Shown: one piece after another, positions 1-64,000 of the stretch
Numbering within the stretch: the stretch's first letter is position 1
Layout of the letters: every line of letters starts with the position of its first letter
Virus record (IMG/VR): IMGVR_UViG_3300037478_000520
Coordinates: 49,661-113,660 of that record
Source: a virus
Reading direction: 5' to 3' (one strand)
DNA: 64,000 nt
The notes under the pieces: model-generated
Told to the model about the DNA's origin: nothing
Seen by the model: only the letters and a program-made list of their open reading frames with translations
Databases searched by the model: none
Position numbers and translations under genes: made by a program

Positions 1-2107
1 GTAGCCGGATGCCGTCAACGTCGGCGAACAGGTCAGAGAACACGACCGCGTTGCCCGCCTCGTTGACGACAGGGTACTTGCCCGCTGCGCTCGTGTAGTT
101 CGCAGGCGTGTCTGTCAGCGCGATAAATGTGGTCGACCCACCTCCATCGTCGACCGCCGCCCAAGTGGAACCGTTGTAGACCTCGAGCTGCGCTGTCGTC
201 GTGTTCCAAACGATGTCGCCATCCTCGGCCGGCAGCGCGTTTCGCTCCGTCGTGTCCAGACGGCTAGCGAACGTGACGTGGAACTCCAGACCGGTTTCCG
301 CGTTGTTGATGCGCGGAACGGCGCGGGCGAACGCAGTGCCAGCGGACGTGTACGAAGATGGCGTGTCGGTCAGGCTAAGAAACGTGGTCGAACCAACCCC
401 GATCTGAAACCACGCAGACCCGTCGTAGGCGTCGATGGTATTGGTCGTCTCGTTGTAGACGACCAGACCCTCTCGCGGGCTGCTGATCGCGTCGCGCTCG
501 GCGGTCGTGACGGTCGGGAAACCGATCCCTAGGTTGACGCTCTGGAAGTCGATTGCCGCGCTAGCGTGTGGGGTCGTGCCACCGAGGGAGATTTGCGCGA
601 CGTTCCTGATGTCGAACGCGTTGAAATCGAGGTTCGCGTCAATCTCGGGCTGAATCGGCCGGATGATCAGCGCGTCGGAGCCAAGGCTGACCAGTGCATC
701 GGTGTTCACCGCAAACATGTTGTTCGCGTACTTCGAACCGCTGTTGACGAAGAACTGCCGTCCAGGCGGGAACTGGTAGTTAAATTGGAATCCAGGAGCT
801 CGCGACCAAGCACCCGAAGAAGCGGTGTAGACACCGTTCTCGCTCGGTGCGGATTGGTTGGCTACGAGCACCGGGTATCCCTCTGACAGGATCACACCGT
901 CGACATCCGCCAGCCCGCTCAGCCCATGGTCGGATACCGTCGCCGCCTGAACGAAGGCGAGCCTGTCCAGCTCGTTGAGCATAGGGACGATGGCAATTGC
1001 TGTAGCGCCAACCGTGATGGCCGTGTCATTGACGACGCTAAACAGCTTGTCACCGTAGGTAGCGCCCTCGTTGACGTAGATCATCAGGCCGCCGAAGATT
1101 CCGGCCCCAGTGTCATACGGAACCGTGCGCGTCCAAGCGCCCGCAGTGTCGACCGTGTAGATGCCGTTCTGGGAAGGGGTGGTCTGCGCCCAACACAGGA
1201 ACGTGTCACCGGTAACCAGGGTCACCGTATCGGAAACCGCTGGTCCCGTGAGAGGAGCATTACCGGTCGCTGCAGCACGCACGATTGCGTAGCCGGACGA
1301 AGTCGCGCTTGTCGACGTGATCGCCACCCAGCTCGACCCATCCCAGTATTCAAACTGGTTGGTCGTCTCGTTCCAGATGAGCAGTCCTGTCGCCGGAGAT
1401 CCGATTGCGTCTCGCTCGGCGGTCGTCAGCGACGGGATTAGAATTCCGCTATTGTTGACCTGGGAGAAGTCGATGATCGCGCTCGCGTCACCCGACGTTC
1501 CGGAGATGATCGACCCGCCATTCAGAATCAGGTCGCCGCCGTTTAGGTTCAGGTCGCCATCGATGAGCGGCTGCAGCGGCCCGATGTTGATCGACGTCGT
1601 GCCGATGAGTACGGCGTTGTCGTTGCGAACCGAGAAGAGCGTGTCGCCGAAGCTCGCGCCGGCTTTCACGTAGATCAACTGACCGGGGAAAATCTCCGGG
1701 TCGGCATCGTAGGCAGCCGCGCGCGTCCACGCTCCGCTTGTGTTGACCTCGTAGATGCCATTCTCAGTGCCAGCCGATTGCATCCACGCGAGCACAAGGT
1801 CGCCGTTGATCAGCGCCGTACCGTCGATCGTCCCGCCGCCCGTCAGTGCATGGTTGCCCGTGGTGGCCAGTCGCACAACCGCTGCGCCCCACCCGCTACC
1901 GCCGTCTCCGCCGCCCACTCCACCACCGCCGCCGCCACCAACCGCGCCCGACATGTCGACGACGTAGCGACGGTTCGGCGAGTCGGCGGAGCCAACCGCA
2001 CCGGGCGCAACGATGTTCAGGATCTTATAGGTCCCGTCGATCGTGAGTCCGTTGACCTGGATCTCGTCGATGCCGATGTGAATCCAGGACGGTGGTGTTC
2101 GTGGCAT
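1..2107 (-). CDS. Tail fibre protein, 3' end runs off the window
   Basis: Not in the ORF track (no stop in window). Manual translation from ATG 2107 gives MPRTPPSWIHIGIDEIQV..., a Gly-rich linker, three copies of the phage fibre module VRLATTGNHALTG..TIDG..L..GD.VL...Q....ENGIY.V...GAWTRA, and three TT(A)ERDAI...GL..WN.TT..YDGS.W modules. It lies downstream of the baseplate genes. Confidence 0.8.
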   Translation of the reverse strand, partial: MPRTPPSWIHIGIDEIQVNGLTIDGTYKILNIVAPGAVGSADSPNRRYVVDMSGAVGGGGGGGVGGGDGGSGWGAAVVRLATTGNHALTGGGTIDGTALINGDLVLAWMQSAGTENGIYEVNTSGAWTRAAAYDADPEIFPGQLIYVKAGASFGDTLFSVRNDNAVLIGTTSINIGPLQPLIDGDLNLNGGDLILNGGSIISGTSGDASAIIDFSQVNNSGILIPSLTTAERDAIGSPATGLLIWNETTNQFEYWDGSSWVAITSTSATSSGYAIVRAAATGNAPLTGPAVSDTVTLVTGDTFLCWAQTTPSQNGIYTVDTAGAWTRTVPYDTGAGIFGGLMIYVNEGATYGDKLFSVVNDTAITVGATAIAIVPMLNELDRLAFVQAATVSDHGLSGLADVDGVILSEGYPVLVANQSAPSENGVYTASSGAWSRAPGFQFNYQFPPGRQFFVNSGSKYANNMFAVNTDALVSLGSDALIIRPIQPEIDANLDFNAFDIRNVAQISLGGTTPHASAAIDFQSVNLGIGFPTVTTAERDAISSPREGLVVYNETTNTIDAYDGSAWFQIGVGSTTFLSLTDTPSSYTSAGTAFARAVPRINNAETGLEFHVTFASRLDTTERNALPAEDGDIVWNTTTAQLEVYNGSTWAAVDDGGGSTTFIALTDTPANYTSAAGKYPVVNEAGNAVVFSDLFADVDGIRL

Positions 2108-2284
2108 TTGGTTACATTCGCTCCCGAGGCGCGGTCGTGTGGTCTAGAAGGATGGGGCTTCCATGAGGGAACTTGCACGCGTAGGCACGCATACCGTCAC
2201 GGTCGAACGACGGCGCGCGTTCCAGAGGAGAACCGCAAAGCCGGCATCGGACGACTATCGACTTTCCAGCGAACTCGATTTCCA

Positions 2285-3178
2285 TCAGTCTGCCGCAGCG
2301 TCCTGCAGGCCGAGCACGATGACTGTGAAATTCATCTTATCGATGGGATATCCCAACTGCTTGATCTTGCCACCGTCATTCAAGTCAGCGAACGGGTACA
2401 AGCAGTAGAGTGAGAATTCCTGGTTGGTGCGCGAAAACCCGGTGCTTTCGAAATTGTGGAACGGTCGCACCTCAGCGAATCGGGCTGCACCGGTGTTAGG
2501 GTCGGTCGAAAGCAGCCAACTAGATGTCACAAACACGCCGTAGTTGACGGTAGGAAATCCATCTGTCATGCGAACACGCATGTAAGGTCCGCTCGAGACA
2601 ATCGATTCGATGTTGAACCCATCGATGATTGTGTTGTCGTAGATGTGCGCCCACGCCTTGATTGTGTTGCGTGCGGTGATCGTGTTTACGAAGCCAGTTG
2701 AGTGGTGAGGATTTACTTGCGACGACGCACCCGTGTGCTGGGCGAACCGGATGTGCCCGCGAGACAAGAGTGCCTTACCGCCGCTCATGCCTTGCGCCTC
2801 GATCGCATGGCCGTTCAGCGACTGCGCAAATACTCCGACCGCTTCACCGTTTTCGGCAAGGCCTGTCACGGCCTTGTGGAATCTCGTATCTCCAGTGCTC
2901 GTTCCAACCAGACCAAAAGGAGCCGTCCCGAGCACCCCGATCCCAGTTGCCTCGTTTGAAATGCCATGGATGGCGTTGCCCGTGTTGCCGTTGTCGGCGA
3001 CCTCCAAGGCACGAGTCGAGAAGTTCTTGGTAGGGAGCACCGTCTGAACGATCGCCTTCATTCGATCGGCAAGCCGCTTCCCGAACTCCACGCTAGCCGC
3101 GGTGACTTCCTCGCCAGGGTTGGGTACCTGGATTGTCTCAGTCGATGTGGCGCCGTCCGGCGTGTAGGTCGTTGGCAT
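2285..3178 (-). CDS. Putative tail fibre / baseplate-attached protein
   Basis: 297 aa with Gly/Ala-rich G..G.S repeats, located between the baseplate wedge and fibre genes. Confidence 0.55.
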   Translation of the reverse strand: MPTTYTPDGATSTETIQVPNPGEEVTAASVEFGKRLADRMKAIVQTVLPTKNFSTRALEVADNGNTGNAIHGISNEATGIGVLGTAPFGLVGTSTGDTRFHKAVTGLAENGEAVGVFAQSLNGHAIEAQGMSGGKALLSRGHIRFAQHTGASSQVNPHHSTGFVNTITARNTIKAWAHIYDNTIIDGFNIESIVSSGPYMRVRMTDGFPTVNYGVFVTSSWLLSTDPNTGAARFAEVRPFHNFESTGFSRTNQEFSLYCLYPFADLNDGGKIKQLGYPIDKMNFTVIVLGLQDAAAD

Positions 3179-3184
3179 GCGTTG

Positions 3185-3868
3185 CTACCCGTTCCAGTAC
3201 ACAGCGGCTCCGCTGCGTTGTGTTGGATCTCCCCATGTCCCGTCAGGCTGCTCGACGGCCCACGTTCCAGGATCCGTGACCACAATGATGTGTGAGCACC
3301 ACGTATGCGCAGGCTTCCACTGCCGGATGATTTGCCGGATGTCCGCTAAGTGCGTTGTGTTTGCCCCGAGCCCATCCCAAGGGTGCCCGTCGTCGTAAAG
3401 GCTTCCATCGTCGTACTCGATGCCCGCCTCGTGCGTGAACGGGTGACCGGTGAGTACGACCCAAAAGCGCGCCCACGCGCCGGTGTTTCCGTCCCAATCC
3501 CAGTCATCGTTTTCAACGACCTCGGCCGTGTAGCCGAGCAAGGCTAGCTGCGAAACGATCGCGTGTGGCGTGCCTGCAAACAACCATGCAGTCCACGCGT
3601 CGCCAAGACGAGCCCGATATTGCTGAGCCGTCTCGGACGGGACCTTGCCCATCTTACGTTCGGTGCCGATCAGCTTCAGAACGCTCGGGAGGCCGCTCGG
3701 ATTGCGGAATGCCCGCGCGCGAATAGCAAGCGTGTCGCCTTCTAGCCCCAAGTGATTCAAGAACGGGCAGATCGTTCCGAAGTACCGGTCTGCGTTGGGT
3801 CCAGAATAGCAACTCGGCATGACTTCGAGTTGGTAGTCGAAGTACGCGGTCTCCGGAGTCTTAGTCAT
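3185..3868 (-). CDS. Baseplate wedge protein (P2 gpI / Mu gp48-like)
   Basis: Motifs ETAQQYRARL..AW..W..AGT and IRQWKPAHT; immediately follows baseplate J. Confidence 0.7.
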   Translation of the reverse strand: MTKTPETAYFDYQLEVMPSCYSGPNADRYFGTICPFLNHLGLEGDTLAIRARAFRNPSGLPSVLKLIGTERKMGKVPSETAQQYRARLGDAWTAWLFAGTPHAIVSQLALLGYTAEVVENDDWDWDGNTGAWARFWVVLTGHPFTHEAGIEYDDGSLYDDGHPWDGLGANTTHLADIRQIIRQWKPAHTWCSHIIVVTDPGTWAVEQPDGTWGDPTQRSGAAVYWNG

Positions 3869-3876
3869 CGCTATGA

Positions 3877-5085
3877 TTAGACCGGCACAACGTCAGCGAT
3901 GGTGATCTGCGGTATCGCGACGAAGCCTTTTGGAATCGACTGGTTTACGGCCGGCGAAAAAGTCAGGTTGACGACCCCAGGAACAGCCGCAGCGGATCGG
4001 TAAACCTGTCCAATAAGTAGAAACCCTCCGAAGTCCAGCGGGTCGACCTTGGTGCCGCCGATCGGCACGAGCGCGAAGTAGTCCTCAATTGCTTCAGTTA
4101 CCGCGACGGCGATGCCGTCCTGATAGGCAGCCTCACAAATGATGACCACTGAGATGGCGATCGGAATGTCAGTTGCGGATTGGATGGTAACCGTCGAGCC
4201 GATTGGAACGCGGCGTACGATTCCGAGTCCCGCATTGCCATTGACGTAGTCGTTGACATCCGTGACGGATGCCGCGTCAGCACCACCTGTGACGGTAGCC
4301 AAGTACACACCGACGTTTCCTGTCCCAGTCGCGTCCTGGTCGTCGACTTGAACGCGGGTAACCGCTTCGGCGGCGAGAAGCGCCCAGTAGATGTAGGCGT
4401 CTCGTGGACCTGTGGCGAATGCGAGCGTTGCCCACTTGCTCGTGTTGCGAACTTTGAGCTTTAGATCCGACTCCTCGTTGGCGCCCTCGATAGTCAGCCA
4501 TGATTCGACCGGAGTTAGCGGAGGATTTGGGAAGTTGGTTAGCGTGACTCCGCTGATCGGAGTCTGGAGTTCCAGCGTGGAAGTCGCGCTCGTAGCCAGT
4601 TGCGTGCCGACGTTGCCATCCGCTCCAGCCACTTCCGCTTTCAACAGGAACTGGTACGCGACCAACGGGTCTACGATCGTCCCAGCGCTGTCGATGCGGT
4701 AGGTTAGTCCCGTGTTCCGGTCGACGACCACTTGCTCGCCAGCAACGATATCAATCGGCAGCGATGCGTCCGACCCGGCGGTGAGTTGAACGTATCCCTC
4801 CGTCCGCACCGCCTGCAGTCGTTGGTTGTCGTAGTGGCTGTCCGAGAATACGGTCAGCCAGTCACCCTCTGCAGTTTGGTTGTAGCCACCGCGCGCAATC
4901 AGCGCAGTAACCCGCGTGCGGTCTGCGAAGAACGCCGCGCACGCGAACGCGATGTCGCGTGCTGCCGTGCCATCGCCCCACGCCGTTATGTCGATCTCAT
5001 GTTTTCGGAGTTGCTCGATGAGAAACTCCTCCGCCTCATCGAGAGAGAGAATCTCGGAGAGTTGCTCAATCGTTGGTGACGCCAC
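3877..5085 (-). CDS. Baseplate J-like protein (Mu gp47 / P2 gpJ)
   Basis: Motifs TAEGDWL, A.VAGADGN, GANEESD..L..R, G...AY.YWAL, G.G.V.VY. Confidence 0.88.
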   Translation of the reverse strand: MASPTIEQLSEILSLDEAEEFLIEQLRKHEIDITAWGDGTAARDIAFACAAFFADRTRVTALIARGGYNQTAEGDWLTVFSDSHYDNQRLQAVRTEGYVQLTAGSDASLPIDIVAGEQVVVDRNTGLTYRIDSAGTIVDPLVAYQFLLKAEVAGADGNVGTQLATSATSTLELQTPISGVTLTNFPNPPLTPVESWLTIEGANEESDLKLKVRNTSKWATLAFATGPRDAYIYWALLAAEAVTRVQVDDQDATGTGNVGVYLATVTGGADAASVTDVNDYVNGNAGLGIVRRVPIGSTVTIQSATDIPIAISVVIICEAAYQDGIAVAVTEAIEDYFALVPIGGTKVDPLDFGGFLLIGQVYRSAAAVPGVVNLTFSPAVNQSIPKGFVAIPQITIADVVPV

Positions 5086-5086
5086 G

Positions 5087-5488
5087 TCAATTGACCTCTC
5101 GGAGCAGCTCGACCGTCAGGTCAGGAAACTCGACCACAGCCTCAAACGGCCCATCTCGGTCGGTCAGACGAAGATGAATCTGGATGTGATTCGGGTCGTT
5201 GCTGTGCGTCGTCACCGTCACGGATGCATTGAGGACCCGCTCATCCTGCTCGGCCTGCTCAGTGCACTTGGCGTTGATGTAGGATCCCGTGACACCGCTC
5301 GCGCTGAGCTGCGCTTTCAGGTCAAACCCGCGAGCAGGCGACCTCGGCCAGTGCCCGCGCGCGTAGGTGAAACGTCGAGCGATGTCGATCGCCAGTGCGC
5401 GACGCCCCGAGCACGTCGAAATGGTCGCGCTGAAGTCAAGCCCCGGGCCGAAGCCGTCGAATGTGCTTCCAAGTCCAAGGTTTGCCAT
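5087..5488 (-). CDS. Baseplate wedge / sheath initiator (gp25/gpW-like)
   Basis: 133 aa with a QDERV...V.V motif, directly upstream of baseplate J. Confidence 0.65.
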   Translation of the reverse strand: MANLGLGSTFDGFGPGLDFSATISTCSGRRALAIDIARRFTYARGHWPRSPARGFDLKAQLSASGVTGSYINAKCTEQAEQDERVLNASVTVTTHSNDPNHIQIHLRLTDRDGPFEAVVEFPDLTVELLREVN

Positions 5489-5562
5489 GTTTTCCCAAAC
5501 GGTTCCGCTGAGTTAGGGGTATCCGGTTGTTCGCCGTTCGCTGACGACGTACGCTTTTCGCT

Positions 5563-6624
5563 ATGCGCACGACCATCTTCCTATTTGCGCTCGTCGCGGC
5601 ATGCGCCGCGGAGCAAGCCCCCACCACGCCCTCTGAGCCCGTCCAGCGCGACGCCGTGACGCTCGGTACCGGCGGTGGCGCGCGGGCAGTGCGGGGCGAC
5701 GTGGGGCTTTCTCTGGCCGCGTTTGGCGACGATGGCGCCGACGATCCGAGTGGCCAGGGTCCGAATGGCCCAGGCGGCGCGGTCGACCCTTCGGAGTCGA
5801 CTCCGGACCCTCCTGAGCAGCTGGCCGGCACGGACATGCCGGTTGCCGGAGGCGGGGCGCCGGAGCCGGTGGATTCGACAAGCGACGTTGCGAGCCCAAT
5901 CCCGAGCGGTGAGTTGGCCAACTTGCTGATCGTGTTTGATCGCTCCCAAAGCATGGGGGAGCGGTGGAGTGGTGAGCCGCGCTGGCAAGCGGCCGGCCTC
6001 GCCGTTGCCCGTGCCATGAGCGCGTTGCAGCCCGACCACCTCGGCGCCATCACGACAGGCGCTGTGCTTTTGCCAACGCCGGACCCGAACGCTACGCCGA
6101 CATGCGTCGAGCCCTCCGGGGTTACCTGCGTCTTCGTTCCAGGCGAACCGGCTGACGCGGACAACTGCATGGTAGCGCCCGGGGCGACCTCGCACATTGC
6201 ACTCACGTCGGGCTACGATTTCTTGGACGCGTTCACCGTTGGGCCAGATGGAGCGCCGTTCTACTTCCCGATTCAGAGCGGCTCCACGCCTCTGAGGGAG
6301 GGACTGCTAGAAGCTCAGCGCGCGCTCGGCGACGCGACTCTTGTGGGGCAAACCGCCGTGGTCGTGATCACAGACGGCGAACCGGACTGCGGATGGGACG
6401 CTAGCGTCGCCACCAGCGTGGTGGCCGAATGGCGCGAGCAAGGCATCATCACCTACGTGATTGGGCTGCCCGGCCCAGACGGGGCGTTCGCCGGTGGTGC
6501 TGGCGGGGCATCGGCACTGAATGCCATTGCCGTGGCGGGCGGAAGCGTGTCGATGATCACGCCGGGCAGCGCTCCGGGCATGCAAGCTAAGTTGCTGTCG
6601 ATCTTGCGTGGCGAGGCGCTGTGA
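5563..6624 (+). CDS. von Willebrand factor A domain lipoprotein (moron on the opposite strand to the tail operon)
   Basis: Lipobox LVAAC, Pro/Gly/Asp linker, MIDAS motif DRSQSM, TPL, VVITDGEP, TYVIG. Confidence 0.85.
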   Translation: MRTTIFLFALVAACAAEQAPTTPSEPVQRDAVTLGTGGGARAVRGDVGLSLAAFGDDGADDPSGQGPNGPGGAVDPSESTPDPPEQLAGTDMPVAGGGAPEPVDSTSDVASPIPSGELANLLIVFDRSQSMGERWSGEPRWQAAGLAVARAMSALQPDHLGAITTGAVLLPTPDPNATPTCVEPSGVTCVFVPGEPADADNCMVAPGATSHIALTSGYDFLDAFTVGPDGAPFYFPIQSGSTPLREGLLEAQRALGDATLVGQTAVVVITDGEPDCGWDASVATSVVAEWREQGIITYVIGLPGPDGAFAGGAGGASALNAIAVAGGSVSMITPGSAPGMQAKLLSILRGEAL

Positions 6625-6811
6625 AACCCTGCAAAGAGTCTGAAAAGCCAATCGGTCAAACCGCGATGGACTGTCCGCATTGCGGGGCTAACCCCGCATC
6701 CCATCCAGCACCGCGCACAGCATCGCAATCGCGACGATCAGCGTTGCGAGATCGATAGCGTCGATCATTGTTCTGGCCTGTCTGCCACCCCCGGATGTGG
6801 GCGACGTCTGA

Positions 6812-7003
6812 TTCGCGAGAGGTCCGGTGGCGCGAAAACCCCGGGGACCGCTCGCAAACTGGCTAAGAATGCGGGGATATTAGCGAAATCCGATGGTCGT
6901 CAGCCCAAAGCAGCTTCCGTGGTAAACGTCCTGTAGCGCGTAGCGACAGGCACTCGCAAACCGACTTGCAAGCGCGTGGGATCTTTGACAATCTAGCGGA
7001 CCT
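6812..7003 (+). promoter_or_regulatory. CRISPR leader of array 1
   Basis: 6812-6859 matches 43804-43851 (47/48) and 6966-6997 is identical to 43959-43990 (32 nt). The blocks lie at nearly the same distance from the first repeat of each array (192 vs 193 nt). Confidence 0.85.
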
Positions 7004-7627
7004 GTCGCACAAGGCCCTCGGCGCCTTTGAAGCCGAGACTCCTGTGCTCCGGGCGGGGCGACCATTGCGAGGCAGTGTCGCACAAGGCCCTCGGCGCCTT
7101 TGAAGCCGAGACTTGTGCTCGAGGGCGCGCAAGGCATCGGAAAGTCTACCGCGGTCGCACAAGGCCCTCGGCGCCTTTGAAGCCGAGACGTGGGGGCGAG
7201 CGCGGTGGCGCGCGCCGGACTCGGGTAGTCGCACAAGGCCCTCGGCGCCTTTGAAGCCGAGACCGGCTGCAGGACGTGCTGGATTGGCTTGCGAGCCGGG
7301 GGGTCGCACAAGGCCCTCGGCGCCTTTGAAGCCGAGACGTGATCAGCCGCGTAGACCGCCAGCAGCGTCCACGCGGTCGCACAAGGCCCTCGGCGCCTTT
7401 GAAGCCGAGACTCTTGTTCTTGCATCTCTCCAAGAATCGCCCTATGGGGGTCGCACAAGGCCCTCGGCGCCTTTGAAGCCGAGACCCCAATCCCAGGTCG
7501 GAGACGGAACTCGCGCAGTCGTCGCACAAGGCCCTCGGCGCCTTTGAAGCCGAGACCGTAGGTCTGTGAGCACGTGGTGCAAGCCGATGGAGTATCACAA
7601 GGCCCTCGGCGCCTTTGAAGCCGAGAA
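7004..7627 (+). CRISPR. CRISPR array 1 (orphan): 9 repeats, 8 spacers of 35-41 nt
   Basis: 36-nt repeat GTCGCACAAGGCCCTCGGCGCCTTTGAAGCCGAGAC at 7004, 7077, 7154, 7228, 7303, 7376, 7450, 7521. Degenerate terminal repeat GTATCACAAG...GAGAA at 7592. Stem CTCGGC/GCCGAG. Confidence 0.98.
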
Positions 7628-7651
7628 ATCAGATGAAGTGCGCCTAGTGCG

Positions 7652-9790
7652 CTAGATCAGCAACCCGGGAAGTCGAACGTAGACCGGATGAACGCTCAAG
7701 CTTAGCGCGATCGACCCGCCACTCGAGGCGATTGTCGACGTTCCTCCGACGACGTCGGTGAGAGTCGCCGTCCCGACCGCGGGGTGGTTGTAGGCGCTGG
7801 CGACGGTGGAGTCACGCTTCCACACCGCTAGCCTCACCACACCACCGTCGTTCACAAATTCGAAGACGTACTGGTTACTGTTTCCCGTGGCGATTCGTCG
7901 GACAAACCGAAAGCTACCAAGCTCTTGCGCGAGCACGCCGGCGGCCGTCATCGCTGGTCGACCGTTGATGAAGAAAACCTCCTGTCCGCTGGTGTTTGCT
8001 CGCAGATACCAGCTTCGGAAGCGCACGCCGCGTGACAGCCCAAACAGGAAGTCACGCACGTGATAGCTCGCCTGGAGCAGGTTTTGCGTAGCCCCGCCGT
8101 CAGTGCGCCACCCGTGCTCGGAGTTTAGGATCGTTCCGACGTCATGCCCGACAAGATCCCAATACGAGTCGTAGTGGGCTTCCTCGGGCGCCCGCCCTGC
8201 GGCCATGTTGTCCGTCGGGCTGAAAGACTCCGCCGTGTAGAAGTGGACGCTTACGCGATCGAGCAGTGCCACCACGCCGTTGTCGATTAGGCGCTGCAGG
8301 TACGCCTGTGCGACGGACAGGTTCACGCCTGTCCCGGCCAAACCCGGCCCGGTGATAAAGACGTTGGGGTCCGCAGCGCGCATCGCTGGAATCACCACAT
8401 GCGCAAGCGCCGAGTACTCGTCCGCCGCTGCGAGTGCCCCCTCCAGCGTGTTCACCATCGGCCAGAAGTTCGAGATGTTAGGCTCGTTCCCAAGCTCGAA
8501 CATCACCTTGGCGCCAGCCCAGTGCGCCGCCGCGGCAGCCGCGAAGTTCGCATAGGCCGTACGTCCTCCGGCGTCATATGGAGGAGCCGACCCGGCGCCG
8601 TAGATGGGCGTATTGTGCGTCATTTGCAAGTTCTGCAAAACGCCGATCCCAAGGGCGTTGAACTCGTCGACGATTCGATCGTAGTTGGGCGCCGTCGTCC
8701 AGTCGTAGACACCCTCCGACTCTTCGATGTCAGACCAGTAAAGGCGAGACCGGACCCACTTGAAGCCGTCCGCCGCGACGTCGGCCGCGTAGACGCTGAC
8801 GTCGCCAGGATTCACCCCAAGATTCAGCGACAGGCCATCCGTCGCGTAGTCAAGAACGCCAAGAGCGCCGCCGAGGTCATCAGCCTCAAGCGAACTACCC
8901 GGCGAATACGCGCCTATTTCCCACTGAGACATCAGCGCTTGCTCGGCTTGCGACTGGTTTGTCTCGTCGTGGGCTACCGAGTAGCACAGAAGACGCCCGA
9001 ACAGCTGCTCGACGTTTGTTCCTCCGAGATTGGCGCCAACGGCGACCATCCCGTAAACAGTATTGAAGGTTGGCGTGCCTGTGCCAACCAACGTTCCGTT
9101 TTTGTGCATCGTAAGGGTGCCCGAGGCTAGCTTGATGCACCACACGGCCCACTCTTCGTAGCTGTGCTCGTTCGCATTCACTTCGCCAGAGGTTGAGGTG
9201 AACCGAGCGAAGTCCGGAGTTCCTTGGCGCATTTCGACTACAAACGCGCCAGCTGTGCTGAGGCTACCGCTGACGAAGATCCAATTCGTCGCCGCGTTGT
9301 CCGCGACTTTTCCAACCCAGTACCATGTACGATCGGCAGCGCCCGTTGGCAGTCCTACCGGGCCTGTCTTCGCATTGCTCTCGCTTGACCCGTTGTAGGC
9401 AATGCAGTCGATGCCGCTTGGTGCACCCGCGGCAACGATCTGACCTCCGCTGTCGCCGCCCATCGGTGTCGCGTGGTTGTCGTTGCCGCTGGCGTCGTTC
9501 AGCGACGTGACTTCGGTGCCCGATAGCCCGTGATTCCCGGAGCTAGCGTCCCAATCAAGCACGAGATCGTCCGTCGGGACGAGCAATTCCACTTCGTTTT
9601 CTGGCTGTTGCTCTGGGACTTGTGGCGATGGGACAGGAATCTGTGGATCTTCAGGCTGAAGCAACCCGGCTTCATCGAACCAGCCAGCCCACATAGCGGC
9701 CCACGATTCGGCTGCTTCCTCTGTACTGCCAGGACGAGCCGCGAACAGAGCAAGCACGTCGTTCACGATCCTGGTGTTAGTTAGCGCCAT
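7652..9790 (-). CDS. Virion-associated LamG/ConA-like domain plus clan GH-A (GH5/GH39-like) glycoside hydrolase
   Basis: N-terminal D.SGNDNHAT...LamG-type beta domain. C-terminal WVRSRLYWSDIE...GVYDW, acid/base motif ELGNEPN, VSVHFY, nucleophile motif NSEHGW. Confidence 0.78.
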   Translation of the reverse strand: MALTNTRIVNDVLALFAARPGSTEEAAESWAAMWAGWFDEAGLLQPEDPQIPVPSPQVPEQQPENEVELLVPTDDLVLDWDASSGNHGLSGTEVTSLNDASGNDNHATPMGGDSGGQIVAAGAPSGIDCIAYNGSSESNAKTGPVGLPTGAADRTWYWVGKVADNAATNWIFVSGSLSTAGAFVVEMRQGTPDFARFTSTSGEVNANEHSYEEWAVWCIKLASGTLTMHKNGTLVGTGTPTFNTVYGMVAVGANLGGTNVEQLFGRLLCYSVAHDETNQSQAEQALMSQWEIGAYSPGSSLEADDLGGALGVLDYATDGLSLNLGVNPGDVSVYAADVAADGFKWVRSRLYWSDIEESEGVYDWTTAPNYDRIVDEFNALGIGVLQNLQMTHNTPIYGAGSAPPYDAGGRTAYANFAAAAAAHWAGAKVMFELGNEPNISNFWPMVNTLEGALAAADEYSALAHVVIPAMRAADPNVFITGPGLAGTGVNLSVAQAYLQRLIDNGVVALLDRVSVHFYTAESFSPTDNMAAGRAPEEAHYDSYWDLVGHDVGTILNSEHGWRTDGGATQNLLQASYHVRDFLFGLSRGVRFRSWYLRANTSGQEVFFINGRPAMTAAGVLAQELGSFRFVRRIATGNSNQYVFEFVNDGGVVRLAVWKRDSTVASAYNHPAVGTATLTDVVGGTSTIASSGGSIALSLSVHPVYVRLPGLLI

Positions 9791-9792
9791 AT

Positions 9793-10947
9793 CTAATTGC
9801 TTGTTGGCTTTGGAATATCAGTAGGACCAGCACTAGACCCGTGTATGTGAGATATCAGGCTTATAGAAACTGCAGGCAACGCTCCAACAGGAGCTTGTAC
9901 GCCAGTCACATCACCGTCCGACGCAACGCTTTGCGCACTCGCCTCACCCTCGACACGCAGTGTTCCGTTGATCGTCACGTCTCCCGTGATCACCATGCTG
10001 GTCAGCGCGGCGCCCATGAGCCAGAGGCTCGCGAACGGCTTGCTCGGGTCTGAGTTTTCCCATCCGATCAGCACGATCGAACGAGGCGGAAACGTCACTT
10101 CGACGCCCGGCATCCCGAGACGTAGAGGAACGCGCGTAATGCCCTGACCACGGATCCTCTCGTCGTCCGGCATGACGTCGACAAATTTGCCGGACTGCGA
10201 AATCACCTCAGCGGTGTACATCCGTGAATAGTCAAGCTTGCGGTCGATCCGTCTATCGGCCTGCTGCTCGGACGTCTGATTCTGGGAGGTCTCCGAGACG
10301 CACAACAACTCTTGCCGAAGTTTCGTCCCGCTCAGGTACGTCGTGACCTCGGTCACGCATCGTCCGGAGTACGTCACCCCCGGGTACGCGAGCGGGGTCT
10401 CTGGGGCAATCTCGTAGCGCCCGGAAGCCGGCATGGGGTCGGTCTCGATATCGACGTTTTCGTCGGACTCGAGTTCGGGAAAGGAGTCGATCCCGATCCA
10501 CACTGTGCCGTCGCGCAGGACACGCCAGGTAGCCCCGGGGAAGCGCTCCACAACTGCGGAGAGTGCCTCGGCGACCGTGCCCTTAGCGCGGTGGTAGGCG
10601 TTGAGACGGTGTCCGACAACAGCCACGTCGCTGTCTGGTGAGAGGACTTCACCTCCGACTCGAAGGATGTCCCTGGCGATCAGTGACACCGATGGCCCGG
10701 CATCGTACCAGAGTGGCTTGACTGGCTTTTGAAGCCCGCCAGCGCCTCCGACGAGCCTGCAGCGGTAACGTCCTGCGTCGAGTTCGCCACGGGTCACTGT
10801 TCCCCGCCACTCGATTCCCTCGATCTCGAAGGTGACGACTGGTGCGAGTTCTTCGTCGGTGTCTACGTCAATGCTTGCGGACCAGGCACCCTTCGTGCGC
10901 TCCTGAATCTTCGCGGAGATAAGTCCTTGGTCGTTTGCTGACGCCAT
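9793..10947 (-). CDS. Fused baseplate hub + central spike (VgrG-like architecture)
   Basis: Start taken at ATG 10947. N-terminal late-control-D-like hub (WRVLRDGTVWIG), then an OB-like segment (V.IGWENSDPSKP), a beta-helix (ITGDVTINGTLRVEG) and a terminal HIH motif. Confidence 0.7.
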   Translation of the reverse strand: MASANDQGLISAKIQERTKGAWSASIDVDTDEELAPVVTFEIEGIEWRGTVTRGELDAGRYRCRLVGGAGGLQKPVKPLWYDAGPSVSLIARDILRVGGEVLSPDSDVAVVGHRLNAYHRAKGTVAEALSAVVERFPGATWRVLRDGTVWIGIDSFPELESDENVDIETDPMPASGRYEIAPETPLAYPGVTYSGRCVTEVTTYLSGTKLRQELLCVSETSQNQTSEQQADRRIDRKLDYSRMYTAEVISQSGKFVDVMPDDERIRGQGITRVPLRLGMPGVEVTFPPRSIVLIGWENSDPSKPFASLWLMGAALTSMVITGDVTINGTLRVEGEASAQSVASDGDVTGVQAPVGALPAVSISLISHIHGSSAGPTDIPKPTSN

Positions 10948-10951
10948 CGGA

Positions 10952-11566
10952 TCACGGAGCGAAGTTGATGAAGTCGGGCTGCCCGACGAGTGACTCCAGA
11001 TCGACCTCGAGGCTCGGAGGTTGCGCACCGTACCATGCTGAGCCCTCTATGCCCTGTGGTCGCTGAATGCCGCCCGTTGCGACGTAGTACCCTCCCAGCG
11101 GCCCCACCTGCGCCGGGTCTGGCTGTGGCTTTCGCTTCTTCGGCTCAGGAATCCATTCGATCGCCGAGATCGAGACTTCGCCGATCCCGTCGTCCCCGAT
11201 ATGGGGGCCGTCGACATCCTTCAGCTCGATCTCGTTGACGTTGTACCAGTCGGTCGCGGGGTGCGAGATTGTGATCGGCCCACGCGCGTCGCCCCGCTTG
11301 GGTAGCAGGTAGCGCATGATGTCCGAGAGTTCCTCCGACTCGTCTGCAGTGAACCGGACGCTGATCGACACCCTGTGCGGCAGAAGACCTCGATCGCGCA
11401 CCCGAGCCCCGTCACGCCCGCGTCGCACCTTGACATCAAGCTCCTTCGACCAGTTGACGCTGACCTTCACCGCGCCGGGCATGGTGAACCGGCCGAGATA
11501 CAGGTTGTCCCACTCGGAATCGATAGAGCCCGGGGTTTCCCACCTTGGAACGAGCGCCATGGTCAC
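10952..11566 (-). CDS. Tail tube initiator / gpU-like protein
   Basis: Position between tape measure and hub genes; ITISHP motif. Confidence 0.55.
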   Translation of the reverse strand: MTMALVPRWETPGSIDSEWDNLYLGRFTMPGAVKVSVNWSKELDVKVRRGRDGARVRDRGLLPHRVSISVRFTADESEELSDIMRYLLPKRGDARGPITISHPATDWYNVNEIELKDVDGPHIGDDGIGEVSISAIEWIPEPKKRKPQPDPAQVGPLGGYYVATGGIQRPQGIEGSAWYGAQPPSLEVDLESLVGQPDFINFAP

Positions 11567-13422
11567 GCACCTTGAAGTTGCATGTTGTCGAAGGCGTCGC
11601 GGTTGACGCGATCGACCAACTTCGCGATCTGTTCGGGATCAGGATTCCCGTCCACGTTGATCTGCACGCTCGGTGCGTACGTCATGTTCTTCATCATGGA
11701 CGACAGTGCGCCACTAGGCTTTGCGTTGCTTGCCGCCGCCGCCTCGTCAGTCACGTTGCTGCTTGGGAAAAGCTCGTTCCACGACTTCTTGTTCCACAAC
11801 CATGAAAAGTCACGTGTCACAGAACCAGGCTCGCCGCGCGATTCTTCACTGCCAACAAATTCCCGAAGACTCTGCACGGCGTACAGGACACCGATGAACC
11901 CAGCGAGCTTTGACACTACAAAAAGCAGCGGTAGAGCCTTCGACATAATGGTGCCGAATGCTCCGCTTAGTGACTTGGCGGCTTCTGGCGCTCCCTTGAA
12001 CAACCTATTCATCTCCAGCATGCCGCCGACAATGCCGCCAACTACACTCACCACCTTGCCGAGTGCTAGCACAGCACCACCGGCCCACAGGGTGACCTCT
12101 CCCGCTGGCGTCTGGAAGAACTGAATCGCCTTGCCGGCCAGCTTGAAGCCACTGGCAACCAGCCCGAGAGCTTCCGCGGCTAGGTTGCCTAGGCGTCTCC
12201 AGTCGATGTCGCCGTCAACGCCTCGCATCGATTCCATGACGCGATCGAACCCTTCGCCAAACCCGGTCATGAACGCGTCCAACTTCGGCACGGCTGCTAA
12301 CATTCCGCCAAATACGAGGTCTGTGAACTTGGCGATCTTCCCCGTGTCTATGTTCTTGATCACGTCGATGAGACGAGATAGCGCTTCCCTGTACTTTTCG
12401 ATGCCGGACTTCCCTGTCGCGAGCACCCGCATCTGAAGCCAGGCGGGGGCCGCCTTCAGGCGCGCTTGCTTTCCAAGCTGGCTGTCTGCGAACTGGAGCC
12501 CTGTATCGCCAGCTTGTGACTGATTCAGCTTCTGGTTGATCGCGGCAGAGACAGCGGTCAGGCCCATATCAGCGTTGACATTGCCGGCCGTAATCGCTGA
12601 CATGACTTGAGCGTTCGTTTTCAAGCCAAGCGGCTTCTTCAGATTCTCGAGCACTAACGCAACGGACACGCCCGCTTCCGAGAACTGCTGGTTGAGTTCC
12701 TCCGCTTGCAGACGTCCCTTCGCCATGACCTGCGTCGCCGCGCGCAAGAAGCGCTTGTATTCAACGTCGTCCGCGATCCCTGCGCCACGAAGGTCGGCGC
12801 CCAGCTTGATGAACTCTTCGGCTCGACTCTTCGAAAACTGCATGGCGCGCAGTTTCACGTACTGCTTCTGCGTATCGACGGGGTCTAGCGCGAACTTGTC
12901 CGCCAGTGCTAACGAACCTCCATACTCCTCGTTGCCCGCTGCCTTTGAACCGGTGATTGCCGAAAGCGCCATCTTCATGCGCTCAACGTGCCCAGCCATG
13001 CTAGCCACGCCACGAACAACCGAGCCACCAACCAGCGCAGCAAACGCGCCACCGGCGAAGGCTGCCATTCGTCCGACGCTGAACAGCGAGCTGGTGACCC
13101 TGTTGAGTCCGCGAACGATGGAGCTATCTCCAGCCTCTTTCAGACCCGACCCCATGCGCTCGAACGATGTCTTCGTTTTGTGCGCGGACAATGCGGTACG
13201 GTTGATGCCACCGCGGATCCTGCGCATGGCAGCGCCCGCGCGACCGGCCGCCATCGTGCCCGGCAGTGCGCGCGTGAACGACTTCATGCGTCGTTCTGTC
13301 ATCTCGGCAGTCCTGCCAAGACCCTTCATGGCTCGCTCTACGTCACGGATGGACTCCGCTGCACGTCGAGCGGGAGCGCTCACGCGGTCCACGAGCTCTA
13401 GCACAAAGCGGAGTTTGTTCAC
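11563..13422 (-). CDS. Tape measure protein
   Basis: Starts with LVDRVSAPAR; tape-measure domain Q..AKGRLQAEELNQ; Ala/Gly helical and hydrophobic segments. Confidence 0.92.
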   Translation of the reverse strand: MNKLRFVLELVDRVSAPARRAAESIRDVERAMKGLGRTAEMTERRMKSFTRALPGTMAAGRAGAAMRRIRGGINRTALSAHKTKTSFERMGSGLKEAGDSSIVRGLNRVTSSLFSVGRMAAFAGGAFAALVGGSVVRGVASMAGHVERMKMALSAITGSKAAGNEEYGGSLALADKFALDPVDTQKQYVKLRAMQFSKSRAEEFIKLGADLRGAGIADDVEYKRFLRAATQVMAKGRLQAEELNQQFSEAGVSVALVLENLKKPLGLKTNAQVMSAITAGNVNADMGLTAVSAAINQKLNQSQAGDTGLQFADSQLGKQARLKAAPAWLQMRVLATGKSGIEKYREALSRLIDVIKNIDTGKIAKFTDLVFGGMLAAVPKLDAFMTGFGEGFDRVMESMRGVDGDIDWRRLGNLAAEALGLVASGFKLAGKAIQFFQTPAGEVTLWAGGAVLALGKVVSVVGGIVGGMLEMNRLFKGAPEAAKSLSGAFGTIMSKALPLLFVVSKLAGFIGVLYAVQSLREFVGSEESRGEPGSVTRDFSWLWNKKSWNELFPSSNVTDEAAAASNAKPSGALSSMMKNMTYAPSVQINVDGNPDPEQIAKLVDRVNRDAFDNMQLQGA

Positions 13423-13425
13423 GGT

Positions 13426-13617
13426 TCAGTCCTTGCCAACAGCCATGGTCCGGATCGCTCGCATATCCAGCGCGATCCCGATCAGGATTTCAACGACGGC
13501 ACGCTTAGCGTGAGCCTCGAAGTGGGCCTCTGGCATCGCGTCCTCGCCGAGTTCCGGTGAACTTGTGGAATAGAGCCTGGCGACGCCAAGGGCTCTCTCC
13601 CATGTCAGAGTTTTTTT
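13426..13617 (-). other. -1 programmed frameshift extension of the chaperone (gpGT-like)
   Basis: A7 run at 13617-13611. The -1 frame is open (TLTWERALGVARLY...MAVGKD) to TGA ending at 13426, 3 nt before the tape measure start. Confidence 0.75.
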
Positions 13618-13949
13618 GCAGAAGAATCGTCCAGCCCGGACGCCTCAACAATCTCCGCGAAGAACTTCTGCACGACAGGCGGGCGCGACTTGATCAACTC
13701 GTCGAGATCCTCGCGGCTGGTTCGCACGCACTGCAGGACCAGCGTCTTCATGGCCAAAGCCGTGTTCTTCTTCGCATCCTGCATGTCATTGAAGCACACA
13801 AACCACTGCCCCTCGCTTGGGGCTGCGAACGCGTATGCCTTGCCGTGGACGGGCACGACGACGATCGCGCCCTTGTTTTGCTTCAACGACTCAATCTGCT
13901 CGGCCGACAGATCTCCGATATTCGGCTCCAACTCCGACTGCTCTTCCAT
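13605..13949 (-). CDS. Tail assembly chaperone (gpG-like)
   Basis: Between tube and tape measure genes; ends GCA AAA AAA CTC TGA, a slippery site. Confidence 0.8.
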   Translation of the reverse strand: MEEQSELEPNIGDLSAEQIESLKQNKGAIVVVPVHGKAYAFAAPSEGQWFVCFNDMQDAKKNTALAMKTLVLQCVRTSREDLDELIKSRPPVVQKFFAEIVEASGLDDSSAKKL

Positions 13950-13962
13950 GAATTCTCCTAAA

Positions 13963-14463
13963 TCAGATGCCTAAAGCACCCGTGATCAGATTTGCGACGT
14001 CGGAAAGACCTCCGGTCATTGCCTTGCCGTTGCGAAGGATTCGGACGATGTCGAGCGTGAAGACGGTGCGAAGGACATCCGTTCCGTCCGAGTGGCTGTC
14101 TTCGTCTCCAATGATCTGGCAACCGATCAACGAGTCGATGATCGGAACGCCAGCGAGTCCCGCCTCGAAGTAGGTGACCGTCAGGTCGAAACTGTTCTCG
14201 CCGTAGCCGCCGATCCCTAGACCGGAGGTGATATCGAGAAGGGCGTCGCCATCCTCTTTGTACATGGTGATCGAACCCGTCGGCTCTTCTCGGCCCTTCG
14301 TTCGGCCTCGCTTGACGCTAGAAAAGCCATAGAGCGTACCGATCGTTCGCTGGTTGCTGTAGCTCAGCTCGATGATGTTCTGCACCGGGATAGGGCCGAT
14401 CTTGACTTCGATCGAGGACGACTGGAACAGATGCCCGTTTACGCGGAAACCGAGGAATGTCAT
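13963..14463 (-). CDS. Tail tube protein
   Basis: Follows the sheath; motif G......GRTKG.EEPTGSITM. Confidence 0.8.
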   Translation of the reverse strand: MTFLGFRVNGHLFQSSSIEVKIGPIPVQNIIELSYSNQRTIGTLYGFSSVKRGRTKGREEPTGSITMYKEDGDALLDITSGLGIGGYGENSFDLTVTYFEAGLAGVPIIDSLIGCQIIGDEDSHSDGTDVLRTVFTLDIVRILRNGKAMTGGLSDVANLITGALGI

Positions 14464-15965
14464 GCCGCCCCCGACGCGCTAAGGTTCAGCGCATAGCCGA
14501 TGAAGTTGTCGATGTGCTTCAGGTAGCCGAGCGGTCTGACCGCGGTGTTGCACTGAAGCGTGTTGTTCAGAGCGACGTTGTAGGACCCGTCGATCGTGAA
14601 CTTGACGCCGCTGACGTGCGACTTGCCGTCGAGGTTGCGCGGGTGCATGAGAGCCGCGTCCAACTGTCGCTGAACGTCGTCCTCGATCTGCACCTTGTCG
14701 CGTGGATCGATCGTGCCGTCTTCCTGCACACGAACCGAGGTGCTGAGGTACGGAAGAAGAGCCCCGTACGTGGTCGCGCACGCCAGATCCATGACTCGTC
14801 CGTGTTGGATGTAGACGTAGTCCGACCCAGGAGGCGACGTCAGTGGGGCGTTGGTGACCCAGTAGCCTGCTTCACCGACGAACGTCCTTAGCGTCGCGAA
14901 ACTGTGAGGCGCCTCGTCGACCGCGATGTTTGCGGTTCTCTCGTCGTGGGACACACCCTGCGACGTGATCGACCCTTCTGGACCGCTGGAGAAGCGGGCT
15001 GGATCATCCGAGACCGTGCCAAACGCGGATCGGGCTACGATGTGAACCGACGCCTCCATGTCGGGAGCACCCCAGCCAGCAAAACCTTTGTAGGTGATGG
15101 TGTTGGCGGTTCCGAAGCACTTGGTGGCCCGTCGGTTTGGACTTACGCCAGCATAGTCAGACTTGGCGTCGCTCGCGGTTCCGATGCCCGCGTTCATGAT
15201 TCCACGGAAGTACTGATGCGAGTTCACGAGTGCTGCCAACTGAGACTGGAACGCCGTGAACATGGCCGCGCCAGCGCTTGTCGAAGCCGCGTTTCCAGCC
15301 AACGCCACTACGCCTCGGCGATACGACGCTGCCGCGATCGCTGCGAACCCGTCACCAAGATTGGTGGTCGAGTAGTAGGGAGCGGTGCATGCAAACGTGT
15401 GCATGTCGCCGTCCTTGAAGAAGACGCTTCCGGCACCCGGGACGAACGTCAACGTAAGCCCCGTGTTGGGCACTGCGTACGCGCCGCCTCCCGACGGAAC
15501 GAGGATGCTTTGCGACCAGGTCCCGGTGATCAGGTCCGTCGCACTGAGCTTGTCGAGTCGGTAGCGAAACTCGGCATCGCCAAGCGTTCCTGTTCCCGTG
15601 ATCTCGACGGTTGCCTGGTAAGCGTCGTAGGGAGTTCCCGAGACGGTGATCGTTCCAGTAGACGGGTCACCAGCCCCCGAGGAAGCCGTCTTTGCGACCG
15701 CCCCCGCGGTTCCGACGATCGAGCCTGTTAGACGAACCGCGCGGACAGGACCACCGACCCCCTCGGTCGAGAGCGTGTGGCACACGCCTTCGACCAGCGG
15801 CCCGTGTCCAAGCGTGTCCTGCGCACTCCGTGGATTGGAGAACGTGTAGACGGTGTTCGCGGTTCCGGACGAGCTGATGCCCATCCAAATGAATCCCGCG
15901 TCACGGTTCTGAGCGAGACCGAGACCCGGATCGATGATCGTCTGCGTGACGTTTGGGATCGTCAT
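14460..15965 (-). CDS. Tail sheath protein (DUF2586-like)
   Basis: V...I.DPGLG, LG.GPLVE, TLRTFVG..GYWVTN, GSDY.YI...RVMD.A, VRPLGY...I...IG. Confidence 0.85.
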   Translation of the reverse strand: MTIPNVTQTIIDPGLGLAQNRDAGFIWMGISSSGTANTVYTFSNPRSAQDTLGHGPLVEGVCHTLSTEGVGGPVRAVRLTGSIVGTAGAVAKTASSGAGDPSTGTITVSGTPYDAYQATVEITGTGTLGDAEFRYRLDKLSATDLITGTWSQSILVPSGGGAYAVPNTGLTLTFVPGAGSVFFKDGDMHTFACTAPYYSTTNLGDGFAAIAAASYRRGVVALAGNAASTSAGAAMFTAFQSQLAALVNSHQYFRGIMNAGIGTASDAKSDYAGVSPNRRATKCFGTANTITYKGFAGWGAPDMEASVHIVARSAFGTVSDDPARFSSGPEGSITSQGVSHDERTANIAVDEAPHSFATLRTFVGEAGYWVTNAPLTSPPGSDYVYIQHGRVMDLACATTYGALLPYLSTSVRVQEDGTIDPRDKVQIEDDVQRQLDAALMHPRNLDGKSHVSGVKFTIDGSYNVALNNTLQCNTAVRPLGYLKHIDNFIGYALNLSASGAA

Positions 15966-16288
15966 CAGTCAACGCCTCCAAGAGTGAAAAGCGCCGGTCG
16001 ATGGGCGCGGGGATTCGGTTCAAGCGCTGCTTTGATGGCTGCGAGGTAGTCCTTCTCGCTCAGCTGCATCGGTGCGCTGTTGTGATGGGCGTGACTCGCC
16101 CACCGGTGGACATAGGCAGCCACGTCGTGCTTCCAGTCCTCACGATTCGGGCCACGCCGGTCAGCCGGGAATGCTGCCGCGCGCCACTCATCGACGGTCC
16201 GCAGTTCCGTAACGGGCGATTGGTCGTCGCCTGAATGCACGTCATCGCTCGTCGTGTCGCCTTGCGGCGAACCGGATTTTTTGCCCAT
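15965..16288 (-). CDS. Hypothetical protein
   Basis: ATG with GGAG RBS; stop overlaps the sheath start. Confidence 0.6.
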   Translation of the reverse strand: MGKKSGSPQGDTTSDDVHSGDDQSPVTELRTVDEWRAAAFPADRRGPNREDWKHDVAAYVHRWASHAHHNSAPMQLSEKDYLAAIKAALEPNPRAHRPALFTLGGVD

Positions 16289-16397
16289 GAGGGCTCCTTA
16301 TTGAAATATCGCGCTACTCGTGCGCGCTGCTGAAAACGCTAGGTGGCGCTACGCCGCAACGAAGCTAAAACGTTCCGATAGGGGACGGTCGACGTCG

Positions 16398-16820
16398 CTA
16401 TTCCATCGACTGTTCGTGCTGCACCACTCGCGCTAGGAACAGCCCAGTCAGGTCAGGTCGCCCTCTGGATACGCGCGGCGAGCCGACTCGCTTGTCCACC
16501 ATGTTCGTGGCGTCTCGCTCGGGCGGCACCAAAAACACGGCTCCTGTGTGCCCGCCAGTCGTGATGGGCAGCACGATGGCCCGCTTTGGCGGCCGGCCAG
16601 GCGGGGTGTGCCAACCAGAAGCGCTGTCCCAGTCTGTGCCTTGCTGCGCGGTTGGAGGCGTCGGGTGATTGGCCACCAGCCACCAGTCCGGGACCGAGCC
16701 CGGGTCGCTGTTCCACGCGGCATAGAGTTCGCGCACGTACTCGTCCTCGGCCTCGAGCAAGCGCTGAAGCTCGTCGTCGACCTCGGAAGCGTCCTCGCAC
16801 TGAATGTACTTGGTCGTCAT
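16398..16820 (-). CDS. Hypothetical protein
   Basis: ATGA-coupled to the upstream gene. Confidence 0.5.
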   Translation of the reverse strand: MTTKYIQCEDASEVDDELQRLLEAEDEYVRELYAAWNSDPGSVPDWWLVANHPTPPTAQQGTDWDSASGWHTPPGRPPKRAIVLPITTGGHTGAVFLVPPERDATNMVDKRVGSPRVSRGRPDLTGLFLARVVQHEQSME

Positions 16821-17596
16821 GGCAGGGCCGCCGCAATCGTGGGGTAGTGCGTCGCCACGTAGCCGTACGCGAGCGCTGCCGCTTCGTCGTCGTCAGATTC
16901 AAGCGCGACGACAACAACGGACACGTCAACCGCGGTGGGGTTTCCGGCAACCGAGTTGTGCCCCAAGTGAAAGCGGTCGATGCCTCCCGCCGTTGTGCCG
17001 GTTGTCAACGCGGTCTCGGCTTTAGTGCCGAAGTTTTTTCGCGCGTAAAAGCCCGTGACCGGCCAGCCGCACTGCACCAGTACCGGGGTGCCAACGGTGG
17101 CTACACCGGCGCTAGTCGTTAGCGACGCACCGTCGTAGGCTCTCCAAAATGGGGTGGCGCCACTCTGGATTATTGCCGACCCCTCTTCGGCGGAGCCAGC
17201 AGTCCCCCGAAGACCCCAAATCGCCCTGAAAAGTGAGACATTTTGCGCTTGCGCTACCGTGTGAACCGAAGGGCGCGAACCTGCGACGATATCCCAGCCG
17301 AGCGAGAACCCGCGCTCGGTCACGCCGTCAAAGCGCAAGCAGGGCTGGCCGTCTAGACCGTCCGCCACGTAGAGCGGAGGCGCCGCGCTGCAGTCGAGAT
17401 CCCGCGTGCCTGGCGATGCCTGGTTGCGCACCGTGACGACGTCTGCGCCGGAAAATACGAGTGAATCAAAATCGAGGATGTCGTAGATGGCATAAACGCC
17501 AGATGCAAACCCATCCGCGATCGATGGAGAATTTTGGACATTGCCGCAGATGACGTCTCCGACAACATCACCAATTCGATCAATGAAATGGGGCAC
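16817..17596 (-). CDS. LamG/ConA-like virion protein
   Basis: V..VRNQASPG..DL....P.Y...GL.GQP.LRFDG pattern. Confidence 0.55.
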   Translation of the reverse strand: MPHFIDRIGDVVGDVICGNVQNSPSIADGFASGVYAIYDILDFDSLVFSGADVVTVRNQASPGTRDLDCSAAPPLYVADGLDGQPCLRFDGVTERGFSLGWDIVAGSRPSVHTVAQAQNVSLFRAIWGLRGTAGSAEEGSAIIQSGATPFWRAYDGASLTTSAGVATVGTPVLVQCGWPVTGFYARKNFGTKAETALTTGTTAGGIDRFHLGHNSVAGNPTAVDVSVVVVALESDDDEAAALAYGYVATHYPTIAAALP

Positions 17597-17925
17597 TAGG
17601 CTACAGACCCGATCAGGACCTCGATAGTCGGGCTGCCGGACGAATGCACGAGTTGCAGTCGAAAGTGATCGTAGCCGCTGCCCTGAAAACAGATGCCTGT
17701 TGTCCTTTCAGCGCCGCCTGCCGGAAGCTGCTTGACAGTGATGTCGCTCGTGTAGTTGAGCCAATTCACGCCGTCGTTGCTAAAAAACAGGTTTACGGCA
17801 CTGACAGCCAAGGCTTGGCTGTAGTTGATCTGAATGGCGACTGTGCGCCCCATCAACGCCTTGCCGTAGCGATCGATGTTCAATGTCCCAGTAGAAAACA
17901 CGAGTGGCCCGTAGATGCGTTCCAT
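17596..17925 (-). CDS. Hypothetical virion protein
   Basis: SNDGVNW motif; coupled within the structural operon. Confidence 0.55.
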   Translation of the reverse strand: MERIYGPLVFSTGTLNIDRYGKALMGRTVAIQINYSQALAVSAVNLFFSNDGVNWLNYTSDITVKQLPAGGAERTTGICFQGSGYDHFRLQLVHSSGSPTIEVLIGSVA

Positions 17926-17935
17926 TCTCTAAACC

Positions 17936-18496
17936 CTATTCCCCACCCGAGGGCGGCCACGCTGGCAGGAGTATGCACTTGTGCTCTGGAACGACGTTGA
18001 TCGTGCTCGTCTTCTGCGTCTTTTTCGGCACGGGCTGCGTCCAATCGAACTGTTGAATCACCAACTCGCTGTTCTGGTACGCGTGCGCAGCCTTGTTTTC
18101 TTCTTGCGTCACATAGACCGCGCTTCCGATTTCTACGTCGCGACCCAGGTCTCTCGACACTTGAAACACGGCTGCGACTAGGTTGCGACGTATCGTCTCT
18201 GTCCACTCGAACGCATCGATGGGCGCACCATCACACTGACCGCTGATGTGGCATTCGATACGAAGGTCTTCGTTCGGGAGGAAGTCGATCGAGATTCCCT
18301 CTTGCTTACTCGAAGAAGGAACCTCGTTGGTGGGGGATAGGCTTCGCGGTATCCACAACACGTAGTTGCTGACGTGCTGCTCAGCCTGCCCAAGGCGCAT
18401 CGTGTAGGCGGCTACCTCGGGCATATCGAGAAGTTTCATCACCGCTACGACCAGAGTCCGAAACTCCTCTACGTAGGCATCAGCAAGAAAGGCCAT
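17936..18496 (-). CDS. Putative tail terminator / neck protein
   Basis: Position after the virion morphogenesis gene. Confidence 0.5.
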   Translation of the reverse strand: MAFLADAYVEEFRTLVVAVMKLLDMPEVAAYTMRLGQAEQHVSNYVLWIPRSLSPTNEVPSSSKQEGISIDFLPNEDLRIECHISGQCDGAPIDAFEWTETIRRNLVAAVFQVSRDLGRDVEIGSAVYVTQEENKAAHAYQNSELVIQQFDWTQPVPKKTQKTSTINVVPEHKCILLPAWPPSGGE

Positions 18497-18943
18497 TCAG
18501 GAACCGATCTTCTTACCGAGCACGTCTGCGATCGCCTTGCCGAGATCCCTCGCCCATTCCTGTGGCAAGCCGCGGCTCTCATCAGGAACCTGCATTCTGA
18601 CCAAGGACTCGCCGTCCTTGCGTCGCCGTCGCTTGATGGGTTCCTGGTGAAAGATGGCCTTTCGTTCTGCGGTGAGTTCGACGCCGTCCTTGTCGACGCG
18701 TGTGGCCTTCCATCCCTCGCGCAAGTCACGGCTTGGCCCTGTCAGTGTCTTGCGACCGTCCTTGGCGAGCTTCTTGGTCCAGGGTTGTCCGTAGGGATCC
18801 CGCTGCGTTGCGTAGCCACGCTTGATCTTCCGAATGAGTTCGTCGCGAGCAGCACGAGCAGACGCATTCAAGATGGCGTCTGGGTTGTTCAGGTCACGAA
18901 CCAGCGCGCTGAGTTTTTTGAAGTCACCTCGAACGCGAAGCAT
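18497..18943 (-). CDS. Phage virion morphogenesis protein (Mu gpG-like)
   Basis: QRDPYGQPW, L....G.L, AIFHQ motifs. Confidence 0.75.
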   Translation of the reverse strand: MLRVRGDFKKLSALVRDLNNPDAILNASARAARDELIRKIKRGYATQRDPYGQPWTKKLAKDGRKTLTGPSRDLREGWKATRVDKDGVELTAERKAIFHQEPIKRRRRKDGESLVRMQVPDESRGLPQEWARDLGKAIADVLGKKIGS

Positions 18944-19665
18944 TAGCGCACCCAGCCCCTCTTTGGACGGCTCACGACATAGGCGCCGGTCTCTTCGATC
19001 GGGTCGCTATCGACGATCCCGGACGGCTTGGCGCGGGCGTAGGAGACTTCCTTCAGCCAGCGAATCGCGTCCTTCTTGTCGTTGATCCAGTTCACGTCCG
19101 GGCTGTCCGGGTCGAGTCCCTTTTCTCGAATCAACTCGTAGTCAGCGATGGACGCCGTGGCCGACGCGATATCGTCGCCCCACTCTAGAAGCGGAAGCGT
19201 GAACGCCGTGCCAAGATAACTTTCGACCACGCTGGATGCTCGGATCAGTGCCTTTGCGACGTTCTGCCCTTCGATCTGGTCAAGCAGACGTCCGGCAATC
19301 CGGCTGTCCTGGCGACGTGCGTACACGGTGTGAGCTTCGCCTGACAGTGAGAAGGTGAACGATGGTGTATCCGTTCCGCCGATCGTCCAGACCAGCCTTA
19401 CGTACCGAGCCAGGTCGTAGAGGTAGAAGGGCGGTAGCGGCGCAGGCGCCAGCACCGATGGAAACTGCGCCGCAAACCGCCAACTGGTGCCGTCCGGCGA
19501 CGTCTGAACCTGAAGGCCGAGCGAAGGGCTGGTCCCGCTCGCTGCCACCACGTCTCCCTGGACTTTCAGGGCTGTCCGAAGCTCGCCGATGTCGACCGAT
19601 GATCCGGTCCCACCGGCTGTCTGTGTATCGACACTGTGGAGGACAACGGCGAGCTTGTTTGCCAT
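18943..19665 (-). CDS. Head-tail connector (Mu gp36/DUF1320-like C-terminal domain)
   Basis: AS..VESYLG...LPL, IA.Y.L, KDAIRWLKEV; N-terminal QTSPDG..W domain. Confidence 0.75.
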   Translation of the reverse strand: MANKLAVVLHSVDTQTAGGTGSSVDIGELRTALKVQGDVVAASGTSPSLGLQVQTSPDGTSWRFAAQFPSVLAPAPLPPFYLYDLARYVRLVWTIGGTDTPSFTFSLSGEAHTVYARRQDSRIAGRLLDQIEGQNVAKALIRASSVVESYLGTAFTLPLLEWGDDIASATASIADYELIREKGLDPDSPDVNWINDKKDAIRWLKEVSYARAKPSGIVDSDPIEETGAYVVSRPKRGWVR

Positions 19666-19668
19666 GCT

Positions 19669-20325
19669 TCAGTTGATCTGACGGGCGATGACGTGGACGA
19701 ATCCGGTGCCTGCGGTGAAGGCGCTCGTGATTCTGTCAAACCTGATTGTGTCCGTCGCCTCGAGAACCGCCAGGTTTGGCGCCGAAGAGAAGGACACGCC
19801 GACCGTCCCTTGCGTCTCACCGGTCGTAGCCACAAGCGTCGCCAGCACGTCTCCTGTTGCTCCGCCCAACAGGTCGCCCTTGGTGCTATGTGGGGCATCC
19901 GCGCTGGACACGCCGATCGCGCTCGACGAACCACCCGTCCAATCCGCGGTGATCTCCCAAAAGAGCTTTTCGAGTTCCAACCGAACGCCTGCCGGCACCG
20001 TGAACAGCGTCGCTGCGTCCGCAGTCCCGAACGCGACCGCCAGTTTCATGTGCACGGACGGGTCCGTGCGTAGCCAGCGCCCGAGCCCGACGTCTGGCGT
20101 CAGCACGAAGTTATCGGTGGTGTCGGCGGCCGTGCTGGAGGCCGAAAACACCCATGACGACTTGTTCGCGCTGACGTAAGCGCGCTGCCCATCGACTCGG
20201 AGGCCGGCATTCAGCGACTTCAGCGCGGCAAGCGTACTCGCCGAAAAGGCGTGCTCCACAAGCGATACACCGGCTGCGATAGTGCGCGACCCCGGCACGA
20301 ACTGCTGGTTTTTGTCAAATCCCAT
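19669..20325 (-). CDS. Hypothetical structural protein (possible head decoration)
   Basis: ATG 20325 with GAAGGA RBS; beta-rich, in the head module. Confidence 0.55.
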   Translation of the reverse strand: MGFDKNQQFVPGSRTIAAGVSLVEHAFSASTLAALKSLNAGLRVDGQRAYVSANKSSWVFSASSTAADTTDNFVLTPDVGLGRWLRTDPSVHMKLAVAFGTADAATLFTVPAGVRLELEKLFWEITADWTGGSSSAIGVSSADAPHSTKGDLLGGATGDVLATLVATTGETQGTVGVSFSSAPNLAVLEATDTIRFDRITSAFTAGTGFVHVIARQIN

Positions 20326-20338
20326 TGATCGATATCCT

Positions 20339-20623
20339 TCAAATGGTCGGCACTGCCGAGAGGATGGTGATTGCCATGCTCGCCGTGAACCCGGCGATTT
20401 CACAAAGCTCGTCCGCGTCGGCGCCGTCGATGTCCTCGAGGGTTGAATAGCCTGCGTTCACGAGCATTTCTTGATAGGGAAAATCGGACGAGAGGGCGGT
20501 GCCTGGCTCAGATTCCTGTTTCGATCGCCAGACACTCGCCTGTCCCTCGTCCTCTTCGACGCGCGAGTAGTAGAGCCGTTTGCGCAAGTAGTACCGGCGC
20601 GCACGGCGAAACTCTGCAGCCAC
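20339..20623 (-). CDS. Small helix-hairpin-helix-like protein
   Basis: L.NAGYSTLEDI..A..DEL.EIAGF...A..I pattern. Confidence 0.55.
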   Translation of the reverse strand: MAAEFRRARRYYLRKRLYYSRVEEDEGQASVWRSKQESEPGTALSSDFPYQEMLVNAGYSTLEDIDGADADELCEIAGFTASMAITILSAVPTI

Positions 20624-20624
20624 G

Positions 20625-21179
20625 TCAATCCTTGCCGGATTCGGCTTCGGCCTTTTCGATCTCTACGTAGAGGCGATCTGCGCCCCAACGCTTGTCGACC
20701 TTGACGCCCGCCTTCTCCGCCATCTCCCGGAGTTCGTCCAACTCGGACTTGTCCTCTGTGGACTCCTCCTCTGGAGGAACTTCGGGCACCAGCTCCGCCT
20801 TTGGCTCCGTTTCCAGCTTCGGCGGCGGTGAAGGCGGCTGCACGGTCGACTTCTCCGCCATCTCCCGGAGTTCGTCCAACTCGGACTTGTCCTCTGTGGA
20901 CTCCTCCTCTGGAGGAACTTCGGGCACCAGCTCCGCCTTTGGCTCCGTTTCCAGCTTCGGCGGCGGTGAAGGCGGCTGCACGGTCGACTTCTCGATGGAC
21001 GGCTTGGGCGGTTCAAGCGGCAAGCCTCCAGGTAGTTGCTTGCGCAACTCGAGAAGCCGCAACTCGTACCCGTGCGCCTGCTCCTGCATGAGGCGCCGGT
21101 GCTCGGACATGGGGATCGACGATGGCGTGGGAGGCGCATTTCCTACCCCCACGCCATGTCGGAATGAAACGCGACCCAT
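20625..21179 (-). CDS. Pro/Glu-rich protein downstream of the capsid gene
   Basis: C-terminal ELREMAEKAGVKVDKRWG..RL motif; contains an internal 46-aa duplication. Confidence 0.65.
   Translation of the reverse strand: MGRVSFRHGVGVGNAPPTPSSIPMSEHRRLMQEQAHGYELRLLELRKQLPGGLPLEPPKPSIEKSTVQPPSPPPKLETEPKAELVPEVPPEEESTEDKSELDELREMAEKSTVQPPSPPPKLETEPKAELVPEVPPEEESTEDKSELDELREMAEKAGVKVDKRWGADRLYVEIEKAEAESGKD
20712..20993. repeat. Perfect 138-bp tandem duplication
   Basis: Unit starting CTTCTCCGCCATCTCC at 20712 and 20850. Confidence 0.9.
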
Positions 21180-22414
21180 CAGTTATCCAACGTGCCGTCG
21201 TAGTTGGCGACGTCGTGACGGATGGAGATGACGCCGCTCTGGTGAGAACCGCGACGCCGACGGTAGCGGTGAGCCACCGCGTAGAGGTGCATGGCCGCCA
21301 AGTCGCTGTCCTTGAGGATGTCTTTGTCGGTCTGCATGGTGAGGGCCGCCCTGTTGTACCAGAAGCAGCAGCTTGCCGGCTTGAGCAGCAGGGTGCGCGG
21401 CGTGAGGTCGGCCTCGGCACGGTAGACGTTGTCCACGTTGTAGGTGCCGTTGGTGAAGGTGGCGGTGACGCCCGTCGCCCCGTTGAATCCCACCAGCGAG
21501 TCGGCGGAGGGGTTCGTCGCGGTCCGGCTCTCGTTCAGCGCGTAGGCACCGCCGCCCGCCGTCACCGTGTGCTCGTCCGACCAGGTCGAGCCGTCGTCGG
21601 TGCTGAACTTGAACTTCGCAGTTCCGTCCGACGATCCACCCACCGTGATCTGAATCTTCAGATCCCACGGCCCGAGCGGTGTTCCCGTGAGGGTCACGTC
21701 GGGAGGAGTCGTTCCGTCCTCCGTGACCGCGCCCATGGTGCTGCCAGCGACCGAAACGCGGTCAGAGACCACGATCGGGATACCGGCCATGCGTGGGAAG
21801 TCGCCATCCCGCATCGAGTCGAGCAGCAGCGGGCGACCATTGGTGTCCTTGAGTTGCAAGGCGTCGCGGTAGCTCTGCGAGTGCATGACAAGCACCGCAG
21901 CGCCGACCATTTCGTCCCCAAAGCTTGCCTTCGCGGAGATGATCATGTCCCAGGTGATGTTGCTTCCGACGTAGTTCAGTTCACGAACTCCGGAGGCTAC
22001 GACCGCATCGAGGATGCGCTTGTCCATCGCACGCGTGGCAGCGACCCGGATCTGACGCGCTGCCTCCTGGTACGGGTCCGCCACCGCCGCGAACTGCGAA
22101 AAGACAGACGCCTCGGTCGCCAACGAATCGCGAGTGATCGTCGCTTCCTCGGTGACCATCGCGATGTTTCGCGGAGTCGCCGCGGTCGACTCGGAGAGGT
22201 TCTCTTGGAAGTCGCCGATGGTTCCGAAGTAGGGCACCTTGATCGTCTGACCGACGACGTTGTTGCCCTTCTCGCTCATGCTCGGATCAACAACGACAGC
22301 GCCAGTCGCCACGAATGCCGAGCCAACGAAAACGTTCTTGTTTGCGAACTCGCCTTGCACGGCGTCTTCGATCATCGCCGGGTTGTAGGTGTTCGCAGTA
22401 GTCGTGAGAGCCAT
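21179..22414 (-). CDS. Major capsid protein (HK97 fold) with an inserted beta-domain
   Basis: GQTIKVPYFG.IGD, DP..EAARQI, VMHS..Y..L, G.PIVVSDR, TDKDILKDSD; follows the protease gene. Confidence 0.88.
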   Translation of the reverse strand: MALTTTANTYNPAMIEDAVQGEFANKNVFVGSAFVATGAVVVDPSMSEKGNNVVGQTIKVPYFGTIGDFQENLSESTAATPRNIAMVTEEATITRDSLATEASVFSQFAAVADPYQEAARQIRVAATRAMDKRILDAVVASGVRELNYVGSNITWDMIISAKASFGDEMVGAAVLVMHSQSYRDALQLKDTNGRPLLLDSMRDGDFPRMAGIPIVVSDRVSVAGSTMGAVTEDGTTPPDVTLTGTPLGPWDLKIQITVGGSSDGTAKFKFSTDDGSTWSDEHTVTAGGGAYALNESRTATNPSADSLVGFNGATGVTATFTNGTYNVDNVYRAEADLTPRTLLLKPASCCFWYNRAALTMQTDKDILKDSDLAAMHLYAVAHRYRRRRGSHQSGVISIRHDVANYDGTLDN

Positions 22415-22466
22415 TGTTAGATTTACCTTTCAGGCTTTGGATTGCAGGCTGTGAATTGCTGGGCGT

Positions 22467-23765
22467 TCAGCCCGCGGAAGGAGTCGGGCACCCAGATGCG
22501 CGCCAATCGGTACGCATCTGCGCCCAGAGTTCGGGGTTGGCTTTGCAGAGTGCTTCTCGCTCCACCCCCGTCATGGCGGCGTAGGTCTTGCCCTGGTAGG
22601 TGACATCGCCGCTGGCGTTGCCTTCGCCCTTCGGCGGTTTGACCTCGCCCTGCGGTACCTTCACGCTGGCGATGTCGAGGTACGCTTTGAGCGAAGCGAC
22701 AGGCTGAGCGCCCCAGAACTCGGCTTCCTTGACGGTGAGCTTCCCGTCAGCCTTGCCCTTGGCGATGAGGTCCTCACGCTCTTTTGCGGAAGCGGCCTCG
22801 GCGTCCTGCTTGATCTTCGCCTCAAGCTCGACTACGCGTTCGGTGCTCTTGACGTGTGCGCGAATCGCTCCGATCGCCTCGTCACCCTTTTTGCCGACGG
22901 CTTCCTCGATCGCGCCGACCTGTGCACGAGCTTCTGCGGCTTCTGCACGCGCCGCGGCGAGGTCGGCTTCGAGTTGCTTTTGCTTGGACGCCGAAGCGGC
23001 CTTGTTTTCGTGGATGGATGCGAGGACTTCACCTTCGGTCGCGTTCTCGGAGAGCCCAAATGCCTTTGCGATTGCTTTCATTTCTGATGTCTCCTCCGGC
23101 TCAACGACCGGCAGATTGAGTTGTGGGTCCGCGACAGCGACCGCTGCGGATGCGCGGGCCTGCGGAGCGTTTTTGAATTGGTAGCGACCGAGGTCGAACA
23201 ACCCTTGCGCTTTGGCAGCAGCCGCTGATTTGCCTGCTACCAAACTGTCAGCGAGTCCTACTTCGACTGCTTCAGAAGCTGAGAACCAGGTTTCAGCCGC
23301 CATCTTATCGAGTGCCCACTCTCGCGTTTGCGAGGTGCGCGCGGCGTAGATGTCCGCCATCGATCCGCCCATGGACGCGAGGATGTCTGCTGTTGAACGG
23401 TGGTCCTGTTCGTTGCCGCGTGTGTGCGACCACGGGTCATGGATCATGAACATCGCGCCTTCGAAGACTTCGATGTTGTCGCCAGCCATGGCGATGATCG
23501 AAGCTGCAGACGCTGCGAGCCCTTCGACCTTTACGTTGACGGTCGCGCTGTGTGTGCGCATCAGGTTGTAGATGGCGACAGCCTCAAGAACCATCCCGCC
23601 TGGGCTGTTGATGTGGACCGTTAGTTCGTCGAACTCACCTAGTCCTTTGATCGCTTGGCGAACCGAGTTGGCGGAAATGCCCCACCAGTCGTCGATCTCG
23701 TCGTAGATCCATAGTTCGGCGACGCCGCCGTTGATGGCAGCGCGTAGTTCAGGCTTGGATTTCAT
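22467..23765 (-). CDS. ClpP-type head maturation protease with scaffold extension
   Basis: IYDEI, INSPGG, GLAASAASII (Ser), MIHDP (His), ETWFSA.EA..GLAD; coiled-coil C-terminus. Confidence 0.93.
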   Translation of the reverse strand: MKSKPELRAAINGGVAELWIYDEIDDWWGISANSVRQAIKGLGEFDELTVHINSPGGMVLEAVAIYNLMRTHSATVNVKVEGLAASAASIIAMAGDNIEVFEGAMFMIHDPWSHTRGNEQDHRSTADILASMGGSMADIYAARTSQTREWALDKMAAETWFSASEAVEVGLADSLVAGKSAAAAKAQGLFDLGRYQFKNAPQARASAAVAVADPQLNLPVVEPEETSEMKAIAKAFGLSENATEGEVLASIHENKAASASKQKQLEADLAAARAEAAEARAQVGAIEEAVGKKGDEAIGAIRAHVKSTERVVELEAKIKQDAEAASAKEREDLIAKGKADGKLTVKEAEFWGAQPVASLKAYLDIASVKVPQGEVKPPKGEGNASGDVTYQGKTYAAMTGVEREALCKANPELWAQMRTDWRASGCPTPSAG

Positions 23766-23965
23766 TGGACGGATCTCTCCGATGGCCGTTTGCGAACGAC
23801 GCAAACGTTCCTAGAAGGCGCCTTAAGTTCGGTACTGAACGGACTTGGGCGACTATGAAATGGGAGCCACGCTACTTGGCGGGCGGATGCTTACTATCGC
23901 GGAATTCTTTGCATGCGCGGCAGTGGCAGTTTGACATCGGTTCCAGGTGAACGAAGCGACCGTCT

Positions 23966-25255
23966 TCAGGAATCATCGGGACGGACATCGGTATCGTCCT
24001 CGTCCTCAGCGTCACTATTGGGGTCTGACTGGATCGAAATCGCTTCTGGATCCCTTTGGATCTCAACGTGGAACTCCTCTTTTACCCAAGCAGGGTCAAC
24101 CTTATGTCCGCCCTGCCATAGTTTTTTTACTGCACCGGCAACCTTGTCGAATCGCTGCGCCTTCTTGGTCAGGTCTTCGTTCTCGGCTTTGAATTCGATG
24201 TAGGGAGCTGCGCGACGGTTACCGAAGTTGAACTCTGCCCACCAAACCAGAATTTGGCGGCGAATCACGTCTTGCGTGCGCTTCAGCAGGTTGATGATCA
24301 CGCGGTCTTCGACTCGCTCGTGGACCTCTGCCGCGGCACGTGAACCGCCGGAATCGATCTCTGTGGTCAGGTTCTGACCCTTGATGCTGATCTCAAACGC
24401 CATGTTGGCGAGTTTGATTTGCGCGCTGTAGATCGACCAGGTGCTCGCCGCAGCCTGCAGGATCTTCAGGTCGTAGCCGGGCGGCAGGACAACCGTGCCG
24501 TCCGCGCCAGCCGAATCGATCTGTTCAGCGAGCGCCCTGCGCTGACCCTTGTCTGCTCCCCCAGCCTCTGCGACCTCGAACGCCGCGCCTTTGTCCAGGT
24601 CTGCGGTCGCGACGCGCGTAGACGCGCCCTCGCCGGCCCTTGCGAAGTCCATCCGAGCGAAGTCTTTGACCAGCCACCATTCTGCGATGCCCCGCCATTT
24701 TCCCTCAGCCCAAGGACGTCCTTTCCCGTACGGGGTGTAGACGACCCACTTGCCATCGCCAGGCTCGATCTCAATTTCGCTTTCGGAGGTCCGCAGGAAC
24801 CATTTTTGTAGGTTGTGGTCCCAGCGAGCCCAGCGCGGATGATAGAAAACCACGCGCGGCACTTGTCGGCCTTCGTGTTCCATCCAAACGAGTTGTGCAA
24901 ACCCGACTCCGAGAATCAGTCCCCATGCGATGAGCTTGTGGAGTTCCTCCTCTTCGAACGCCTCATCCCAGTCTTCGGGGAGTGCTCGTGCGGCGGATGC
25001 AGCTCCGGTTCCTTTGCCCTGGTTGAAGTTCAGTTCGAGCTTGAGGAAACCACCGATGACGGTCTCTAGCGCCTGCTTGATACGGTCGTCCGCCATGATG
25101 ATCTCGCACAGGTCGGCGAGGTGCATCATGGTTCCGCCATCGGCGATGTGGATCATCGACCGAATGCGCGCGGGTGTCCAACTGGTGGACAGGCGCACCG
25201 TGGGCTGTAAGACCTCCTTGGCGCTCAGCCGTCGGTCCGTGGGATGCTCTGGCAA
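23966..25255 (-). CDS. Portal protein (Mu gp29/DUF935-like)
   Basis: GQNLTTE..SGGSRAAAEVH motif; lies between terminase and protease. Confidence 0.88.
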   Translation of the reverse strand: MPEHPTDRRLSAKEVLQPTVRLSTSWTPARIRSMIHIADGGTMMHLADLCEIIMADDRIKQALETVIGGFLKLELNFNQGKGTGAASAARALPEDWDEAFEEEELHKLIAWGLILGVGFAQLVWMEHEGRQVPRVVFYHPRWARWDHNLQKWFLRTSESEIEIEPGDGKWVVYTPYGKGRPWAEGKWRGIAEWWLVKDFARMDFARAGEGASTRVATADLDKGAAFEVAEAGGADKGQRRALAEQIDSAGADGTVVLPPGYDLKILQAAASTWSIYSAQIKLANMAFEISIKGQNLTTEIDSGGSRAAAEVHERVEDRVIINLLKRTQDVIRRQILVWWAEFNFGNRRAAPYIEFKAENEDLTKKAQRFDKVAGAVKKLWQGGHKVDPAWVKEEFHVEIQRDPEAISIQSDPNSDAEDEDDTDVRPDDS

Positions 25256-25508
25256 GGGCGGTTAGTGATGCGCCTTGGTGATGAGCGCTAGTCTGTCTAA
25301 AGCGTCGTTTGCCATGGGAGTTGTGCCTCGTTCATTGCTCGGTACCGACAATCACAACGTACCTGACCGCTTTGGCACGTGCACATGGCGTGAGGTCTGT
25401 TGGGGTCGATGGATCGCAACTGGCACATCGCGCCGGTGTTCTGGCCCATGTGGGCGATATGAACCGGCAGTGACTTGCTTCGGAGGAAGCACGCCGGGCA
25501 TACCCACA

Positions 25509-27086
25509 CTACCGTCGCCTCGTTCTAACGCCGTTCCCGCCGAACACCACAACGTTGCTCGTGCCCGTCCGCTGCGCTGTGCGTCCTGCGCCCGGAGCCA
25601 GCGAGCCCGCCAGAGTACGTTTGGTTAGACCATCGAACCCGCTTACGTAGGCGTCGACCTGGTCGTCAATCGGGTCTCGCAGCCCCGTGAACGCTTGCAA
25701 CTCGTCAACGAAGGCGTCTGCCCATTCCATGTTGCGGGGACGTCCGTTCTTGTCAAGCCACACACAATCGTCCGACGTGTCCGGGACGTAGATCGTGTAA
25801 GCGGGTTTCGACTCCGCACCGTCAATCGAAACCACGCCGTTCCAGGCATCGGCCGCGTCGTGGGAACGAGTCAGCTTGTCCCGCCCGCGGGTGTTGACCA
25901 TCACCAGCGGCACGCCCTTCGTGTTCATGAAGTTCACTGACCCCTTTTCAGGGCCCGAACCGTACATCCACATGTTGCCTCGACGTGCTCTGAATCGTTC
26001 GCGCAGGATGATCGAGAACGTTGGCGCGTCAATCTGCTTGCGGTCCACGTTGACCACAAACACCTCACGCTTCGCCGTGACCCACATTTCCACGCAGACC
26101 GACCAGTCACTCGAGGTCCTCTCGGAGTAAGCAAGGTCGACCCCGTAACCAACGATGTACCCGTACTTGGGGAGTGCCTCCGGCCGGTAGTACCGCGGCG
26201 AGCCAAACACCGCCCCGCCCCGTGGTCGCGGCATGCCCTGATACAGCGAGGCAAAGTTCCACGGGTTGTGGTGCTGGCGCTTCTCTAAGCGCTCAAGCGA
26301 GTGCTTCGCTGGCCACAGCGGCTTTCCAGGCTCCCGGTTGTCGTTCGCCGGCTGGTTGTCGCCGTCCGAAATCGCTTTGAGGTTGACGTAGTCGAAGTCG
26401 CGTTCGCGCTGCAACCAGCCGGACGGATCGTCGACATGCCAGCGGGTCATCACCAGGATGACACTCGAGCCCTCGTGTAAGCGCGAGTCGCAGTCGCCGT
26501 CGTACCAGCCGCGGAACTTCTCACGCATGGTCTCGGACTCGGCGTCCTCACGCCCCTTCACGGGGTCGTCGATGACCGCCACACCAGTCAGGTCGTAGCC
26601 CGTCAACATGCCACCCACCGACGTCCAGCGGATGCCACCGCCCTCCGCCGTCTCCCACTTGTCCAGGTTGTCGAGAGTGAGTTCTAACCCGGCCTCCGCG
26701 GCGATTCGACGCGCCATCCGGGCGACTTCCTCAGCCCGCGTCTGCGAGTACGTGATGTACGCGAACTTCAGGTCCGGGTACTTCAACAGCCACATCACTA
26801 TGGCATGCAGAATGGCGATGGTTTTCCCGTGCTGGGGCGGTGTCGCTACACAGCTTCGCAGACTTCCTTCAGGCGCTTTCTCTAGGATGTCAATGACGTC
26901 TTTGAGGTGAGTTGGGGCCTCCATCCTCGGGCTTACCCTCGGGATGAAGTCCATCAAGCTCTCCGTCCATGTCGGACGCTTCGGTTTCGATGACTTCGTC
27001 GCCTTCGCTTTCGCCCGGGCCAATTGCTCGTGCATCCAGTCCTTGGATACCGAGTACTGCGGACGCGACTTCAAGGAATCGGACAT
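25509..27086 (-). CDS. terL: Terminase large subunit
   Basis: PPQHGKT Walker A, IDDPVK, MTRWH.DD, LYQG.P, nuclease DDQVDA. Confidence 0.95.
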   Translation of the reverse strand: MSDSLKSRPQYSVSKDWMHEQLARAKAKATKSSKPKRPTWTESLMDFIPRVSPRMEAPTHLKDVIDILEKAPEGSLRSCVATPPQHGKTIAILHAIVMWLLKYPDLKFAYITYSQTRAEEVARMARRIAAEAGLELTLDNLDKWETAEGGGIRWTSVGGMLTGYDLTGVAVIDDPVKGREDAESETMREKFRGWYDGDCDSRLHEGSSVILVMTRWHVDDPSGWLQRERDFDYVNLKAISDGDNQPANDNREPGKPLWPAKHSLERLEKRQHHNPWNFASLYQGMPRPRGGAVFGSPRYYRPEALPKYGYIVGYGVDLAYSERTSSDWSVCVEMWVTAKREVFVVNVDRKQIDAPTFSIILRERFRARRGNMWMYGSGPEKGSVNFMNTKGVPLVMVNTRGRDKLTRSHDAADAWNGVVSIDGAESKPAYTIYVPDTSDDCVWLDKNGRPRNMEWADAFVDELQAFTGLRDPIDDQVDAYVSGFDGLTKRTLAGSLAPGAGRTAQRTGTSNVVVFGGNGVRTRRR

Positions 27087-27534
27087 ATTCGTCGGCTCTC
27101 AGGTGATCGGCCATCGCGGTGATCAACTGCTGCAGTGCCGCATCCCCCTTCACCTCAAGCGTCGTGTGGTTGCCATATTGCGATGGACGACGCTTCTCCA
27201 ACAACCACGTCGCCGCCTTGAACTTCGTCTGGTAGTCCAGTGCCACCAAAAACTTGTGCTTACAGTCAGGGCACTGGATCTCTTTCGTGCCAGCATGACG
27301 AGCCATCTCGTCCAACTGGTCCAGCATCCCGCCTTCCCACTTGGCAATCGCCTTCCGAGCCTTCACCGCGAAATCGCGGTACTTCTTCTTCGTGAGTTCC
27401 AGTTCCCCCCACTGGATCCAACGGTAGAACGTCTGCTCACTGATCCCAGCCGCCGCACACGCCGTAGTCACAGGTCGACCCGCCTCGAGCTGCTCAAGGA
27501 TCAACTCCTGCCTCGGGGGCGTCAATTTCAGCAT
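26890..27534 (-). CDS. Terminase small subunit (HTH)
   Basis: KLTP...G.....AC..AGIS..TFYRW and AA.WLLE.R.P..YG; overlaps terL by 197 nt. Confidence 0.8.
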   Translation of the reverse strand: MLKLTPPRQELILEQLEAGRPVTTACAAAGISEQTFYRWIQWGELELTKKKYRDFAVKARKAIAKWEGGMLDQLDEMARHAGTKEIQCPDCKHKFLVALDYQTKFKAATWLLEKRRPSQYGNHTTLEVKGDAALQQLITAMADHLRADEYVRFLEVASAVLGIQGLDARAIGPGESEGDEVIETEASDMDGELDGLHPEGKPEDGGPNSPQRRH

Positions 27535-27819
27535 TCTGGCCAAGATTTCAGCGTTCCTACACGAAAAATAGCCGTTTTCAGGCCGTTTCCTCGATTAAAG
27601 TTGGGCGTTTTCGGAGCCCTGGTACGCCCAAACCAAGTGCACGCGCGCCACGGGAGAAATGCAGCGCCGCTCCAACCCCATCAACCAGGACCAAAAGGAC
27701 CCAGGATAGAACAGCGGGTTTCCTAGGCACTGGCACCCGCTAGCCAGCTGCGTACCAACGTCGAGTGAAATTTGAGTGCACTCAAGTCAGTTGCCTAGCT
27801 TCTCGTTGAGGACCCAACA

Positions 27820-28089
27820 TCAGCCCTCCTTGTTAGCCTTACTCACGCCGTCAAACTCCCGGGTCAAATCCCGCGGCGACCAGCGATACCTCAATAACTG
27901 ACCAGGCTCCCGGTCGAACAGCACAAGCCCCGAATCACACATCCGCCAAAGCATCCGCCGGCAGTCAGACTCAGGAACCTTCAGCCAATCCGACAACTCC
28001 TCAACCGTCCACGAACCACCGTCGTCTTTCAACAACTTCGAAATCAGTCCTAACAACTTGTTCGGGTTCGTCGAAATCCTAGCCGTCAT
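27820..28089 (-). CDS. Small winged-HTH protein
   Basis: TVEELSDWL.V....RR.L..M...GLV pattern. Confidence 0.6.
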   Translation of the reverse strand: MTARISTNPNKLLGLISKLLKDDGGSWTVEELSDWLKVPESDCRRMLWRMCDSGLVLFDREPGQLLRYRWSPRDLTREFDGVSKANKEG

Positions 28090-28648
28090 CTCTCACTATT
28101 CTCAATAGGACCCGTTTTATGTGTCCTAGCTGGGACCACTTTTCAATCAGAATCCCAGTTGTTTCAATTTTTGAAATGACTGAGCGAAATTACAACCCCC
28201 AACACAAACCAAAATGGGACCCCTTTTCCCACACACCCGATGGGACCCCTTTTTTTTAATTCCACCCCATTCTCATTTTTGTGGTTGCCCACATGTAGGG
28301 CTTAGGGTCCCTTTTGCGTTTGGTGCGTGGGGGAGAGAGGGGGGTAGCGCGGGGCCCTGAACAGGGGCACCCGTCCTTATTTGGGGGAACCTTCTTTTTT
28401 GTTTTGGTGGGGGGTCAAGTCGCTCGAGGCACGTCGCTCGAGGCAACTGTCCTGTTTATCCGGATGGTTCCGGGTCCATCGCCCCGATGGCGCCTGCGAT
28501 GCTCTGATCGTGGCGTGGCATCGATGTGCGTGGCTCTGCGCCCTGCGCTCCACTCACTCACTCTAGCATGCGCGGGCGCGGGCCGTGCTTCCTTATAGGA
28601 CTGCCTTGAGTTCGACCATGGGTCCGCAGAAAAAATCACGCACGCGTC

Positions 28649-28708
28649 TTTTTTGTGCACCCAGCGCTTGACACCGTGGGCCGCAGCGCGCATAGTTCTT
28701 GTGCACCC
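28649..28708 (+). promoter_or_regulatory. Early promoter/operator copy 1
   Basis: TTTTTTGTGCACCC, TTGACA (28668), 17 nt, CATAGT (28691), then TCTTGTGCACCC. Confidence 0.8.
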
Positions 28709-28742
28709 TGGAAGTGGGTGCGAGAAGGAAGGAAGGAAACGG

Positions 28743-29078
28743 ATGGACGCAACTCCTACAAAACTCAAGAACGGCGCCTGGGGCGCCCGTGTGCAAGGAC
28801 AGGTCGGCATCGGCGACTCGGTCAAGATCGTGACTAAGTCCGGCAAGTCCTGGACGGCCACTGTCGAAAAGGTCGTGTGGCAAGGCGACGGGGTCACGTT
28901 GTGCGCGACGTCTAGCGCCCCGCGGTCCAGCTCGCAAGCGCGGAACTACGACCCCGAGCGCTTCAACGGCTACGGCGCGCCACGAGGTGGCTACCGCAAG
29001 GCGTGCAAAACTGGCGGCAACTGCTCCAGCTTCGGTTCGGGTCGATCGTGCGGAGGTTACGACTGCGATGGATTCTAA
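28743..29078 (+). CDS. Hypothetical early protein
   Basis: ATG after a GGAAGGAAGGA RBS; TKLKNGAWGARV...VTK.GK motif and Cys-rich C-terminus. Confidence 0.7.
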   Translation: MDATPTKLKNGAWGARVQGQVGIGDSVKIVTKSGKSWTATVEKVVWQGDGVTLCATSSAPRSSSQARNYDPERFNGYGAPRGGYRKACKTGGNCSSFGSGRSCGGYDCDGF

Positions 29079-29140
29079 GAGGAAGACGATCGTAGTCGCT
29101 TGGACCGAACGAGCGCCGCGAGAAAAGCGCACGACCTTGA

Positions 29141-29198
29141 TTTTTTGTGCACCCAGCGCTTGACACAAGAGATGCCAGGCGCCATAGTTTCTTGTGTG
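29141..29198 (+). promoter_or_regulatory. Early promoter/operator copy 2
   Basis: TTTTTTGTGCACCCAGCGC, TTGACA (29160), 17 nt, CATAGT (29183), TTCTTGTG. Confidence 0.8.
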
Positions 29199-29249
29199 GC
29201 CAGGAAACGGCCACTAGACGGACGGAAGAAGGAAGGACGGACTGACGGA

Positions 29250-30465
29250 ATGCGAAAACACCTGAACACAATTTGGCCGCGCGACGTCGCGGTAACCGCG
29301 GGTTGGCTGACGATCGCGACCGGGGGCTTTGCCTCGCTTGTGCTGCCGTTGCTGCAGCTGGGAGGTGCGCTGTGATCTACCGCGAGGACAACACGGAGGG
29401 GTACAGCGCTGCGGCGCTGGCTGAGCTGAACCGCCGCTGGGCCGAGCGCCACGCCGATCTCGACCCCGACGGCCAGGAGGGCAAGGTCGCTGCCGAGCTG
29501 CTACTCGCTGAGTTCGACGCCGAGATCGACCGCGGAGGTGCGCTGTGACCGACACCGAAAACCTGGATCTTTGCACGCACGTACAGTTCAGCCGGGGATC
29601 GCGGTCCTACCCTGGCACCGAAGCTGACTGGCAGGCGTACCTGTCCCACGGGGGGAAGGGGACGCTGACGCGCTTACTGGCAGCTGAGCACGCGGGCGAG
29701 TGTCCAGCGTGTGCGAAGATCGCGGAGTCGGAAGGCGGTGCGCTGTGACGAGCTACACCGTACGCGGAGAGCGTGTCACACTCGACCGCGAAGGCGTCGC
29801 GCGGTCTCTAGCGCACGAATTGCGCGAGGTCGAACGGCTTAGCGCTGGTCGCTACAACCGCGACGAGCTTGCCGACACGCCAGCCGAACGCTGGGCTTAT
29901 CTGCTGTGGTCGAGATCCGAGGTTGCGCGCTTCGCGGCGATCCTACAGTGCATCGACGATAGCGTCGCACAGCTGCCCAAGACACTCTACCCCGGGGCTC
30001 CGCTGTGACGTTCTCGCACTTTTTCGGCGGCATGGCGATGTGCGGTGTTCACGTTGCGATCTACACGATCGAGGGGTCAAACGACGTCATCGCGCGTCTT
30101 GAGACGACCGGACGGAAGCCGATCGCTGCTCCACTGCGACTAAGCCAGGAAGAGCTCAAGGCGATCCCTGGGAACAAGACGAAAAGCCTTGCGCATCTGA
30201 TCAACGCCTGCAATCGGGGGTCGCTGTGATCGCGGACGCCACCACGCCCGCCGATCACTCCGCGTTCGTGCGCGAGCTGACAGCGCTCTGCCGCGCGTAC
30301 GGCGTAACACTCGACCTCCGGGCGGGCGATGGGTGCCCGCCCGAAGTCGCCTCCGCAGTCCGGGACGCGGATGTCGAAATTGTCCTCAGGCCGATCGACC
30401 CTAGCGACCTCGGAGAGTGGACCGAAACGAATTCAGGCGCGGTGTACTGGCCGATTCGCGAGTGA
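29250..30465 (+). CDS. Chain of six small coupled hypothetical genes (29250-29375, 29372-29548, 29545-29748, 29745-30008, 30005-30229, 30226-30465)
   Basis: Each junction is a GTGA stop/start overlap preceded by a GGAGGTGCGCT-like sequence. Confidence 0.7.
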
Positions 30466-30547
30466 ATGGCTGGCGACGGGGCTTGGACTTCGGCCGAGCC
30501 CCAACGCGAGCGACTTTTTTCACTTCGAACAACAAGGGAATACCGCC

Positions 30548-31075
30548 ATGACATCTTACACTGTAATCATAACGTGGGCGCTCGCCGCTAGCGCTGGGAC
30601 CGGACAGACAACCGTCTGCTTTGAGGCCGCATCGCCCGACCCTGCCAAGGCGGCCGTGGAAGCGTGGCGGACCCCCGTCACGCACAGCGGTTCCGCTGTA
30701 ATCGAGTGGATGCCCGAAACCGCTGTAATCGCGTCCGTGCGGGCCGTGGCTGACGGGTGCGGCAAACATGCCCGCCCGTCCATCGCCAAGCCGCCCGAGG
30801 CGACAATCCTCGAGATTCCCGCTGCGACCTATCCCGCCACCGTCCACTACCGCACGCCCGACGGATCGACGGCCCGATGCGACGCGACAATCCTGTGCTC
30901 CGGGCGGGGCGACCATTGCGAGGCCGTGATAGACCCTGGCGCCTGCACATCGCACTGGGGACTTGAGCAATGTCTCGCCAGCACCGTGGCCGTACCCGGC
31001 GACGATTCCGCCGATACCCTGGGGTGCGACCCGGGCGCCCGGCTGCTCGATATCGACTGGACGGACCCGCTGTAA
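30548..31075 (+). CDS. Hypothetical early protein containing the protospacer of array 1 spacer 1
   Basis: ATG 30548 after AAGGGA; 30891-30927 matches spacer 7040-7076 at 36/37. Confidence 0.65.
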   Translation: MTSYTVIITWALAASAGTGQTTVCFEAASPDPAKAAVEAWRTPVTHSGSAVIEWMPETAVIASVRAVADGCGKHARPSIAKPPEATILEIPAATYPATVHYRTPDGSTARCDATILCSGRGDHCEAVIDPGACTSHWGLEQCLASTVAVPGDDSADTLGCDPGARLLDIDWTDPL

Positions 31076-31250
31076 CGTAAGCCCCTTACCGAGTGCAGTC
31101 CCGCGATCGTCGTCGAGCTGGTGTAGCGCCCGGGTGCTGCGTTCGCGCCGACCGGCGATTCGTGCCTAGCAAAAAAAAAGATCAAAAATCTAATCGGGGG
31201 CCACCTAGCCCCCGAATGCGGCCGCACCGGGATGCGCGCACCCTGGTCGC

Positions 31251-31436
31251 ATGGACACACCCACCATCCCCGCTGGTCAGCTACGACGTCTCGCCGTCGA
31301 CGCTGATGCCGATCCCCGGTCGGTGCGGGCCGTCCTGCGCGGTCGACGACTGCGCGGCATGGTCGACGACCGAATCCGCCGCACGCTGATTGCGCACGGC
31401 ATCACGCCCCTACCGTATCGGGTGGAGGCCGAATGA
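31251..31436 (+). CDS. Small HTH DNA-binding protein (Cro/LacI-like)
   Basis: LRRLAV.A..DPRSVR.VLRG.....V..RI pattern. Confidence 0.55.
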   Translation: MDTPTIPAGQLRRLAVDADADPRSVRAVLRGRRLRGMVDDRIRRTLIAHGITPLPYRVEAE

Positions 31437-32747
31437 CACGCCTGATCGCCTTGGGGCTGATCACCACCGGCTTACCGGCGCGCCGACCGTAAACCTCTCG
31501 GCCCGCCTTGAGGTGCGCTTGGACCGCCGCCGATGCGGCCTTCCTAGCGCGGCGCATCACAGCCTCCCCCTTGGTCTCGGAAATCTTGCCACGCATTGTC
31601 CATTCCACTCGCCATTTCCATCCACCGTGGAAACGTACCGCGAATCCCTCTGCGATCCCTAGGCGATCTTCCGACACCCTGTAGTCTTCGGTTGTCCCAC
31701 CCCTCTGGGCGCATTTCCCCTGCCCCGACAGATGGTGAGTCCTCAGGCTACGAGGCTCAGCAGTCTTGTGGAGGCCGAGGCGGCTCCCACCCCCCTTCCC
31801 CATCCCCTTATTACCAGTCTAAACCGCCATCCACCTTACCGAGCCAATCGCCGCCCCGCATTCCAAGTTACCGTGTGATAACGTGGTGTTGGCTGAGTCT
31901 GCAGCGGTTGTTTTGCTGTAATCGCCGCTAGGTATTGGAGTGGGTTGGTGAGGTTGTTGTGTGGTGTGACGCTGGCTGTATCGCGGGGTGTTTGGCGGCT
32001 TCGGTATGGCTGTGGACTGCTCGGTAATTGGTGGACTACCAGCTGGTATTGGGAGTGTTTTTGTTCTGTTTTGACTCATTCCGGCACGTGCTGACGGATC
32101 ATTCAGCCAAGACAGATACTGTCTTAAATTGCTTCGGTATACAGCCTTGTTTCCGGGCCTTTCACCGTGTAACAACGTCGCAAATAAGTAATCGCTAGAA
32201 ATACATTGTGGGCTTGAGTTGTACAGTGGGGAAGTGAGGGGTTCGCTTGGTGTTTGAACTCGGGAAGTGTGTTCGAGGTGTCCGAGTTGATTGCTGCGGG
32301 CGGCTCGCCCAAGCACCAAGCTACCTCTCGCGACCCTCTCGACCCGCTGGCGGAGCCCCCTGTCGGCGCGCCGTCTCGCGATTCTCCCCGGGCGTGACCG
32401 CTTCCCAAATCGGGCTGTAATTTGCGATCCACGCACGGCCTAGCGCGACCTGCGCAAGCGTCGCGATCCGAACCCGGCCGTTGTGGTGCCAACGCATGTG
32501 CGCCTTGCGCCACAGCTCCCCGTCTGGAGCTACGCGGGCGGCAACGTCCCGACACCATTCCAGCTCGATCCACCGGCTGACTATCAGCGCTACCCGCTCC
32601 CCCTGTCGGCCCCTGCAACACGCCGCCCACGTCAGGGCCGCTAGGTAGCTCTGCCGGCGATCATCCAACTTAGGCGCGCGCACGGGCTAATCCTAGCGGA
32701 TTTCTCGAACACTTTCACTGGGCGCAAAAAAAGTCCATGGCTGTCTA

Positions 32748-32807
32748 TTTTTGTGCGCACAAAAGCTTGACTCGCTAGGGACTTGAGCTTAGGTTTCTTG
32801 TGCGCCC
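32748..32807 (+). promoter_or_regulatory. Early promoter/operator copy 3
   Basis: TTTTTGTGCGCAC, TTGACT (32767), 17 nt, TAGGTT (32790), TCTTGTGCGCCC. Confidence 0.72.
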
Positions 32808-32842
32808 GGGAAATAGGGCGCTCAAAAGGAGCTTGAGACACC

Positions 32843-33142
32843 ATGGCAGACCACGTCAGCATCGCTAGGACCGGCAAAGGCCGCACGCTTCGGGGTTGGG
32901 AGGATTCGGAGCTCAGCTTCGATGCCTACTTCCAGCCAGGGGACAGGGTCGATGAAAAAACCTTCTACTACTTTCTAGAAATTCTACCCCCGCGATCCAT
33001 GCGAGCGGGCGGCTTCCAGGTAGGCGAGCCCACCGACCACCGGGGCCCGAACGGGAGTGCTCGATACAGCACCTTTGTGTGCTGCGGGGACTACTACTAC
33101 GCGGGCGATCATCCCGCCCACACAACCATCACAATCGCCTAG
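32843..33142 (+). CDS. Hypothetical early protein
   Basis: AGGAG RBS; PGD.VDE...YFLE.LPP....FQ.GEP.DH motif. Confidence 0.7.
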   Translation: MADHVSIARTGKGRTLRGWEDSELSFDAYFQPGDRVDEKTFYYFLEILPPRSMRAGGFQVGEPTDHRGPNGSARYSTFVCCGDYYYAGDHPAHTTITIA

Positions 33143-33172
33143 CCACCTGCAACCAAAACCGGAACGAACACC

Positions 33173-34045
33173 ATGAACACGAACACCATGAACGCCTGCC
33201 AACGATGCAACGCCGAATCCAAAACCGATGTGTGCGGGCGATGCGCCGCCTACGTGAGCCAGATCGAGGCCAAGCGCGACCGATACGAGGAACGCGCCGA
33301 AAAGGCATCGGACGAGTCCGAATCCCGCATGAACGCGTTCTCACGCGTCACCGGGAACATCCCACTAGGACAGCCGATCCTAATCGGCCACCACAGCGAA
33401 AAGCGCCATCGGAAGGATATCGAACGCGCAAAAAACAACCTCAAAAAGAGCATGGAAGCGGCCGACAAGGCCAAGCACTACGCCAGCAAGGCCGAATCCT
33501 ACGGTACGCACGGCATCGCTAGTGACGACCCGGCTGCTGTCGCTCAGCTGAAGCAAAAGATAGCCGGGCTGGAGTCCAGTCGGGACGAAATGAAGCGCAT
33601 CAATGCGATTTTCCGCAAGGGCGGATGGGATGCAGTGAGCGCAGAAATTGGACCGGAGCAATTTCGAAAACTCATCAGCCGAGTCCAATACCAAACCGAA
33701 CAGCGCCCATTCCCTTCCTACGCGCTAGCCAACCTCGGTTCGGAGATCCGGCGCGTAAAGCAGCGGATCGCGGAGTTGGAGATCAAGGAAGCCTCGCGCC
33801 CCGTAGATCCAAATGATTCGGAGGAAACGATCATGGACGCCCCCGGCAAGTTCGTTGCGGCGGTTCACCACGACCTTGACCGCGTTGCCTTCGACTTCCC
33901 TGGGAAGCCCGCGGAAGCCGTTCGCACTGTCCTCAAGTCCGCCGGATTCCGCTGGGCGCCATCGCTCGGCATGTGGACTCGCAAGGACACTCCGAACGCG
34001 CGCGCAGCAACCCGCCGAATCGCCGAGCAAATCGCAGCACTCTAA
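33173..34045 (+). CDS. DUF3560 domain protein
   Basis: Signature IPLGQPILIGHHSEKRHRK, I.SDDP.A...L..K, Y.L.NL..EIRR...RI; C-terminal F.GKP...VR..LK..GFRWAPS..W. Confidence 0.88.
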   Translation: MNTNTMNACQRCNAESKTDVCGRCAAYVSQIEAKRDRYEERAEKASDESESRMNAFSRVTGNIPLGQPILIGHHSEKRHRKDIERAKNNLKKSMEAADKAKHYASKAESYGTHGIASDDPAAVAQLKQKIAGLESSRDEMKRINAIFRKGGWDAVSAEIGPEQFRKLISRVQYQTEQRPFPSYALANLGSEIRRVKQRIAELEIKEASRPVDPNDSEETIMDAPGKFVAAVHHDLDRVAFDFPGKPAEAVRTVLKSAGFRWAPSLGMWTRKDTPNARAATRRIAEQIAAL

Positions 34046-34075
34046 CCGCCCCGAAAGACACCGGAGAACCTATCC

Positions 34076-35320
34076 ATGCGCACCACCTACATAATCCCCT
34101 CAGAACGCGTGCCCGCCTTTGAAAAGCGGATCGGACAGCTCCGCCGCAAAGCGTCCAAGCTCGGGTGCCCCGAAATCACTTGCGAGCGCTTAGGCGATTA
34201 TTGGACCCGCTATGTCCTGGAGCACGGACTATGCCAGATCCACACCTATGTCGCGTTTGAATGCGGCACCGAAGCGCCGTCTTTCGACGGCTGGACCCTA
34301 GCCGCGAAGATCGAAAACGGGGCTTGGCTTGGCGATGCGGACGGCGCGATCGTCAAGCGAGTACCCGGCTCACCGGAACTCCCCGAAGCCTTCCGCGACC
34401 ACAGTGCGATCGATCCGCAGCACTGTGATCACTGTGCTGCATCCCGCCGGCGCAAAGACACATTCGTTGTCCGGCACGATACCGGCGCGTGCAAGCAGGT
34501 TGGACGCCAGTGCATCCGAGATTTCCTTGGGCACGACTCACCGGAGAAAATCGCAAGCCGGTATGACTTTTCCTTGGAGCTGCACGGTGAATTGTCCGAG
34601 TTTTGCAGCGGCGGGCAAGCCATCGAGCTTGCCGATTACGCGGAATTCCTCGCCTACGTGTTCAAGTGCATCCGAATGGGCGGGTTCACCTCCGCCAGTA
34701 CCGCCAAGCGCCGAAGCGAAACCGCTGCGACCGGATGCGAGGTCTTATCGACAGCCGATGAAGCCGCTAGCGCTATGCGCGCCCGCCCTCAATCACGCGG
34801 GTACTGGACCCCAGAGACAAAGGACTTCAAAGACGCACTAGCCGCCCTGGAATGGGCGCCAGCGTTGACCGAGCAGTCCAGCGACTTCGCGCAAAACATG
34901 CGCGCCGCGCTTGCCGGTGCTGGCGTCTCCATCCGGACGCAAGGCACCGTCGCCTACCTCGCGGAAGCCTACCGCAACCGTAACGGTCGCCCCGACCGTG
35001 CCGGCAAGGCCCCTAGCGCGCACGTAGGCGCCGTCAAATCGCGCGTTGAGCTCACCCTCACCCTGGACCACGAGACAGGCTGGGATGGCACCTACGGCTG
35101 GACCCGCCTCTACAAATTCAGCGATGTCGCCGGCAACGTGATCACCTGGAAAACCGGCAGCAAGTTTCGCGACGAATCCGGGGAGGCCATCGAAGTGGGC
35201 GACACCCTTGACGTCAAGGCGACAATCAAGGCCCACAGCAACTACCAGGGGACGGCCCAAACCGCCATTACTCGAGTCACGGCGACCTGCAGCGCGCGCA
35301 AGCCCGCGCGATGCGCTTGA
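34076..35320 (+). CDS. Conserved phage protein with Zn-binding motif and C-terminal OB-like fold
   Basis: CDHC...RRRKDTF, QVG..C..DFLG, HVG....R....., G.YG.....F.D..GN...W.T. Confidence 0.7.
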   Translation: MRTTYIIPSERVPAFEKRIGQLRRKASKLGCPEITCERLGDYWTRYVLEHGLCQIHTYVAFECGTEAPSFDGWTLAAKIENGAWLGDADGAIVKRVPGSPELPEAFRDHSAIDPQHCDHCAASRRRKDTFVVRHDTGACKQVGRQCIRDFLGHDSPEKIASRYDFSLELHGELSEFCSGGQAIELADYAEFLAYVFKCIRMGGFTSASTAKRRSETAATGCEVLSTADEAASAMRARPQSRGYWTPETKDFKDALAALEWAPALTEQSSDFAQNMRAALAGAGVSIRTQGTVAYLAEAYRNRNGRPDRAGKAPSAHVGAVKSRVELTLTLDHETGWDGTYGWTRLYKFSDVAGNVITWKTGSKFRDESGEAIEVGDTLDVKATIKAHSNYQGTAQTAITRVTATCSARKPARCA

Positions 35321-35682
35321 TCACGCCACGGGACTTCCCAAGAAAAAACGCGCGGGCGTTCGTTTTATGGTTGCACAACAACCCGAATCGTGAGATCTAT
35401 TGTGCATCCAACAACTGACACGGGAGATTCCAAATGACCAGCTACCTGAACTTTCTCGAAGCGACCAAGCACCCACGCGGAACCCGCTATGCTGTCCACC
35501 TTAGCCCTTCAGCAAGCAACCCAAACGGCGTGCTCTTAGCCAATGGCCTGACGCGATCTGAAATGCTGAGGTTTGCGCGGAACATGCAACCGGACTTCCG
35601 GGTGTTCGCCCACACCCCGGATGCCCTGATCGCGCTGTAAGCACCCCCCGCCACCTCACCCCAACCTCCGGAAGCCAAGCCC

Positions 35683-36378
35683 ATGACCCCCAATACCCTA
35701 AAGAAGCAGCGCGCCATGATCCGCAGCCTGTGCGCGGCGTTCGGTCGCGCGCACGCCGACCAAGCGAAAGCCACCAAGGCGTACACGCGGGCATCACGCC
35801 ATGTGTCCGTGGACACCCGCGACGCGGGGGAACGCCTTCGCGACGCTCAACTCGCACTAGAAATCGCCGCGGAAAGGTTCGTCACTTACGTCATGCAACA
35901 CGATCACGCGTTCGCGGACATCTGCGACCGTCCACACGCAACGGTCGTTCAAGCGATCGACGCTGGAATCAAGAAGTCCGGCGGGGATATGATCCAGTTC
36001 GCGCGCATGACACGCGCAACGCTGCGAAACATCGCCACGCGGGCCCTGGAATCAACCCGCAAATCCGCCTTGGCTAAGTGTGATGGCCTTGCGTGGGACG
36101 GGACTGTCGCAAGCCTTGCCCAATGCCTTGTGAGCGCCTGCAAGGGCCGCGCGGATTACCTGGACGTACGCGGGCAAGGGATCGACGCACGCAAGGCGCT
36201 GGAAGTCGCCAGGGCGCTCCCCGCAGATGCGACCGTGTCACTCACCGGTGGGCACTTGATCTTTCGCTACCGCGACGGACGCGGGCAAATCAGCCTGTGC
36301 ACCACTTCCGAGTCCCACAGAGCCGAAGGAACGATCACCGTCCCGGTTGTGCACGCCACCGCTCGAGCCGCAGCTTAA
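35683..36378 (+). CDS. Hypothetical protein
   Basis: 231-aa ORF in the early operon. Confidence 0.55.
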   Translation: MTPNTLKKQRAMIRSLCAAFGRAHADQAKATKAYTRASRHVSVDTRDAGERLRDAQLALEIAAERFVTYVMQHDHAFADICDRPHATVVQAIDAGIKKSGGDMIQFARMTRATLRNIATRALESTRKSALAKCDGLAWDGTVASLAQCLVSACKGRADYLDVRGQGIDARKALEVARALPADATVSLTGGHLIFRYRDGRGQISLCTTSESHRAEGTITVPVVHATARAAA

Positions 36379-36628
36379 AGCCGCTAGGGCTCAAGCCCGC
36401 TGTAACCGAACTGAAAGGGAAATCACATGACCGAACACACGAAGTACCCCGAAGCGACCGACAACGGCAACGACGATCCAATTGGGCGATGGTACGCCCG
36501 GCGGCAGCGCGAAAAACACGAGGCATTCGACCGCTGGCAAGCGGCCAAGAGTTCCGGTGCCTAACCGCACTCATGGCGTTTTGGCACGAGTGCTTGTCGC
36601 CCCAAGAATAAATCTCGCACGGATTGCA

Positions 36629-36689
36629 TTTTTGTGCGCACGAATCATTGACACGGGGCACCGCTAGCTCCACAGTTCTTTGTGCACCC
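36629..36689 (+). promoter_or_regulatory. Early promoter/operator copy 4
   Basis: TTTTTGTGCGCAC, TTGACA (36648), 17 nt, CACAGT (36671), TCTTTGTGCACCC. Confidence 0.75.
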
Positions 36690-36733
36690 ATCAACCGTCC
36701 CGCTAACGCAGCGGGACCCTCGGAAGGAAAACC

Positions 36734-37003
36734 ATGGCAAAAAAACACCCTGTGAGCACGCACGAGCAATTTGGCGCCGACCGTTGGCTCGGCACGGCCG
36801 ACGACTGCGATGCAGTGCGATACCTCGCTCGGAATCTACCGATTGAAGATACCCACATCGAGGACCCCGAGTTTGCGCGTGGTGTAATCTGTAGTGAGTC
36901 GGGCGTCGGCGAGTGGGACCCTGAAGCAGCGGACATCTTCGAGGCCGAGCTACTCGCGCGCCTGCAGAGGATGGCATCAGCCGCGGAAGAAGGTGCGCTG
37001 TGA
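36734..37003 (+). CDS. Hypothetical acidic early protein
   Basis: GGAAGGA RBS; ends EGAL with a GTGA overlap. Confidence 0.65.
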   Translation: MAKKHPVSTHEQFGADRWLGTADDCDAVRYLARNLPIEDTHIEDPEFARGVICSESGVGEWDPEAADIFEAELLARLQRMASAAEEGAL

Positions 37004-37689
37004 GCGCGCGGTGCGACCAGTGGGACGTCGACACGGTGCCCGCGCGCCGCTGCAACCAGTCGGGGGTCAACGTCCGGCTACCATGCCCGGTCGGGCGCCC
37101 GGACGCCACTGCGTGCTACTGCGACGACCACGGGGGCGAAATCCGCGCCCGTCGCGAGGCCGAACGGGATTGGAATTATCTGGCGCCGGAATCCGTTGGT
37201 GACGCGGGCGCGGTCCATGCCGCGGGATGCGCGCAACTGACCACGATCAACGCCTACCTGGTGATCCGTCAGACTCCGCCGCCGCAAGGCTCGGTTTGGC
37301 TCGCGTGGCTGGGCCTCGGATCGCTGCTTACGCCCGTTGGCCGGCCCGGCGCCGTCCCTAGCCGACGTGCGGGGCAAAAGCACCGGCGCGCTCACAGTCC
37401 GGGCGTCGCTCACGTGACCGGCGTCCGGAGCTTTGATTCACGAGCCGAAGCCGTATTGGCTGGCATCGGCGCTTGGGCCGAACGCTTGAACGCTGACGTC
37501 GCAACCATTCGACGCGCGCGCGGAGGAACCCTCGCATGGGGCGTGCCGGTCGAGCCGCTGCTCTCACCGATCATGGTAGAGGTGGCACCCGACCAAAACG
37601 CGTGGGATGTGGCGATCCAACAGCCTCGTGTCGCTGGGGTTGGGCTGGGGCGGATCACGGGCCTTCGCGCGAGTGGAGAAGCGTTGTAA
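37000..37689 (+). CDS. Hypothetical protein
   Basis: GTGA-coupled to the upstream gene. Confidence 0.55.
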   Translation: MSARCDQWDVDTVPARRCNQSGVNVRLPCPVGRPDATACYCDDHGGEIRARREAERDWNYLAPESVGDAGAVHAAGCAQLTTINAYLVIRQTPPPQGSVWLAWLGLGSLLTPVGRPGAVPSRRAGQKHRRAHSPGVAHVTGVRSFDSRAEAVLAGIGAWAERLNADVATIRRARGGTLAWGVPVEPLLSPIMVEVAPDQNAWDVAIQQPRVAGVGLGRITGLRASGEAL

Positions 37690-37780
37690 GGAGTCGAAAA
37701 CTGGTGAAATTCAGTTTTGCCCGAGGCACGCCTGTTTTTCCCACGGCTCATCCGGCTGTGTCAGCGCGAAAGGCAACACC

Positions 37781-37975
37781 ATGATCCGCACCCTCCTACT
37801 CACTCTCGCCACGGTCGCCGCCCTGGCTGCCCTTCACGGCGCGCCCGAGCCCGCGTGCGCCAAGGGTCGTTGCACCCGCATGAAGCCATGGTGCCCGCCG
37901 TTCCGCGAGCCCTTGTGCATCTGCACTGACCCCGTTAGACCAAGCTCCTGCAGTTGGGAATGCGTGGCACTATGA
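37781..37975 (+). CDS. Small secreted Cys-rich peptide
   Basis: Signal peptide MIRTLLLTLATVAALAA followed by 7 Cys. Confidence 0.55.
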   Translation: MIRTLLLTLATVAALAALHGAPEPACAKGRCTRMKPWCPPFREPLCICTDPVRPSSCSWECVAL

Positions 37976-38193
37976 CGACGAATATGGACACCGGCATGAT
38001 AACAACGACTCGAAAAAAAGGGCGCCCGAAAGAGCCCTACCCCGCCGACAAGCGAATCCATGTCCGGTGTCAGACCGCGCAGCTCGCGGAGATCCACCGC
38101 CGAGCGTCCGACGCTGGTATGACATTCTCTGAATACGTGCTGGCGTGCTGCCTTGCCGGCTGGGATCCAGAGCGCAGCGCTAGCGATGCGTGA
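37972..38193 (+). CDS. Ribbon-helix-helix DNA-binding protein
   Basis: KGRP...DKRIHVR......I..RA...GMT.SEYV. Confidence 0.7.
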   Translation: MTTNMDTGMITTTRKKGRPKEPYPADKRIHVRCQTAQLAEIHRRASDAGMTFSEYVLACCLAGWDPERSASDA

Positions 38194-38220
38194 TTCAGAA
38201 AAAAAATCACGCGGACCGCA

Positions 38221-38272
38221 TTTTTTGTGCACCCGAGCAGTTGACAGAGCGGACGGCGTGATCTAGTTTCTC
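38221..38272 (+). promoter_or_regulatory. Early promoter/operator copy 5 (heads the operon ending in the Cas effector)
   Basis: Upstream A-tract AGAAAAAAAATCACGC, TTTTTTGTGCACCC, TTGACA (38241), 17 nt, TAGTTT (38264). Confidence 0.78.
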
Positions 38273-38317
38273 GGAGTGAGGGACGGACCCTTAACCCGGA
38301 CGGACCGGGGCGAAAGA

Positions 38318-38995
38318 ATGGATGGACAGATGAGCAAAGTTGAAATTCTCGCAGCGTGTGACGCAATCCGCACCCGTTTCGCTGGGCGCGCAAAGCTTCG
38401 AGATCTCGCCAGCCGCGACGCGATCGCGCGCGCCGAACTGCAGCGCCGGCTGGGCCTGATCGACGACGCGACATTCGCCGGGCTGGAGCGGGCTGCACTT
38501 CGGGTTGCGGCGACCGGTGGAAAATCCGGCTGGTTTGCTTTCAATCGCCTCGCAGAGATTCGCGAGAATCGCGCGAAGGCGAAGGCTCGCCCGGCAGATC
38601 GCAAGCCTGGGCATGTGCAGTCAGTGATCGTCGATCGGCGGTTTCGCGAGGCCCTAGCCGCTGCTGGGATCCGCGCGACGACTCACGGACACGAAGACGT
38701 CTTCGTGTCCGTGCCGGTGGGCGCCGAAGGCGCTATCAGCGAGACCAGCACAATTTGGCCGAACCAGCTGGGGCTGCCGAATTCGTACAAATACCCGGTC
38801 ACGTGCAGCACGCACACCTGGCTAATCAGCCCCGCGGTCCTGCGCCCCGAGGTGCGCGCGCTGAACGCCCGGTGCCCGTCCGGGATCGTCTATCTATCGG
38901 CGACCGTGCGCGTCCGGCAAGGCCGCGGAACGTCACTCGTGGTCGAGACTCTGTCCGCTCGCCAGGCGCTTCGTGCGCTCCGGGTGGCAGCATGA
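38318..38995 (+). CDS. Hypothetical protein
   Basis: First gene after promoter copy 5. Confidence 0.6.
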   Translation: MDGQMSKVEILAACDAIRTRFAGRAKLRDLASRDAIARAELQRRLGLIDDATFAGLERAALRVAATGGKSGWFAFNRLAEIRENRAKAKARPADRKPGHVQSVIVDRRFREALAAAGIRATTHGHEDVFVSVPVGAEGAISETSTIWPNQLGLPNSYKYPVTCSTHTWLISPAVLRPEVRALNARCPSGIVYLSATVRVRQGRGTSLVVETLSARQALRALRVAA

Positions 38996-39930
38996 GCCTC
39001 GCTGCTATCACGCGCGTGGTCGAGCTCGTCGATCGCGGCTCACCACGCGACGGGCGGCGATTGCGCAGGCTACTATCCGCCGTCGACCGTGCGCCGGTCC
39101 CCGTGCGACCACGGCTGTTGGCCTCGATTGCTGTGGTCGAGCCTGCGCTATCCTCCCTGGTCGCGCAGCACCCCGGACCGCTGTGCCCCGCGTACCCGAG
39201 GGTGGACGCGGCAGTCGCCGCGCGGCTGGCGCTGGGCGAGCGACCCGCAGAGGTTCTCCGCGGCCTCACCCCCCGCGAGGCGCACGAGGCGCTGTCGACC
39301 GGGTGTTCGAGCGCTGTCGCGTGGATTCTGCGCGACTGCGCTGGGACTGAGGGCGTCCGGAGCGTGCCAGTCGCCAGGTGGCTCGTGGCGTGCCTCGCCG
39401 ACCCTGCGCGCGCCGAAGCGCTCGACCGCACGCGCGAGGAGCACACTCCCGCGGGCGTGGTCGAGGGGCGGTACACCGATCGTGTCGACGAGATCACGCC
39501 GGCGGATCTCGCCAAGGGCGACCGGACCGGGGTGGCCAGCGCATTCCGCGCTGCGTCCGCGCGAATCTACGCGAAATGGTGCGCGAGCCACGAGCGCGAC
39601 GAGACTCCGCTTGCCGCCGTTCCGAGCTGGTGGAGGCCAGTCAGGTGCGCGCGGCTGTGCCTGTCGCGCGCGAGCTTGATCCGAGAAGGTCGCGAGCTGC
39701 GGCACTGCGTAGGCACGTACGCACCGCATGTCTCACGCGGCAAGACCGTGATTGTCTCGATCGCGATTCGCGACGGGGCCGGGCTCGTGCACCGGTCGAC
39801 GGTGGACATCGATCGCCGCACCGCGGCAGTCGTGTCGCACCGAGGGGCCAGTAATTGTGAGCCACCGGCATTGAACAACCGCGCTATCGCGGTGCTCGCG
39901 CGGCGCTGGAAGGAAAATTGTCATGGATGA
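38992..39930 (+). CDS. PcfJ-like domain protein
   Basis: L..EG..L.HCVG.Y...V..G...I.SI......T..I......RG..N signature. Confidence 0.78.
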   Translation: MSLAAITRVVELVDRGSPRDGRRLRRLLSAVDRAPVPVRPRLLASIAVVEPALSSLVAQHPGPLCPAYPRVDAAVAARLALGERPAEVLRGLTPREAHEALSTGCSSAVAWILRDCAGTEGVRSVPVARWLVACLADPARAEALDRTREEHTPAGVVEGRYTDRVDEITPADLAKGDRTGVASAFRAASARIYAKWCASHERDETPLAAVPSWWRPVRCARLCLSRASLIREGRELRHCVGTYAPHVSRGKTVIVSIAIRDGAGLVHRSTVDIDRRTAAVVSHRGASNCEPPALNNRAIAVLARRWKENCHG

Positions 39931-40766
39931 TCGAAAATCAATCGACGCTGAATTGCACACCCTCCGAAGCTGCATCCGCGGCTGCGAGGACAGCCGGCAG
40001 CGCAGTGAAATGGAGGGTGCGCGGTTCCAAATTTACGCGGCCTTCGAGCACCGCGATCCCGACGCGGCGCGACGCTGGGCGAAGGCGCTTCGGGCCGCGC
40101 TGATCGCCGTCGACCACGACGAGCTGCGCGGCATGGGGCTCGATGCGCTGGGCGTGATCGAGAGCGCGATCGGGGACGGCGGAGGTGCGCTGTGAGCCGT
40201 CCCCTTCCCCGCGAGCGGGGCGTATCCTCGGCGGAGTTCGAACTCCTGCGTGGTGAGGCAATCGCGTACGGGGAGGGCCGGGGTGGCGATGTCGACCCGA
40301 CGACTCCAGATGCGATCCGCCAAACTCTCGCCGAGCTGGGCGGTCGGCCCCCGAGCGAGGCGTCAATCGTCGAAACCTCCTCCGCGCTACGCACCGAGGT
40401 ACTAGCCCACCTGGCGAGAGTGGAGCAGAACCGCCAAGCGCGTGTGGAGGCAGCGCGTCATCGGTCCGCCCGCACAGGGGACGGTGAGCTAGTCGAAGGC
40501 TCACTGTCGGTCGCAGAGCCCACGCCGCAGGATGCCCCGCGGTCGTGGGCAGAAGTGCTTTGCGCGCGCCGAGGTGCGCTATGAGCCCGCACGACTATGA
40601 GCGCGCCAGCGTCATGGATCGCCAGGAACCGACCGAGTACCGGCAGACAAAGGAAAAACCATTGGTGAAATTGATCTGCTGTGTGGTGTTGGCGGCTTTG
40701 GTCTCCGCTGCCATCTGCCTGGCCGCTTGGTATCTGGCGTTCTTACACCTCGCGCCATCGCTGTAG
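39923..40766 (+). CDS. Three small coupled hypothetical genes (39923-40195, 40192-40584, 40581-40766; the last has a TM helix)
   Basis: GGAGGTGCGCT(G/A)TGA junctions. Confidence 0.55.
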
Positions 40767-40782
40767 CCGAAAGCTTTACAAA

Positions 40783-41409
40783 ATGACCACAACAAAAAAA
40801 CTACTCGGTGAGATCACCCACGCTGGCAAGTATGTCGAGAACCGAGCGCCGAAACTGCTCGGCCCCGACCTGATCCGTAACCAGGGGCTGGTTAGGACCA
40901 TCATCCAGGACTACCGCGCTAACCCGCGCTTTCCGTTCGCGCCGGGCTTCGTGGCCACGGCGGTCTACCGCTACGGCTGCTGGACTCGCACGATCGCGTC
41001 CAAGACCCTGCGACGCGTGGCCCGCGTGCCCTACTGGCTCGGTTACCTGTGGACGCGCGACGTGTACGGGATCGAGCTGTTCGACTCCGCGCGCATCGGG
41101 AGGCGGCTCAACATCGCGCACCAGAGCGGCATCGTGATCCACTTGCACGCGGAGATCGGGGACGACTGCGTGATCCGGCACTGCGTGACGTTCGGCGAGG
41201 GCACGGGCCCGAGCGCGGAAGGCCCGGTCATCGGTGATCGCGTGAGCTTCGGGCCTGGGACGGTTGTGATGGGGGCCGTCGTGATCGGCGATGACGTGAG
41301 CGTCGGGCCAAACTGCACGATCTCGCGGGACGTTCCAGCGTGCACAGCGGTAGTCGCCGGGCGGCCAACCGTGGTCCCGAAGATCCGTCACACGAGGCCC
41401 GAGCCGTGA
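40783..41409 (+). CDS. Serine O-acetyltransferase-like left-handed beta-helix acyltransferase (CysE/WcaB family)
   Basis: YGIEL...ARIG..L.IAH.SGIVIH..AEIGDDC.IRH.VTFG...PVIGD.V..G.G......V.IGD.V.VG.N.....DVP. Confidence 0.85.
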   Translation: MTTTKKLLGEITHAGKYVENRAPKLLGPDLIRNQGLVRTIIQDYRANPRFPFAPGFVATAVYRYGCWTRTIASKTLRRVARVPYWLGYLWTRDVYGIELFDSARIGRRLNIAHQSGIVIHLHAEIGDDCVIRHCVTFGEGTGPSAEGPVIGDRVSFGPGTVVMGAVVIGDDVSVGPNCTISRDVPACTAVVAGRPTVVPKIRHTRPEP

Positions 41410-41717
41410 AAGGCCCTTGGTACATCACGCTGGCCGCCGTCGAGCACTGGATGCGCGTCCGCCGCTACCCCGACGACGACGCGCACTTTGAGCGCGCCGA
41501 GGACGAGCTTTTCGGGTTGATCCAAGGCGCCAAGCTTCGCCAGACTGACGCTGAAGGCCGGCAGCTGTGGCGCATAGGCCGACCGCACAAAGCCCGCATG
41601 ATCGTCGACACACGCAAGCTGGAACGCGTGGACGGACGCGACTTGCCGCGCCTGATCTGGGTTGGTCAGGGCCACCCGCCACACTGGTGCTGGACGAAAG
41701 AAGGAAACATTGACTAG
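41406..41717 (+). CDS. Hypothetical protein, possibly RelE/ParE-like fold
   Basis: GTGA-coupled; WYITLAAV...RQLWRIG...RMIV...LIWVG spacing is reminiscent of RelE folds (weak). Confidence 0.45.
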   Translation: MKGPWYITLAAVEHWMRVRRYPDDDAHFERAEDELFGLIQGAKLRQTDAEGRQLWRIGRPHKARMIVDTRKLERVDGRDLPRLIWVGQGHPPHWCWTKEGNID

Positions 41718-41828
41718 AGCGCCGATCAGAGAAGGGGAGATCGCCACAGTCACCAAACGACTGCGCGTCACACCCGAGCAAGCCGAGGAGCTGGAGCGGG
41801 CTCCAGCGCAAAAGAAGGAAACTTGAAA

Positions 41829-43928
41829 ATGCAAACCATCGCCTACAAATACCGGATCCTTCGCGTGCTCTCCGACGAGCGGGCTATCATGGACGAGATC
41901 CGAGCCGGTCACCGGCTCTACAACGATCTAGTCGCCATCGAGCGCAAGCGACGGGCCGCGACCGAGGCGTTCTGGGCTGAGCGTGGTGGGTACCAGGATC
42001 TTCTGGCCGAGCGTGGGAAGGCCATCGAATTCGCCGAGTCGATTCCCAAGGGCGATGATCGGCGCGAGGAGAAGCGCGCGGCATGGCGCGCTGTGAACGA
42101 TCTGCGTAAGCAGATCTGGGAGTGCGAGAAGGACGCCATCAAAGCGTTCCACGCGAGCGATCCCGTGAAGATCCGCAGGATGGAACGCGCCAAGGAACTC
42201 CGTGCTGCTGCGAAGGCGCGCAAGGAAAAGCTAACGGCGAAAAAGATCGCGGACATTCTTGACGAGGAACCAGATTGCCTGACCGAGCGGGATAAGCTGC
42301 GCAAAACGCTTATCCAGAGCTACAAGGATCGCGGCGTCGGGATCAGTGCGAAAACCGTGGCTGGCAAGCTCGCAGAGGCATTCCCTGGTCCGACGGAACA
42401 CGTCGAGCAGGAGGCGAAAGCCGCGGCGTACACAGCCTATCGCGAACGCGGTGTTACGCCCGGTACGCGCGCGGTGGTTGCGGACGCGCATGAGCGCTCG
42501 CTTGAGATGCTCGAGTGGCGAGAGCAACGCTTCAAGCCGTGGTCCGGCCACGGCGCATTCGGAACGCAAATCCAAGGAGGCGCGACGTACGGCGACCTAT
42601 GCAGTGGCAGCCACACGTTTGCTCAACTGGAGTGCCTCGACCGCGGCAACTACACTCCTGGATCTCGCCGGCATGGCAGTCTGCACAGGCTACGCGTGCG
42701 CCTTGGGTCGGACGGTCAGAAGCCCGTCTGGGCGGAATTCGAAGCGAGCCTACTTCGCAGCGGCCCGCGTACGTCCGCGTCGACATCGGATCCGATCCCA
42801 CCCGATGCGCGCGTAATGCAAGTGCGCGTGGTGGTCGACCGAATCGGCGTGCACGACCACTGGTACGTCTGTTTCACGGCTCAGGTTCCGGACGCCGTGC
42901 ACTTGCGGGATGAGCCGCCGACGAAGGGCGGGACGGTGGCCATCGACATTGGGTGGCGCAGTTTGGACGGTGGTTTGCGGGTCGGATACTTCCACGACGG
43001 GCAAGAGCACGGCCCCATCGACCTGCCAACGATCCGCAAGCGACTCAAGCCGCACGGGAAGCGAGGCGCCAAGGCGAAGTGGTTCGAAGTGCGCGACGTG
43101 TTCGATCACGCGAGTCACATCCAAGGGATCCTGTCTCAGGAATTCTACTCCGAGGACAAGGATGCGGCCGTGTACGGCGGCGCCTTGCATGACCTAGCGG
43201 TCTGGATCGACTCGCGCGGGCGCGATGCTCTCCCCGAGTGGCTCTCCGAATCTACCGCCGGGATCCGACAGTGGCGTTCGCAAGCTCGGCTCAACGGACT
43301 AGTTGAACGATGGCTTCACAACCGTTTCGAGGGCGACGGTCAAATCGTCGCTCGCATGGATCAGTGGCGCAAAGACTATAGGCATTTGCATGAATGGTGC
43401 GCGCGGGAGAGAAACCGCGCCCTGAACGCGCGCGACGAGCACTACAGGCAGACCGCGCTACGCCTCGCGCGCGCGTACGAAACGATCGTGATCAACGGCG
43501 CCGACCTTGCAACCACGCGCCGCCGCAAACGGAAAGAGAAGGCCGCCCCCGAGCTGGTCATGGTCGAGGATGCGAAGCGTTCGCAGGCCTTCGACGCCGC
43601 GCCGGGGAAGCTCCGGGAAGAGATCGTAAAGGCGGCAAAGAAGTACGGCCGGACACTGGTCAAATTGCCGTTCGAAACCGAGAGGTGTCACGTTTGCGGG
43701 GAGGTGTGTGAATTTGACCGTGCCCGCTATCTCTCACACAAGTGCGAGCACGAGCCATGCACAGCACAGTGGGACCAGGACGCCAACGCGTGCCTGAATG
43801 CCCTTCGCGAGTGGTCCGGTGGCGCGAAAACCCCGGGGACCGCTCGCAAACGCGACAAGCCCGCGAAGTCACGTGAGAAAACGACGGGGCGCGGCGACGC
43901 AATAGGCGCTGTGAGCGATTCGCTGTAG
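41829..43928 (+). CDS. cas12m: Compact type V CRISPR effector, V-U1/Cas12m-like (TnpB-derived RuvC protein), 699 aa
   Basis: ATG 41829 after AAGGA. Motifs YKY, GHRLYNDLVAIER, RF..W.G.G..G.QIQGG, R.R.GS...P.W, RIG....WYV.FT, RuvC-I VAIDIGWR...GLRV, QWRS.ARL, RuvC-II IVINGADL, AAPG.LR, Zn finger CHVC/CEHEPC, RuvC-III WDQDANA..N. A CRISPR array follows immediately. Confidence 0.85.
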   Translation: MQTIAYKYRILRVLSDERAIMDEIRAGHRLYNDLVAIERKRRAATEAFWAERGGYQDLLAERGKAIEFAESIPKGDDRREEKRAAWRAVNDLRKQIWECEKDAIKAFHASDPVKIRRMERAKELRAAAKARKEKLTAKKIADILDEEPDCLTERDKLRKTLIQSYKDRGVGISAKTVAGKLAEAFPGPTEHVEQEAKAAAYTAYRERGVTPGTRAVVADAHERSLEMLEWREQRFKPWSGHGAFGTQIQGGATYGDLCSGSHTFAQLECLDRGNYTPGSRRHGSLHRLRVRLGSDGQKPVWAEFEASLLRSGPRTSASTSDPIPPDARVMQVRVVVDRIGVHDHWYVCFTAQVPDAVHLRDEPPTKGGTVAIDIGWRSLDGGLRVGYFHDGQEHGPIDLPTIRKRLKPHGKRGAKAKWFEVRDVFDHASHIQGILSQEFYSEDKDAAVYGGALHDLAVWIDSRGRDALPEWLSESTAGIRQWRSQARLNGLVERWLHNRFEGDGQIVARMDQWRKDYRHLHEWCARERNRALNARDEHYRQTALRLARAYETIVINGADLATTRRRKRKEKAAPELVMVEDAKRSQAFDAAPGKLREEIVKAAKKYGRTLVKLPFETERCHVCGEVCEFDRARYLSHKCEHEPCTAQWDQDANACLNALREWSGGAKTPGTARKRDKPAKSREKTTGRGDAIGAVSDSL

Positions 43929-43996
43929 ACCTGGGATCAGGAGCGCTCGCAAAACGGTTTGCAAGCGCGTGGGATCTTTGACAATCTAGCCGAGCT
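43804..43996 (+). promoter_or_regulatory. CRISPR leader of array 2 (5' part overlaps the last ~41 codons of the effector)
   Basis: Same motifs and spacing as the leader of array 1. Confidence 0.85.
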
Positions 43997-44915
43997 GTAT
44001 CAGAAGGCCCTCGGCGCCTTTGAAGCCGAGACCAGATGGCGTTGTGCATCTGGTTGTCGAGCCGCCGGGTATCAGAAGGCCCTCGGCGCCTTTGAAGCCG
44101 AGACCGCGACTGGCTTCATTCGGTTACTTTTTTCGATACTCGTATCAGAAGGCCCTCGGCGCCTTTGAAGCCGAGACACGCCCATGTCCGAGCCGCAGCG
44201 AAGCGCGTCGCCTCGTATCAGAAGGCCCTCGGCGCCTTTGAAGCCGAGACAGGGGGACCGCTCACCCGCAAGAGCGCTTTCAGCCGGCGGTATCACAAGG
44301 CCCTCGGCGCCTTTGAAGCCGAGACCCGCACGTCCGGATCGGCGAGCACCGGCGGTACGTGAGTATCAGAAGGCCCTCGGCGCCTTTGAAGCCGAGACTC
44401 TTGTTCTTGCATCTCTCCAAGAATCGCCCTATGGGGGTCGCACAAGGCCCTCGGCGCCTTTGAAGCCGAGACGCGCGCTGGAATGGTGGCGCTGCGCATC
44501 GGCGCGATCGTCGCACAAGGCCCTCGGCGCCTTTGAAGCCGAGACTAACACCCGGGCGCTGTTACCAAACACCCCAAGGCAGGGGTCGCACAAGGCCCTC
44601 GGCGCCTTTGAAGCCGAGACCGCGCGGCGCCGAAGCCGAAGGCGAAGCCACTCGCGCGCGTGTCGCACAAGGCCCTCGGCGCCTTTGAAGCCGAGACACG
44701 GGAGTCATCTTCGTGACCGGAACGAATACCCAGTCGCACAAGGCCCTCGGCGCCTTTGAAGCCGAGACTGTTTGGCGACGGCGCGAACTCCAAGTCGACC
44801 ATCCTCGGTATCAGAAGGCCCTCGGCGCCTTTGAAGCCGAGACACTGATCACGACCTACGCGAGGTGGTCGCCGACGTGGTATCACAAGGCCCTCGGCGC
44901 CTTTGAAGCTGAGAT
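43997..44915 (+). CRISPR. CRISPR array 2: 13 repeats, 12 spacers of 35-41 nt
   Basis: Repeats GT(AT/CG)CA(G/C)AAGGCCCTCGGCGCCTTTGAAGCCGAGAC at 43997, 44069, 44142, 44215, 44290, 44363, 44437, 44510, 44585, 44662, 44733, 44808. Degenerate terminal repeat at 44880 (...GCTGAGAT). Confidence 0.98.
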
Positions 44916-45169
44916 CAAGGCGTAGCCCGTTCCCTACCTAGCTTTCCCCGAGGACCTCCATCAGCTCCGCGTCAGAGAACAAGTGCGGAAGCGTGCGCAT
45001 CAAATGGTTCTTCGTCGTGCAATAGCGTCCATTACCAAAGTCCACGAGCATCCCGCGGACGAGTAGCCATTCACGCGCGCGCTCTGTGCTCCATGATTCA
45101 CCGGTCTTGTCCGACATCCACAGCGCGAAATTCGCGGTGGTCATGATCGGAGTGAGCTTGACCTTGACA

Positions 45170-45883
45170 TTACCTGCCACTGAATTTCCTCCCTACCTCA
45201 TCCCATAATCTCGCGGCGCTGAGGTGCACCTTGCGCGCTTCACCCATGACCTCGCTGACCAATTCCTTGTGGCGCTGCTTGCTTCCTTCCATCGCAATCC
45301 AGCGGTAGATCCGCTCGTGCGTCGGGCCTTCTGTCTGTCCCGACTTGCGGGCTAGTTCCTCGAGTTGTTGGGCCACCGGAATCAGTGGGACAACGGCGAA
45401 CAATTCGAACCAGGGCGCGTACACGGACGCCCGCTTGCGGAGTTCCTCAGGGGAGTTCCCAGCCACTGTGTACCGACTTCCCGCTGACCCGTAGGCAGCC
45501 TCGAGGACCGCCGCCAGATAGGCGTCTCGGCGCCGCACAGCGTCGAGTTGCCGCCCGGTCTCCGAGTAGCGTGTGTACAACGGGTCATCCGCTGGCTCCC
45601 AATTGAACGTGGGCTTTTCCGCATTGTGCTGCGCGCTGAATCGCCGCTCGCGCAACGCCTCGCTGTATCCGCAATTCTCGCACCACTCGCCAGCGATCGG
45701 CTCTTTGCACCCGATACAGGTCCCCGCGGGTTGCGATTTCGGGCGCTTTTGCGGCGTGTACGACGGCGGTACGAAATACTTCTCCGCCCGGTCCAGTGCA
45801 GGACCCATTGATGACGAGCCCTCGAACACGGCCTGACCCGGCCCCAAGTACCACCGCAGATCCGTGTTGAGTTCGCGCTTCAC
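45170..45883 (-). CDS. Hypothetical Zn-ribbon protein
   Basis: CIGC...CENC; coupled to neighbours 44938-45180 and 45880-46362. Confidence 0.55.
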   Translation of the reverse strand: MKRELNTDLRWYLGPGQAVFEGSSSMGPALDRAEKYFVPPSYTPQKRPKSQPAGTCIGCKEPIAGEWCENCGYSEALRERRFSAQHNAEKPTFNWEPADDPLYTRYSETGRQLDAVRRRDAYLAAVLEAAYGSAGSRYTVAGNSPEELRKRASVYAPWFELFAVVPLIPVAQQLEELARKSGQTEGPTHERIYRWIAMEGSKQRHKELVSEVMGEARKVHLSAARLWDEVGRKFSGR

Positions 45884-46514
45884 CCGCGCTTGCCAGCCTT
45901 CTTCAGCGACTTGGTTCGTTCTCTCTTGTTAGGGACTCGCTCCTTTCGTGCCGACATGGACGGCGCCTTAGCACGCACGACGGGCACGATCTCCACGGCA
46001 CGCACGGCCTTAAGAACTCCACCATCGAGCGTCCGAACGATCACCGCTCCTGATTCGTCGTAGCCGATCACCTCGCCTTTTTGGCTTGGGTCAGATTTCC
46101 ATGTGACGGACTGCCCGGGGTCGAGCGGCTTTTGTGGCTGCAGGGCAGCGAGGCGCGACTCGTGATAACGTCGCATGTACCCGACATCGCCGGTTGTCGT
46201 CGCGAGCGTGGCCGCGTGCAGCCAGCCAACGAAGTCGCCAGCATTCATGGACGCGATGGTGATGTTGGCGATCGTTGGCGCGGGACCAGATGCTGTATTC
46301 GCCTGCGCTTGCGCCTGTCCCGTCTCGGTAGTCGCGGTGCTCGTTGTCGTGTCGTCGTCCATTTATTCACCCTTCGCCGAACGAAGGTGCTCAATCACCT
46401 CGCCGATTTCCGCCGTCTGGAACTTGACGGATAATGCTGTCGCTTCCGCAAGCTTAGCTTTCGCGATCGGTGCTGCTGTCGCGGTGCTCGTTGTCGTGTC
46501 CACTACTTTATTAT

Positions 46515-46865
46515 TCAAAGATCATCCTCCGGAACGCTCGCGCCCTCCGAGCACAGATCCGACTCCTCGCACGACGTCGCCGCCGAATAGCAAGCCCGGT
46601 CGTAGCCAAACCCAGCGCTTATCAGAAAGCGGCACACGTCCTCACACGTCCGGTCATCCGCGGTTCCCATGATGTCGTCGTCACCATCCTCTGTCTCCGC
46701 GTACTTGCACCCGAGTTTGCGGCCCGTGTCACAGGCCATGGAGCACCCGTCCTGGCTATCGACGATCACCACCGGCACAGGTCGCACGGGCGGCGGGTCG
46801 TTGGTCGTAACGCATGACGACCCACACGCAGTGAATACCAGCAGCGCCAGATAGAACACCCTCAT
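46515..46865 (-). CDS. Cys-rich lipoprotein
   Basis: MRVFYLALLVFTAC lipobox; several Cys pairs. Confidence 0.6.
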   Translation of the reverse strand: MRVFYLALLVFTACGSSCVTTNDPPPVRPVPVVIVDSQDGCSMACDTGRKLGCKYAETEDGDDDIMGTADDRTCEDVCRFLISAGFGYDRACYSAATSCEESDLCSEGASVPEDDL

Positions 46866-47686
46866 GCCGCCATCCTTCCTTCCGGAAGCGTCACAACAAA
46901 GATGTCGCGCGCGTGATCCAGCCAAGTGTCGTAGCGCCACTTCACGTACGGAACGTGCCGGCGCCAGCCATCCCACCATTGGTCCGTAGTCAACGTCTCT
47001 TCGTTGTCGTCGTACTCGCCCCACAGCAGCATGGAGTGCCCGCCTTCGACCACGCCAGTCATGCGGTCAATGATCCCTGGGCCACTACGGTCCATGAACG
47101 AAGTGCGCAACGTCATGCCGTATCCGACCCCGCAGTCTGCCCGTAGCGCTGCCTTGACTTGGCGGAGGCGCTCCGTTGGGTTGGGATGATCGATCCAGTG
47201 ATACGCCAGCTCCTTAGCGTCCAGCCCCTTCGTCAGCACGTGCGCTGGCGGCATGCGATTGAGCTTGTGAAAGGCGGTCGAGTACGGATAGTCCTCTTCG
47301 AGGCAGATCCCCACCTTGCTCCAAGCCTCAAGCGCGGTCCGGTGATACGTTCCACCGTCCCACAAAAAGCCATTGTGGAGCTTCCTCGAGAGTGCATAGC
47401 CTGCTCGCCGTGACCGCTGCCGGTGAGGCAACCCGCGTCTGAGTTCCCATACGTTCGCTGCCTGCGTTAGGCTGTGAAGCACGCACGTCCCAGCACTGCC
47501 CTGGTAGATACGCGGCGGCGGTTGCGGACTGTACTTCGCACTCGCATCGTAGAGTGCGAGTTCTGCGAAGTTGTAGTCCCTCAGATCTGCCATCCAGTTG
47601 GACAGATCGTCCCCGAGAGGTTTGCAGCCAAGGCAGGTGCCATTCGCTATCCGCCTGGCTGCTCGCAGCGCGTTGGCCCCGATCAC
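46862..47686 (-). CDS. Papain-like (C1 family) cysteine peptidase
   Basis: QGSAGTCV (Gln oxyanion, Cys), D.GT, G.C.E..YPY, GGHSM (His). Confidence 0.8.
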   Translation of the reverse strand: MIGANALRAARRIANGTCLGCKPLGDDLSNWMADLRDYNFAELALYDASAKYSPQPPPRIYQGSAGTCVLHSLTQAANVWELRRGLPHRQRSRRAGYALSRKLHNGFLWDGGTYHRTALEAWSKVGICLEEDYPYSTAFHKLNRMPPAHVLTKGLDAKELAYHWIDHPNPTERLRQVKAALRADCGVGYGMTLRTSFMDRSGPGIIDRMTGVVEGGHSMLLWGEYDDNEETLTTDQWWDGWRRHVPYVKWRYDTWLDHARDIFVVTLPEGRMAA

Positions 47687-48138
47687 TCAACCCCAGCCTG
47701 CGCCTTGAGCGCACCAAAGGTCGGAATTATCAGTTTCCCGGGCGTCGCCGCAAGAATCGTCTGGTCCGGGCCAAGACCCATGCCGATCCCTTCCTTTTCA
47801 AGCGTCGCCACGAGGTGGCCATAGGCGTCCGTGAGCGCCTGCATGGCTGCATGACTCTCCTCTCCGATGCCCTTGCCCTGTGCGGCAACCACGCGGTCGG
47901 CAGCGTCTTTCACGCGTTCCAACGCTTCGGCGACACGCGCCTTGGTTTCCTCAGGCAGATCGCCAGACATGACCTGGCTGACGAGAGTGCGAACCCCGTC
48001 GACCAGCGGGATCAGGTTGCTGACCCATTGCACCACCTGGGCGGCGATCGGGAGTGCGGAACCCACGCACCCCTGCACATTGATTGACGCAAACAAGAGG
48101 GCGCATGCGAACGTCGTGTTACGGATTGATGATTTCAT
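47683..48138 (-). CDS. Putative lipoprotein
   Basis: Signal peptide ending VQGC, followed by amphipathic helices. Confidence 0.55.
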   Translation of the reverse strand: MKSSIRNTTFACALLFASINVQGCVGSALPIAAQVVQWVSNLIPLVDGVRTLVSQVMSGDLPEETKARVAEALERVKDAADRVVAAQGKGIGEESHAAMQALTDAYGHLVATLEKEGIGMGLGPDQTILAATPGKLIIPTFGALKAQAGVE

Positions 48139-49222
48139 TTTTTGTTCCCACTTTCGCTGCAACTGCAGCTGTTATAGCCCGTATCCACAGCAACCAGAGC
48201 TGCGAACACAGCGCGAGTTAGGCTCGGGTGCCACGCGCTATTATCGTATTCTGGAATCAAAAGATCGCCATTGCTGTTCCATGCGCAAACGTACCAACCT
48301 TGTTCATCACCGCTCCAATCCAGGATGAGCCGGTTACACCGGTCGCCAAGCGAAGCCTTAATCATCCCGATCGCTGGATCGAGGTTGGCTGGGTGGTCGA
48401 CGTGAATCGCTTCCGGCGTGATTCTGATCATGCCTGCTTTCCACTGGAAAGAACGGCACCGCATGGCTCGCTTACCTAGCTCAACCGCATCACTCACGGG
48501 AGCACCTCCACATGCGTTGTTCCATCGCCAGGTATACACGGAGCGTATGCGGGCGCATGCCCTGATCGCGGGGCGCGGACCTCGTCGACAGGCTCCCACG
48601 GCAACAGGCACGGCATGCGGCAGAAGCACTGCCCAGCGTCCGCCCTGGACTCAAGCTTGCCGGCCGCAAAGCACTTAGACCGGCACATGGCATCAGACAC
48701 GGGATTCGACCGCTCCCAACGGACCCCAACAAAGATCCCAACAAAGATGCACGCAGCGATGGCGCACATGCCAATCAGCATCTCTCGAGACGCGTTCACG
48801 ATCGCCCTGCCCGGAACCACAGCCGCCATGCCGAGATTGCGTCGTCAAAAAAGTCACATGCGCTTCTGAACAACACACCAACCAAAAAAGCATGGAAAAT
48901 GTCGTCATCAGCGCGAGGCACCAACCACGCGCAAACTCCTCCAAGGAGGACGAACCAGACAGTCAGGAACCACCGGTCACCCGACTCAACGTCGTAACGT
49001 CGTCGACTCACAGCACACTCTCCACTCCATCCCGGAGCGTGAACCAAGATTTTAGAAAAAACAAACAGGTCACTTCGCCCTCGCATAGAAAAAATTTCCA
49101 GTCTGCCCGCACCAGACCCGCCGATATCCCGGGATCGGCGGATCCATCATCACGGGCTCAACCACGCCGCCCAGCCGATCGGCGTCGTTGGCCGCCACGC
49201 CGCGGTCGACGTACAGGGCAGT

Positions 49223-49835
49223 TCACTTCGACCTCCGCAGATCCGCATAGAACGCGTTCAACGTCTCGCCGCAGTCGACGGAATTACTCTTGCAGAACCC
49301 CCCGTGCTTATAGTTCGGGTTGCGGCTTCCACTTTGATTGCGACCTCCGCCCGCGCGACCCTTTTCCTTCATGTCCCTGCCGTTATCTGCCGCCGTACCG
49401 ACGAAGAGGTGCGCCGGATTTACGCATGGCGGGTTGTCGCAGTGATGGCAGACCATCATTCCGTCCGGGACATCGACCCCGGACAGCTTCAGCGCGAGTC
49501 GGTGCGCGAACTCTTTGCGCCTTGTCCCATCCGCCAGGCTGCCAACCCTAAACCTGCCGTACCCGGACCTGTCTCGCTGCGACTTCCAAAGCCAGCAACT
49601 GTCATTCTGTGCCAACATCAACCTTTGGCCAAAATCGATGAGCGATCGGAACGGGCCTAGGCCCGCGCCCCGGGTTGATGCGCTTCTGAAATCCAGTCAC
49701 TGACGACCAGGATCGACCGTTCATGATCGCGGCCACCATGACCCTGCTGAAATCCAGAGCCACATCACCATGCTTGCGTCCGCTGTCGCATACATCGCGA
49801 ACGATGCGAACCACGTCTTGCTCGGCGAGCTTCAT
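49223..49835 (-). pseudogene. HNH homing endonuclease split by a frameshift
   Basis: First frame ends [11 protein letters not shown]. The +1 frame continues DSCWLW...GYG.F...AHR...[22 protein letters not shown]...KGR. Confidence 0.7.
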
Positions 49836-50416
49836 CGTCGTTCCCTTTCGTAGAACCGGTTCAACGTATCGCCGCAACGGATGCGCGTGTGCCCCGCAGG
49901 AACCGGGTCGCTCTTTGACCCCCAGTGAAACGCGCGGCCTCGACACGGGTCCGCCACCTCGCCCTGCGCCCATTCAGCGGCCCTCGTGAGCGCCGCCCGC
50001 CAGGAGCCCACCCTGTCCGCCCAATCCACCCTGTGCGCCGGCCAGTGCGCCGGCTGGGCACCTTCTATCGTGAGCGCCCGTATCCATTGCTGCCTGCGCT
50101 TCTTCGGTCGCTTGCCCCGAAGCGGCGCGCAGTACGCCCGGACCATGTCAACAAATCGCATCGATGGGTTGCGACCAACTGCCTGTGACCAACGCCTCGC
50201 CAGCACGTGCGCGATTCCGTCCCAGTCCCGCTGAGCCTCCCATCCGCCCTCCCCAACGAACGCCTTCGCGAGAGTCACGTGGGATTCTCGATCCCATTGC
50301 TCGGATGGGATTGGACGCTGAGCTATGACCGTAGCAGCGGTCGCGAGCGTGGCTGTGAATGCTAGGGCTCTCACGGCTGCCACCTTATCCGCCGCCCACA
50401 TTCGATACTTTTTCAT
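49832..50416 (-). CDS. Putative SleB/Hydrolase_2-like cell wall hydrolase (endolysin candidate) with N-terminal signal
   Basis: LAKAFVGEGG....IAHVL.RR and DPC.G.A.HW resemble SleB motifs. Confidence 0.5.
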   Translation of the reverse strand: MKKYRMWAADKVAAVRALAFTATLATAATVIAQRPIPSEQWDRESHVTLAKAFVGEGGWEAQRDWDGIAHVLARRWSQAVGRNPSMRFVDMVRAYCAPLRGKRPKKRRQQWIRALTIEGAQPAHWPAHRVDWADRVGSWRAALTRAAEWAQGEVADPCRGRAFHWGSKSDPVPAGHTRIRCGDTLNRFYERERR

Positions 50417-51523
50417 CCAATTCCAATTGCATCGCGAACGCAGTTTCGCGATCGCAGTCGTGACTACCCTTCATCCAATAGTTTCTGTTGCACGTCCACC
50501 CGCGCATCGTCAGGTAAGCTATCTCAAACACATCCTCTTCATCCAACACTCTTATTTCCACCGTTCACATCCTCCGGAAAAGCCGTGCAGTTCAATCTTG
50601 ACCACAATCACGTCACGCTCCCCAAAAGCAGGTCGCCTTGGCCAGGGGCCAGTACCGCGCAGTACGGAGGGAAATCCTCACCACACCGGCACTCGGGAGC
50701 CACGAGCCCGCGGAACGCTCCGCATGCGAATGGGATCGACGTCGTCATGGGAGCGTCGCAGTTGTAGCAAGGTTGGGTGAACGGTTCGATTCCGTATCGG
50801 TCGGCCCATGCCTTCGGGTATGCCCCGTGGACCACGAGGAATTGCGACCTATCAAGCATGCTCTGTCTCCATAGCTTCCGCTGCACAAAAGACGTTTGTC
50901 TGTCTCATGTCCATCAACGCCTCCGCATACTCGTTCGCTCCTAGAGACAGCGCAATTTGCCGTGCTACCGCCAACGCCGTATCGACGTCAGAAGCGATCC
51001 CTTGCAAGAGCCGACCTCGTTCGGTGACCGCGTGCGATTCGAGAACTTTCACCCTCGACGCCTCTCGCGCTGCGCCCATGAGTGACCCAAACATTCATGA
51101 TCTCCATCGTGCCCTTTAGGGAGCACGCACCCTATCGAACTCGGAACGCGTGAAGCCTCCGCACCAAACAGTCGCTCGTGTTCTCCATTCGGCAAACGAA
51201 CGCCACAGCCGCACAGCACATACGAACCGGAGTATTCAATCCGTTCAGACTGAACCGGACCCTTGACCTTATGCATATGCAATGCGACCAGCCTTACCGC
51301 TTGAATGCGGATCTGATCTAGCTCGTCAGCATAGGAGCCGAGATCTTCCGCGCGCGCGTTAGCCACCGCATTACAAAGCCCGCGCTCTACGTCGGAACTG
51401 ATCGCCGATAATCGTCGTTGGCGAAGGTTGAACATCCGGTTTACTTTTTCCACTCCGGATGCTCTGTTTTCGCACCAGGCCGCCGCACCCACGTGCCTGA
51501 TTCGTCACTCTCGACTCGCATTC

Positions 51524-52255
51524 TCACCGCTTCACCCGAGTGCCTTCTCGCTTGTCGATCGCATCGAAATCCACGATCACACTCGGCTGGGTGACGTCGT
51601 CCCAAACCGTCTTCGGGGTGTTGTCACCTCTCGGCGGTGGAGGCGGGACCGTCCGGCTAGACGCAACCAAGCGTTCCCACACTCCCAAGAGTGCTGCGAA
51701 CAACTCCTTCCCGCCCGGCGACCGGACGATACCCATCCAGTCCATTCCACGCCGCTCTACAGCGGTAGCCAGCGCGCGTAGAGCGACGGCCGGCGACACG
51801 TCCCACGGAGCCTTTGGCGGACCTGCTGGGGGCTGCATGGGTGTGCTCCCCGGGAAGCTTGGTAGCTTGGGTGGTCCAGGGAGTTTTTCCCATGGCGCGC
51901 GTCCCATGGTTGCCATGGGTTGAGGTAGCGATTCCCCCATCGGCGGTGGTGGTGGCTGCATGGCTGCGCGTAAACTCGGGATTGGCCCAGGTAGACCTGT
52001 CACTCGCATTTGTTCCGACATGCCCGTGCTCAGCTTGTAGGTCGTCTCAACGACGCCACCAGTCGTGCTGGTTTTGATCTCTGTGACCGGCTTGCAGCGG
52101 CATACCAGTCCCCCGCAGTCGGCACACCTAGTCCTACCGATTGGGAAGAGTGCCTTCACTCGCTCTACTGGGAAGAAGCTCATCGTACGACCATCGCCTC
52201 CTGCTGGAATCGTTTGGGCAAGAGCGCGTGCACTTCGATCGACCAACATCCCCAC
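51524..52255 (-). CDS. Pro-rich hypothetical protein
   Basis: ORF with CxxC and a poly-Pro segment. Confidence 0.45.
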   Translation of the reverse strand: MGMLVDRSARALAQTIPAGGDGRTMSFFPVERVKALFPIGRTRCADCGGLVCRCKPVTEIKTSTTGGVVETTYKLSTGMSEQMRVTGLPGPIPSLRAAMQPPPPPMGESLPQPMATMGRAPWEKLPGPPKLPSFPGSTPMQPPAGPPKAPWDVSPAVALRALATAVERRGMDWMGIVRSPGGKELFAALLGVWERLVASSRTVPPPPPRGDNTPKTVWDDVTQPSVIVDFDAIDKREGTRVKR

Positions 52256-52728
52256 TTACCGATGCAGATCCCGGGCGCCGCGTCATCCCCGATCGGCTCG
52301 TCGTTTCCGACAATCGCGCGAGCAGTGGCTTGCTCGATCTTGCGGGTGACCTCGCGGCGCGCCCTCACCATGCCTCGCCCGATGATCCTCGCCCGCCAAG
52401 TTGCCGGATAGACCTGGATGCGCTTGCTCTTCTGTCCGCCCGCCTTGACCCAGGATACCTGCCAGATCTTCAGGGCGCCCCCAAGTCCGAGCATCGTGGG
52501 ACGGTTGCCGCCCCATGCGCGCTCGGTGACCAGGACCGCCGGGACGCCAAACTGGCGACCGAGTTCGACCGCACGCTCGCAGACATGCAATACCTCGTCG
52601 AGGTTCTCGACATTGAGTTCTCCGAAATCAATCAGTGAACCATGCATCCAGATCGACCACCCAGAACGAGACGCGGTATCGACCCCGAGGACAACGCAGC
52701 GATTGACGACAGCGCGCATTTCTTTCAT
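52180..52728 (-). CDS. RuvC-like Holliday junction resolvase
   Basis: VLGVDT...GW, V.E, V.PATWR, DDA.....IG. Confidence 0.78.
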   Translation of the reverse strand: MKEMRAVVNRCVVLGVDTASRSGWSIWMHGSLIDFGELNVENLDEVLHVCERAVELGRQFGVPAVLVTERAWGGNRPTMLGLGGALKIWQVSWVKAGGQKSKRIQVYPATWRARIIGRGMVRARREVTRKIEQATARAIVGNDEPIGDDAAPGICIGKWGCWSIEVHALLPKRFQQEAMVVR

Positions 52729-54392
52729 CCACGCCTCAAATCGACGTCCCACTTCAGTGGTCCGCCTGGGCCCCTAACGCTCGACGGCGCCATCCCTCTG
52801 CCCGTGTCGAACCGATAGCTTCTCGGAGGCAGGTCGCCCGCCTTCACCCCGAGTTGCCCATCACTGAATAGATAGACTGTGGTGCCATTGAGTTCGTAGC
52901 CTTCTGCGCTCATAAGGCATCTCACTTGCCGAGACATCTCAGCGATGAAAGCGTCGCCCATGTTGTAGATTTCTCGAGCACTCTGCATGTCTACCACGCG
53001 TCCGAAAATTTGCAGTTCTCCTAAGCTGGTTTGTGGCACGAAAATCATGGAGCAACTCCCGTATCCCAGTCGCAATAGTTCTCGTCTGGATCGTTGAAGG
53101 CAGTCACCCATTCCTCATACCCTGGGTCACCCAACAGAACGCGCATCACCTGATCCAAAACCCACTGCTTGTGGTGCGCGCCATCGAACATCCCATAGGT
53201 CGATATCAAATCAACTGCTTCGCTGATCCGCGCGTCCTTCTCGATTGTCACTCCGACACCTCGACGCATACGCGCAGAAACCACGCGTCGTCTTCCTGGT
53301 CGAAGTGCTGCCCCAAGAGCAGACGCGTCGACGTATCCCACGGCTGCCTACCGTCGCCGTCCTCGCCGAACACGATCACAGGTCTCGGAAGATTGCTCGC
53401 GACCAGCAACTTGTGCGCGGCATGCTCGGGCAACTCGGCGATGGCTTCCAACCGAAGAACACGCGCGGCTATATCCCTCTCGGACGGCTCGGCAACGTTG
53501 TGGAATCCTATCCAGTCAGCTTTCCACACGGAGCCTGGTTGCCCTGGCTCGCCTTCTTGCCAGATCGACATGGTGAACACCGTGCACGAAGTGCACTCTT
53601 CAACGCCTAGGGCTAGTCCGTCCGTGGATGCGCTATGGAACCCAGTGGATGTCACGATCCTATTGCACGCAGAATTGATACGATCAACCGCATCATTCAT
53701 GCGCGGTCCGAATGCAACCTGAAAATCCCGGGACAACTCTGGCCGCGGAGAGCGGTGCATCCCGCACCGACATCTAACTGAACCGTCGTCGTTTCTATCA
53801 ATATCAATGACGCACTCACCGTTTTCGAACTTCGCGTGTGACACGCCGCATATTTCGGAAACACGGACCAAGAGATTATCGATATCGCTACGCGTCAGCG
53901 CGCGGAGGAACCCCATTTCACGCCGAACATCCATCTCGGTTCTTGTCCGATTTTCAAACATAGCTTCCTCCATGCGTAAAAGGTGCCGGGATGTCGCTCC
54001 CGGCGGGCGCTGTGTTCGACGCTTCAGGCAGCGTCGCGCGAGGAACCGCCGCACAGTCACGGCAGCGGAAGTGGTCCATGACAAAACCATCCCCAACCTC
54101 TGCTCGCACACTGCAGTGCGCGCCACCCACGCACAGCCAGACCATAGCGAGCCAGAAAATCATTGAGTTGCGAACGACCGTCTCCATCTCAGTCCTCGTC
54201 CGTCTCGTCAGCCACCAGCTGGACCGCCATCGCTAGGTTGCAATATACGCAATCTTCGTCCCGACAGTAGGGTTCATCATCGTAAACGTCAGCGCCATCG
54301 CATGGACCATGATCGACGATGTAGTCAACTGCTGCGTTGAACAGCTTTTTAGCTCTACGATCTACGTCGTTCATGTCCCACCGATATTTGAT

Positions 54393-55409
54393 TCATGTCT
54401 CATCTGAGCGCCTCCCATGCCAATGCAGCCACTGCTGGAACCTGGCCATTTCCAGTGGCTGCACATCGCACCACCCGATTGGCCATCCCATCATCCACTC
54501 CCGAAATGATATCCACGGGCCACCAGTCATCGCTTCCAAGCTCGGGCGCACCTTCCCGACCCGCCCCGCTGCGCCGCCCCGATTGCTCCCGTAGAGCGTC
54601 GCCGTCGGCGTCGGCAGGACTCGCCCCATCAGTTCCGCAAGTCGCCGATGCGCATCCCATTTGAGCATCGATCGCGAATTCTCGTTGCCCGCCGTAGTCG
54701 GCGTCGGCAACATCGCGTTGTGCATCAGCGCAGGTAGCGATGGTGAGTTGCGGGCCATCTCCGACGGGGCACCGGCTCCTCGCCTCCCGTCCGAAGCTAG
54801 GAGTGTGGGCAGCATGGCGAGCGATAAGCGCTGCCCTCCACGACTCCCCTTCCCTCTCTGACGCAGCCCGCTCCCGCCGTCGCTCGCCAGCGGCGTGGGC
54901 AACGATCCATATCCGTTCCCGTCGGTGTGGAGCTCCGACGCAACAAGCGCCGAGCACTCCCCATCTCGCATCGAACCCCAACGCGGCCAGGTCTCCGAGA
55001 ACTCGTCCAAGCCCGAGAGCAACGAGGTTTGCCGAGTTTTCCACGAAGACGTGGCGCGGTCGTACCTCGCGAATGATTCTGGCCATCTCCGCCCACAGTC
55101 CGCTTCGCTCGCCGTCGATGCCTGCCCGGAGTCCTGCGGGGCTAATGTCCTGACAGGGAAATCCGCCTGTGACGACGTCGGCATGTCCTTGCCAAGGTCG
55201 CCCGTCGAACGTGCGGACGTCATCCCAGATCGGGAAACGCTCGAGCATGCCGTTTCGCTGTCGGGCGAGGAGCGTGGATCGGCAGTAGGGAGCAATTTCA
55301 ACAGCGCAGACGGGAACGTGCCCGAGGAGCTTGTCGGCGAGAATTCCGCCTCCAGCTCCTGCAAAAAGGTGCATGGTTCTGAGTGGTCGCTTAGGTAATG
55401 CCATGTCAT
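54393..55409 (-). CDS. Fully overlapping alternative-frame ORF, probable methyltransferase beta polypeptide
   Basis: 338 codons open across the whole MTase gene; LPTP repeats and EWMMGWPIGW (motif IX-like). Confidence 0.65.
   Translation of the reverse strand: MTWHYLSDHSEPCTFLQELEAEFSPTSSSGTFPSALLKLLPTADPRSSPDSETACSSVSRSGMTSARSTGDLGKDMPTSSQADFPVRTLAPQDSGQASTASEADCGRRWPESFARYDRATSSWKTRQTSLLSGLDEFSETWPRWGSMRDGECSALVASELHTDGNGYGSLPTPLASDGGSGLRQRGKGSRGGQRLSLAMLPTLLASDGRRGAGAPSEMARNSPSLPALMHNAMLPTPTTAGNENSRSMLKWDAHRRLAELMGRVLPTPTATLYGSNRGGAAGRVGKVRPSLEAMTGGPWISFREWMMGWPIGWCDVQPLEMARFQQWLHWHGRRSDET
54400..55404 (-). CDS. C5 DNA cytosine methyltransferase (alpha polypeptide)
   Basis: HLFAGAGG (I), GGFPCQD (IV), VENS (VI), HRRERIW (VIII), GNGQVP (X). 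Confidence 0.92.
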   Translation of the reverse strand: MALPKRPLRTMHLFAGAGGGILADKLLGHVPVCAVEIAPYCRSTLLARQRNGMLERFPIWDDVRTFDGRPWQGHADVVTGGFPCQDISPAGLRAGIDGERSGLWAEMARIIREVRPRHVFVENSANLVALGLGRVLGDLAALGFDARWGVLGACCVGAPHRRERIWIVAHAAGERRRERAASEREGESWRAALIARHAAHTPSFGREARSRCPVGDGPQLTIATCADAQRDVADADYGGQREFAIDAQMGCASATCGTDGASPADADGDALREQSGRRSGAGREGAPELGSDDWWPVDIISGVDDGMANRVVRCAATGNGQVPAVAALAWEALR

Positions 55410-55644
55410 AACCTGAACCTCGGGTTGGCTCGACGTCTCAAACGTCGTCGATCCGCTCCACCCGCGTCACCCTCACCCTTCCGAACCGAGGGTCTTGAAA
55501 TACCTCCACGGTCGTAAGTCGGTAGCGTTTTCGGGTGGTCTCCCAATCTCCCTGGTCCACCGCGATTCGCTCGTTTCCGACCTCCCACCAGGACTCGTTG
55601 GCAAACTCGGGACAGGGTCGGCATTTTGGCGTTGTTGTCATGCA

Positions 55645-58173
55645 TCACCGGTCACTCCAGTGTTGATCGTTCACATCTTCAGGGTCGTGGTGGTTGTCGA
55701 GGTTGGCGATTCGGATGTAGCTACCTTGCCATGCCAGATTGCGAACTCCTGTCTCACCATCTCGTTGCTTCGCAACATTGATCTCAACGATGCCCTTATT
55801 CTTGCTTTCCTGGCCATAGTAATACTCGTCTCGATATACGAGCATGATAGCATCCGCATCCTGTTCGATGGCTCCGCTGTTATGCACTACCATTCCTGAC
55901 GCCACGAAGTTGTTAGGGCCAGGCACTTGTAGGTCTGCCACACGCACTGGCTTATCCTGCTTGCGCACCTCCAGAACGCAACCCCAGCCGACGCCTGGGG
56001 TTGTCATGTACGGCGAACGCGCAATGGTATCGAGCCCTGGCGTCCACTTCACGATGGCTTCCATGTCGCGCTTGCAGATCAGCTTGTGTGTGCCGTCGGT
56101 GCGACGCTGGAATCGCCGCGCCGTAGACAGTTCCGCCGCAAGGTCGACGAAGATTTGAGGAGCAGGGTCAATCCGCGCAGGGTCGGGTTCGGCCAGAACA
56201 CCAAACCGCCCAGGGGCGTTCACGATGGGTGACATCCTCGCGCTGTCGACGGTGCTCGCACGAACAGTCCACAGTCCATCATGGAGGCTAACCGTCGACC
56301 TCACACCAACTGTAAGCAGAAGCCACGCGACTTGACGTGCCAACAACTCGTTGACCGTTGAGTATTTGGCATCCCCATTCGTGACTGTGCCGTCTGATTC
56401 CCAAAGCCCGCGTAGCAGATCGATGTGTGTCTCGTCGCTGCTCCCAAGGTATGTTGTCGGAACGGACTTGTCGTGCGCCGTCTTGCCTTCCAGCCCCAGC
56501 TCCCTGATCCAGCCCATCAACGGGTTCGGACTGCACCCGGACTCCACACCGTTCGACAAGTACGCGTCTACCACGCACTCGCACTTCTGGTTTTTCCGAG
56601 CCTTCACATCCACGCCGAACGCCGCCACAGCGGCTCTCACGTCTGCATCCAGCTCATCGCGGTAGATCAGCGAAGGCGTTCCCGATAGCCCGCCGTTGCC
56701 AAGAAGCCACCCAAGAAGGCGCGCATGCGGTAACGCGCCACGGTTGGCGTGAGGGATTCGATTGGGTGCTGCCACAACGTCGCGGCCGGGCTGCAAGTGC
56801 CGAGCTTGCTTGTATCCCGTCCCTGTTAGGACGAGATGCCGAGGCGTCACCCGGAAGCGCCCAAACTGGGTCACGACCTCGATCACGCTGTTGTGACGCT
56901 TCGGAACGTAGGAGCATGGATTTTCGGTCACCCCCGAGGCCGTCGAAGAGATCACGCTCGACGGGCGCGATCCAAGTTGAACGGGTCCGCCCGCGGTGTA
57001 GACCCATTCATCGATCGGCAGACATTCCCTCATATCAGAGATCATCGGGCGTTTGTCTGCGCGCGACTCGACAGCTCTATTGAGTTGCGACAAACACAGG
57101 ACCGGTACATCACACTCATGCGCTAGCGCCATGAGCGACCTCGAGAAGTAGGATACCTCTTGCTCGCGAACTTGGAATTTGCGACTGCTCCCAAGCAACT
57201 GCAAATAGTCGACCAGTACGACGCCGAGTTTTCCGCCGTTCTTTCTGCGAAGCCTCTTCGCGTTCCTGACCACCGACTCAACGTGCTCACCAGGTCGATC
57301 CGCAAAGTACAGCGGCAACTTGGAAATGTCGTTCGCTGACTCGCTTAGCCGGCTCCACTCCTCATTGGTGAATTTTGCCGTCTTGACCTTGTTGAAGAGT
57401 ACGTTGGCCTCTGACGCCATCATGCGGTGTCCCCATTGCCGACGACTCATCTCGAGACTGACGACAAACCCAGGAAGGCGCGATTTTTTGACAATACCAA
57501 GTGTCAGATCCTTCGCAATCGTGCTCTTCCCGCTCCCGGGGCGTCCGGCGATCACGTAGATTTTCCCAGGCTCAAACCCTGAAAGCGTTTCGTCTATATC
57601 TGGGAACCCCGACATGTGCCCAGCTAGACCGCCGCCACGGTCAGCGTGGGCAACAATCCCCTGGAAAGCTTCTGCGATAACCTCTGAGCACGTGTACACG
57701 TCTCCGTGATTGCCTTGGTTTGCCTCCAGAGATTCGCCTAACAAACTCTCCGTGTGTCCGAGAAAGTCGTCCAACGATCCGTAGTCGCCATACCCAAGTG
57801 AGGCGGTTTTATGGCAGGCCGAAATAACGCTACGGACGATCGACTTCTCGCGCACGATCTTGGCATGAGACAAGATGTTAGAGATGATAGGAATGGTGCT
57901 CGTAAGCTCTAACAGGTAATCGTCACCACCAACGGCAGTAAGATAGCTTTTTGTTATCAACCTTTCACGCAGCGTCACCGCATCGACCGGAGAATTTACC
58001 GATCGCAACTCCAACATGCACTCGAAGATCTTTGAGTGCGCATCGCTGTAGAAGTCGCTAGCCACGACCGGCACATCATCGATTTCGTCGAAAGCCTCAC
58101 TCTCGAGAAGAAGCCCGCCGAGCACAGATCGCTCGGCTGACAGGTCGTGCGGTGGCTGGCGACTGACGGTCAT
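55645..58173 (-). CDS. dnaB: Replicative DNA helicase with intein
   Basis: PPHDL.AE.SVLG, AGRPGSGKST, SLEM, VDYLQL, LSQLNR, SDMRE/SGAIEQDAD, KQRDGETG. Confidence 0.96.
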   Translation of the reverse strand: MTVSRQPPHDLSAERSVLGGLLLESEAFDEIDDVPVVASDFYSDAHSKIFECMLELRSVNSPVDAVTLRERLITKSYLTAVGGDDYLLELTSTIPIISNILSHAKIVREKSIVRSVISACHKTASLGYGDYGSLDDFLGHTESLLGESLEANQGNHGDVYTCSEVIAEAFQGIVAHADRGGGLAGHMSGFPDIDETLSGFEPGKIYVIAGRPGSGKSTIAKDLTLGIVKKSRLPGFVVSLEMSRRQWGHRMMASEANVLFNKVKTAKFTNEEWSRLSESANDISKLPLYFADRPGEHVESVVRNAKRLRRKNGGKLGVVLVDYLQLLGSSRKFQVREQEVSYFSRSLMALAHECDVPVLCLSQLNRAVESRADKRPMISDMRECLPIDEWVYTAGGPVQLGSRPSSVISSTASGVTENPCSYVPKRHNSVIEVVTQFGRFRVTPRHLVLTGTGYKQARHLQPGRDVVAAPNRIPHANRGALPHARLLGWLLGNGGLSGTPSLIYRDELDADVRAAVAAFGVDVKARKNQKCECVVDAYLSNGVESGCSPNPLMGWIRELGLEGKTAHDKSVPTTYLGSSDETHIDLLRGLWESDGTVTNGDAKYSTVNELLARQVAWLLLTVGVRSTVSLHDGLWTVRASTVDSARMSPIVNAPGRFGVLAEPDPARIDPAPQIFVDLAAELSTARRFQRRTDGTHKLICKRDMEAIVKWTPGLDTIARSPYMTTPGVGWGCVLEVRKQDKPVRVADLQVPGPNNFVASGMVVHNSGAIEQDADAIMLVYRDEYYYGQESKNKGIVEINVAKQRDGETGVRNLAWQGSYIRIANLDNHHDPEDVNDQHWSDR
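55879..57024 (-). mobile_element. Intein (382 aa) with LAGLIDADG homing endonuclease
   Basis: Starts CLPIDEWV, block B T.RH, LLGWLLGNG and LLRGLWESDG, ends NFVASGMVVHN followed by Ser. Confidence 0.93.
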
Positions 58174-59390
58174 GGTTTGGCGTCCCCTGCCTGGGGTTCG
58201 GCGTCTTTTGCCTTCCGCGCTAGTTCGGCAGCCTGCTCCAGCAGGCGTCCCATCCGCCCTCCCGCGACAGGCCAGGGCCGCTGCGGCCCGTGCTGCGGCA
58301 AGGCCACCTCCTCAGCCTCGGCTGATCGGGGCCGCGGAGCCCAGCTTCCGGCGGCCCCGGGAGGCGGTCCGCTCATTCGGCGCGAGGATGCCCCAGGAGG
58401 CCCGCCGTTGGCCGATGGGTAGGTCACCCCGTCTGTGGGCACTCCGAGGCATCTGAGCCAGTGCTGGAGGCCCTGGCGCCGCATGAAATCGGGTCGGTCT
58501 CCCAGCAGGACGCGGATCTGGACCTTGAGGTCCTCGGGACCGTCGCATTTCGCCGCCAGGGCACGCAGGTCCGCCCGGTGCACGCCCGACCAGTTCAGCC
58601 GGCAGGTCGGCAGGTCGCGCTTGCGGCCGGTCCCCTCGGCGTAGGCCGTCGCCAGGGCTTCCCACGCGGCGTCTGGGTCCGGACCGGGCGAAGCTTGCTC
58701 GGGGGATCCCTGGTCGGCCGGGGCCAGGGCATGCGCCGCCTGGGACGCTGACAGATCTGCAGGGATCTCTAATTCATGTTGGGTCGGGTCGGGCCGGGCT
58801 GGGTCGGGGGGGACACTCGCACGTGCGTGCGTAGCCTGTGCGTATCCAGCTACGCACGAACATGCGTATCCAGACTCATAGCGCCTGTCACCTTTCCTTG
58901 AGTTGCAAGAAACGCATGCAATAACGCAGTTCTTTAGAGATGTTCCGCCGCCCTTGCGCCTCGGGACAACGTGGTCAACCGTGCCTGTCCGTTCGGTAAG
59001 TTTCTCTCCGCAATAGTGGCAAGACCCGCCGCACTTCTCGATGAGTTTGAGCTTGAAACCATCTCGTGATTCGGATGTATTTGCGCGTTTGTACTCGCGA
59101 TTGGCTCTGATTTGGGCCTTCGTTGGGTTGTAATCCGCCCAATCGATGAAGAAGTAGCTGTCGCCTTCTTCGTGCCAAAGGCCAGCCGTGACGAGTTCTT
59201 TTGCGGTCTTCGGCGTGAACCCAAACAATCTGACGCACGCGTGGGGAACACGGCCGTCCAGAAGATGTCGACTGCTATACGCGCCAGCGCAAAGCCAAAG
59301 CCCAAGCGCTTGACGTCCAGCAGCGGTCTTCCTCAGCGCCGTTACCTTCGGGTGGTCATAAAACCCATCGTCGACCTTGAACCACGGCAT
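58170..59390 (-). CDS. Phage replication initiator with an internal HNH domain
   Basis: MPWFKVDD.FYDHPKV...GLW..AG.YS...DG, LV.AGLW, DW.DYNP; then CHYC..TVDHVVP...GG....N...AC..CN..KG. Lies directly upstream of dnaB. Confidence 0.75.
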   Translation of the reverse strand: MPWFKVDDGFYDHPKVTALRKTAAGRQALGLWLCAGAYSSRHLLDGRVPHACVRLFGFTPKTAKELVTAGLWHEEGDSYFFIDWADYNPTKAQIRANREYKRANTSESRDGFKLKLIEKCGGSCHYCGEKLTERTGTVDHVVPRRKGGGTSLKNCVIACVSCNSRKGDRRYESGYACSCVAGYAQATHARASVPPDPARPDPTQHELEIPADLSASQAAHALAPADQGSPEQASPGPDPDAAWEALATAYAEGTGRKRDLPTCRLNWSGVHRADLRALAAKCDGPEDLKVQIRVLLGDRPDFMRRQGLQHWLRCLGVPTDGVTYPSANGGPPGASSRRMSGPPPGAAGSWAPRPRSAEAEEVALPQHGPQRPWPVAGGRMGRLLEQAAELARKAKDAEPQAGDAKP

Positions 59391-59586
59391 CAACCGACCC
59401 TCCTGTCCGCCCCATGCAGCGAGCACGGCCGCCCAAACCGCCGCTCGTGCTCACACCCTCGGCATGGCTCCCCGGGGGCCATGGGAGCCACATTCGTCCA
59501 CGCAACGCGCTTGTCGAACTCCACGCTGGCGGTGCGCGCGACCCCGGCGTCGTGCGCGGTTTCGAGGCGTGCCTGTGCGCTACTGC

Positions 59587-60510
59587 TCATCGACGCTCCT
59601 CAGGCTTGAGCCAGGCGAGATAGATGCCTGCCAACTTGGCGTGGTCGTCCACCCACCCAAGCCCCGCGAGTTGGTCGACTGAAACCCATCCCACGCCGTC
59701 CAGATCGTCCGCGCCCTTTGCGGAGCCGTGCGCGTAACGGCAATGGAACAACGACGTTCGCCACACGCCACCGCCCTGGCGATCGCGCCATGTCTTGATC
59801 GCGCCAGACCAAACGTGCGTCCAATGCCCGGCCTCCACGCCCGTCTCTTCCGCTAACTCCCGCTTGGCGGCCGCTAAGTCGGTATCGTCGCCCGGGTCAA
59901 CGTGTCCGCCTGGGAACCGGTGCGCCCCACCCTCGGAGGCTCTACGGCCCACCAACACCTCGACCTTCTTGTCGTAGAATCCGCGACGTGAGCAGATGAC
60001 GTCCACGCAGGGATAGATCGGCGTGTAGCGGTTGTACGCAGCGTAGATCAGGCCCCTGCGAAAGCTCGCGTGGTTCTCAACCTTCGAACCATCAATGTCC
60101 CGGAGATCGGTTCCGGATAGTTTGGATACCGGATCAATCTCCACGGTTGGGTGTTTGCCAAGATATCGCCCACGGAACGAATCGCGCCCGCCGTACAGAG
60201 TGACCGTGTCCCTTGGGTAGAGCGCTGAAATCGCCGTGTCGAGCGACGATGACCACCCGGTGTCCGTGTACTGGTCAACCATTGGGAACACCTGCGCGCG
60301 CTGGCATGCTTCTTTGATCATCTGCTCGCGCGTCGGATAGTCGAGCGGGTCGGACTTGGTGTTCAACTGCGCTGGCTGGACTCCGACGAAAACGCACAAC
60401 TTGGAGTGCTTGTCGGCTTCTGCAAGCACCGCGAGGTGCCCTTCGTGCAGGTCAGCAACCTGGAAGCGGCCCACAACAACGCCGACGCCTTTGCGTGGAG
60501 GCTGCATCAT
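59587..60510 (-). CDS. nadM: Bifunctional NMN adenylyltransferase / Nudix hydrolase
   Basis: GRFQ...H.GH, PL....R..M, SGT..R; Nudix box FPGG.VD......AAKREL.EETG. Confidence 0.88.
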   Translation of the reverse strand: MMQPPRKGVGVVVGRFQVADLHEGHLAVLAEADKHSKLCVFVGVQPAQLNTKSDPLDYPTREQMIKEACQRAQVFPMVDQYTDTGWSSSLDTAISALYPRDTVTLYGGRDSFRGRYLGKHPTVEIDPVSKLSGTDLRDIDGSKVENHASFRRGLIYAAYNRYTPIYPCVDVICSRRGFYDKKVEVLVGRRASEGGAHRFPGGHVDPGDDTDLAAAKRELAEETGVEAGHWTHVWSGAIKTWRDRQGGGVWRTSLFHCRYAHGSAKGADDLDGVGWVSVDQLAGLGWVDDHAKLAGIYLAWLKPEERR

Positions 60511-61898
60511 AGTGCCGCCCGATCCCTAATCTCGTCGAACGTGTGTCGTACCTTGATCTCGCCGTCGCGGAAGACTTCGACGAGTTGATCGGGCTCGTCT
60601 TTCCACTCCAAACCGTCCTGTCTAGTAGTGACGTACTCGCCGCCTTCGTTTCTCACCAGCTTCAATCGACCTCGCTTGCTAGCCTTGGACGGCATGCCGG
60701 TAGGATCCTTGTAGACGTCTCGCGTGAACCAACTGCCTTTGACGTGCGAGCATTTGAATGCGAATGAGAGCGTGTCACGGTCCAACTTCTGGAGAAGTCC
60801 TCCACCGGAGCCGAAGGCGACGTTGTCGGTCGACCAGCCGTCTTCGTTGATCACTCTTAGGACTGACCTGAGCATGGGCAAATCAATGCCATCCCCCTGG
60901 ATCACGCGGACCTGAGGCGGTAGCACCATGTAGCCATGGGAGTTTCTGGTATAGCCGAACGCCCTCCCGAGCTCGCGAAGGACCATCAGAACGCTGTCAC
61001 GCGGGTCGCCGCTGTCCGGACGAACAACAAGCGTACCTTCGCGTTTGAGGACGAGATCTCGCAGCTCCCCACCCCAGTATTCCCGGCAGGCTCGGACGAT
61101 GTCGTAAGAGTCGCTGACGCATGCAACGATTCCGGTTGGGTACGTCTCCAGTAGATTGCGGAATGCGTCGACCTCTGCCGCTTTGCCCCAACTCGTGATC
61201 GTACTGTGCTCCGTCGCAGGAATTGAGAACCCTGGCATACCCGCGTCGTAGTACTTCCGCGCGAGTTGCACCCCCGCGAACGTGTCCGTGCCAGCGAAGT
61301 TGACCAAGTGCGCAGCACCCCCGATTGCGGCTTGTTCGAAGCACGAAACACCGCGAAAACCGAAGTCGTGGAGCTTGAATGGCAGCCCGGAAGGGTCGCC
61401 AGTGCGCGATAGCGAATCAGCTATTACGCGCTTCATTTCTCGGGATTGCGTCGCGACGGTGCACGGATACCAGACTTGCACGAGGTAAGTCTCAAGCCAG
61501 TTGGTCAGCCAGTAACACTCCCGGTCGGTGTTCTCGATCGTCATGAGCACGTTACGTGTCGGCACGACCGTTCCCTCAGGAACCGCGCGGATCACGACGG
61601 GCAGGTGCCCACCATGCTCGTTGGCGATGCGCATCCAACCCGCGGCATTGAAGTGGTCGGCGCCAAAATGCTCACCCCATAGAGCCGCCGCTTGTTCGAC
61701 CATGACGGGCGTGACAACACACCCTTGAAGTCGATCGAGCATGTACTGAAGCCCAAAGAACACCACTTCATCAGCCCACCCATCCGGGCGCGCCCGCGCC
61801 TCCATGTACGAGTAGACATTGGTAGTGCCACGCGGATACTGCAGGGCGTGCGTGACCTTGTAACTGTCGGTGGCTAGCGCAATGTTGAAATCGAGCAC
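60507..61898 (-). CDS. nadV: Nicotinamide phosphoribosyltransferase
   Basis: TDSYKVTH..QYP, FFGLQ, LHDFGFRG, HLVNF.GTDT, PATEHS, VSDSYD, VRPDSGDP, IQGDG, FGSGGGLLQ. Confidence 0.96.
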   Translation of the reverse strand: MLDFNIALATDSYKVTHALQYPRGTTNVYSYMEARARPDGWADEVVFFGLQYMLDRLQGCVVTPVMVEQAAALWGEHFGADHFNAAGWMRIANEHGGHLPVVIRAVPEGTVVPTRNVLMTIENTDRECYWLTNWLETYLVQVWYPCTVATQSREMKRVIADSLSRTGDPSGLPFKLHDFGFRGVSCFEQAAIGGAAHLVNFAGTDTFAGVQLARKYYDAGMPGFSIPATEHSTITSWGKAAEVDAFRNLLETYPTGIVACVSDSYDIVRACREYWGGELRDLVLKREGTLVVRPDSGDPRDSVLMVLRELGRAFGYTRNSHGYMVLPPQVRVIQGDGIDLPMLRSVLRVINEDGWSTDNVAFGSGGGLLQKLDRDTLSFAFKCSHVKGSWFTRDVYKDPTGMPSKASKRGRLKLVRNEGGEYVTTRQDGLEWKDEPDQLVEVFRDGEIKVRHTFDEIRDRAAL

Positions 61899-62164
61899 GT
61901 CATCTCCCTTCGCTATTTATTTAGTGACCTTCGGCGTCTCCACGGACCTTGGCAATCAAGTCCATCACCTTCGCTTGCACGGTAGCGTAGTTGCCCTCCG
62001 CAGCGGCTAGCCGGTTCTCCAGCGAGATCACTTGCTGACGAAGAACGCTAACGTTGTTCCCGTCGCGCACATATCGATCCGCGTCTTGCTCCGTTACCGG
62101 TACCGATAGCAGCGTCGTGCGCGCCCCATCTGGCGTAATGATCGAGATCTCCATGTAGTGTCCA

Positions 62165-62665
62165 TCATTCACTTCGCCATCCTCCACTCAGCATGTTTCT
62201 GAGACCCTTCCACTGGCTACGCTCCACCGGAGTCTCCTCACAGTGTTGGAGCAACGACCTCGGGGCGACCGTCCGCAATTTTCGCAGCGAATGTCCCTCA
62301 ATTTGCCGAATGCGCTCGCGCGTCACGTTCGCGATTTTTCCGATCTCGTTCAACGAGTGTTCGCCACGGTCCGCAACGTCCAGCGCGCAAGTCTCCGAGA
62401 GTTCGTCGACATCCTTGCCGGGGAAGGCGAACCGGATCGTCGGAGGATTGGTCGGAGCTACGTCTAAGTAGAGGTGGTGACGGCAAGATACGAATGCGCA
62501 AGGGCGCGGCCCGTTGATGCATTCCCCCCGTGTCTTCGGGCGCCGCACGTCATCCGGATAGGGTACATGCTCTTTATCGAGCATCGCCGCCGACTCGCGT
62601 TGTGTCTCAAGCCGTGGCCGACCATCGACTGGGTTCGTGAAGCCTTGTCGAAAATCAACACTCAT
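62165..62665 (-). CDS. Sigma-70 region 4 domain protein
   Basis: RPKTR.EC..G.RPC..V.C.HHL and SL.EIG...NVTRERIRQIE..SL.KL. Confidence 0.85.
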   Translation of the reverse strand: MSVDFRQGFTNPVDGRPRLETQRESAAMLDKEHVPYPDDVRRPKTRGECINGPRPCAFVSCRHHLYLDVAPTNPPTIRFAFPGKDVDELSETCALDVADRGEHSLNEIGKIANVTRERIRQIEGHSLRKLRTVAPRSLLQHCEETPVERSQWKGLRNMLSGGWRSE

Positions 62666-63630
62666 GGGCTTTGGCCGATCCCTCCTGGGAACTCCCGCGG
62701 CCAATCGCCTTCAGGCCAGTGCTTGGGGTCGCCGCCCTTTCGGTCGCGGTCGTTCGCGATCTGCTTCACGAAGCAGGCAACGCCAGCCTCTTGGCATTGA
62801 CTAACAATTGATGATGCCCACTCGGTCTCCATGGGTCTCGGGTTGCGGCCCGACTCGGAGCCGACGATGACCCAGTGCAACAGCGATCGCGTCTGAACGC
62901 GCCCGCCAGCGCCACCGCCTAACTTATGCCAATCGGGCAGGCGAAGGTCCACGGGACCGAGCAGTGGCTCGGCTGAGACAAAACGAATCGCCGCCGGGCA
63001 CTCAAGCAGGATCGGGATGCGCTCGTCTGCGGTCTCTTGGTTCTCGGCGCTCACGCCCAGGTGCACGTTGGGCAGCGGCCAAGCCTGCGTCATGGCGTTG
63101 ACGTAGTTCTTGGCCCCAAGCAGATCATGCCCGGCTAGCATGACACACGCAGAGGACGTCACGTCGTTGACGCCTGGGGATGCCCCAACCAGCCCAGGAA
63201 GCAGGGCGCCTTGCGCCGCGATCCATTCGAAGAACTCCACCATGCGCGCGGGTCTTTTCGTCAGGACTTGGAAGATGTGCTGCGGGCACGCGGCCATCAC
63301 ACCGAACACCGCCGCGATGTACTCGAACGGCACGTCCTCGTGGAACAGGTCACTCATCGAGTTGACAAAGATCCGCCGCGGCTTCCGCCACTTCAACGGC
63401 TTGTCCAGCGCTTCCGGGACCAGTCGGACCTCGCCTGTCCAGCGCCGACCGGCCTTGCCCAGCACCGTCAGCCCGCGGTAGCGCTCCACGCCCATATGTT
63501 CGAGGCGATAGGCCATCTGCTCTGCGTAGCAACGCTCGCAGCCAGCGCTGACACGGGCGCAGCCGATAATAGGGTTCCACGTCTCTCCGCTTGAACCGTC
63601 GTTCCCTCGTGTCCACTCGATATTGCTCAT
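62662..63630 (-). CDS. DUF5131 / phage Gp37Gp68 family radical-SAM-like protein
   Basis: IEWT...TWNP..GC..VS.GC..CYA, FVNSMSDLFHE, LTKRP, S.EPLLG, WVIVG.ESG. Confidence 0.9.
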   Translation of the reverse strand: MSNIEWTRGNDGSSGETWNPIIGCARVSAGCERCYAEQMAYRLEHMGVERYRGLTVLGKAGRRWTGEVRLVPEALDKPLKWRKPRRIFVNSMSDLFHEDVPFEYIAAVFGVMAACPQHIFQVLTKRPARMVEFFEWIAAQGALLPGLVGASPGVNDVTSSACVMLAGHDLLGAKNYVNAMTQAWPLPNVHLGVSAENQETADERIPILLECPAAIRFVSAEPLLGPVDLRLPDWHKLGGGAGGRVQTRSLLHWVIVGSESGRNPRPMETEWASSIVSQCQEAGVACFVKQIANDRDRKGGDPKHWPEGDWPREFPGGIGQSP

Positions 63631-64000
63631 AACTTCTCCATGGCCCAGCCGAGCACGCCAGGCGCGACGGGCACGACGATCCCGAGCCCGTGTTCGTAGG
63701 CGTCGCGAATGCCCACCGTGTACTGCTCGGCAGGTGCGTCGACCCATCCTTTGAGCGCCGCGTAGCGGTGCACTAAGGCGTCCCAGGCGTTCCTGGCGTT
63801 CCAGGCGTTCCTGGCGTTCAAGGCGGCCCAGGCGTCCCAGGCGTCCCTGGCGTTCAAGGCGGCCCAGGCGTCCCTGGCGTCCCAGGCGTCCCAGACGTAC
63901 CAGGCGGCCCTTGGGGTGCAGTCGGACGACGGGTACTCTTGCAGCTCCCAGTCAATCAATCCTCGTGCGTCCAGCGCGGCGCGCAACCCGGCGATCACAG
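63627..64000 (-). CDS. Hypothetical protein with AW(D/N)/AR(D/N) tripeptide repeats, 5' end outside the window
   Basis: 9-nt repeats (CCAGGCGTC-like) at about 63775-63910; ATGA-coupled to the DUF5131 gene. Confidence 0.6.
   Translation of the reverse strand, partial: VIAGLRAALDARGLIDWELQEYPSSDCTPRAAWYVWDAWDARDAWAALNARDAWDAWAALNARNAWNARNAWDALVHRYAALKGWVDAPAEQYTVGIRDAYEHGLGIVVPVAPGVLGWAMEKL

Follow-up and report, generated by a model that had tools for sequence, protein, structure and literature searches.

In bacterial type I-E and I-F systems, several arrays or orphan arrays work in trans with one cas operon. The locus described here raises the question of whether a phage is organised in a similar manner: what does a CRISPR array serve that lies among tail genes, with no cas gene beside it? 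Coordinates are those of the window, the whole stretch of 64,000 nt that was analysed, which corresponds to bases 49661–113660 of a linear IMG/VR record of 113,660 bp; positions in the full record are marked as such. A first-pass annotation had placed at 6812–7627 a second, orphan array for an effector encoded about 34 kb away, and had proposed that it works in trans as a satellite guide cassette. On the sequence evidence assembled below, we consider it likely that this is an intact type V-M array, one of three dispersed arrays that would feed a single effector 34 kb away.

An orphan array in the tail gene block

The array and its immediate surroundings comprise the following features.

5563–6624, plus strand: ORF with a lipoprotein-type N-terminus and weak vWA matches
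6688–6768, minus strand: hydrophobic ORF of 26 aa that separates the vWA gene from the leader of the array
6812–7003, plus strand: leader of array 1, 192 nt, with block A at 6812–6859 and block B at 6950–7003
7004–7627, plus strand: orphan CRISPR array 1, with nine repeats of 36 nt and eight spacers of 35–41 nt
7652–9790, minus strand: gene for a tail protein of 712 aa that contains a GH5 domain; 24 nt lie between its stop codon and the last repeat

Array 1 shows the hallmarks by which CRISPR arrays are recognised, namely near-identical repeats within the range of 23–50 nt, regular spacing and unique spacers of like length. The repeats follow one another at 71–77 nt from start to start; eight of the nine are identical, and the terminal one is degenerate, with three positions changed. 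The 31-nt repeat core finds 22 matches in the window and 0 in 100 shuffles. The two ends of the array are also those of a leader-bearing array, with a conserved leader on one side, common to arrays 2 and 3 and to the strain variants described below, and the degenerate repeat at the far end. The range 6812–7627 spans leader and array together, whereas the array proper begins only at 7004.

As is typical of an orphan array, a cas gene is nowhere near array 1, and the repeat handle is identical to that of the cas-linked array 2. The annotation had attributed to it the repeat core and leader blocks of array 2, which is borne out by the identical handle and by the matches of blocks A and B. The lack of an adjacent cas gene and the distance to the effector hold as well, the only cas12m gene of the record being 34.2 kb away. 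Comparison of the spacers confirmed that seven of the eight are absent from array 2, the single common spacer being 7412–7449, which equals 44399–44436; as had been suggested, array 1 would therefore widen the guide repertoire, by seven guides that array 2 is missing. Its spacers have a G+C content of 67%, and their lengths fall in the range of those of array 2. To call it the second array was correct in that the array is real, but the record holds a third one, outside the window, which had been overlooked.

On the minus strand, the gene order runs from sheath, tube and tape measure through two ORFs and the 712-aa GH5-domain protein to array 1. Beyond the array lie the 26-aa hydrophobic ORF, the plus-strand ORF 5563–6624, and the genes for gp25-like, Baseplate J, P2 gpI and tail fibre proteins. 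This order confirms that array 1 occupies the plus strand among minus-strand tail and baseplate genes and that it points opposite to them, against the late tail operon. Less remained of the proposal that the array adjoins a plus-strand vWA gene and forms an island with it. The plus-strand ORF is present, but its Pfam matches to vWA are under the curated cut-offs and a small ORF intervenes. In a relative with 50% identity in Baseplate J, the site holds the small ORF and an unrelated opposite-strand ORF, with no array. The tail module of the distant relative L020 has a counterpart of ORF 6688–6768 in the corresponding position (6416–6486). Since this small ORF intervenes and recurs in a distant relative, the vWA gene and array 1 are not one island: the opposite-strand gene slot and the array are two separate features, and the link to vWA is incidental.

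The opposite-strand gene itself varies. Compared with the ORF at 709–1548 (minus strand) of the strain contig L008, the first ~56 residues of ORF 5563–6624 are nearly identical and the remainder is unrelated; its C-terminal part looks like a swappable cargo domain. Tandem repeats also occur farther along the window: Tandem Repeats Finder reported a perfect tandem duplication at 20712–20993 (138-nt unit, 2.0 copies, 100% match), and a 9-nt unit is repeated 15 times at 63776–63910 with 80% match.

A single Cas12m effector gene

41823–43928, plus strand: cas12m, 701 aa (699 aa from the ATG at 41829), with the RuvC triad D-N-D; the sole effector gene

Searched alone, the effector matched the solved Cas12m structure 23vw with E = 2.4e-36. 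A profile of nine sequences, built from ORF 41823–43928 and eight homologues, matched five Cas12m structures with E values of 2.5e-89 to 2.4e-30, TnpB and Cas12f following only from 1e-11. The homology to Cas12m extends over the WED, RuvC and TNB regions, which places the system in type V-M. Alignment assigned the RuvC positions to D375, an N in the second motif and D653. The resulting D-N-D triad belongs to the types described for the Cas12m family (HEK/HQK, HDD, DED/NED, DND) and is quoted among the triads of Cas12m clade 4 (Omura et al., PMC10442227). Cas12m orthologues with D-E-D, H-D-D and N-D-D triads show PAM-dependent DNA binding and no cutting, and these orthologues use a single crRNA of 50–60 nt with no need for a tracrRNA (Bigelyte et al., PMC11013384). 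From the D-N-D triad and these other orthologues, we infer that the phage effector is likewise non-cutting.

The 113,660-bp record contains one full cas12m gene, and no Cas1, Cas2 or Cas4 was found in it. As the record is 82% complete according to CheckV, adaptation genes or a second effector could sit in the missing part.

Metagenome contigs of up to 79.9 kb encode the homologues closest to the effector, with 43–58% identity. The effector did not lead to an identification of the host, its nearest genomic relatives being only 23–26% identical. In a protein atlas, the clusters nearest to it are 80–91% viral, and IMG/VR contains at least 15 viral loci with Cas12m-like genes of 25–31% identity, most of them with an array directly downstream. 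Four viral Cas12m records, three of them complete genomes, were scanned whole with their own repeat, and no second multi-spacer array was found; one has a solo repeat 19 kb away and in another, three degenerate repeats lie at the contig's far end.

A Planctomycetota MAG contig, JANQEJ010000327.1 (L010 9500–9800 and 11500–12240), carries a Cas12m-like ORF of ~506 aa with many repeat-like units on both sides. The units are 28–30 nt long, and their last 23 nt on the 3' side agree with the repeat handle of the phage at 22 of 23 positions. Irregular and very short gaps (5–40 nt) rule out that they form a regular CRISPR array.

Three arrays and their repeats

Besides arrays 1 and 2, a fuzzy repeat scan of the whole record revealed a third array and a solo repeat.

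43997–44915, plus strand: array 2, with 13 repeats and 12 spacers, beside cas12m
Record 42008–42560 (L003 2008–2560), outside the window, minus strand: array 3, with eight repeats and seven spacers
Record 41521–41556 (L003 1521–1556), outside the window, plus strand: solo repeat-like unit, with four mismatches to the array 1 repeat

The three arrays together hold 27 spacers. The repeats of array 2 differ from those of array 1 by 2–3 bases, all in the first 7 nt, and form a mosaic in which three variants of the 5' end are mixed along the array. In those of array 3, a G in one arm of the stem has become A and, in compensation, its partner C in the other arm has become T, so that pairing is preserved. 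A clear terminator, a stem plus a T-run, follows array 3. The first spacer of array 3 also occurs in array 1, as well as in two of the strain variants of array 2.

The three repeat variants differ solely within the first 7 nt, and all are predicted to form a 6-bp stem that closes a 9-nt loop, with two unpaired bases before the spacer. As read from the sequence, five bases 5' of the stem have their complement in the first five bases of the loop. The predicted stem and the loop complementarity fit the stem-plus-pseudoknot handle of Cas12m crRNAs. In the Cas12m2 structure, crRNA nucleotides −36 to −30 were not modelled (PMC10442227). Because the differences between the arrays fall within these first seven repeat bases, the repeats offer no argument against one effector for all three arrays. 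A scan allowing up to nine mismatches found no anti-repeat outside the arrays.

The solo repeat is ~450 nt from array 3, on the opposite strand, and is conserved in the strain contig L005. A built-in self-regulating guide was considered and dropped: neither the 30 nt after the solo repeat nor the sequence after the terminal repeats has a meaningful match elsewhere in the phage. Read in the crRNA sense, spacer 4 of array 3 (record 42262–42299) encodes 12 residues with the pattern G-x-S-x-G, like a patatin nucleophile elbow; the spacer is present with one change in the strain contig L006.

Leaders and the spread of the arrays

43806–43996, plus strand: leader of array 2, overlapping the last 41 codons of cas12m

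The leaders of arrays 1 and 2 agree in two blocks that are separated by ~90 nt of unrelated sequence. Block A (6812–6859) matches 43806–43853 at 47 of 48 positions, and the latter segment is the coding sequence for the C-terminal tail of Cas12m; block B (6950–7003) matches 43943–43996. In the array 1 leader, the cas12m copy remains in frame up to a TAG at 6934–6936, as far from block A as the genuine cas12m stop codon, and this 37-residue remnant is the only other match to the Cas12m protein in the record. The protein motif encoded by block A is conserved in Cas12m homologues of 40–58% identity. In an alignment of eight leaders, of which the record supplied three and metagenome contigs five, the homology begins abruptly at the position of 6812 throughout. 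The whole 190-nt leader is common to arrays 1 and 3, and array 2 has only blocks A and B in common with them. Since the orphan leaders open with a copy of the last ~40 cas12m codons, we conclude that the orphan arrays arose from a copied segment comprising the 3' end of cas12m, the leader and the array.

Block B is recognisable 5' of arrays at viral Cas12m loci whose proteins are only 27–31% identical, and in shorter Cas12m homologues it starts at the last codons of the gene. It is placed just 5' of the first repeat in all three arrays and at the distant viral Cas12m loci too. We conclude from this conservation that block B is the working leader of this family, with a putative role as promoter or integration signal. 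The idea that array 1 is expressed at a different time from the array beside cas12m finds no support, as the same block B stands upstream of the first repeat in all three arrays. A consensus scan of 5400–7900 returned no sigma-70-type promoter, the leader folded no better than shuffled sequence (z near +0.6), and Rfam searches with the array, the leader and the entire window yielded nothing.

Spacer content varies between strains

Five contigs of the metagenome Ga0326597 carry the same repeat, and their flanks assign them to the three array sites. Contig L008 represents the array 1 site: its downstream flank is identical at 95 of 95 nt and its upstream flank at 305 of 315, so that an independent metagenome contig reproduces both junctions of array 1. 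Its array has four repeats and three spacers, none of them in common with array 1 of the record. At the array 2 site, contig L007 and the record have seven far-end spacers in common, and the five nearest to the leader differ in each; contig L006, at the array 3 site, likewise has far-end spacers in common with the record and differs in those at the leader end. These comparisons show natural change in the arrays, the orphan one among them; at two of the sites it affects mainly the leader end. Array 1 is intact and its guides differ between strains, and it thus has the appearance of a functional component of a gene-silencing system of the phage.

Some spacers recur across different arrays. Together with the mosaic repeat variants of array 2, this recurrence suggests that the arrays exchange material. 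Three spacers, each drawn from a different array, overlap so as to cover a single target of ~80 nt, which in translation resembles the DNA-binding wing of excisionase-type proteins, and other spacers cover a ribosome-binding site and start codon.

A self-match and the search for targets

7040–7076, plus strand: leader-proximal (newest) spacer of array 1, matching the phage's own DNA at 36 of 37 positions
30891–30927, plus strand: self protospacer inside the small ORF 30548–31075, with a 5' flank ending in CAA

The only mismatch of this self-match is at position 35. ORF 30548–31075 has no Pfam or PHROG match, and the phage outside its arrays has no match to any of the remaining 51 distinct spacers. 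Target flanks could be rebuilt from overlapping spacers, giving two firm cases, which end in CTG and TCG, and a third, weaker one, which ends in TTC. Pyrimidine-rich PAMs are the rule for Cas12m (PMC11013384). As the CAA flank departs from this rule, the phage's own copy of the protospacer may lack a PAM, a reading that draws on few cases, the two firm flanks and the weak one.

Searches for other targets gave little. The spacers of arrays 1, 2 and 3 had no match in a phage collection, three spacer patterns had none in IMG/VR, and the array 1 spacers compared with plasmids gave one match at chance level (E = 0.05). Weak GC-rich matches of array 1 turned up in 400 Planctomycetota and 400 Myxococcota genomes; those inspected lay in unrelated genes and were set aside as chance. 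The G+C content of the spacers, 64–68% compared with 61.8% for the phage, hints at targets other than close kin. A strand bias of the spacers (14 sense and 4 antisense among spacers with high third-position GC) was not relied on, because the test mis-assigned the one spacer of known target.

Discussion

The reading of array 1 as a guide array that would act in trans is well supported by the sequence and by the variation between strains. What stands of the satellite cassette proposed in the first-pass annotation is the identical handle, the single effector gene, the seven extra guides and the antisense orientation to the tail genes, all of which would suit such a role; the separate timing finds no support, and the vWA gene does not belong to the same insertion. 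Besides the third array, the annotation had overlooked the derivation of the leader from the end of cas12m, the self-matching spacer and the strain differences.

Array 1 might instead be a silent, decaying duplicate of the cas12m-linked array with no present function. The missing cas neighbour, the dead remnant of the Cas12m C-terminus in the leader and the lack of a consensus promoter would suit such a relic; however, decay is confined to the terminal repeat, where it is usual, while the other eight repeats are identical, and block B is kept as it is across the family. The strain variant with wholly different spacers at the same site also fits an array that is still changing, and we regard a silent duplicate as unlikely. 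It is extremely improbable that misassembly created the site from a copy of array 2 that was collapsed or misplaced: repeats do invite such errors, but most spacers of array 1 are its own, both flanks are unique sequence, and the junctions recur in the independent contig at the identities given above.

The orphan arrays could also serve a host-encoded effector, or act as decoys for host Cas proteins in the manner of RNA anti-CRISPRs. The host reading draws on the Planctomycetota MAG, where the units flanking a Cas12m-like gene resemble the phage repeat so closely, on the solo repeat in the phage, and on the view that cas-less phages borrow host Cas proteins (PMC7162821). Yet this phage has its own effector beside an array with the same handle, whereas RNA anti-CRISPRs are recognised as repeat units that imitate a host system with no cognate effector in the element, and its full-length, diverse and strain-variable spacers are unlike solitary decoy repeats, which makes service to the host or a decoy role quite improbable. 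No more probable is an array that acts mainly on the phage itself, its newest guide binding the gene at 30891–30927 and tuning its expression. The single mismatch does lie beyond the 17–18 bp that Cas12m reads (PMC11013384, PMC10442227), and a non-cutting effector would make self-targeting survivable. The spacer is nevertheless missing from the array of strain L008, the CAA flank contrasts with the pyrimidine-pyrimidine-N of the tiled-spacer flanks, and the self-match stands alone among all the distinct spacers. We therefore return to array 1 as a guide array that probably supplies the phage's own Cas12m.

Such a system might operate as follows. A segment containing the 3' end of cas12m, the leader and the array was copied to a new site, as the leader of array 1 displays. 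Array 1 would be transcribed from its own leader, and Cas12m would cut the transcript into crRNAs of ~50–60 nt, each consisting of the spacer preceded by the 3' portion of the repeat with its stem and pseudoknot. By analogy with characterised Cas12m proteins, the complexes would bind double-stranded DNA beside a PAM and block transcription or replication without cutting. The targets may be other mobile elements or host genes, and the one self-match might be tolerated because the effector would be non-cutting and the flank does not resemble a PAM. Between strains, all three arrays vary in their spacers, as described above; new spacers could come from host adaptation enzymes acting in trans, and the arrays may also swap segments by recombination.

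The bacterial type V-M systems (MmCas12m2, GoCas12m and MsCas12m; PMC11013384, PMC10442227) employ an effector of the same family by profile. They resemble the present system in the 36-nt repeat with a 3' stem, the absence of adaptation genes, the absence of a detectable anti-repeat and the non-canonical RuvC triad. The present system differs in being phage-encoded, in a protein ~100 aa longer, and in having three dispersed arrays, only one of them beside a cas gene. Among phages, the closest likeness is MvCas12m of myxophage MV-1, a phage-encoded Cas12m with an adjacent array, reported as the first phage Cas12m (bioRxiv 10.64898/2026.09.14.751636). Its single array has eight spacers, for which targets were not found, and cas1, cas2 and cas4 are absent (bioRxiv 10.64898/2026.09.14.751636). 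Compared by description, MV-1 differs from our phage in its one array, its D-E-D triad and its 610-aa protein, and neither orphan arrays nor strain-level spacer differences were reported for it (bioRxiv 10.64898/2026.09.14.751636).

The huge phages described in 2020 encode type V-U variants and Cas-phi, with compact arrays and no acquisition genes; their spacers are aimed at other phages or at host genes, and their effectors without catalytic residues were proposed as repressors (PMC7162821). Compact arrays and the absence of acquisition genes are likenesses to our phage. The differences are that here arrays lying tens of kilobases from one another are seeded by a leader that was copied along with the 3' end of cas12m, that the arrays lie inside structural gene blocks, and that the genome is ~114 kb or more. 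Given these phages, the MV-1 preprint and the viral Cas12m loci of IMG/VR, phage Cas12m systems are not new. What is new here, as far as the sequences indicate, is the combination of three dispersed, still-changing arrays of a phage Cas12m and of orphan leaders derived from a copied gene end; so far, the dispersed orphan arrays are special to the present lineage.

Bacterial multi-array systems share with this phage the single effector set, the same type of repeat and leader, and the independent spacer content of the arrays. The phage system differs in its viral carrier, in an effector predicted to be a binder and not a nuclease, and in adaptation genes that are either absent or in the unrecovered part of the genome. 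A bolder extension of this comparison, to which we give only a small chance, is a natural multi-array interference system whose guide cassettes were seeded into different transcription units, so that the guide supply shifts during infection and new guides enter without adaptation genes of the phage's own. Array 1 is antisense within the late tail operon, array 3 has its own terminator and occupies a different block of minus-strand ORFs, and array 2 goes with the effector, so that the available guides could change during infection. If this were true, late transcription through array 1 could switch its guides off, and the entry of guides without phage adaptation genes would imply capture of host enzymes through the conserved leader, or an acquisition route not yet known.

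Cas12m is a natural counterpart of the engineered dead-Cas silencing tools, and a phage with Cas12m, 27 guides and three arrays would be a clear case of viral programmable silencing in place of cutting. The strain differences show that the arrays are still changing with no adaptation gene in the recovered genome, which makes the gain of spacers by a cas-less route testable. The copied cas12m end in the orphan leaders shows a route by which such arrays spread within a genome, and the block B motif, present at distant viral Cas12m loci, provides a handle for finding more such arrays.

Follow-up and report, generated by a model that had tools for sequence, protein, structure and literature searches.

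Type V-M CRISPR-Cas systems, represented by MmCas12m2, GoCas12m (PDB ID 8pm4), PmCas12m, and the structure of PDB ID 23vw, are the closest described relatives of the locus presented here. Cas12m orthologues bind their target and do not cut it, whatever their RuvC triad, read a heteroduplex of about 18 bp, and form a roadblock to replication once bound (PMC11013384). Their mature guides are about 17 nt long, and single mismatches within the first 11 to 12 nt abolish the activity (bioRxiv 10.64898/2026.03.26.714355; bioRxiv 10.64898/2026.10.26.761838). Escherichia coli remains viable with an engineered Cas12m and a spacer against its chromosome (PMC13639370), and V-M systems show an enrichment on plasmids and occur in some prophages (PMC11656645).

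A natural case of a non-cutting effector with a spacer against the carrier's own genome is the type IV-A1 self-targeting CRISPR interference of Pseudomonas oleovorans (Guo et al. 2022, cited in PMC11656645). According to the account given in PMC11656645, this natural system represses a host gene, the spacer is tolerated and acts as CRISPRi, and the repression, by a multi-subunit bacterial system with a chromosomal target and a functional PAM, was shown experimentally; in contrast, the locus described here is a single-effector type V system on a phage, its target flank is not a known PAM, and it is known from sequence alone. A natural CRISPR self-regulator (the type IV-A1 pilN spacer, Cas9 tracr-L, and CreR-type RNAs) would be expected to have a guide-target pair retained among relatives with the system, a functional PAM at the self site, and a target at a promoter or 5′ end, whereas the phage protospacer lies in the middle of an ORF. 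Viral mini-arrays share with the phage arrays that they are virus-borne, lack adaptation genes, and hold a spacer from a near-identical relative, but they borrow host effectors and cut the competitor, whereas the phage brings an effector predicted to be binding-only, and 25 of its 26 spacers are not kin-like. Leader-proximal self-targeting spacers were reportedly interpreted by Stern et al. in 2010 as transient accidents of autoimmunity, and self-targeting spacers as transient autoimmunity have been reviewed since (PMC6990116). The phage arrays have in common with such accidents a self-match at the putatively newest position and, in sister arrays, older self-matches with mismatches that would disable them; classical autoimmunity involves nucleases and is lethal or leads to loss of the system, whereas here a self-match would cost no more than silencing or a replication roadblock. 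In the literature searched, we found no description of phage-borne Cas12m arrays that match their carrier phage.

The stretch of DNA analyzed here (the window, 64,000 nucleotides) comprises bases 49661 to 113660, the right-hand 64 kb, of a 113,660-bp linear IMG/VR contig with an estimated completeness of 82%, and a window position equals the genome position minus 49660. The record belongs to a tailed phage, with a large terminase, a Mu-type portal, a ClpP-like prohead protease, a capsid protein, a DUF2586 sheath-like protein, and a tape measure protein. The structural module holds a tandem duplication of 138 bp in perfect register, with 98% identity between the copies (window positions 20704-20979), and a DnaB helicase gene with a LAGLIDADG-domain intein (55645-58173, minus strand) is followed by an HNH endonuclease gene (58170-59426) and a NAMPT gene (60507-61898). 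Close to the end of the window, at least 15 tandem 9-nt units (63758-63937) encode (Gly-Thr-Pro)n on the minus strand, a collagen-like run that probably belongs to a fibre gene running off the window.

The effector gene (41823-43928, plus strand) encodes a Cas12m-like protein of 701 aa. The preliminary description had assigned the system to Cas12m, and this assignment is right: phmmer matches residues 233-664 in the PDB to 23vw_A, named “CRISPR-associated DNA-binding protein Cas12m” (E value, 2.4e-36), and to 8pm4_A (E value, 7.3e-13). The Pfam Cas12f1-like TNB domain scores 22.1 bits, under its cut-off of 26.3. The protein is 24 to 30% identical to characterized Cas12m and about 100 aa longer (701 aa, against approximately 580 to 615 aa for known V-M effectors). 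By alignment, its RuvC triad consists of D375, an Asn for the RuvC-II Glu, and D653, where the RuvC-II Glu of 23vw aligns with the Asn of TIVINGADL; this D-N-D triad differs from the published Cas12m triads D-E-D, H-D-D, and N-D-D. The same Asn is present in 6 of the 8 closest homologues, which are 32 to 58% identical and all metagenomic. The family precedent and the Glu-to-Asn exchange at RuvC-II suggest that the effector probably binds DNA without cutting it.

The nearest genome-borne Cas12m-like genes are 23 to 26% identical and come from a Myxococcales MAG and a Planctomycetota MAG. We see a weak hint at Planctomycetota as the host phylum, and a terminase search for host clues gave no close cultured relative. 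On the contig of the Planctomycetota MAG (JANQEJ010000327.1, L028, positions 5515-8175), degenerate and irregular repeats flank the 23%-identical Cas12m-like gene, and these repeats have the core of the phage repeat (GGCAGCTCGGCGCCTTTGAAGCCG.GAC).

Array 1 (7004-7627, plus strand) is composed of nine repeats of 36 nt, the last of which is degenerate, and eight spacers. It is preceded by a leader of about 190 nt (6812-7003, plus strand; repeat families D4 and D8), which duplicates both the array 2 leader and the 3′ end of cas12m and contains the motif CCGCTCGCAAAC, conserved in the leaders of other phage Cas12m systems (G004, locus L006; G001, locus L013; and L014). Array 2 (43997-44915, plus strand), with 13 repeats and 12 spacers, lies directly 3′ of cas12m. 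Array 3, with six spacers, is located outside the window on the minus strand (genome positions 42083-42560), and about 500 bp from it a solitary repeat on the plus strand (genome positions 41521-41556) is followed by a T-run. One repeat and one leader are common to all three arrays. The repeat ends in a 3′-terminal 6-bp hairpin followed by AC, and in array 3 the stem covaries (CTCAGC/GCTGAG), with a compensatory G-C to A-U change. A 36-nt repeat with a 3′ handle hairpin beside the spacer is the architecture that marks V-M, and it is also found in G004 and G001. The phage further shares with known V-M systems the homologous effector, a single crRNA orientation, the lack of adaptation genes, an altered RuvC site, and carriage on a mobile element, and is unlike them in having three dispersed arrays on a genome of about 114 kb, with one spacer that matches the carrier. 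By its effector and repeats, the system is best classed as a divergent phage-borne member of type V-M.

The orientation of the arrays follows from cas12m lying on the same strand as array 1, the leader motif CCGCTCGCAAA, which is likewise present in other phage Cas12m leaders, the degenerate distal repeats, and the repeat 3′ hairpin. Cas1 (Pfam ID PF01867) was not found in the 113,660-bp, 82%-complete record, whereas the control genomes were positive.

Several spacers are related to each other. Spacer A1.6 (7412-7449) is identical to A2.6 (44399-44436), including the flanking repeats, and two repeat variants (GTCGCAC... and GTATCAG...) occur side by side in the arrays, which are thus recombination mosaics rather than simple duplicates. 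Spacer A3.1 equals A1.3 save for one G in a G-run. Spacers A2.5 (window positions 44326-44362) and A3.2 (genome positions 42412-42451) overlap by 21 nt (20/21 identical), and merged they encode an excisionase/HTH_17-like peptide (..PHVRIGEHRRYVMAEVIAD); from their sequences, we regard them as acquired separately, from two alleles of a single foreign gene. A likeness of A2.12 to the end of A3.2 (14/16) was discarded, being too short and without extension. Spacer A3.4 (genome positions 42262-42299) encodes, in sense orientation, LICGASTGGLLA, a patatin GxSxG-type motif, for which a degenerate search of 185,579 species genomes gave 0 hits, with no encoding gene.

The leader-proximal spacer of array 1, A1.1 (7040-7076, plus strand, 37 nt, between two 36-nt repeats), matches a protospacer in one of the phage's own genes (30891-30927, plus strand). 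Direct alignment bears out the 36 of 37 identical positions given in the preliminary description, and none of 100 dinucleotide shuffles equalled this match. Spacer and protospacer are on the same strand, and the sole mismatch is at 30925, spacer position 35, where the gene has C and the spacer A. In the frame of the ORF (30548-31075), positions 30923-30925 form the Ala codon GCC, so that the GCA of the spacer is synonymous, as had been claimed. The 5′ flank was also read correctly as GACAA (30886-30890, plus strand; -3 to -1, CAA), and the array orientation places the PAM side there. The codons at the flank are GAC-GCG-ACA-ATC, and position -2 (30889) is the wobble base of the Thr codon ACA.

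Against the whole 113,660-bp record, A1.1 is the only one of the 26 spacers that is self-derived. The best identity of the other 25 is only 26/41, a search with the 17-nt seed, allowing up to two mismatches, gave no self-match besides A1.1 (reversed-seed controls gave three chance hits), and no spacer other than A1.1 shows protein-level similarity to the phage. By these comparisons, A1.1 alone is taken to originate from DNA of the phage's own kind. Its status as the newest spacer is deduced from the leader-adjacent position; as the arrays are recombination mosaics (A1.6 equal to A2.6, and two repeat variants), their polarity is plausible rather than proven.

The mismatch at position 35 lies beyond the 17 to 18 nt of guide that Cas12m reads and would be irrelevant to binding. 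With a perfect seed and the mismatch outside the guide, only the PAM could separate self from non-self. The preliminary description gave 5′-TTN as the PAM of characterized Cas12m, which is correct for some of them but too narrow: the published PAMs are TTN (Mm and Go), YTN (Pm), YTTS (Mk), TTV (Pp), and “T- and C-rich” (PMC11013384; bioRxiv 10.64898/2026.03.26.714355). All of them have a pyrimidine (T or C) at -2, where the self flank CAA has an A. AC forms the 3′ end of every repeat, both in the phage's arrays and in nine other phage Cas12m-like arrays, so that an A at -2 is also the arrays' own non-PAM. Purine-rich PAMs are used by other type V effectors, namely AAN by Cas12n and RTR by Cas12h. 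Judged by the published PAMs, which belong to effectors 24 to 30% identical to this one, binding to the phage's own copy is most likely absent or weak. As -2 is a wobble base, a sibling with ACT or ACC would present CTA or CCA with an unchanged protein. The Thr codon ACA is not rare, accounting for 14% of Thr codons genome-wide and for 5 of the 19 in the target gene.

A single flank could be rebuilt for a foreign target: from the overlap of A2.5 and A3.2, the protospacer of A3.2 has the flank ATCG, with pyrimidines at -3 and -2. Searches of viral contigs, cultured phages, and genomes revealed no external protospacer for any spacer. The wobble-degenerate protospacer, the core of A2.5/A3.2, and A1.6 had 0 hits in viral contigs, array 1 had no match in cultured phages and only repeat-like hits in 15 Cas12m-bearing viral records, and array 2 gave only weak GC-rich hits across repeat/spacer borders in 401 Planctomycetota genomes.

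The target gene (30548-31075, plus strand, supported by the GC3 frame plot) is an ORFan of 175 aa with a Cys-rich C-terminal half. It has no Pfam, PHROG, or ESM Atlas hit, and its AlphaFold2 model reaches a pLDDT of 44. The protein falls into an eight-member 90% cluster that comes from several data sources and is confined to this phage lineage, and the residues that the protospacer and its flank encode (Thr-Ile at the flank) are unchanged in all eight variants. The nearest upstream promoter-like element, TTGACA-17-CATAGT (29160-29188, plus strand; repeat families D7, D9, and D17), has TTGTGCAC motifs alongside, and a near-identical copy, also flanked by TTGTGCAC, lies at 28668-28696. The target is about the sixth small ORF after the element at 29160-29188, and the protospacer begins 343 nt into the ORF and about 1.7 kb downstream of the element, which is neither the promoter nor the 5′-end placement of the natural CRISPR self-regulators; a mid-gene site is not what would be expected of an evolved switch. 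The elements are part of a repeated cassette (TTTTTGTGCACCC...TTGACA-17-CATAGT...TTGTGCAC) bordered on either side by the palindrome GTGCAC (28649-28696 and 29141-29188). Variants of the cassette are found near 32747, 35396, 36628, and 38203, and the cassettes are probably regulated early or middle promoters of a single class that share an operator.

A1.1 is the sense sequence of the gene, and its crRNA would therefore pair with the template strand. For dCas12a, pairing with the template strand is the effective roadblock orientation. MmCas12m achieves 57-fold repression at a promoter and 23-fold repression from within a coding sequence (bioRxiv 10.64898/2026.10.26.761838). By analogy, repression from the 30.9-kb site would be mechanistically possible if the CAA flank is accepted.

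With the target protein and Cas12m as single queries, viral contigs yielded no close relative of the phage, and a metagenome scan found two short contigs, L004 (100% identical at the protein level) and L005 (96%). Both have GCC together with the same CGACAA flank, so that the GCA allele is absent from all three genomes compared (the phage, L004, and L005) and neither relative has a PAM-bearing flank. L004 lacks 42 bp just upstream of the start of the target ORF (window positions 30463-30504), and L005 is rearranged upstream of the ORF, which marks this region, in the sequences compared, as a strain-variable hotspot. The preliminary description had proposed that the spacer came from close kin and that the phage escapes through a non-PAM flank, and had named a relative with the GCA allele and a TTN flank as the check; the two relatives do not provide one. 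The proposal itself gains from a spacer allele unlike all three genomes, from the silent nature of position -2, and from repeats that have an A at -2, and it is weakened by the lack of a PAM-flanked sibling among the two relatives compared.

We surveyed other phage Cas12m-like systems with a profile of the effector and its homologues, which identified 15 IMG/VR contigs with distant Cas12m-like genes, nine of them with arrays. The spacers were compared with their own records (eight whole records and the first 170 kb of G005; G007 and G015 are mutual kin), about 130 spacers in total when this phage is included. Exactly four genuine self-matches were found, in this phage and in three of the nine other array-bearing records, and no cross-matches between unrelated records. 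In this phage, the match is to the first of eight spacers (36/37, mismatch at position 35, flank CAA, mid-gene in an ORFan). In G004, the first of six spacers matches perfectly (36/36, flank CCC) at 12 to 47 nt upstream of the start codon of a structural gene, the gene after a terminase-like ORF. The third of at least five spacers of G001 matches its own cas12m (36/38, mismatches at positions 6 and 28, flank TTC) in the conserved N-terminal helix, with one of the differences being Leu/Phe. The eighth of nine spacers of G007 (L018) matches a DUF2213 prohead gene (34/35, mismatch at position 6, flank GGG); here the difference is Ser/Pro, and the kin record G015 has the same allele as G007. The distant phage systems thus have self-matching spacers against unrelated genes.

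Among these few cases, the seed is intact in both leader-end self-matches, and the two deeper ones have a mismatch at seed position 6 and show non-synonymous differences. The non-synonymous difference from self indicates that the spacers of G001 and G007 derive from sibling alleles. Mismatches in the seed abolish binding in PmCas12m and MmCas12m (bioRxiv 10.64898/2026.03.26.714355; bioRxiv 10.64898/2026.10.26.761838), and by analogy the phages' own copies in G001 and G007 should escape. The older seed-mismatched self-matches in the sister systems point to avoidance of self-binding rather than to its use. As a separate observation from the surveyed contigs, G012 (L026, C1:25200-25600) has at about positions 170 to 210 of the locus a solitary repeat-like unit (...CCCTCGGAGCCTCTAAACCCGAGAC) directly before an RBS and ATG, and the gene start thus occupies the position of a spacer.

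The reading that we prefer, with a probability of about 0.42, is that A1.1 is a tolerated recent spacer from a sibling or from the phage itself, without a selected role. Its source would be a strain-level sibling with GCA, or the phage before a silent change, and in a phage without Cas1 the uptake would go through a host adaptation machinery sampling abundant phage DNA. With an effector that only binds, the self-match would not be lethal and could persist; the mismatch at position 35, outside the guide, would give no protection, binding of the own copy would rest on the PAM alone, and a CAA flank with A at -2 would leave that copy unbound or weakly bound. The self-match would then be a by-product of spacer uptake and not an evolved self-regulator, and spacers from the phage's own lineage would be retained wherever the matching site in the carrier has no PAM or a different seed. 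Against this reading, CAA could be accepted by an effector so divergent from characterized Cas12m (24 to 30% identity), the template-strand crRNA would have the effective roadblock orientation for an effector family that represses within coding sequence, leader-proximal spacers are best placed for expression, and the recurrence of self-matches across phages could equally mean use. We doubt that A1.1 is instead selected for kin exclusion, kept to silence or to block the replication of co-infecting siblings with a pyrimidine at -2 (ACT/ACC) while the carrier is spared by its ACA. The GCA allele is not the carrier's and so would come from another genome, CTA (a YTN PAM) or CCA is one silent step from ACA at -2, and the spacers of G001, which has a TTC flank and would target the N-terminus of a sibling cas12m while its own copy differs at seed position 6, and of G007, with its Ser/Pro difference from self at position 6, fit this picture. 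The siblings that were found speak against it, both being GCC and CAA without a PAM-bearing flank, as do the Thr-Ile kept at the flank in all eight protein variants, the frequency of ACA, which gives no sign of a selected PAM change, and a target that is not obviously essential. Kin-like spacers are moreover limited to 1 of 26, phage-like at the DNA, seed, or protein level, which argues that targeting of kin or self is not the main use of the arrays.

The preliminary description had also suggested that the phage represses its own early gene. Here, CAA would be accepted and the A1.1 crRNA would park Cas12m on the template strand at 30.9 kb, blocking transcription from the 29.16-kb promoter, with the effect that the distal target gene and the genes behind it are shut off, as a programmable early-gene shut-off or feedback. 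We consider this unlikely. It draws on the perfect seed, with the first 34 positions all matching, on a non-cutting effector that makes self-binding viable, on the roadblocking by MmCas12m inside coding sequence, on the type IV-A precedent as reported in PMC11656645, on the perfect leader-proximal spacer of G004 just upstream of a start codon with a CCC flank, and on cas12m ending a same-strand gene block, such that guide and effector could accumulate after early transcription. Yet CAA is outside every published Cas12m PAM and has the A at -2 of the array repeat end, roughly 1.7 kb separate the site from the promoter, the gene that holds it is an ORFan, the older self-matches of the sister phages are mismatched in the seed, which selection against self-binding would predict, and stable binding would obstruct the phage's own replication. 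The array and target were read from a metagenome consensus record, and the strain with A1.1 may carry another target allele, another flank, or no such gene, in which case there would be no self-match on a single molecule. Such an assembly chimera would be in line with a linear IMG/VR contig of 82% completeness, with strain variants of the region that co-occur in one metagenome (the 42-bp deletion of L004 and the 94.6% identical L005), with leader ends of arrays being the most strain-variable part of a genome, and with a spacer allele unlike the assembled target. Three independent target sequences share the protospacer and flank, however, and self-matches of this sort, present in four phage records that are independent of each other, would hardly arise if each were an artefact, so that we regard a chimera as very improbable.

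The self-match is moderately interesting alone and more so as one of a recurring set. Cas12m is a natural “dead” Cas12, and a seed-perfect self guide makes its role on phages testable. The locus raises the question of which PAM rule separates self from target in this divergent clade of larger Cas12m proteins, and of what self-matches cost binding-only CRISPR systems. If the pattern of seed mismatches holds in a larger sample, it would indicate a CRISPRi-type autoimmunity that phages resolve through point mutations while keeping the system. If the 30.9-kb site is bound, this would be the first natural virus that regulates itself with CRISPR. A broader idea, which seems rather unlikely to us, is that phage Cas12m arrays routinely take up and use spacers from their own lineage, either as allele-specific weapons that depend on a silent PAM base or a seed base or as repressors of their own genes. 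In the allele-specific version, self and sibling would be told apart by ACA versus ACY at -2 in this phage and by position 6 in the sister phages. If this is true, the 30.9-kb self-match would be one instance of a general, unreported use by phages of binding-only CRISPR on near-identical genomes.

Follow-up and report, generated by a model that had tools for sequence, protein, structure and literature searches.

The window analyzed here comprises 64,000 nt of a viral genome (positions 49,661 to 113,660 of IMG/VR record IMGVR_UViG_3300037478_000520), and it carries a gene for a 699-aa protein that is followed on the same strand by a CRISPR array. A preliminary description of this DNA had reported a RuvC/Zn-finger protein directly followed by a 13-repeat array, and the ORF, its motifs, and the array are all confirmed (Table 1). 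The ATG of the gene at 41829 lies 8 nt past an AGGA-type ribosome-binding site. Near-identical effectors are found on several contigs with 1-3 substitutions, and the ORF is never disrupted. The whole record (113,660 bp) holds three arrays (A, B, and C) with 27 spacers and one effector gene; arrays A and B, as well as an orphan repeat, had escaped the preliminary description.

Table 1. Positions of the cas12m gene, the arrays, and associated features, numbered from the first nucleotide of the window.
Feature	Position	Strand	Description
cas12m 3'-end remnant and array B leader	6805..7003	+	~37 codons, 51% identical to residues 657-693
Array B	7004..7627	+	9 repeats, 8 spacers; cas gene not adjacent; inside minus-strand tail module
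Spacer B1 self-match	30891..30927	+	36/37, inside ORF 30548-31075
Promoter-like element (copy 5)	38225..38269	+	TTGTGCAC box; one of five conserved copies
Hexapeptide-repeat transferase-like ORF	40681-41409	+	Pfam Hexapep, 5.9e-12
Small ORF	41406-41717	+	No family match
Small ORF	41662-41826	+	No family match; stop 2 nt before cas12m ATG
cas12m	41829..43928	+	699 aa, no internal stop
RuvC-I D373	42945-42947	+	From alignments
RuvC-II N556	43494-43496	+	From alignments
RuvC-III D651	43779-43781	+	From alignments
TNB zinc finger C620/C623/C639/C644	Within cas12m	+	Four cysteines
Leader of array C	43929..43996	+	Conserved block: short palindrome, TTGACA 12 nt before repeat 1
Array C	43997..44915	+	13 repeats (36 nt), 12 spacers; starts 68 nt 3' of cas12m
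Array A	7.1-7.6 kb upstream of window		Repeat and leader as in arrays B and C

The record (CheckV completeness estimate, 82%) contains a capsid and tail gene set, with terminase, portal, protease, major head, sheath, and tape-measure genes, and is therefore a tailed phage; the carrier of cas12m is thus a bona fide tailed-phage genome. In IMG/VR, single-protein scans with Cas12m and with TerL turn up no close relative of either the effector or the phage. INPHARED phages have no DNA match to 38001-46000 of the window, and TerL is less than 30% identical to that of any cultured phage in INPHARED. Relatives of the effector are encoded at 63 IMG/VR loci, 50 of which have a repeat array, mostly just downstream of the gene, and at one locus inspected a terminase gene adjoins the cas12m relative. 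Only one GenBank virus record, Rctr197k, encodes a Cas12m homologue. Taken together, the 63 loci show phage-borne Cas12m to be widespread and not a single curiosity.

The 699-aa protein is a Cas12m (type V-M, formerly V-U1), as judged from both its sequence profile and its predicted fold. The profile covers four Cas12m PDB structures at full length (4e-165 to 2.9e-75), including Cas12m 23vw (4e-165), Cas12m2 8hio (1.8e-90), and GoCas12m 8pm4 (5.4e-89), while TnpB and Cas12f match no better than 6e-15 and only in the C-terminal RuvC/TNB part. By this measure Cas12m is nearer to the protein than TnpB, Cas12f, or any other Cas12 family, and a PDB search with the single 699-aa sequence also returns Cas12m structures. 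An AF2 model of the protein (pLDDT 89.7) was compared with known structures by Foldseek, and the best four matches are all Cas12m (TM up to 0.70), with 8pm4 and 8hhl at the top. These results bear out the earlier assignment to Cas12m/type V-U1, and the identity to most relatives is just 24-29%. Pfam and NCBIfam give nothing for the effector beyond weak TnpB-type C-terminal matches. An IS-type TnpB was considered as a candidate and rejected: the scores are below the family cut-offs (IS607_TnpB, 30.2 bits against 350; guided_TnpB, 17.9 bits against 100), the locus carries a CRISPR array, and neither IS features nor a long omega-RNA are seen.

To our knowledge, among the well-studied Cas12 families Cas12m alone defends by binding instead of cutting. 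The RuvC triad of the phage effector is D-N-D, and site types known in Cas12m include HDD, HEK, NED, DND, and DED. The D-N-D triad has been listed for Cas12m clade 4 (PMC10442227). DED is found in 112 of the 157 family representatives, and the RuvC-II Glu is missing in all ten members of the subclade of the effector (support 99), which have N, S, T, or R at this position. All Cas12m proteins tested, DED forms included, bind DNA without cutting it (PMC11013384), and the loss of the RuvC-II Glu across the subclade fits this binding-only mode. From the family and the lost Glu, we infer that the phage protein would bind double-stranded DNA in a PAM-dependent manner without cleavage and would silence transcription or replication.

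The repeats of array C have a period of 71-77 nt with spacers of 35-41 nt; the array is a mosaic of two repeat variants that differ at the 5' end, and its final repeat is degenerate. The three arrays share a near-identical stretch of ~60 nt on their upstream side, and each array is preceded by a ~190-nt unit composed of the cas12m 3' end, or a remnant of it, plus the leader; arrays A and B are orphaned beside such gene remnants. The hairpin in the array C leader is thermodynamically unexceptional. The CTCGGC/GCCGAG stem noted in the preliminary description stands, as this 6-bp stem is the minimum-free-energy fold of the repeat, is 92.7% paired, and shows compensatory changes in 6/6 pairs among 23 distinct repeats from the phage and its IMG/VR relatives. 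The AAGGC/GCCTT pseudoknot proposed along with it is supported in part: two of its five pairs covary in the same repeats, but this upstream pairing is just 55.7% paired. The geometry of the repeat fits the Cas12m2 crRNA scaffold, with its stem/pseudoknot and conserved A(-2)C(-1) (PMC10442227), and the phage repeat has the A(-2)C(-1) as well. No tracrRNA anti-repeat is found in 41000-45300 of the window and there is no Rfam match, in agreement with the earlier remark that the window has no recognizable tracrRNA, and by these sequence criteria the locus is crRNA-only.

The three ORFs that precede cas12m (40681..41826) are tightly packed, with starts and stops that overlap or abut. Farther upstream lies copy 5 of a promoter-like element, with a -35 TTGACA at 38241-38246, a 17-nt spacer, and a -10-like TAGTTT at 38264-38269; the five conserved + strand copies (28653, 29145, 32751, 36632, and 38225) are detected only via their own repeated motif. 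A generic sigma-70 scan of 37500-45400 calls no promoter, copy 5 included, and no terminator is predicted ahead of array C. It is plausible from this arrangement that cas12m is expressed from the putative promoter copy 5 as part of the upstream operon.

No Pfam match to cas1, cas2, or cas4 is found in six frames across the 113,660-bp record, and the reported absence of adaptation genes is upheld to this extent; such genes may still lie in the ~18% by which the record falls short of a complete genome. The use of host Cas1-Cas2 for new spacers, also proposed earlier, gains no support: the repeat occurs in no species-representative bacterial genome, and no host array with the same repeat is found in IMG/VR or among 185,579 species representatives. 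Another contig of this phage, L075, comes from a metagenome and carries a variant of array C with identical flanks. The two versions have seven spacers in common (C6-C12), the five leader-proximal spacers differ, and L075 has two extra internal spacers. Because L075 keeps seven spacers and differs in the five leader-proximal ones, array C is turning over in nature, and this turnover between phage variants shows that new spacers do enter the arrays by some route.

Several spacers are related to each other across arrays: B6 and C6 are identical, B3 and A1 differ by a single indel, and C5 and A2 overlap on one common target sequence. The preliminary description had proposed that the system acts against co-infecting phages or satellites, and comparison of the spacers with viral and plasmid databases brings no external protospacer to light. 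Exact IMG/VR scans with four sequences (spacer C6, the C5/A2 core, A4, and B1) find nothing, blastn against INPHARED and PLSDB and one metagenome scan are empty or at chance level, and the C5/A2 core has no match in species-representative genomes. Only chance-length matches are obtained with the complete spacer set against the 63 viral loci (blastn-short), or with the six L075-only spacers against these loci and the phage itself, and tblastx of the spacers against the phage genome gives only noise. A repeat-like match in plasmid pRPC1 of Rhizobium sp. BG4 was rejected as chance, as it lies inside a protein-coding region where no repeat array is visible. The sole near-perfect spacer match is that of B1 to the phage itself, within an ORF that has no family match (Table 1). 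Its lone mismatch is at spacer position 35 and makes a synonymous change in an Ala codon, and the 5' flank of the matched site is CAA, compared to the TTN of characterized Cas12m.

On balance, we favor the interpretation that the phage Cas12m and its three arrays form a crRNA-guided, non-cutting system that most likely acts against competing mobile elements. Cas12m would be translated as the last gene of the + strand non-structural operon, and pre-crRNA would be supplied by the three arrays, each from behind its own ~190-nt unit. By analogy with characterized Cas12m, the protein itself would trim the pre-crRNA with no need of a tracrRNA, and the resulting crRNA would consist of a repeat-derived 5' handle (stem and pseudoknot) and a 3' guide. 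The ribonucleoprotein would then bind PAM-flanked double-stranded DNA and block its transcription or replication without cutting, and the likeliest use would be against related phages, plasmids, and satellites in the infected cell.

A counter-defense or host-reprogramming role, in which Cas12m silences host genes (such as a CapV-like patatin CBASS effector or a P-loop/STAND ATPase) and not rival elements, is also possible, although we regard it as unlikely. Translated in sense and in frame, spacer A4 of array A yields LICGASTGGLLA, a patatin nucleophile-elbow motif, and its best PLSDB match (29/38) falls in frame on the motif region of a 'CBASS cGAMP-activated phospholipase' gene of Bosea sp. 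AS-1. Spacer B2 translates as a Walker A segment and matches an AAA ATPase of Rhizobium sp. SL42 at 29/31 positions, with weak Pfam signals for VapE-like, NACHT, and AAA_16. The phage itself lacks a patatin gene, and with a binding-only effector chromosomal genes could be repressed while the host survives. However, with blastn E-values of 0.6-2, the DNA matches of A4 and B2 are each, taken alone, at chance level, and short motifs can occur by chance when ~33 spacers are read in six frames. The 20-aa window around A4 also has no Pfam match, and patatin and P-loop genes are found on plasmids and phages too. Self-regulation, with B1 steering Cas12m to ORF 30548-31075 and shutting down part of the + strand (early) region after Cas12m has built up, seems to us improbable. 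The single mismatch of B1 is PAM-distal, and the heteroduplex read by characterized Cas12m is ~17-18 bp (PMC11013384, PMC10442227); in addition, B1 occupies the leader-proximal position in array B, and self-targeting would be non-lethal because the effector binds without cutting. A synonymous mismatch is nevertheless expected if the spacer came from a close relative and was not selected for self-pairing, the CAA flank departs from TTN, and just one of the 27 spacers matches the phage itself.

The remaining two alternatives concern the activity of the effector. It is very improbable that it is an active nuclease that cleaves its target as most Cas12 enzymes do, even though it retains the zinc finger and both aspartates (RuvC-I and RuvC-III) and Omura et al. 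speculated that clade 3/4 enzymes might cleave (PMC10442227), since no member of the subclade keeps the RuvC-II Glu, the Cas12m proteins tested, DED forms among them, all do not cleave (PMC11013384), and a near-perfect self-matching spacer such as B1 would be hazardous for a nuclease. Least probable of all, to the point of being scarcely credible, is a relic or a transposon-type TnpB beside unrelated repeats with no CRISPR function. The weak TnpB-type C-terminal matches in Pfam/NCBIfam and the two orphaned arrays point that way, but the homology and fold of the effector are those of Cas12m over the full length, its ORF is intact in all variants, the repeat stem covaries, leader-proximal spacers turn over, and no TnpA or long guide-RNA region is seen.

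Phage or viral Cas12m has already been reported in a survey from 2025 and a preprint from 2026, and the system described here is a further member with notable extras. Reports of phage-borne Cas12m systems are only just beginning, and here the guide set varies between natural phage variants; the 63-locus survey corrects the impression of a single curiosity given by a lone preprint describing phage Cas12m. With 27 guides, three cassettes, and visible turnover, the phage offers a natural test of how viruses use a programmable repressor, for which kin exclusion, satellite or plasmid silencing, and the switching off of host defense or of the phage's own genes are candidate uses. More speculatively, and with considerable doubt, Cas12m could be a programmable repressor against rivals, host anti-phage genes (CapV-like patatin, STAND/AAA ATPase), and possibly an early gene of the phage itself. 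If this is true, CRISPR interference would serve as a phage counter-defense and gene-timing device, supplied by three guide cassettes that are each transcribed on their own and renewed in natural populations. The long D-N-D subclade is a naturally nuclease-degenerate scaffold that may be of use in CRISPRi or base editing.

The phage effector is a full-length sequence and fold homologue of MmCas12m2 (8hhl/8hio), GoCas12m (8pm4), and the 23vw/23vu Cas12m, and, like characterized bacterial Cas12m, it has a TNB zinc finger and a non-canonical RuvC triad (D-N-D: clade 4) and belongs to a crRNA-only locus with an array of 36-nt repeats just downstream and a stem/pseudoknot handle ending in AC. It differs from the bacterial proteins in its length (699 aa compared to 577-614 aa), and alignment and model place the extra residues in the N-terminal helical REC region, an insertion at 396-467, and a disordered C-terminal tail; it is also carried by a phage, with three arrays per one effector. 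The RuvC/TNB core is common to TnpB (IS200/IS605, IS607), with the weak NCBIfam score given above, whereas the phage locus has no transposon context or long omega-RNA and instead has a CRISPR array and insertions in REC and RuvC that are characteristic of Cas12m. CasPhi/Cas12j, Caslambda, and the viral effectors of landfill viromes that cluster with Cas12m/V-U1 (PMC12607003) are likewise compact type V effectors with an array in phages that have no acquisition genes, and a role in inter-element conflict is presumed for them as it is here; CasPhi and Caslambda cut DNA, whereas the present effector is of a binding-only family. The closest parallel in phage context is MvCas12m of myxophage MV-1, which was presented as the first phage Cas12m (bioRxiv 10.64898/2026.09.14.751636). 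Both are phage-encoded Cas12m proteins with an adjacent array, and in both cases cas1/2/4 and a tracrRNA are absent and protospacers were not found. By its description, MvCas12m is set apart as a 610-aa D-E-D protein with one array of eight spacers, compared to 699 aa, D-N-D, three arrays, and 27 spacers here, and the present system, unlike MvCas12m as described, has documented spacer turnover and one self-matching spacer.

The ORF beside array C encodes a 699-aa protein that, by its PDB sequence matches, family profile and predicted fold, is a Cas12m. Pfam returned a sub-threshold match to a Cas12f1-like TNB domain, and the NCBIfam TnpB models reached 30 bits (cut-off 350). Searched alone against PDB sequences, the protein matched Cas12m 23vw (2.6e-36) and GoCas12m 8pm4 (8.7e-13), both characterised bacterial Cas12m proteins. 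A profile built from 45 homologues matched four different Cas12m structures over the whole length (4e-165, 1.8e-90, 5.4e-89, and 2.9e-75), and TnpB, Cas12f, Fanzor, and other Cas12 proteins over the C-terminal RuvC/TNB part only, at 6e-15 or weaker. The AlphaFold2 model (pLDDT 89.7, pTM 0.83) gave GoCas12m and Cas12m2 as the best four Foldseek hits (E 2e-25 to 2e-20, TM up to 0.70), with Cas12f and TnpB ranking lower at about 1e-9. The full-length profile matches and the Cas12m-first Foldseek ranking rule out an IS-type TnpB and favour the Cas12m-like effector proposed in the preliminary description over clustering with such TnpBs. The family comprises 2,672 cluster representatives at E <= 1e-3, and viral and non-viral members are interspersed in its tree.

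Alignment places the RuvC I, II, and III residues at D373, N556, and D651 and the zinc finger cysteines at C620, C623, C639, and C644. A D-E-D triad is present in 112 of 157 family representatives and in 52 of 62 viral relatives; this effector and its three nearest relatives have D-N-D, followed by six relatives in which RuvC II is S, T, or R. These ten sequences (658-701 aa) form one clade with a support of 99, so that a single loss of the RuvC-II glutamate, at the base of this long-form subclade, is probable. D-N-D is already among the triads given for clade 4 of Cas12m (PMC10442227), and every Cas12m tested so far (D-E-D, H-D-D, and N-D-D) binds DNA and does not cleave it (PMC11013384). Because the tested proteins bind without cleaving and the RuvC-II glutamate is replaced here, our best inference is that the 699-aa effector would act by binding only.

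Array C starts 68 bases 3' of cas12m and contains 13 copies of a 36-nt repeat and 12 spacers of 35-41 nt. The terminal repeat is degenerate, which is what one expects at the trailer end when transcription runs in the + direction. The preliminary description had placed the locus, counted the repeats, and drawn their stem correctly. The repeat folds into a 6-bp stem with an unremarkable free energy of its own (z = -1.3). In a set of 23 distinct repeats drawn from this phage and IMG/VR relatives, the stem is 92.7% paired with compensatory changes in every pair, including a G-C to A-U change in array A, while slid controls reach only about 40%. The upstream AAGGC/GCCTT pairing, also proposed earlier, is 55.7% paired in the same repeats and is thus borne out only in part. 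Both helices sit where the published Cas12m2 scaffold has them, and the invariant terminal AC agrees as well; in that scaffold, bases 1-7 of the repeat are disordered (PMC10442227). No anti-repeat was found around cas12m and array C (41000-45300), matching the earlier report of no recognisable tracrRNA and consistent with a crRNA-only system.

Two further arrays with the same repeat, A and B, lie in the same 113,660-bp record, and array A ends in its own terminator-like T-run. All three arrays have a common leader of ~60 nt, which in each case keeps a short palindrome (GCAAA..TTTGC core) that may bind a protein or form a hairpin in the RNA. A ~125-nt remnant of a cas12m 3' end precedes arrays A and B, its protein about 51% identical to residues 657-693. 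Because of these remnants and the common leader, both arrays must have arisen by duplication of a unit of gene end, leader, and array. No second effector and, in six-frame Pfam searches, no cas1, cas2, or cas4 were found in the whole record (82% complete by CheckV), which extends the reported absence of adaptation genes beyond the window.

Spacers, numbered from the leader end, are shared among the arrays: C6 and B6 are identical, and B3 differs from A1 by a single indel. A 21-nt overlap with one mismatch between C5 and A2 shows that these two spacers derive from one target. L075, a 1,467-bp metagenome contig that represents the array C locus in another population (flanks 186/192 and 211/211 identical), has C6-C12 in common with array C, differs in the five leader-proximal spacers, and has two additional spacers inserted between C10 and C11; the A1/B3 spacer stands first in L075. 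In array C and L075, two variants of the repeat 5' end, GTATCAG and GTCGCAC, occur in blocks, the latter of array B type, which suggests that, besides new acquisition, recombination moves spacer blocks from one array to another. Several contigs encode the effector protein, undisrupted and with just 1-3 substitutions. This intact protein, the spacer sharing, and the L075 differences are evidence that the arrays are alive. The array C repeat has no match in species-representative bacterial genomes or any other IMG/VR contig, so the earlier idea that host Cas1-Cas2 supplies new spacers is as yet without support.

The TTGACA at 38241 belongs to one of five conserved promoter-like elements, each with a TTGTGCAC box and, 17 nt apart, a TTGACA-type -35 hexamer and one resembling a -10. 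TTGTGCAC(CC) boxes flank the elements on both sides and look like operators for a shared repressor; an A-run/T-run hairpin precedes each copy. No terminator is predicted from 38270 up to array C, and cas12m is packed against the ORFs before it, at junctions that overlap or leave 2 nt, which makes co-transcription of cas12m and array C from this element plausible. We infer the 'early' timing from the sigma-70-like form of the elements and from the neighbouring genes, which are non-structural. The leader unit probably has a promoter of its own, given that arrays A and B have retained both the leader and the gene remnant.

Exact IMG/VR scans of C6, the C5/A2 core, A4, and B1, and searches of INPHARED and PLSDB (blastn), 63 viral loci, and species-representative genomes (C5/A2 core) yielded no convincing protospacer outside the phage. 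Spacer B1 matches an ORF of the phage itself at 36/37 positions with a 5' flank of CAA; the mismatch, at position 35, is a synonymous codon change, which suggests that B1 came from a close relative. Binding of the phage's own copy, a candidate self-target, would depend on the PAM. Read in frame, spacer A4 encodes a patatin nucleophile motif and aligns, likewise in frame, at 29/38 with a Bosea plasmid gene for a CBASS phospholipase. Translated B2 reads as a segment of Walker A; this spacer matches a Rhizobium AAA ATPase at 29/31 and gives weak hits to VapE-like, NACHT, and AAA_16. Taken singly, none of the DNA matches rises above chance, so the leads from B1, A4, and B2 count as hypotheses, not findings.

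The linear IMG/VR record, of which the window is bases 49661-113660, is a phage, judging by its PHROG-identified genes, all on the minus strand. TerL is <30% identical to that of every cultured phage, and a TerL scan of IMG/VR found no close relative; the lineage is therefore undescribed. The 712-aa protein adjoining array B has a GH5 cellulase-like domain (Pfam 5e-11); it is possibly a polysaccharide depolymerase of the tail and, if so, a clue to the host surface. Immediately 5' of the array B unit, a + strand ORF that weakly matches vWA domains resembles a cassette inserted into the tail module.

Features of the phage record (window positions unless marked genome)
Feature	Position	Strand	Remark
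cas12m	41829-43928	+	699 aa
Array C leader palindrome	43944-43968	+
Array C	43997-44915	+
Array B	7004-7627	+	9 repeats, within minus-strand tail module
Array A	genome 42018-42560 (L074:2019-2561)	-	7.1-7.6 kb upstream of window; 7 full repeats + 1 truncated
Orphan single repeat, inverted	genome 41521-41556 (L074:1522-1557)	+	about 500 nt past array A trailer
Promoter-like elements	28653, 29145, 32751, 36632, 38225	+
ORF matched by spacer B1	30548-31075
DUF3560/primase-like gene and conserved PHROG of no assigned function	33173-35320	+	heading + strand block
vWA-like ORF	5563-6624	+
GH5-like protein	7652-9790	-	712 aa
Tape measure	11563-13422	-	PHROG
Tail sheath	14460-15965	-	PHROG
Major head protein	21179-22414	-	PHROG
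Head maturation protease	22467-23804	-	PHROG
Portal	23966-25255	-	PHROG
Terminase large subunit	25509-27086	-	PHROG
DnaB-type helicase	55645-58173	-	PHROG
Ig-like fibre or decoration protein		-	PHROG

Phage-borne Cas12m is already known. Viral effectors clustered with Cas12m/V-U1 in a 2025 landfill virome study (PMC12607003), and a September 2026 preprint describes a Cas12m of myxophage MV-1, termed the first there (bioRxiv 10.64898/2026.09.14.751636). Our profile scan found relatives at 63 IMG/VR loci, 50 of them with a repeat array of the same architecture (36-37-nt repeats, starting mostly just 3' of the gene); one locus inspected adjoins a terminase. IMGVR_UViG_3300032770_000005 (152,857 bp) has genes for two distinct Cas12m relatives separated by about 50 kb (loci L062 and L073), with an array after the L073 copy and none detected after the L062 copy, for which the sequence examined stops at the gene. 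In INPHARED, a single GenBank phage or virus record has a homologue, Virus Rctr197k (KX853510.1, 112435-113661, minus strand; 29% identity), where it is annotated 'similar to transposase'. The MV-1 protein has 610 aa, a D-E-D triad, and one array, whereas the effector described here has 699 aa, D-N-D, and three arrays. Distinctive here are the long subclade without the RuvC-II glutamate, one effector serving three arrays, direct evidence of spacer turnover, and a near-perfect self-match.

Follow-up and report, generated by a model that had tools for sequence, protein, structure and literature searches.

Cas12m proteins with D-E-D, H-D-D and N-D-D triads in the RuvC site bind double-stranded DNA (dsDNA) yet leave it uncut, and none of the four D-E-D members that were assayed showed dsDNA cleavage (PMC11013384). 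The H-D-D site holds a single Mg2+ ion that contacts the non-target strand, and reversion of H-D-D to D-E-D does not bring cleavage back (PMC10442227). Omura et al. nevertheless speculated that cleavage is possible in Cas12m clades 3 and 4, and for clade 4 their 2023 paper quotes the triads 'DED, DND, NED' from Wu 2022 (PMC10442227). Phage-borne Cas12m has been reported once so far, in a 2026 preprint (bioRxiv 10.64898/2026.09.14.751636).

Here we describe a cas12m gene carried, together with three dispersed CRISPR arrays, by a tailed phage of ~114 kb. The DNA analyzed is a 64,000-nucleotide stretch of IMG/VR record IMGVR_UViG_3300037478_000520 (positions 49,661 to 113,660), referred to below as the window. 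Positions are those of the window unless marked as genome positions, and the features are collected in Table 1.

Table 1. Features of the cas12m locus and of related elements elsewhere in the window.
Feature	Position	Strand	Description
Remnant of cas12m 3' end	6811..6933	+	Corresponds to aa 659-699, 51% identity; upstream of array 1; tblastn, blastn
Leader of array 1	6950-7003		Identical type to array 2 leader
CRISPR array 1	7004..7627	+	9 repeats; repeat as in array 2; no adjoining full cas gene
Protospacer in the phage's own genome	30891..30927	+	Matches leader-proximal spacer of array 1, 36/37; 5' flank GACAA
cas12m gene	41829..43928	+	699 aa plus stop; ORF list, translation
REC helical region, nine helices	41877..42512	+	aa 17-228; ~60 aa above typical Cas12m; secondary structure of the model
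Motif L-D-x-E-P-D-C in REC extension	42258..42278	+	aa 144-150; lineage-specific
Loop SGPRTSASTSD	42759..42791	+	aa 311-321 (11 aa); found only in this protein, gapped in five close homologues; pLDDT averages 55
RuvC-I motif VAIDIGWR	42936..42959	+	Starts at aa 370; D373 = nt 42945-42947
RuvC-II motif IVINGADL	43485..43508	+	Starts at aa 553; N556 = nt 43494-43496 (AAC); D559 = nt 43503-43505
TNB zinc finger	43686..43760	+	C620, C623, C639, C644
RuvC-III motif WDQDANA	43770..43790	+	Starts at aa 648; D651 = nt 43779-43781
C-terminal tail, basic, disordered	43821..43925	+	aa 665-699; pLDDT <50
CRISPR leader	43943..43996	+	Common to all three phage arrays (leaders compared); contains TTGACAATCT
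CRISPR array 2	43997..44915	+	13 repeats (36 nt each) and 12 spacers (35-41 nt); immediately follows cas12m

The phage protein is a Cas12m effector

By sequence, fold and array context the phage protein is a clear Cas12m, that is, a type V-M effector. The ATG at 41829 is likely to be its start, in preference to an in-frame TTG at 41823: AAGGA lies ~10 nt upstream as a ribosome-binding site and homologues begin at the same residue. The ORF has a GC3 of 0.75, a coding-type value. Searches with phmmer matched the product to the solved Cas12m 23vw_A (E 2.4e-36) and to GoCas12m 8pm4_A (E 7e-13), and a profile of the long-form clade described below returned 23vw, 8pm4 and 8hhl with E-values of 5e-67, 1.6e-32 and 1.5e-30, respectively. 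AlphaFold2 produced a model of the 699-residue protein with a pLDDT of 91.4 and a pTM of 0.87. The model displays the parts that define the Cas12m fold, namely WED, REC1, a coiled-coil REC2, an RNase H-like RuvC and an inserted zinc-finger TNB. The best four Foldseek matches were all Cas12m structures (E 1e-26 to 3e-22). Structural alignment of the model with solved Cas12m structures agrees with the family proposed in the original prediction, with VIA-align Z-scores of 23.5 to 8pm4 (534 residues) and 22.6 to 8hhl (529 residues); outside Cas12m, TnpB scored 15.7 and Cas12k about 10.5-10.8. Among homologues at 46-58% identity 170 alignment columns are invariant.

The zinc finger of the TNB is retained. 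Its four cysteine columns are 94-99% conserved, although the second pair is spaced C-x4-C in the phage protein and C-x2-C in close homologues, reflecting a 2-aa insertion. Residues 595-659 match the Pfam family Cas12f1-like_TNB with a score under its cut-off.

Asparagine occupies the RuvC-II position

The triad D373-N556-D651 had been read from the sequence at the outset, and it holds: all three motif positions were placed by script on the 699-aa ORF, and the span 42945-43781 runs exactly from the D373 codon through the D651 codon. In both single-sequence and profile alignments, N556 pairs with the glutamate of the solved proteins 23vw ('IVLEE') and 23vu, with D497 of GoCas12m (8pm4) and with D485 of MmCas12m2 (8hhl). 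No glutamate of the phage protein aligns there; N556 occupies the true RuvC-II position. In the AlphaFold2 model N556 ends the β-strand formed by residues 552-556, D373 lies within strand 369-379 and D651 begins helix 650-663, a placement that corresponds to the topology of the RNase H fold. Two neighboring acidic residues were considered and set aside: E551 as a shifted RuvC-II glutamate, as it sits at the opposite end of the strand and is unconserved, and D559 as a substitute ligand, as it is the aspartate of a family-wide 'FDL' motif. The Asp-Glu-Asp set of competent Cas12 and TnpB nucleases is accordingly broken by Asn556 at RuvC-II. The RuvC-II glutamate ordinarily coordinates the second catalytic metal, and the carbonyl oxygen of asparagine is a weak Mg2+ ligand.

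The three positions differ in their conservation across the family set of 155 representatives and relatives. RuvC-I is Asp in 121, Asn in 27 and His in 7. At RuvC-II, Glu is found in 118 (76%), with 11 other residue types among the remaining 24%. RuvC-III is Asp in 153 (98.7%), and D649 is likewise almost invariant. Asparagine is kept at RuvC-II in all five clade members that are more than 50% identical, and on this ground Asn556 may have a specific role.

An enlarged REC marks a long-form clade

The original prediction had put the protein about 100 aa above typical Cas12m, with a longer helical region, and both points are borne out. Its 699 residues compare with a median of 602 (10-90%: 562-658) among the 144 other representatives used for the length comparison. 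The REC segment from N32 to G212 spans 180 aa, where the median is 118, and ~28 aa of further surplus lie between RuvC-I and P469. Within the LD-EPDC motif of the REC extension, L144, D145, E147, P148 and C150 do not vary among the phage protein and its five closest homologues, and D149 hardly does. The remaining clade members and a sister lineage (P0039) also carry the motif, in forms that vary at aa 147 and 149, and its columns are gapped in most other relatives. The description of residues 100-200 as Lys/Arg-rich stands in part: they contain 22.8% K+R but also 17.8% D+E, making the stretch charged and not simply basic. R116, R117, R120 and R131 are invariant in close homologues, and the R116 position is Arg in 118 of the 155 relatives. 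R116 may be part of the known Arg-rich pocket that grips the non-target strand; the REC alignment that pairs this region with R111, R112 and R126 of the Mm protein is of low confidence.

The phage protein falls in a separate long-form clade with a support of 1.0, which favors the earlier suggestion of a possible new subfamily. The clade comprises 11 representatives of 658-701 aa with the triads DND (five), DSD (two), DTD, DRD, DRH and NRH, so that RuvC-II is N, S, T or R and Glu occurs in none. The long-form marks, a REC of ~175-181 aa, the motif LD-(E/D)P-x-C and a total length of 658-701 aa, are present in all 11 and in P0039. All 11 come from metagenome collections, although one cluster (P0011) also contains an NCBI member (P0159); protein scans of viral contigs and of genome contigs with the clade motifs gave no matches. 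An unrelated lineage (P0054, 572 aa) separately carries D-N-D.

The sister lineage P0039 is N-E-D and the deeper neighbors are D-E-D, which places the loss of Glu at the base of the clade. A long REC does not go with a particular triad, given that the N-E-D sister shares both it and the LD-EPDC motif and that several D-E-D lineages are also long. On this distribution of sequences the enlargement of REC is older than the loss of Glu, and the long-form branch is a rare branch of Cas12m from which the RuvC-II Glu has been lost.

Arrays, leaders and spacers

Array 2 begins 69 nt past the cas12m stop codon. The repeats within the arrays are perfect and fold with a 6-bp stem, CUCGGC/GCCGAG, in which the array 3 repeat bears a compensatory G-C to A-U change; AAGGC/GCCUU pseudoknot potential was seen in the repeat by eye. 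A search of the 39-47 kb interval for an anti-repeat was negative, an Rfam search at the cas12m locus returned no match, and in a promoter and terminator scan all signals were at background level. Arrays 1 and 2 have one spacer in common (7412-7449, identical to 44399-44436). The remnant of the cas12m 3' end before array 1 indicates duplication of a module made up of gene end, leader and array. A second 3' remnant precedes array 3, beyond the window, and together the two truncated copies suggest that the module has been shuffled and degraded in the phage genome. A stand-alone repeat lies at genome positions 41521-41556, with no meaningful partial target within the phage genome.

Pfam searches for Cas1 and Cas2 across the whole 113.7-kb record, which is estimated to be 82% complete, gave no matches. 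A metagenome scan yielded just two further loci, L009, which is this phage again in a 4-kb copy, and L010, a contig that encodes a 46%-identical homologue. That homologue adjoins an array of its own, whose repeat and leader are related to those of the phage, and TTGACAATCT precedes that array as well. L010 was considered as a related phage and ruled out, its cas12m being the sole gene in common with this genome.

The leader-proximal spacer of array 1 matches the phage's own genome. The blastn-short alignment covers 34/34 positions, and the extended reading has one mismatch, at position 35. Two 5' flanks could be read, and they are discordant: the self-match has GACAA, whereas the overlap between spacers A2_s5 and A3_s2 allowed ATCG to be reconstructed. 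Spacers of array 2 found no match in the phage collection and only chance-level matches in the plasmid collection (E 0.07-0.9). Two spacers, the self-target sequence and the repeat had no exact match in viral contigs, and the repeat is absent from 185,579 species genomes. Several spacers resemble the 5' ends of genes, and one codes for a patatin-like motif.

Cutting or binding

We consider the phage protein to be a non-cutting, crRNA-guided Cas12m effector in which Glu to Asn represents decay within an already non-cutting family, and assign this reading a probability of roughly 0.7. By analogy with other Cas12m proteins, DNA binding without cleavage is its most likely activity. The original prediction had contrasted D-N-D with an H-D-D set for characterized Cas12m, which is incomplete, as D-E-D and N-D-D proteins have also been assayed and none cuts dsDNA (PMC11013384). 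Its proposal of an independent route to inactivation stands insofar as D-N-D arose apart from the H-D-D and N-D-D lineages; the inactivating role itself is doubtful, D-E-D members being non-cutting already. These non-cutting members, the failed reversion and the 24% of the family without Glu make the loss look more like decay than a new route to inactivation, and from the first two an N556E revertant is expected to be inactive.

As in the tested Cas12m proteins, a single crRNA would direct the protein to PAM-flanked dsDNA, where an R-loop would form and the complex would stay, obstructing transcription or replication with no cleavage. D373 and D651 probably retain a single Mg2+ by which the displaced non-target strand is clamped, in the manner of the H-D-D Cas12m2, and Asn556 would be unable to support a second metal. 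The change from Glu to Asn is most likely relaxed-selection decay after cutting had ceased and not the inactivating step. The role of the enlarged REC is probably one of additional contact, either with the heteroduplex or non-target strand or, by way of the LD-EPDC loop, with a partner. A possible, if doubtful, elaboration is that the protein acts as a phage-adapted programmable repressor and not as a defence nuclease, with three arrays that silence genes, perhaps among them one of the phage's own early genes (the self-match) and genes of the host or of competitors; here the one-metal clamp of D373/D651 and the enlarged REC may give very long residence on DNA.

An ancestor that cut, and was inactivated by the change from Glu to Asn itself, would make this a truly independent dead Cas12. 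The history of the site would allow it, with Glu retained in the N-E-D sister and D-E-D in the deeper neighbors, and Omura et al. leave cleavage by the D-E-D clades 3 and 4 possible (PMC10442227). It is unlikely in the face of four D-E-D Cas12m proteins that do not cut (PMC11013384) and of a D-E-D reversion of H-D-D that regained no cleavage (PMC10442227). The position also drifts, through N, S, T and R in the clade and 11 residue types across the family, in a manner that fits relaxed constraint. Very unlikely is an active nuclease or nickase in which D373 and D651 are joined by Asn556, D559 or D581 as third ligand. Mutation of the RuvC-II Glu abolishes the activity of other Cas12 and Cas9 enzymes, and sister subclades have Arg at RuvC-II together with His at RuvC-III (DRH, NRH). 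D559, which the original prediction had offered as a stand-in for a nickase, is found together with Glu in 77% of members, and P0003 and P0004, the homologues nearest to the phage protein, have Asn in its place, making that role improbable. The 36/37 self-match, moreover, would be tolerable for a cutter only if no PAM were present. What speaks for activity is that two of the three acids remain, with D651 and D649 almost invariant, and that the protein has both D559 and D581. The latter lies in the segment 'ELVMVED' after RuvC-II, where D581 is clade-invariant and E580 nearly so, which may count against a non-cutting protein.

Less plausible still is that the D-x-D pocket serves some other catalysis, such as metal-dependent processing of pre-crRNA or cleavage of ssDNA or RNA. 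The array requires processing, for which the locus shows no other evident RNase, but one-metal sites are poor catalysts. Precedents fall on both sides: Cas12c and Cas12j process pre-crRNA at the RuvC site (PMC10442227), whereas processing by MsCas12m and MmCas12m is RuvC-independent (PMC11013384). That cas12m is a decaying, non-functional remnant is hardly credible. Two truncated 3' ends do lie beside the other arrays, yet this copy has an intact 699-aa frame with a GC3 of coding type, a high-confidence fold, the 170 columns invariant among homologues and perfect repeats, and the system is kept in the unrelated element L010.

Implications

The D-N-D protein is most likely a modest variant of Cas12m with no new mechanism. 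If the non-cutting reading holds, the non-cutting Cas12m proteins gain a longer REC and a fourth active-site type, D-N-D or, in broader terms, D-[NSTR]-D, and there is support for the view that the decay of RuvC follows the switch to binding-based interference instead of causing it. Were the repressor reading true, the system would be a natural phage CRISPRi with a distinct REC module. Of wider interest, and more so than the triad, is the phage context, with its effector, three arrays and own-genome spacer. The protein does not suit the compact scaffold that had been envisaged. Existing CRISPRi and base-editing tools rely on Cas12m proteins that are ~100 aa smaller than its 699 aa, which limits the value of the phage protein as a tool.

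Comparison with known systems

RNA-guided DNA binding by a protein with a dead or non-DNA-cutting RuvC, as proposed here, is also the mode of Cas12k, Cas12c and the TldR repressors, where it serves silencing or targeting. These are other families with other partners, and Cas12k is a far weaker structural match. Cas12k acts with Tn7 transposition proteins, and the guide RNA of TldR is transposon-derived and does not come from CRISPR arrays.

MmCas12m2 (8HHL) and GoCas12m (8PM4) share with the phage protein the fold and the order of WED, coiled-coil REC, RuvC and zinc-finger TNB. They also share a single crRNA with a 36-nt repeat that has stem and pseudoknot potential (predicted here), no tracrRNA, no adaptation genes, and a degenerate RuvC in which the third Asp is retained. 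They differ in being only ~20% identical, H-D-D instead of D-N-D, 596-604 aa instead of 699, and plasmid- or chromosome-borne instead of phage-borne. In the phage protein REC is ~60 aa longer, with the LD-EPDC loop, and the RuvC insertion is ~28 aa larger. The closest solved relative by sequence is PDB 23vw (577 aa, D-E-D), deposited as 'CRISPR-associated DNA-binding protein Cas12m'. It has the 'GWR', 'WRSQ' and 'WDQD' motifs of the phage protein but Glu at RuvC-II ('IVLEE') in place of Asn, and is ~120 aa shorter. The D-N-D triad itself had already been catalogued bioinformatically in Cas12m clade 4, according to the citation of Wu et al. 2022 in PMC10442227.

The nearest parallel in context is MvCas12m of myxophage MV-1, which is likewise phage-encoded and adjacent to an array, without cas1 or cas2; it also lacks cas4, and its spacers have no identifiable targets (bioRxiv 10.64898/2026.09.14.751636). 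MvCas12m is a protein of 610 aa with an intact D-E-D triad (D305/E463/D555) and one array (bioRxiv 10.64898/2026.09.14.751636), whereas the phage protein described here has 699 aa and a D-N-D triad, and is accompanied by three dispersed arrays, one of which holds a spacer against the phage's own genome.

Assignment to Cas12m

Pfam and NCBIfam searches with the phage protein returned weak TnpB/Cas12f-type matches only. In a phmmer search against solved structures its best match was the Cas12m chain 23vw (E = 2.4e-36), and a profile of its clade gave 5e-67. An AlphaFold2 model built from 144 sequences had a pLDDT of 91.4 and a pTM of 0.87, with uncertain parts limited to the 11-residue loop 311-321 and the C-terminal tail 665-699. 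Foldseek with this model placed four Cas12m entries in the top ranks (E 1e-26 to 3e-22), and structural comparison by VIA-align gave Z-scores of 23.5 and 22.6 to Cas12m structures over ~530 residues; TnpB scored 15.7. These results identify the protein as a Cas12m. All four of its zinc-finger cysteines are conserved in the family alignment. The second pair (window 43743-43760, aa 639-644) is C-x4-C (CEHEPC) in the phage protein and C-x2-C in its five closest homologues. The ATG has AAGGA ~10 nt upstream and homologue N-termini coincide with the same residue; an in-frame TTG lies upstream at 41823.

Features of the cas12m locus and the three arrays (window coordinates, except G000:C1, the full 113.7-kb phage record)
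Feature	Position	Strand	Remarks
cas12m open frame	41829-43928	+	2,100 nt, 699 aa
RuvC-I, VAIDIGWR from aa 370	D373, 42945-42947	+	script motif placement
RuvC-II, IVINGADL from aa 553	N556, 43494-43496	+	codon AAC; followed by D559
RuvC-III, WDQDANA from aa 648	D651, 43779-43781	+	script motif placement
Array 1	7004-7627		same repeat and leader as array 2
Array 2	43997-44915	+	13 repeats of 36 nt; first repeat 69 nt past cas12m stop codon
Array 3	G000:C1:42008-42560	minus	upstream of window, outside it

An atypical RuvC triad

Motif placement shows that the interval originally singled out, 42945-43781, is bounded exactly by the codons of D373 and D651, the outer two RuvC residues. In single-sequence and profile alignments, N556 pairs with the Glu of Cas12m chains 23vw and 23vu; the equivalent residues are D497 in GoCas12m (8pm4) and D485 in MmCas12m2 (8hhl). 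The AlphaFold2 model has D373 in a central strand, N556 at the end of strand 552-556 and D651 at the start of the last helix; as modelled, this is the RNase H-fold arrangement, with N556 at the true RuvC-II position. The predicted D373-N556-D651 triad is thus borne out by motif placement, alignment to solved Cas12m and model topology. Alignments and model alike give N556 at RuvC-II, and no Glu near it is able to take over. E551 was considered as a replacement and rejected, as it sits at the opposite end of this strand and is unconserved among close homologues. The idea that D559 might substitute as a metal ligand, yielding a nickase, fails on conservation: it is the family-wide 'FDL' Asp, found alongside Glu in 77% of members, and the two closest homologues have Asn in its place. 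The D-N-D type is already catalogued for Cas12m, in a clade listing by Omura et al., citing Wu 2022, that gives clade 4 as 'DED, DND, NED' (PMC10442227).

Loss of the RuvC-II glutamate

Searching 1.84 billion representatives exhaustively returned 2,672 relatives (388 at E < 1e-30), the best 155 of which were aligned and their triad columns read. Among these 155, D-E-D occurs in 110 and the remainder show 19 other combinations. At RuvC-I, Asp accounts for 78%, Asn for 17% and His for 5%; at RuvC-II, Glu makes up 76% and the remaining sequences carry 11 different residues; at RuvC-III, Asp reaches 98.7%. FastTree placed the phage protein within a clade of 11 representatives (support 1.0; 658-701 aa), none of which has Glu at RuvC-II. 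Their triads are D-N-D in the phage protein and four others, DSD in two, and DTD, DRD, DRH and NRH; D581 is invariant across the clade. The absence of Glu throughout, together with the N-E-D triad of the sister lineage P0039, places a single Glu loss at the base of the clade, after which the site drifted. A second, distant D-N-D lineage is represented by P0054 (572 aa). Representatives of this long clade all derive from metagenome collections and mostly form clusters of one, though the cluster of P0011 also has an NCBI member. Searches of 185,579 species genomes, of IMG/VR contigs apart from the phage record itself and of the plasmid collection yielded no clade member.

Bigelyte et al. reported that D-E-D, H-D-D and N-D-D Cas12m all bind PAM-flanked dsDNA and that none cuts, the RuvC site being dispensable for pre-crRNA processing in the Cas12m tested (PMC11013384). 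In the H-D-D site of Cas12m2, Omura et al. found a single Mg2+, which binds the non-target strand, and conversion to D-E-D gave no return of cleavage (PMC10442227); a 2026 preprint on an N-D-D Cas12m structure came to the same conclusion (10.64898/2026.03.26.714355). From these published results we infer that the phage protein would bind DNA without cutting, that D373 and D651 probably retain one metal ion, which would clamp the displaced strand, and that Glu-to-Asn would represent decay in a family already non-cutting. Decay is supported by how freely RuvC-II drifts, both in the clade and in the family as a whole. The proposal of an independent route to inactivation holds in part: the substitution is independent and falls in a distinct long-form clade, but the family is non-cutting whatever its triad.

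An enlarged REC region

The longer N-terminal helical region and ~100 additional residues originally noted are confirmed: the protein is 699 aa long, whereas the other representatives have a median length of 602, and its REC helices (N32-G212) span 175-181 residues in the clade against a median of 118 (10-90%: 98-125). Further length lies in ~28 residues between RuvC-I and P469 and in an 11-residue loop found only in this protein. Residues 17-228 form nine helices in the AlphaFold2 model. The stretch 100-200, described as Lys/Arg-rich, contains 22.8% K+R, but also 17.8% D+E. Inside the REC extension, L-D-x-E-P-D-C (aa 144-150) is conserved almost fully in the closest homologues and recurs, slightly varied, throughout the clade. 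The occurrence of the long REC and this motif in P0039, and of RECs of 176-217 aa in several D-E-D lineages, shows that the enlargement is older than the Glu loss and independent of it. The R116 column is Arg in 118/155 relatives; although the REC alignment is weak, R116 may be part of an Arg-rich pocket for the non-target strand, as in Cas12m2 (PMC10442227). The suggestion of a compact scaffold does not hold, since Cas12m proteins already used as tools are smaller.

A type V-M system in a phage genome

The system around cas12m fits type V-M. The repeat forms a 6-bp stem when folded, and array 3 carries a compensatory G-C to A-U change in it. No anti-repeat was found near the cas12m locus, and Cas1/Cas2 gave zero matches across the whole 113.7-kb record. 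A 46%-identical homologue on L010, an unrelated metagenomic element, adjoins its own array, whose repeat is related and whose leader has the same TTGACAATCT motif, and this Cas12m-array module is the sole region common to the element and the phage. The last five L010 repeats (L010:11536-12200) have diverged in loop and stem with pairing kept (CTCGAT...ATCGAG).

The parent IMG/VR virus record (113,660 bp, linear, estimated 82% complete) carries baseplate J, tape-measure, sheath-like, terminase and integrase-family genes. Positions 20712-20993 of the window, in the structural-gene region, are a perfect tandem duplication of 138 nt (2.0 copies, 100% match). The genome has one full cas12m and three arrays sharing the 36-nt repeat and a ~55-nt conserved leader. 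A cas12m 3'-end remnant precedes each of arrays 1 and 3, so gene end, leader and array were duplicated as a module; some spacers are common to, or overlap between, arrays. A degenerate stand-alone repeat (G000:C1:41521-41556, plus strand) lies ~450 nt from array 3, and the DNA that follows gives no significant partial match to the rest of the phage genome. Spacer 4 of array 3 (G000:C1:42262-42299), translated by eye in crRNA orientation, gives L-I-C-G-A-S-T-G-G-L-L-A, with the G-x-S-x-G of a patatin-like nucleophile motif.

In array 1, the spacer next to the leader (7040-7076) agrees with positions 30891-30927 of the phage itself in 36/37 positions (mismatch at position 35), inside a phage ORF (30329-31075) and with GACAA as 5' flank. 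This could reflect self-regulation, or acquisition of the spacer from a close relative, in which case the phage's own site would lack the PAM. The self-match is compatible with a non-cutting effector but is not proof of one. In reverse complement, spacers 44399-44436 / 7412-7449 and 44105-44141 resemble gene 5' ends, one with RBS-like GGAGAG then ATG, the other with an A-rich stretch then ATGAAG. Such spacers would suit promoter-proximal silencing; neither had a target in any collection searched.

We consider the phage context a more interesting lead than the triad. Type V-M is over-represented on plasmids and also occurs in some prophages (PMC11656645), and one 2026 preprint calls a phage Cas12m of 610 aa the first (10.64898/2026.09.14.751636). 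That protein is D-E-D, whereas the one described here has 699 aa and is D-N-D.
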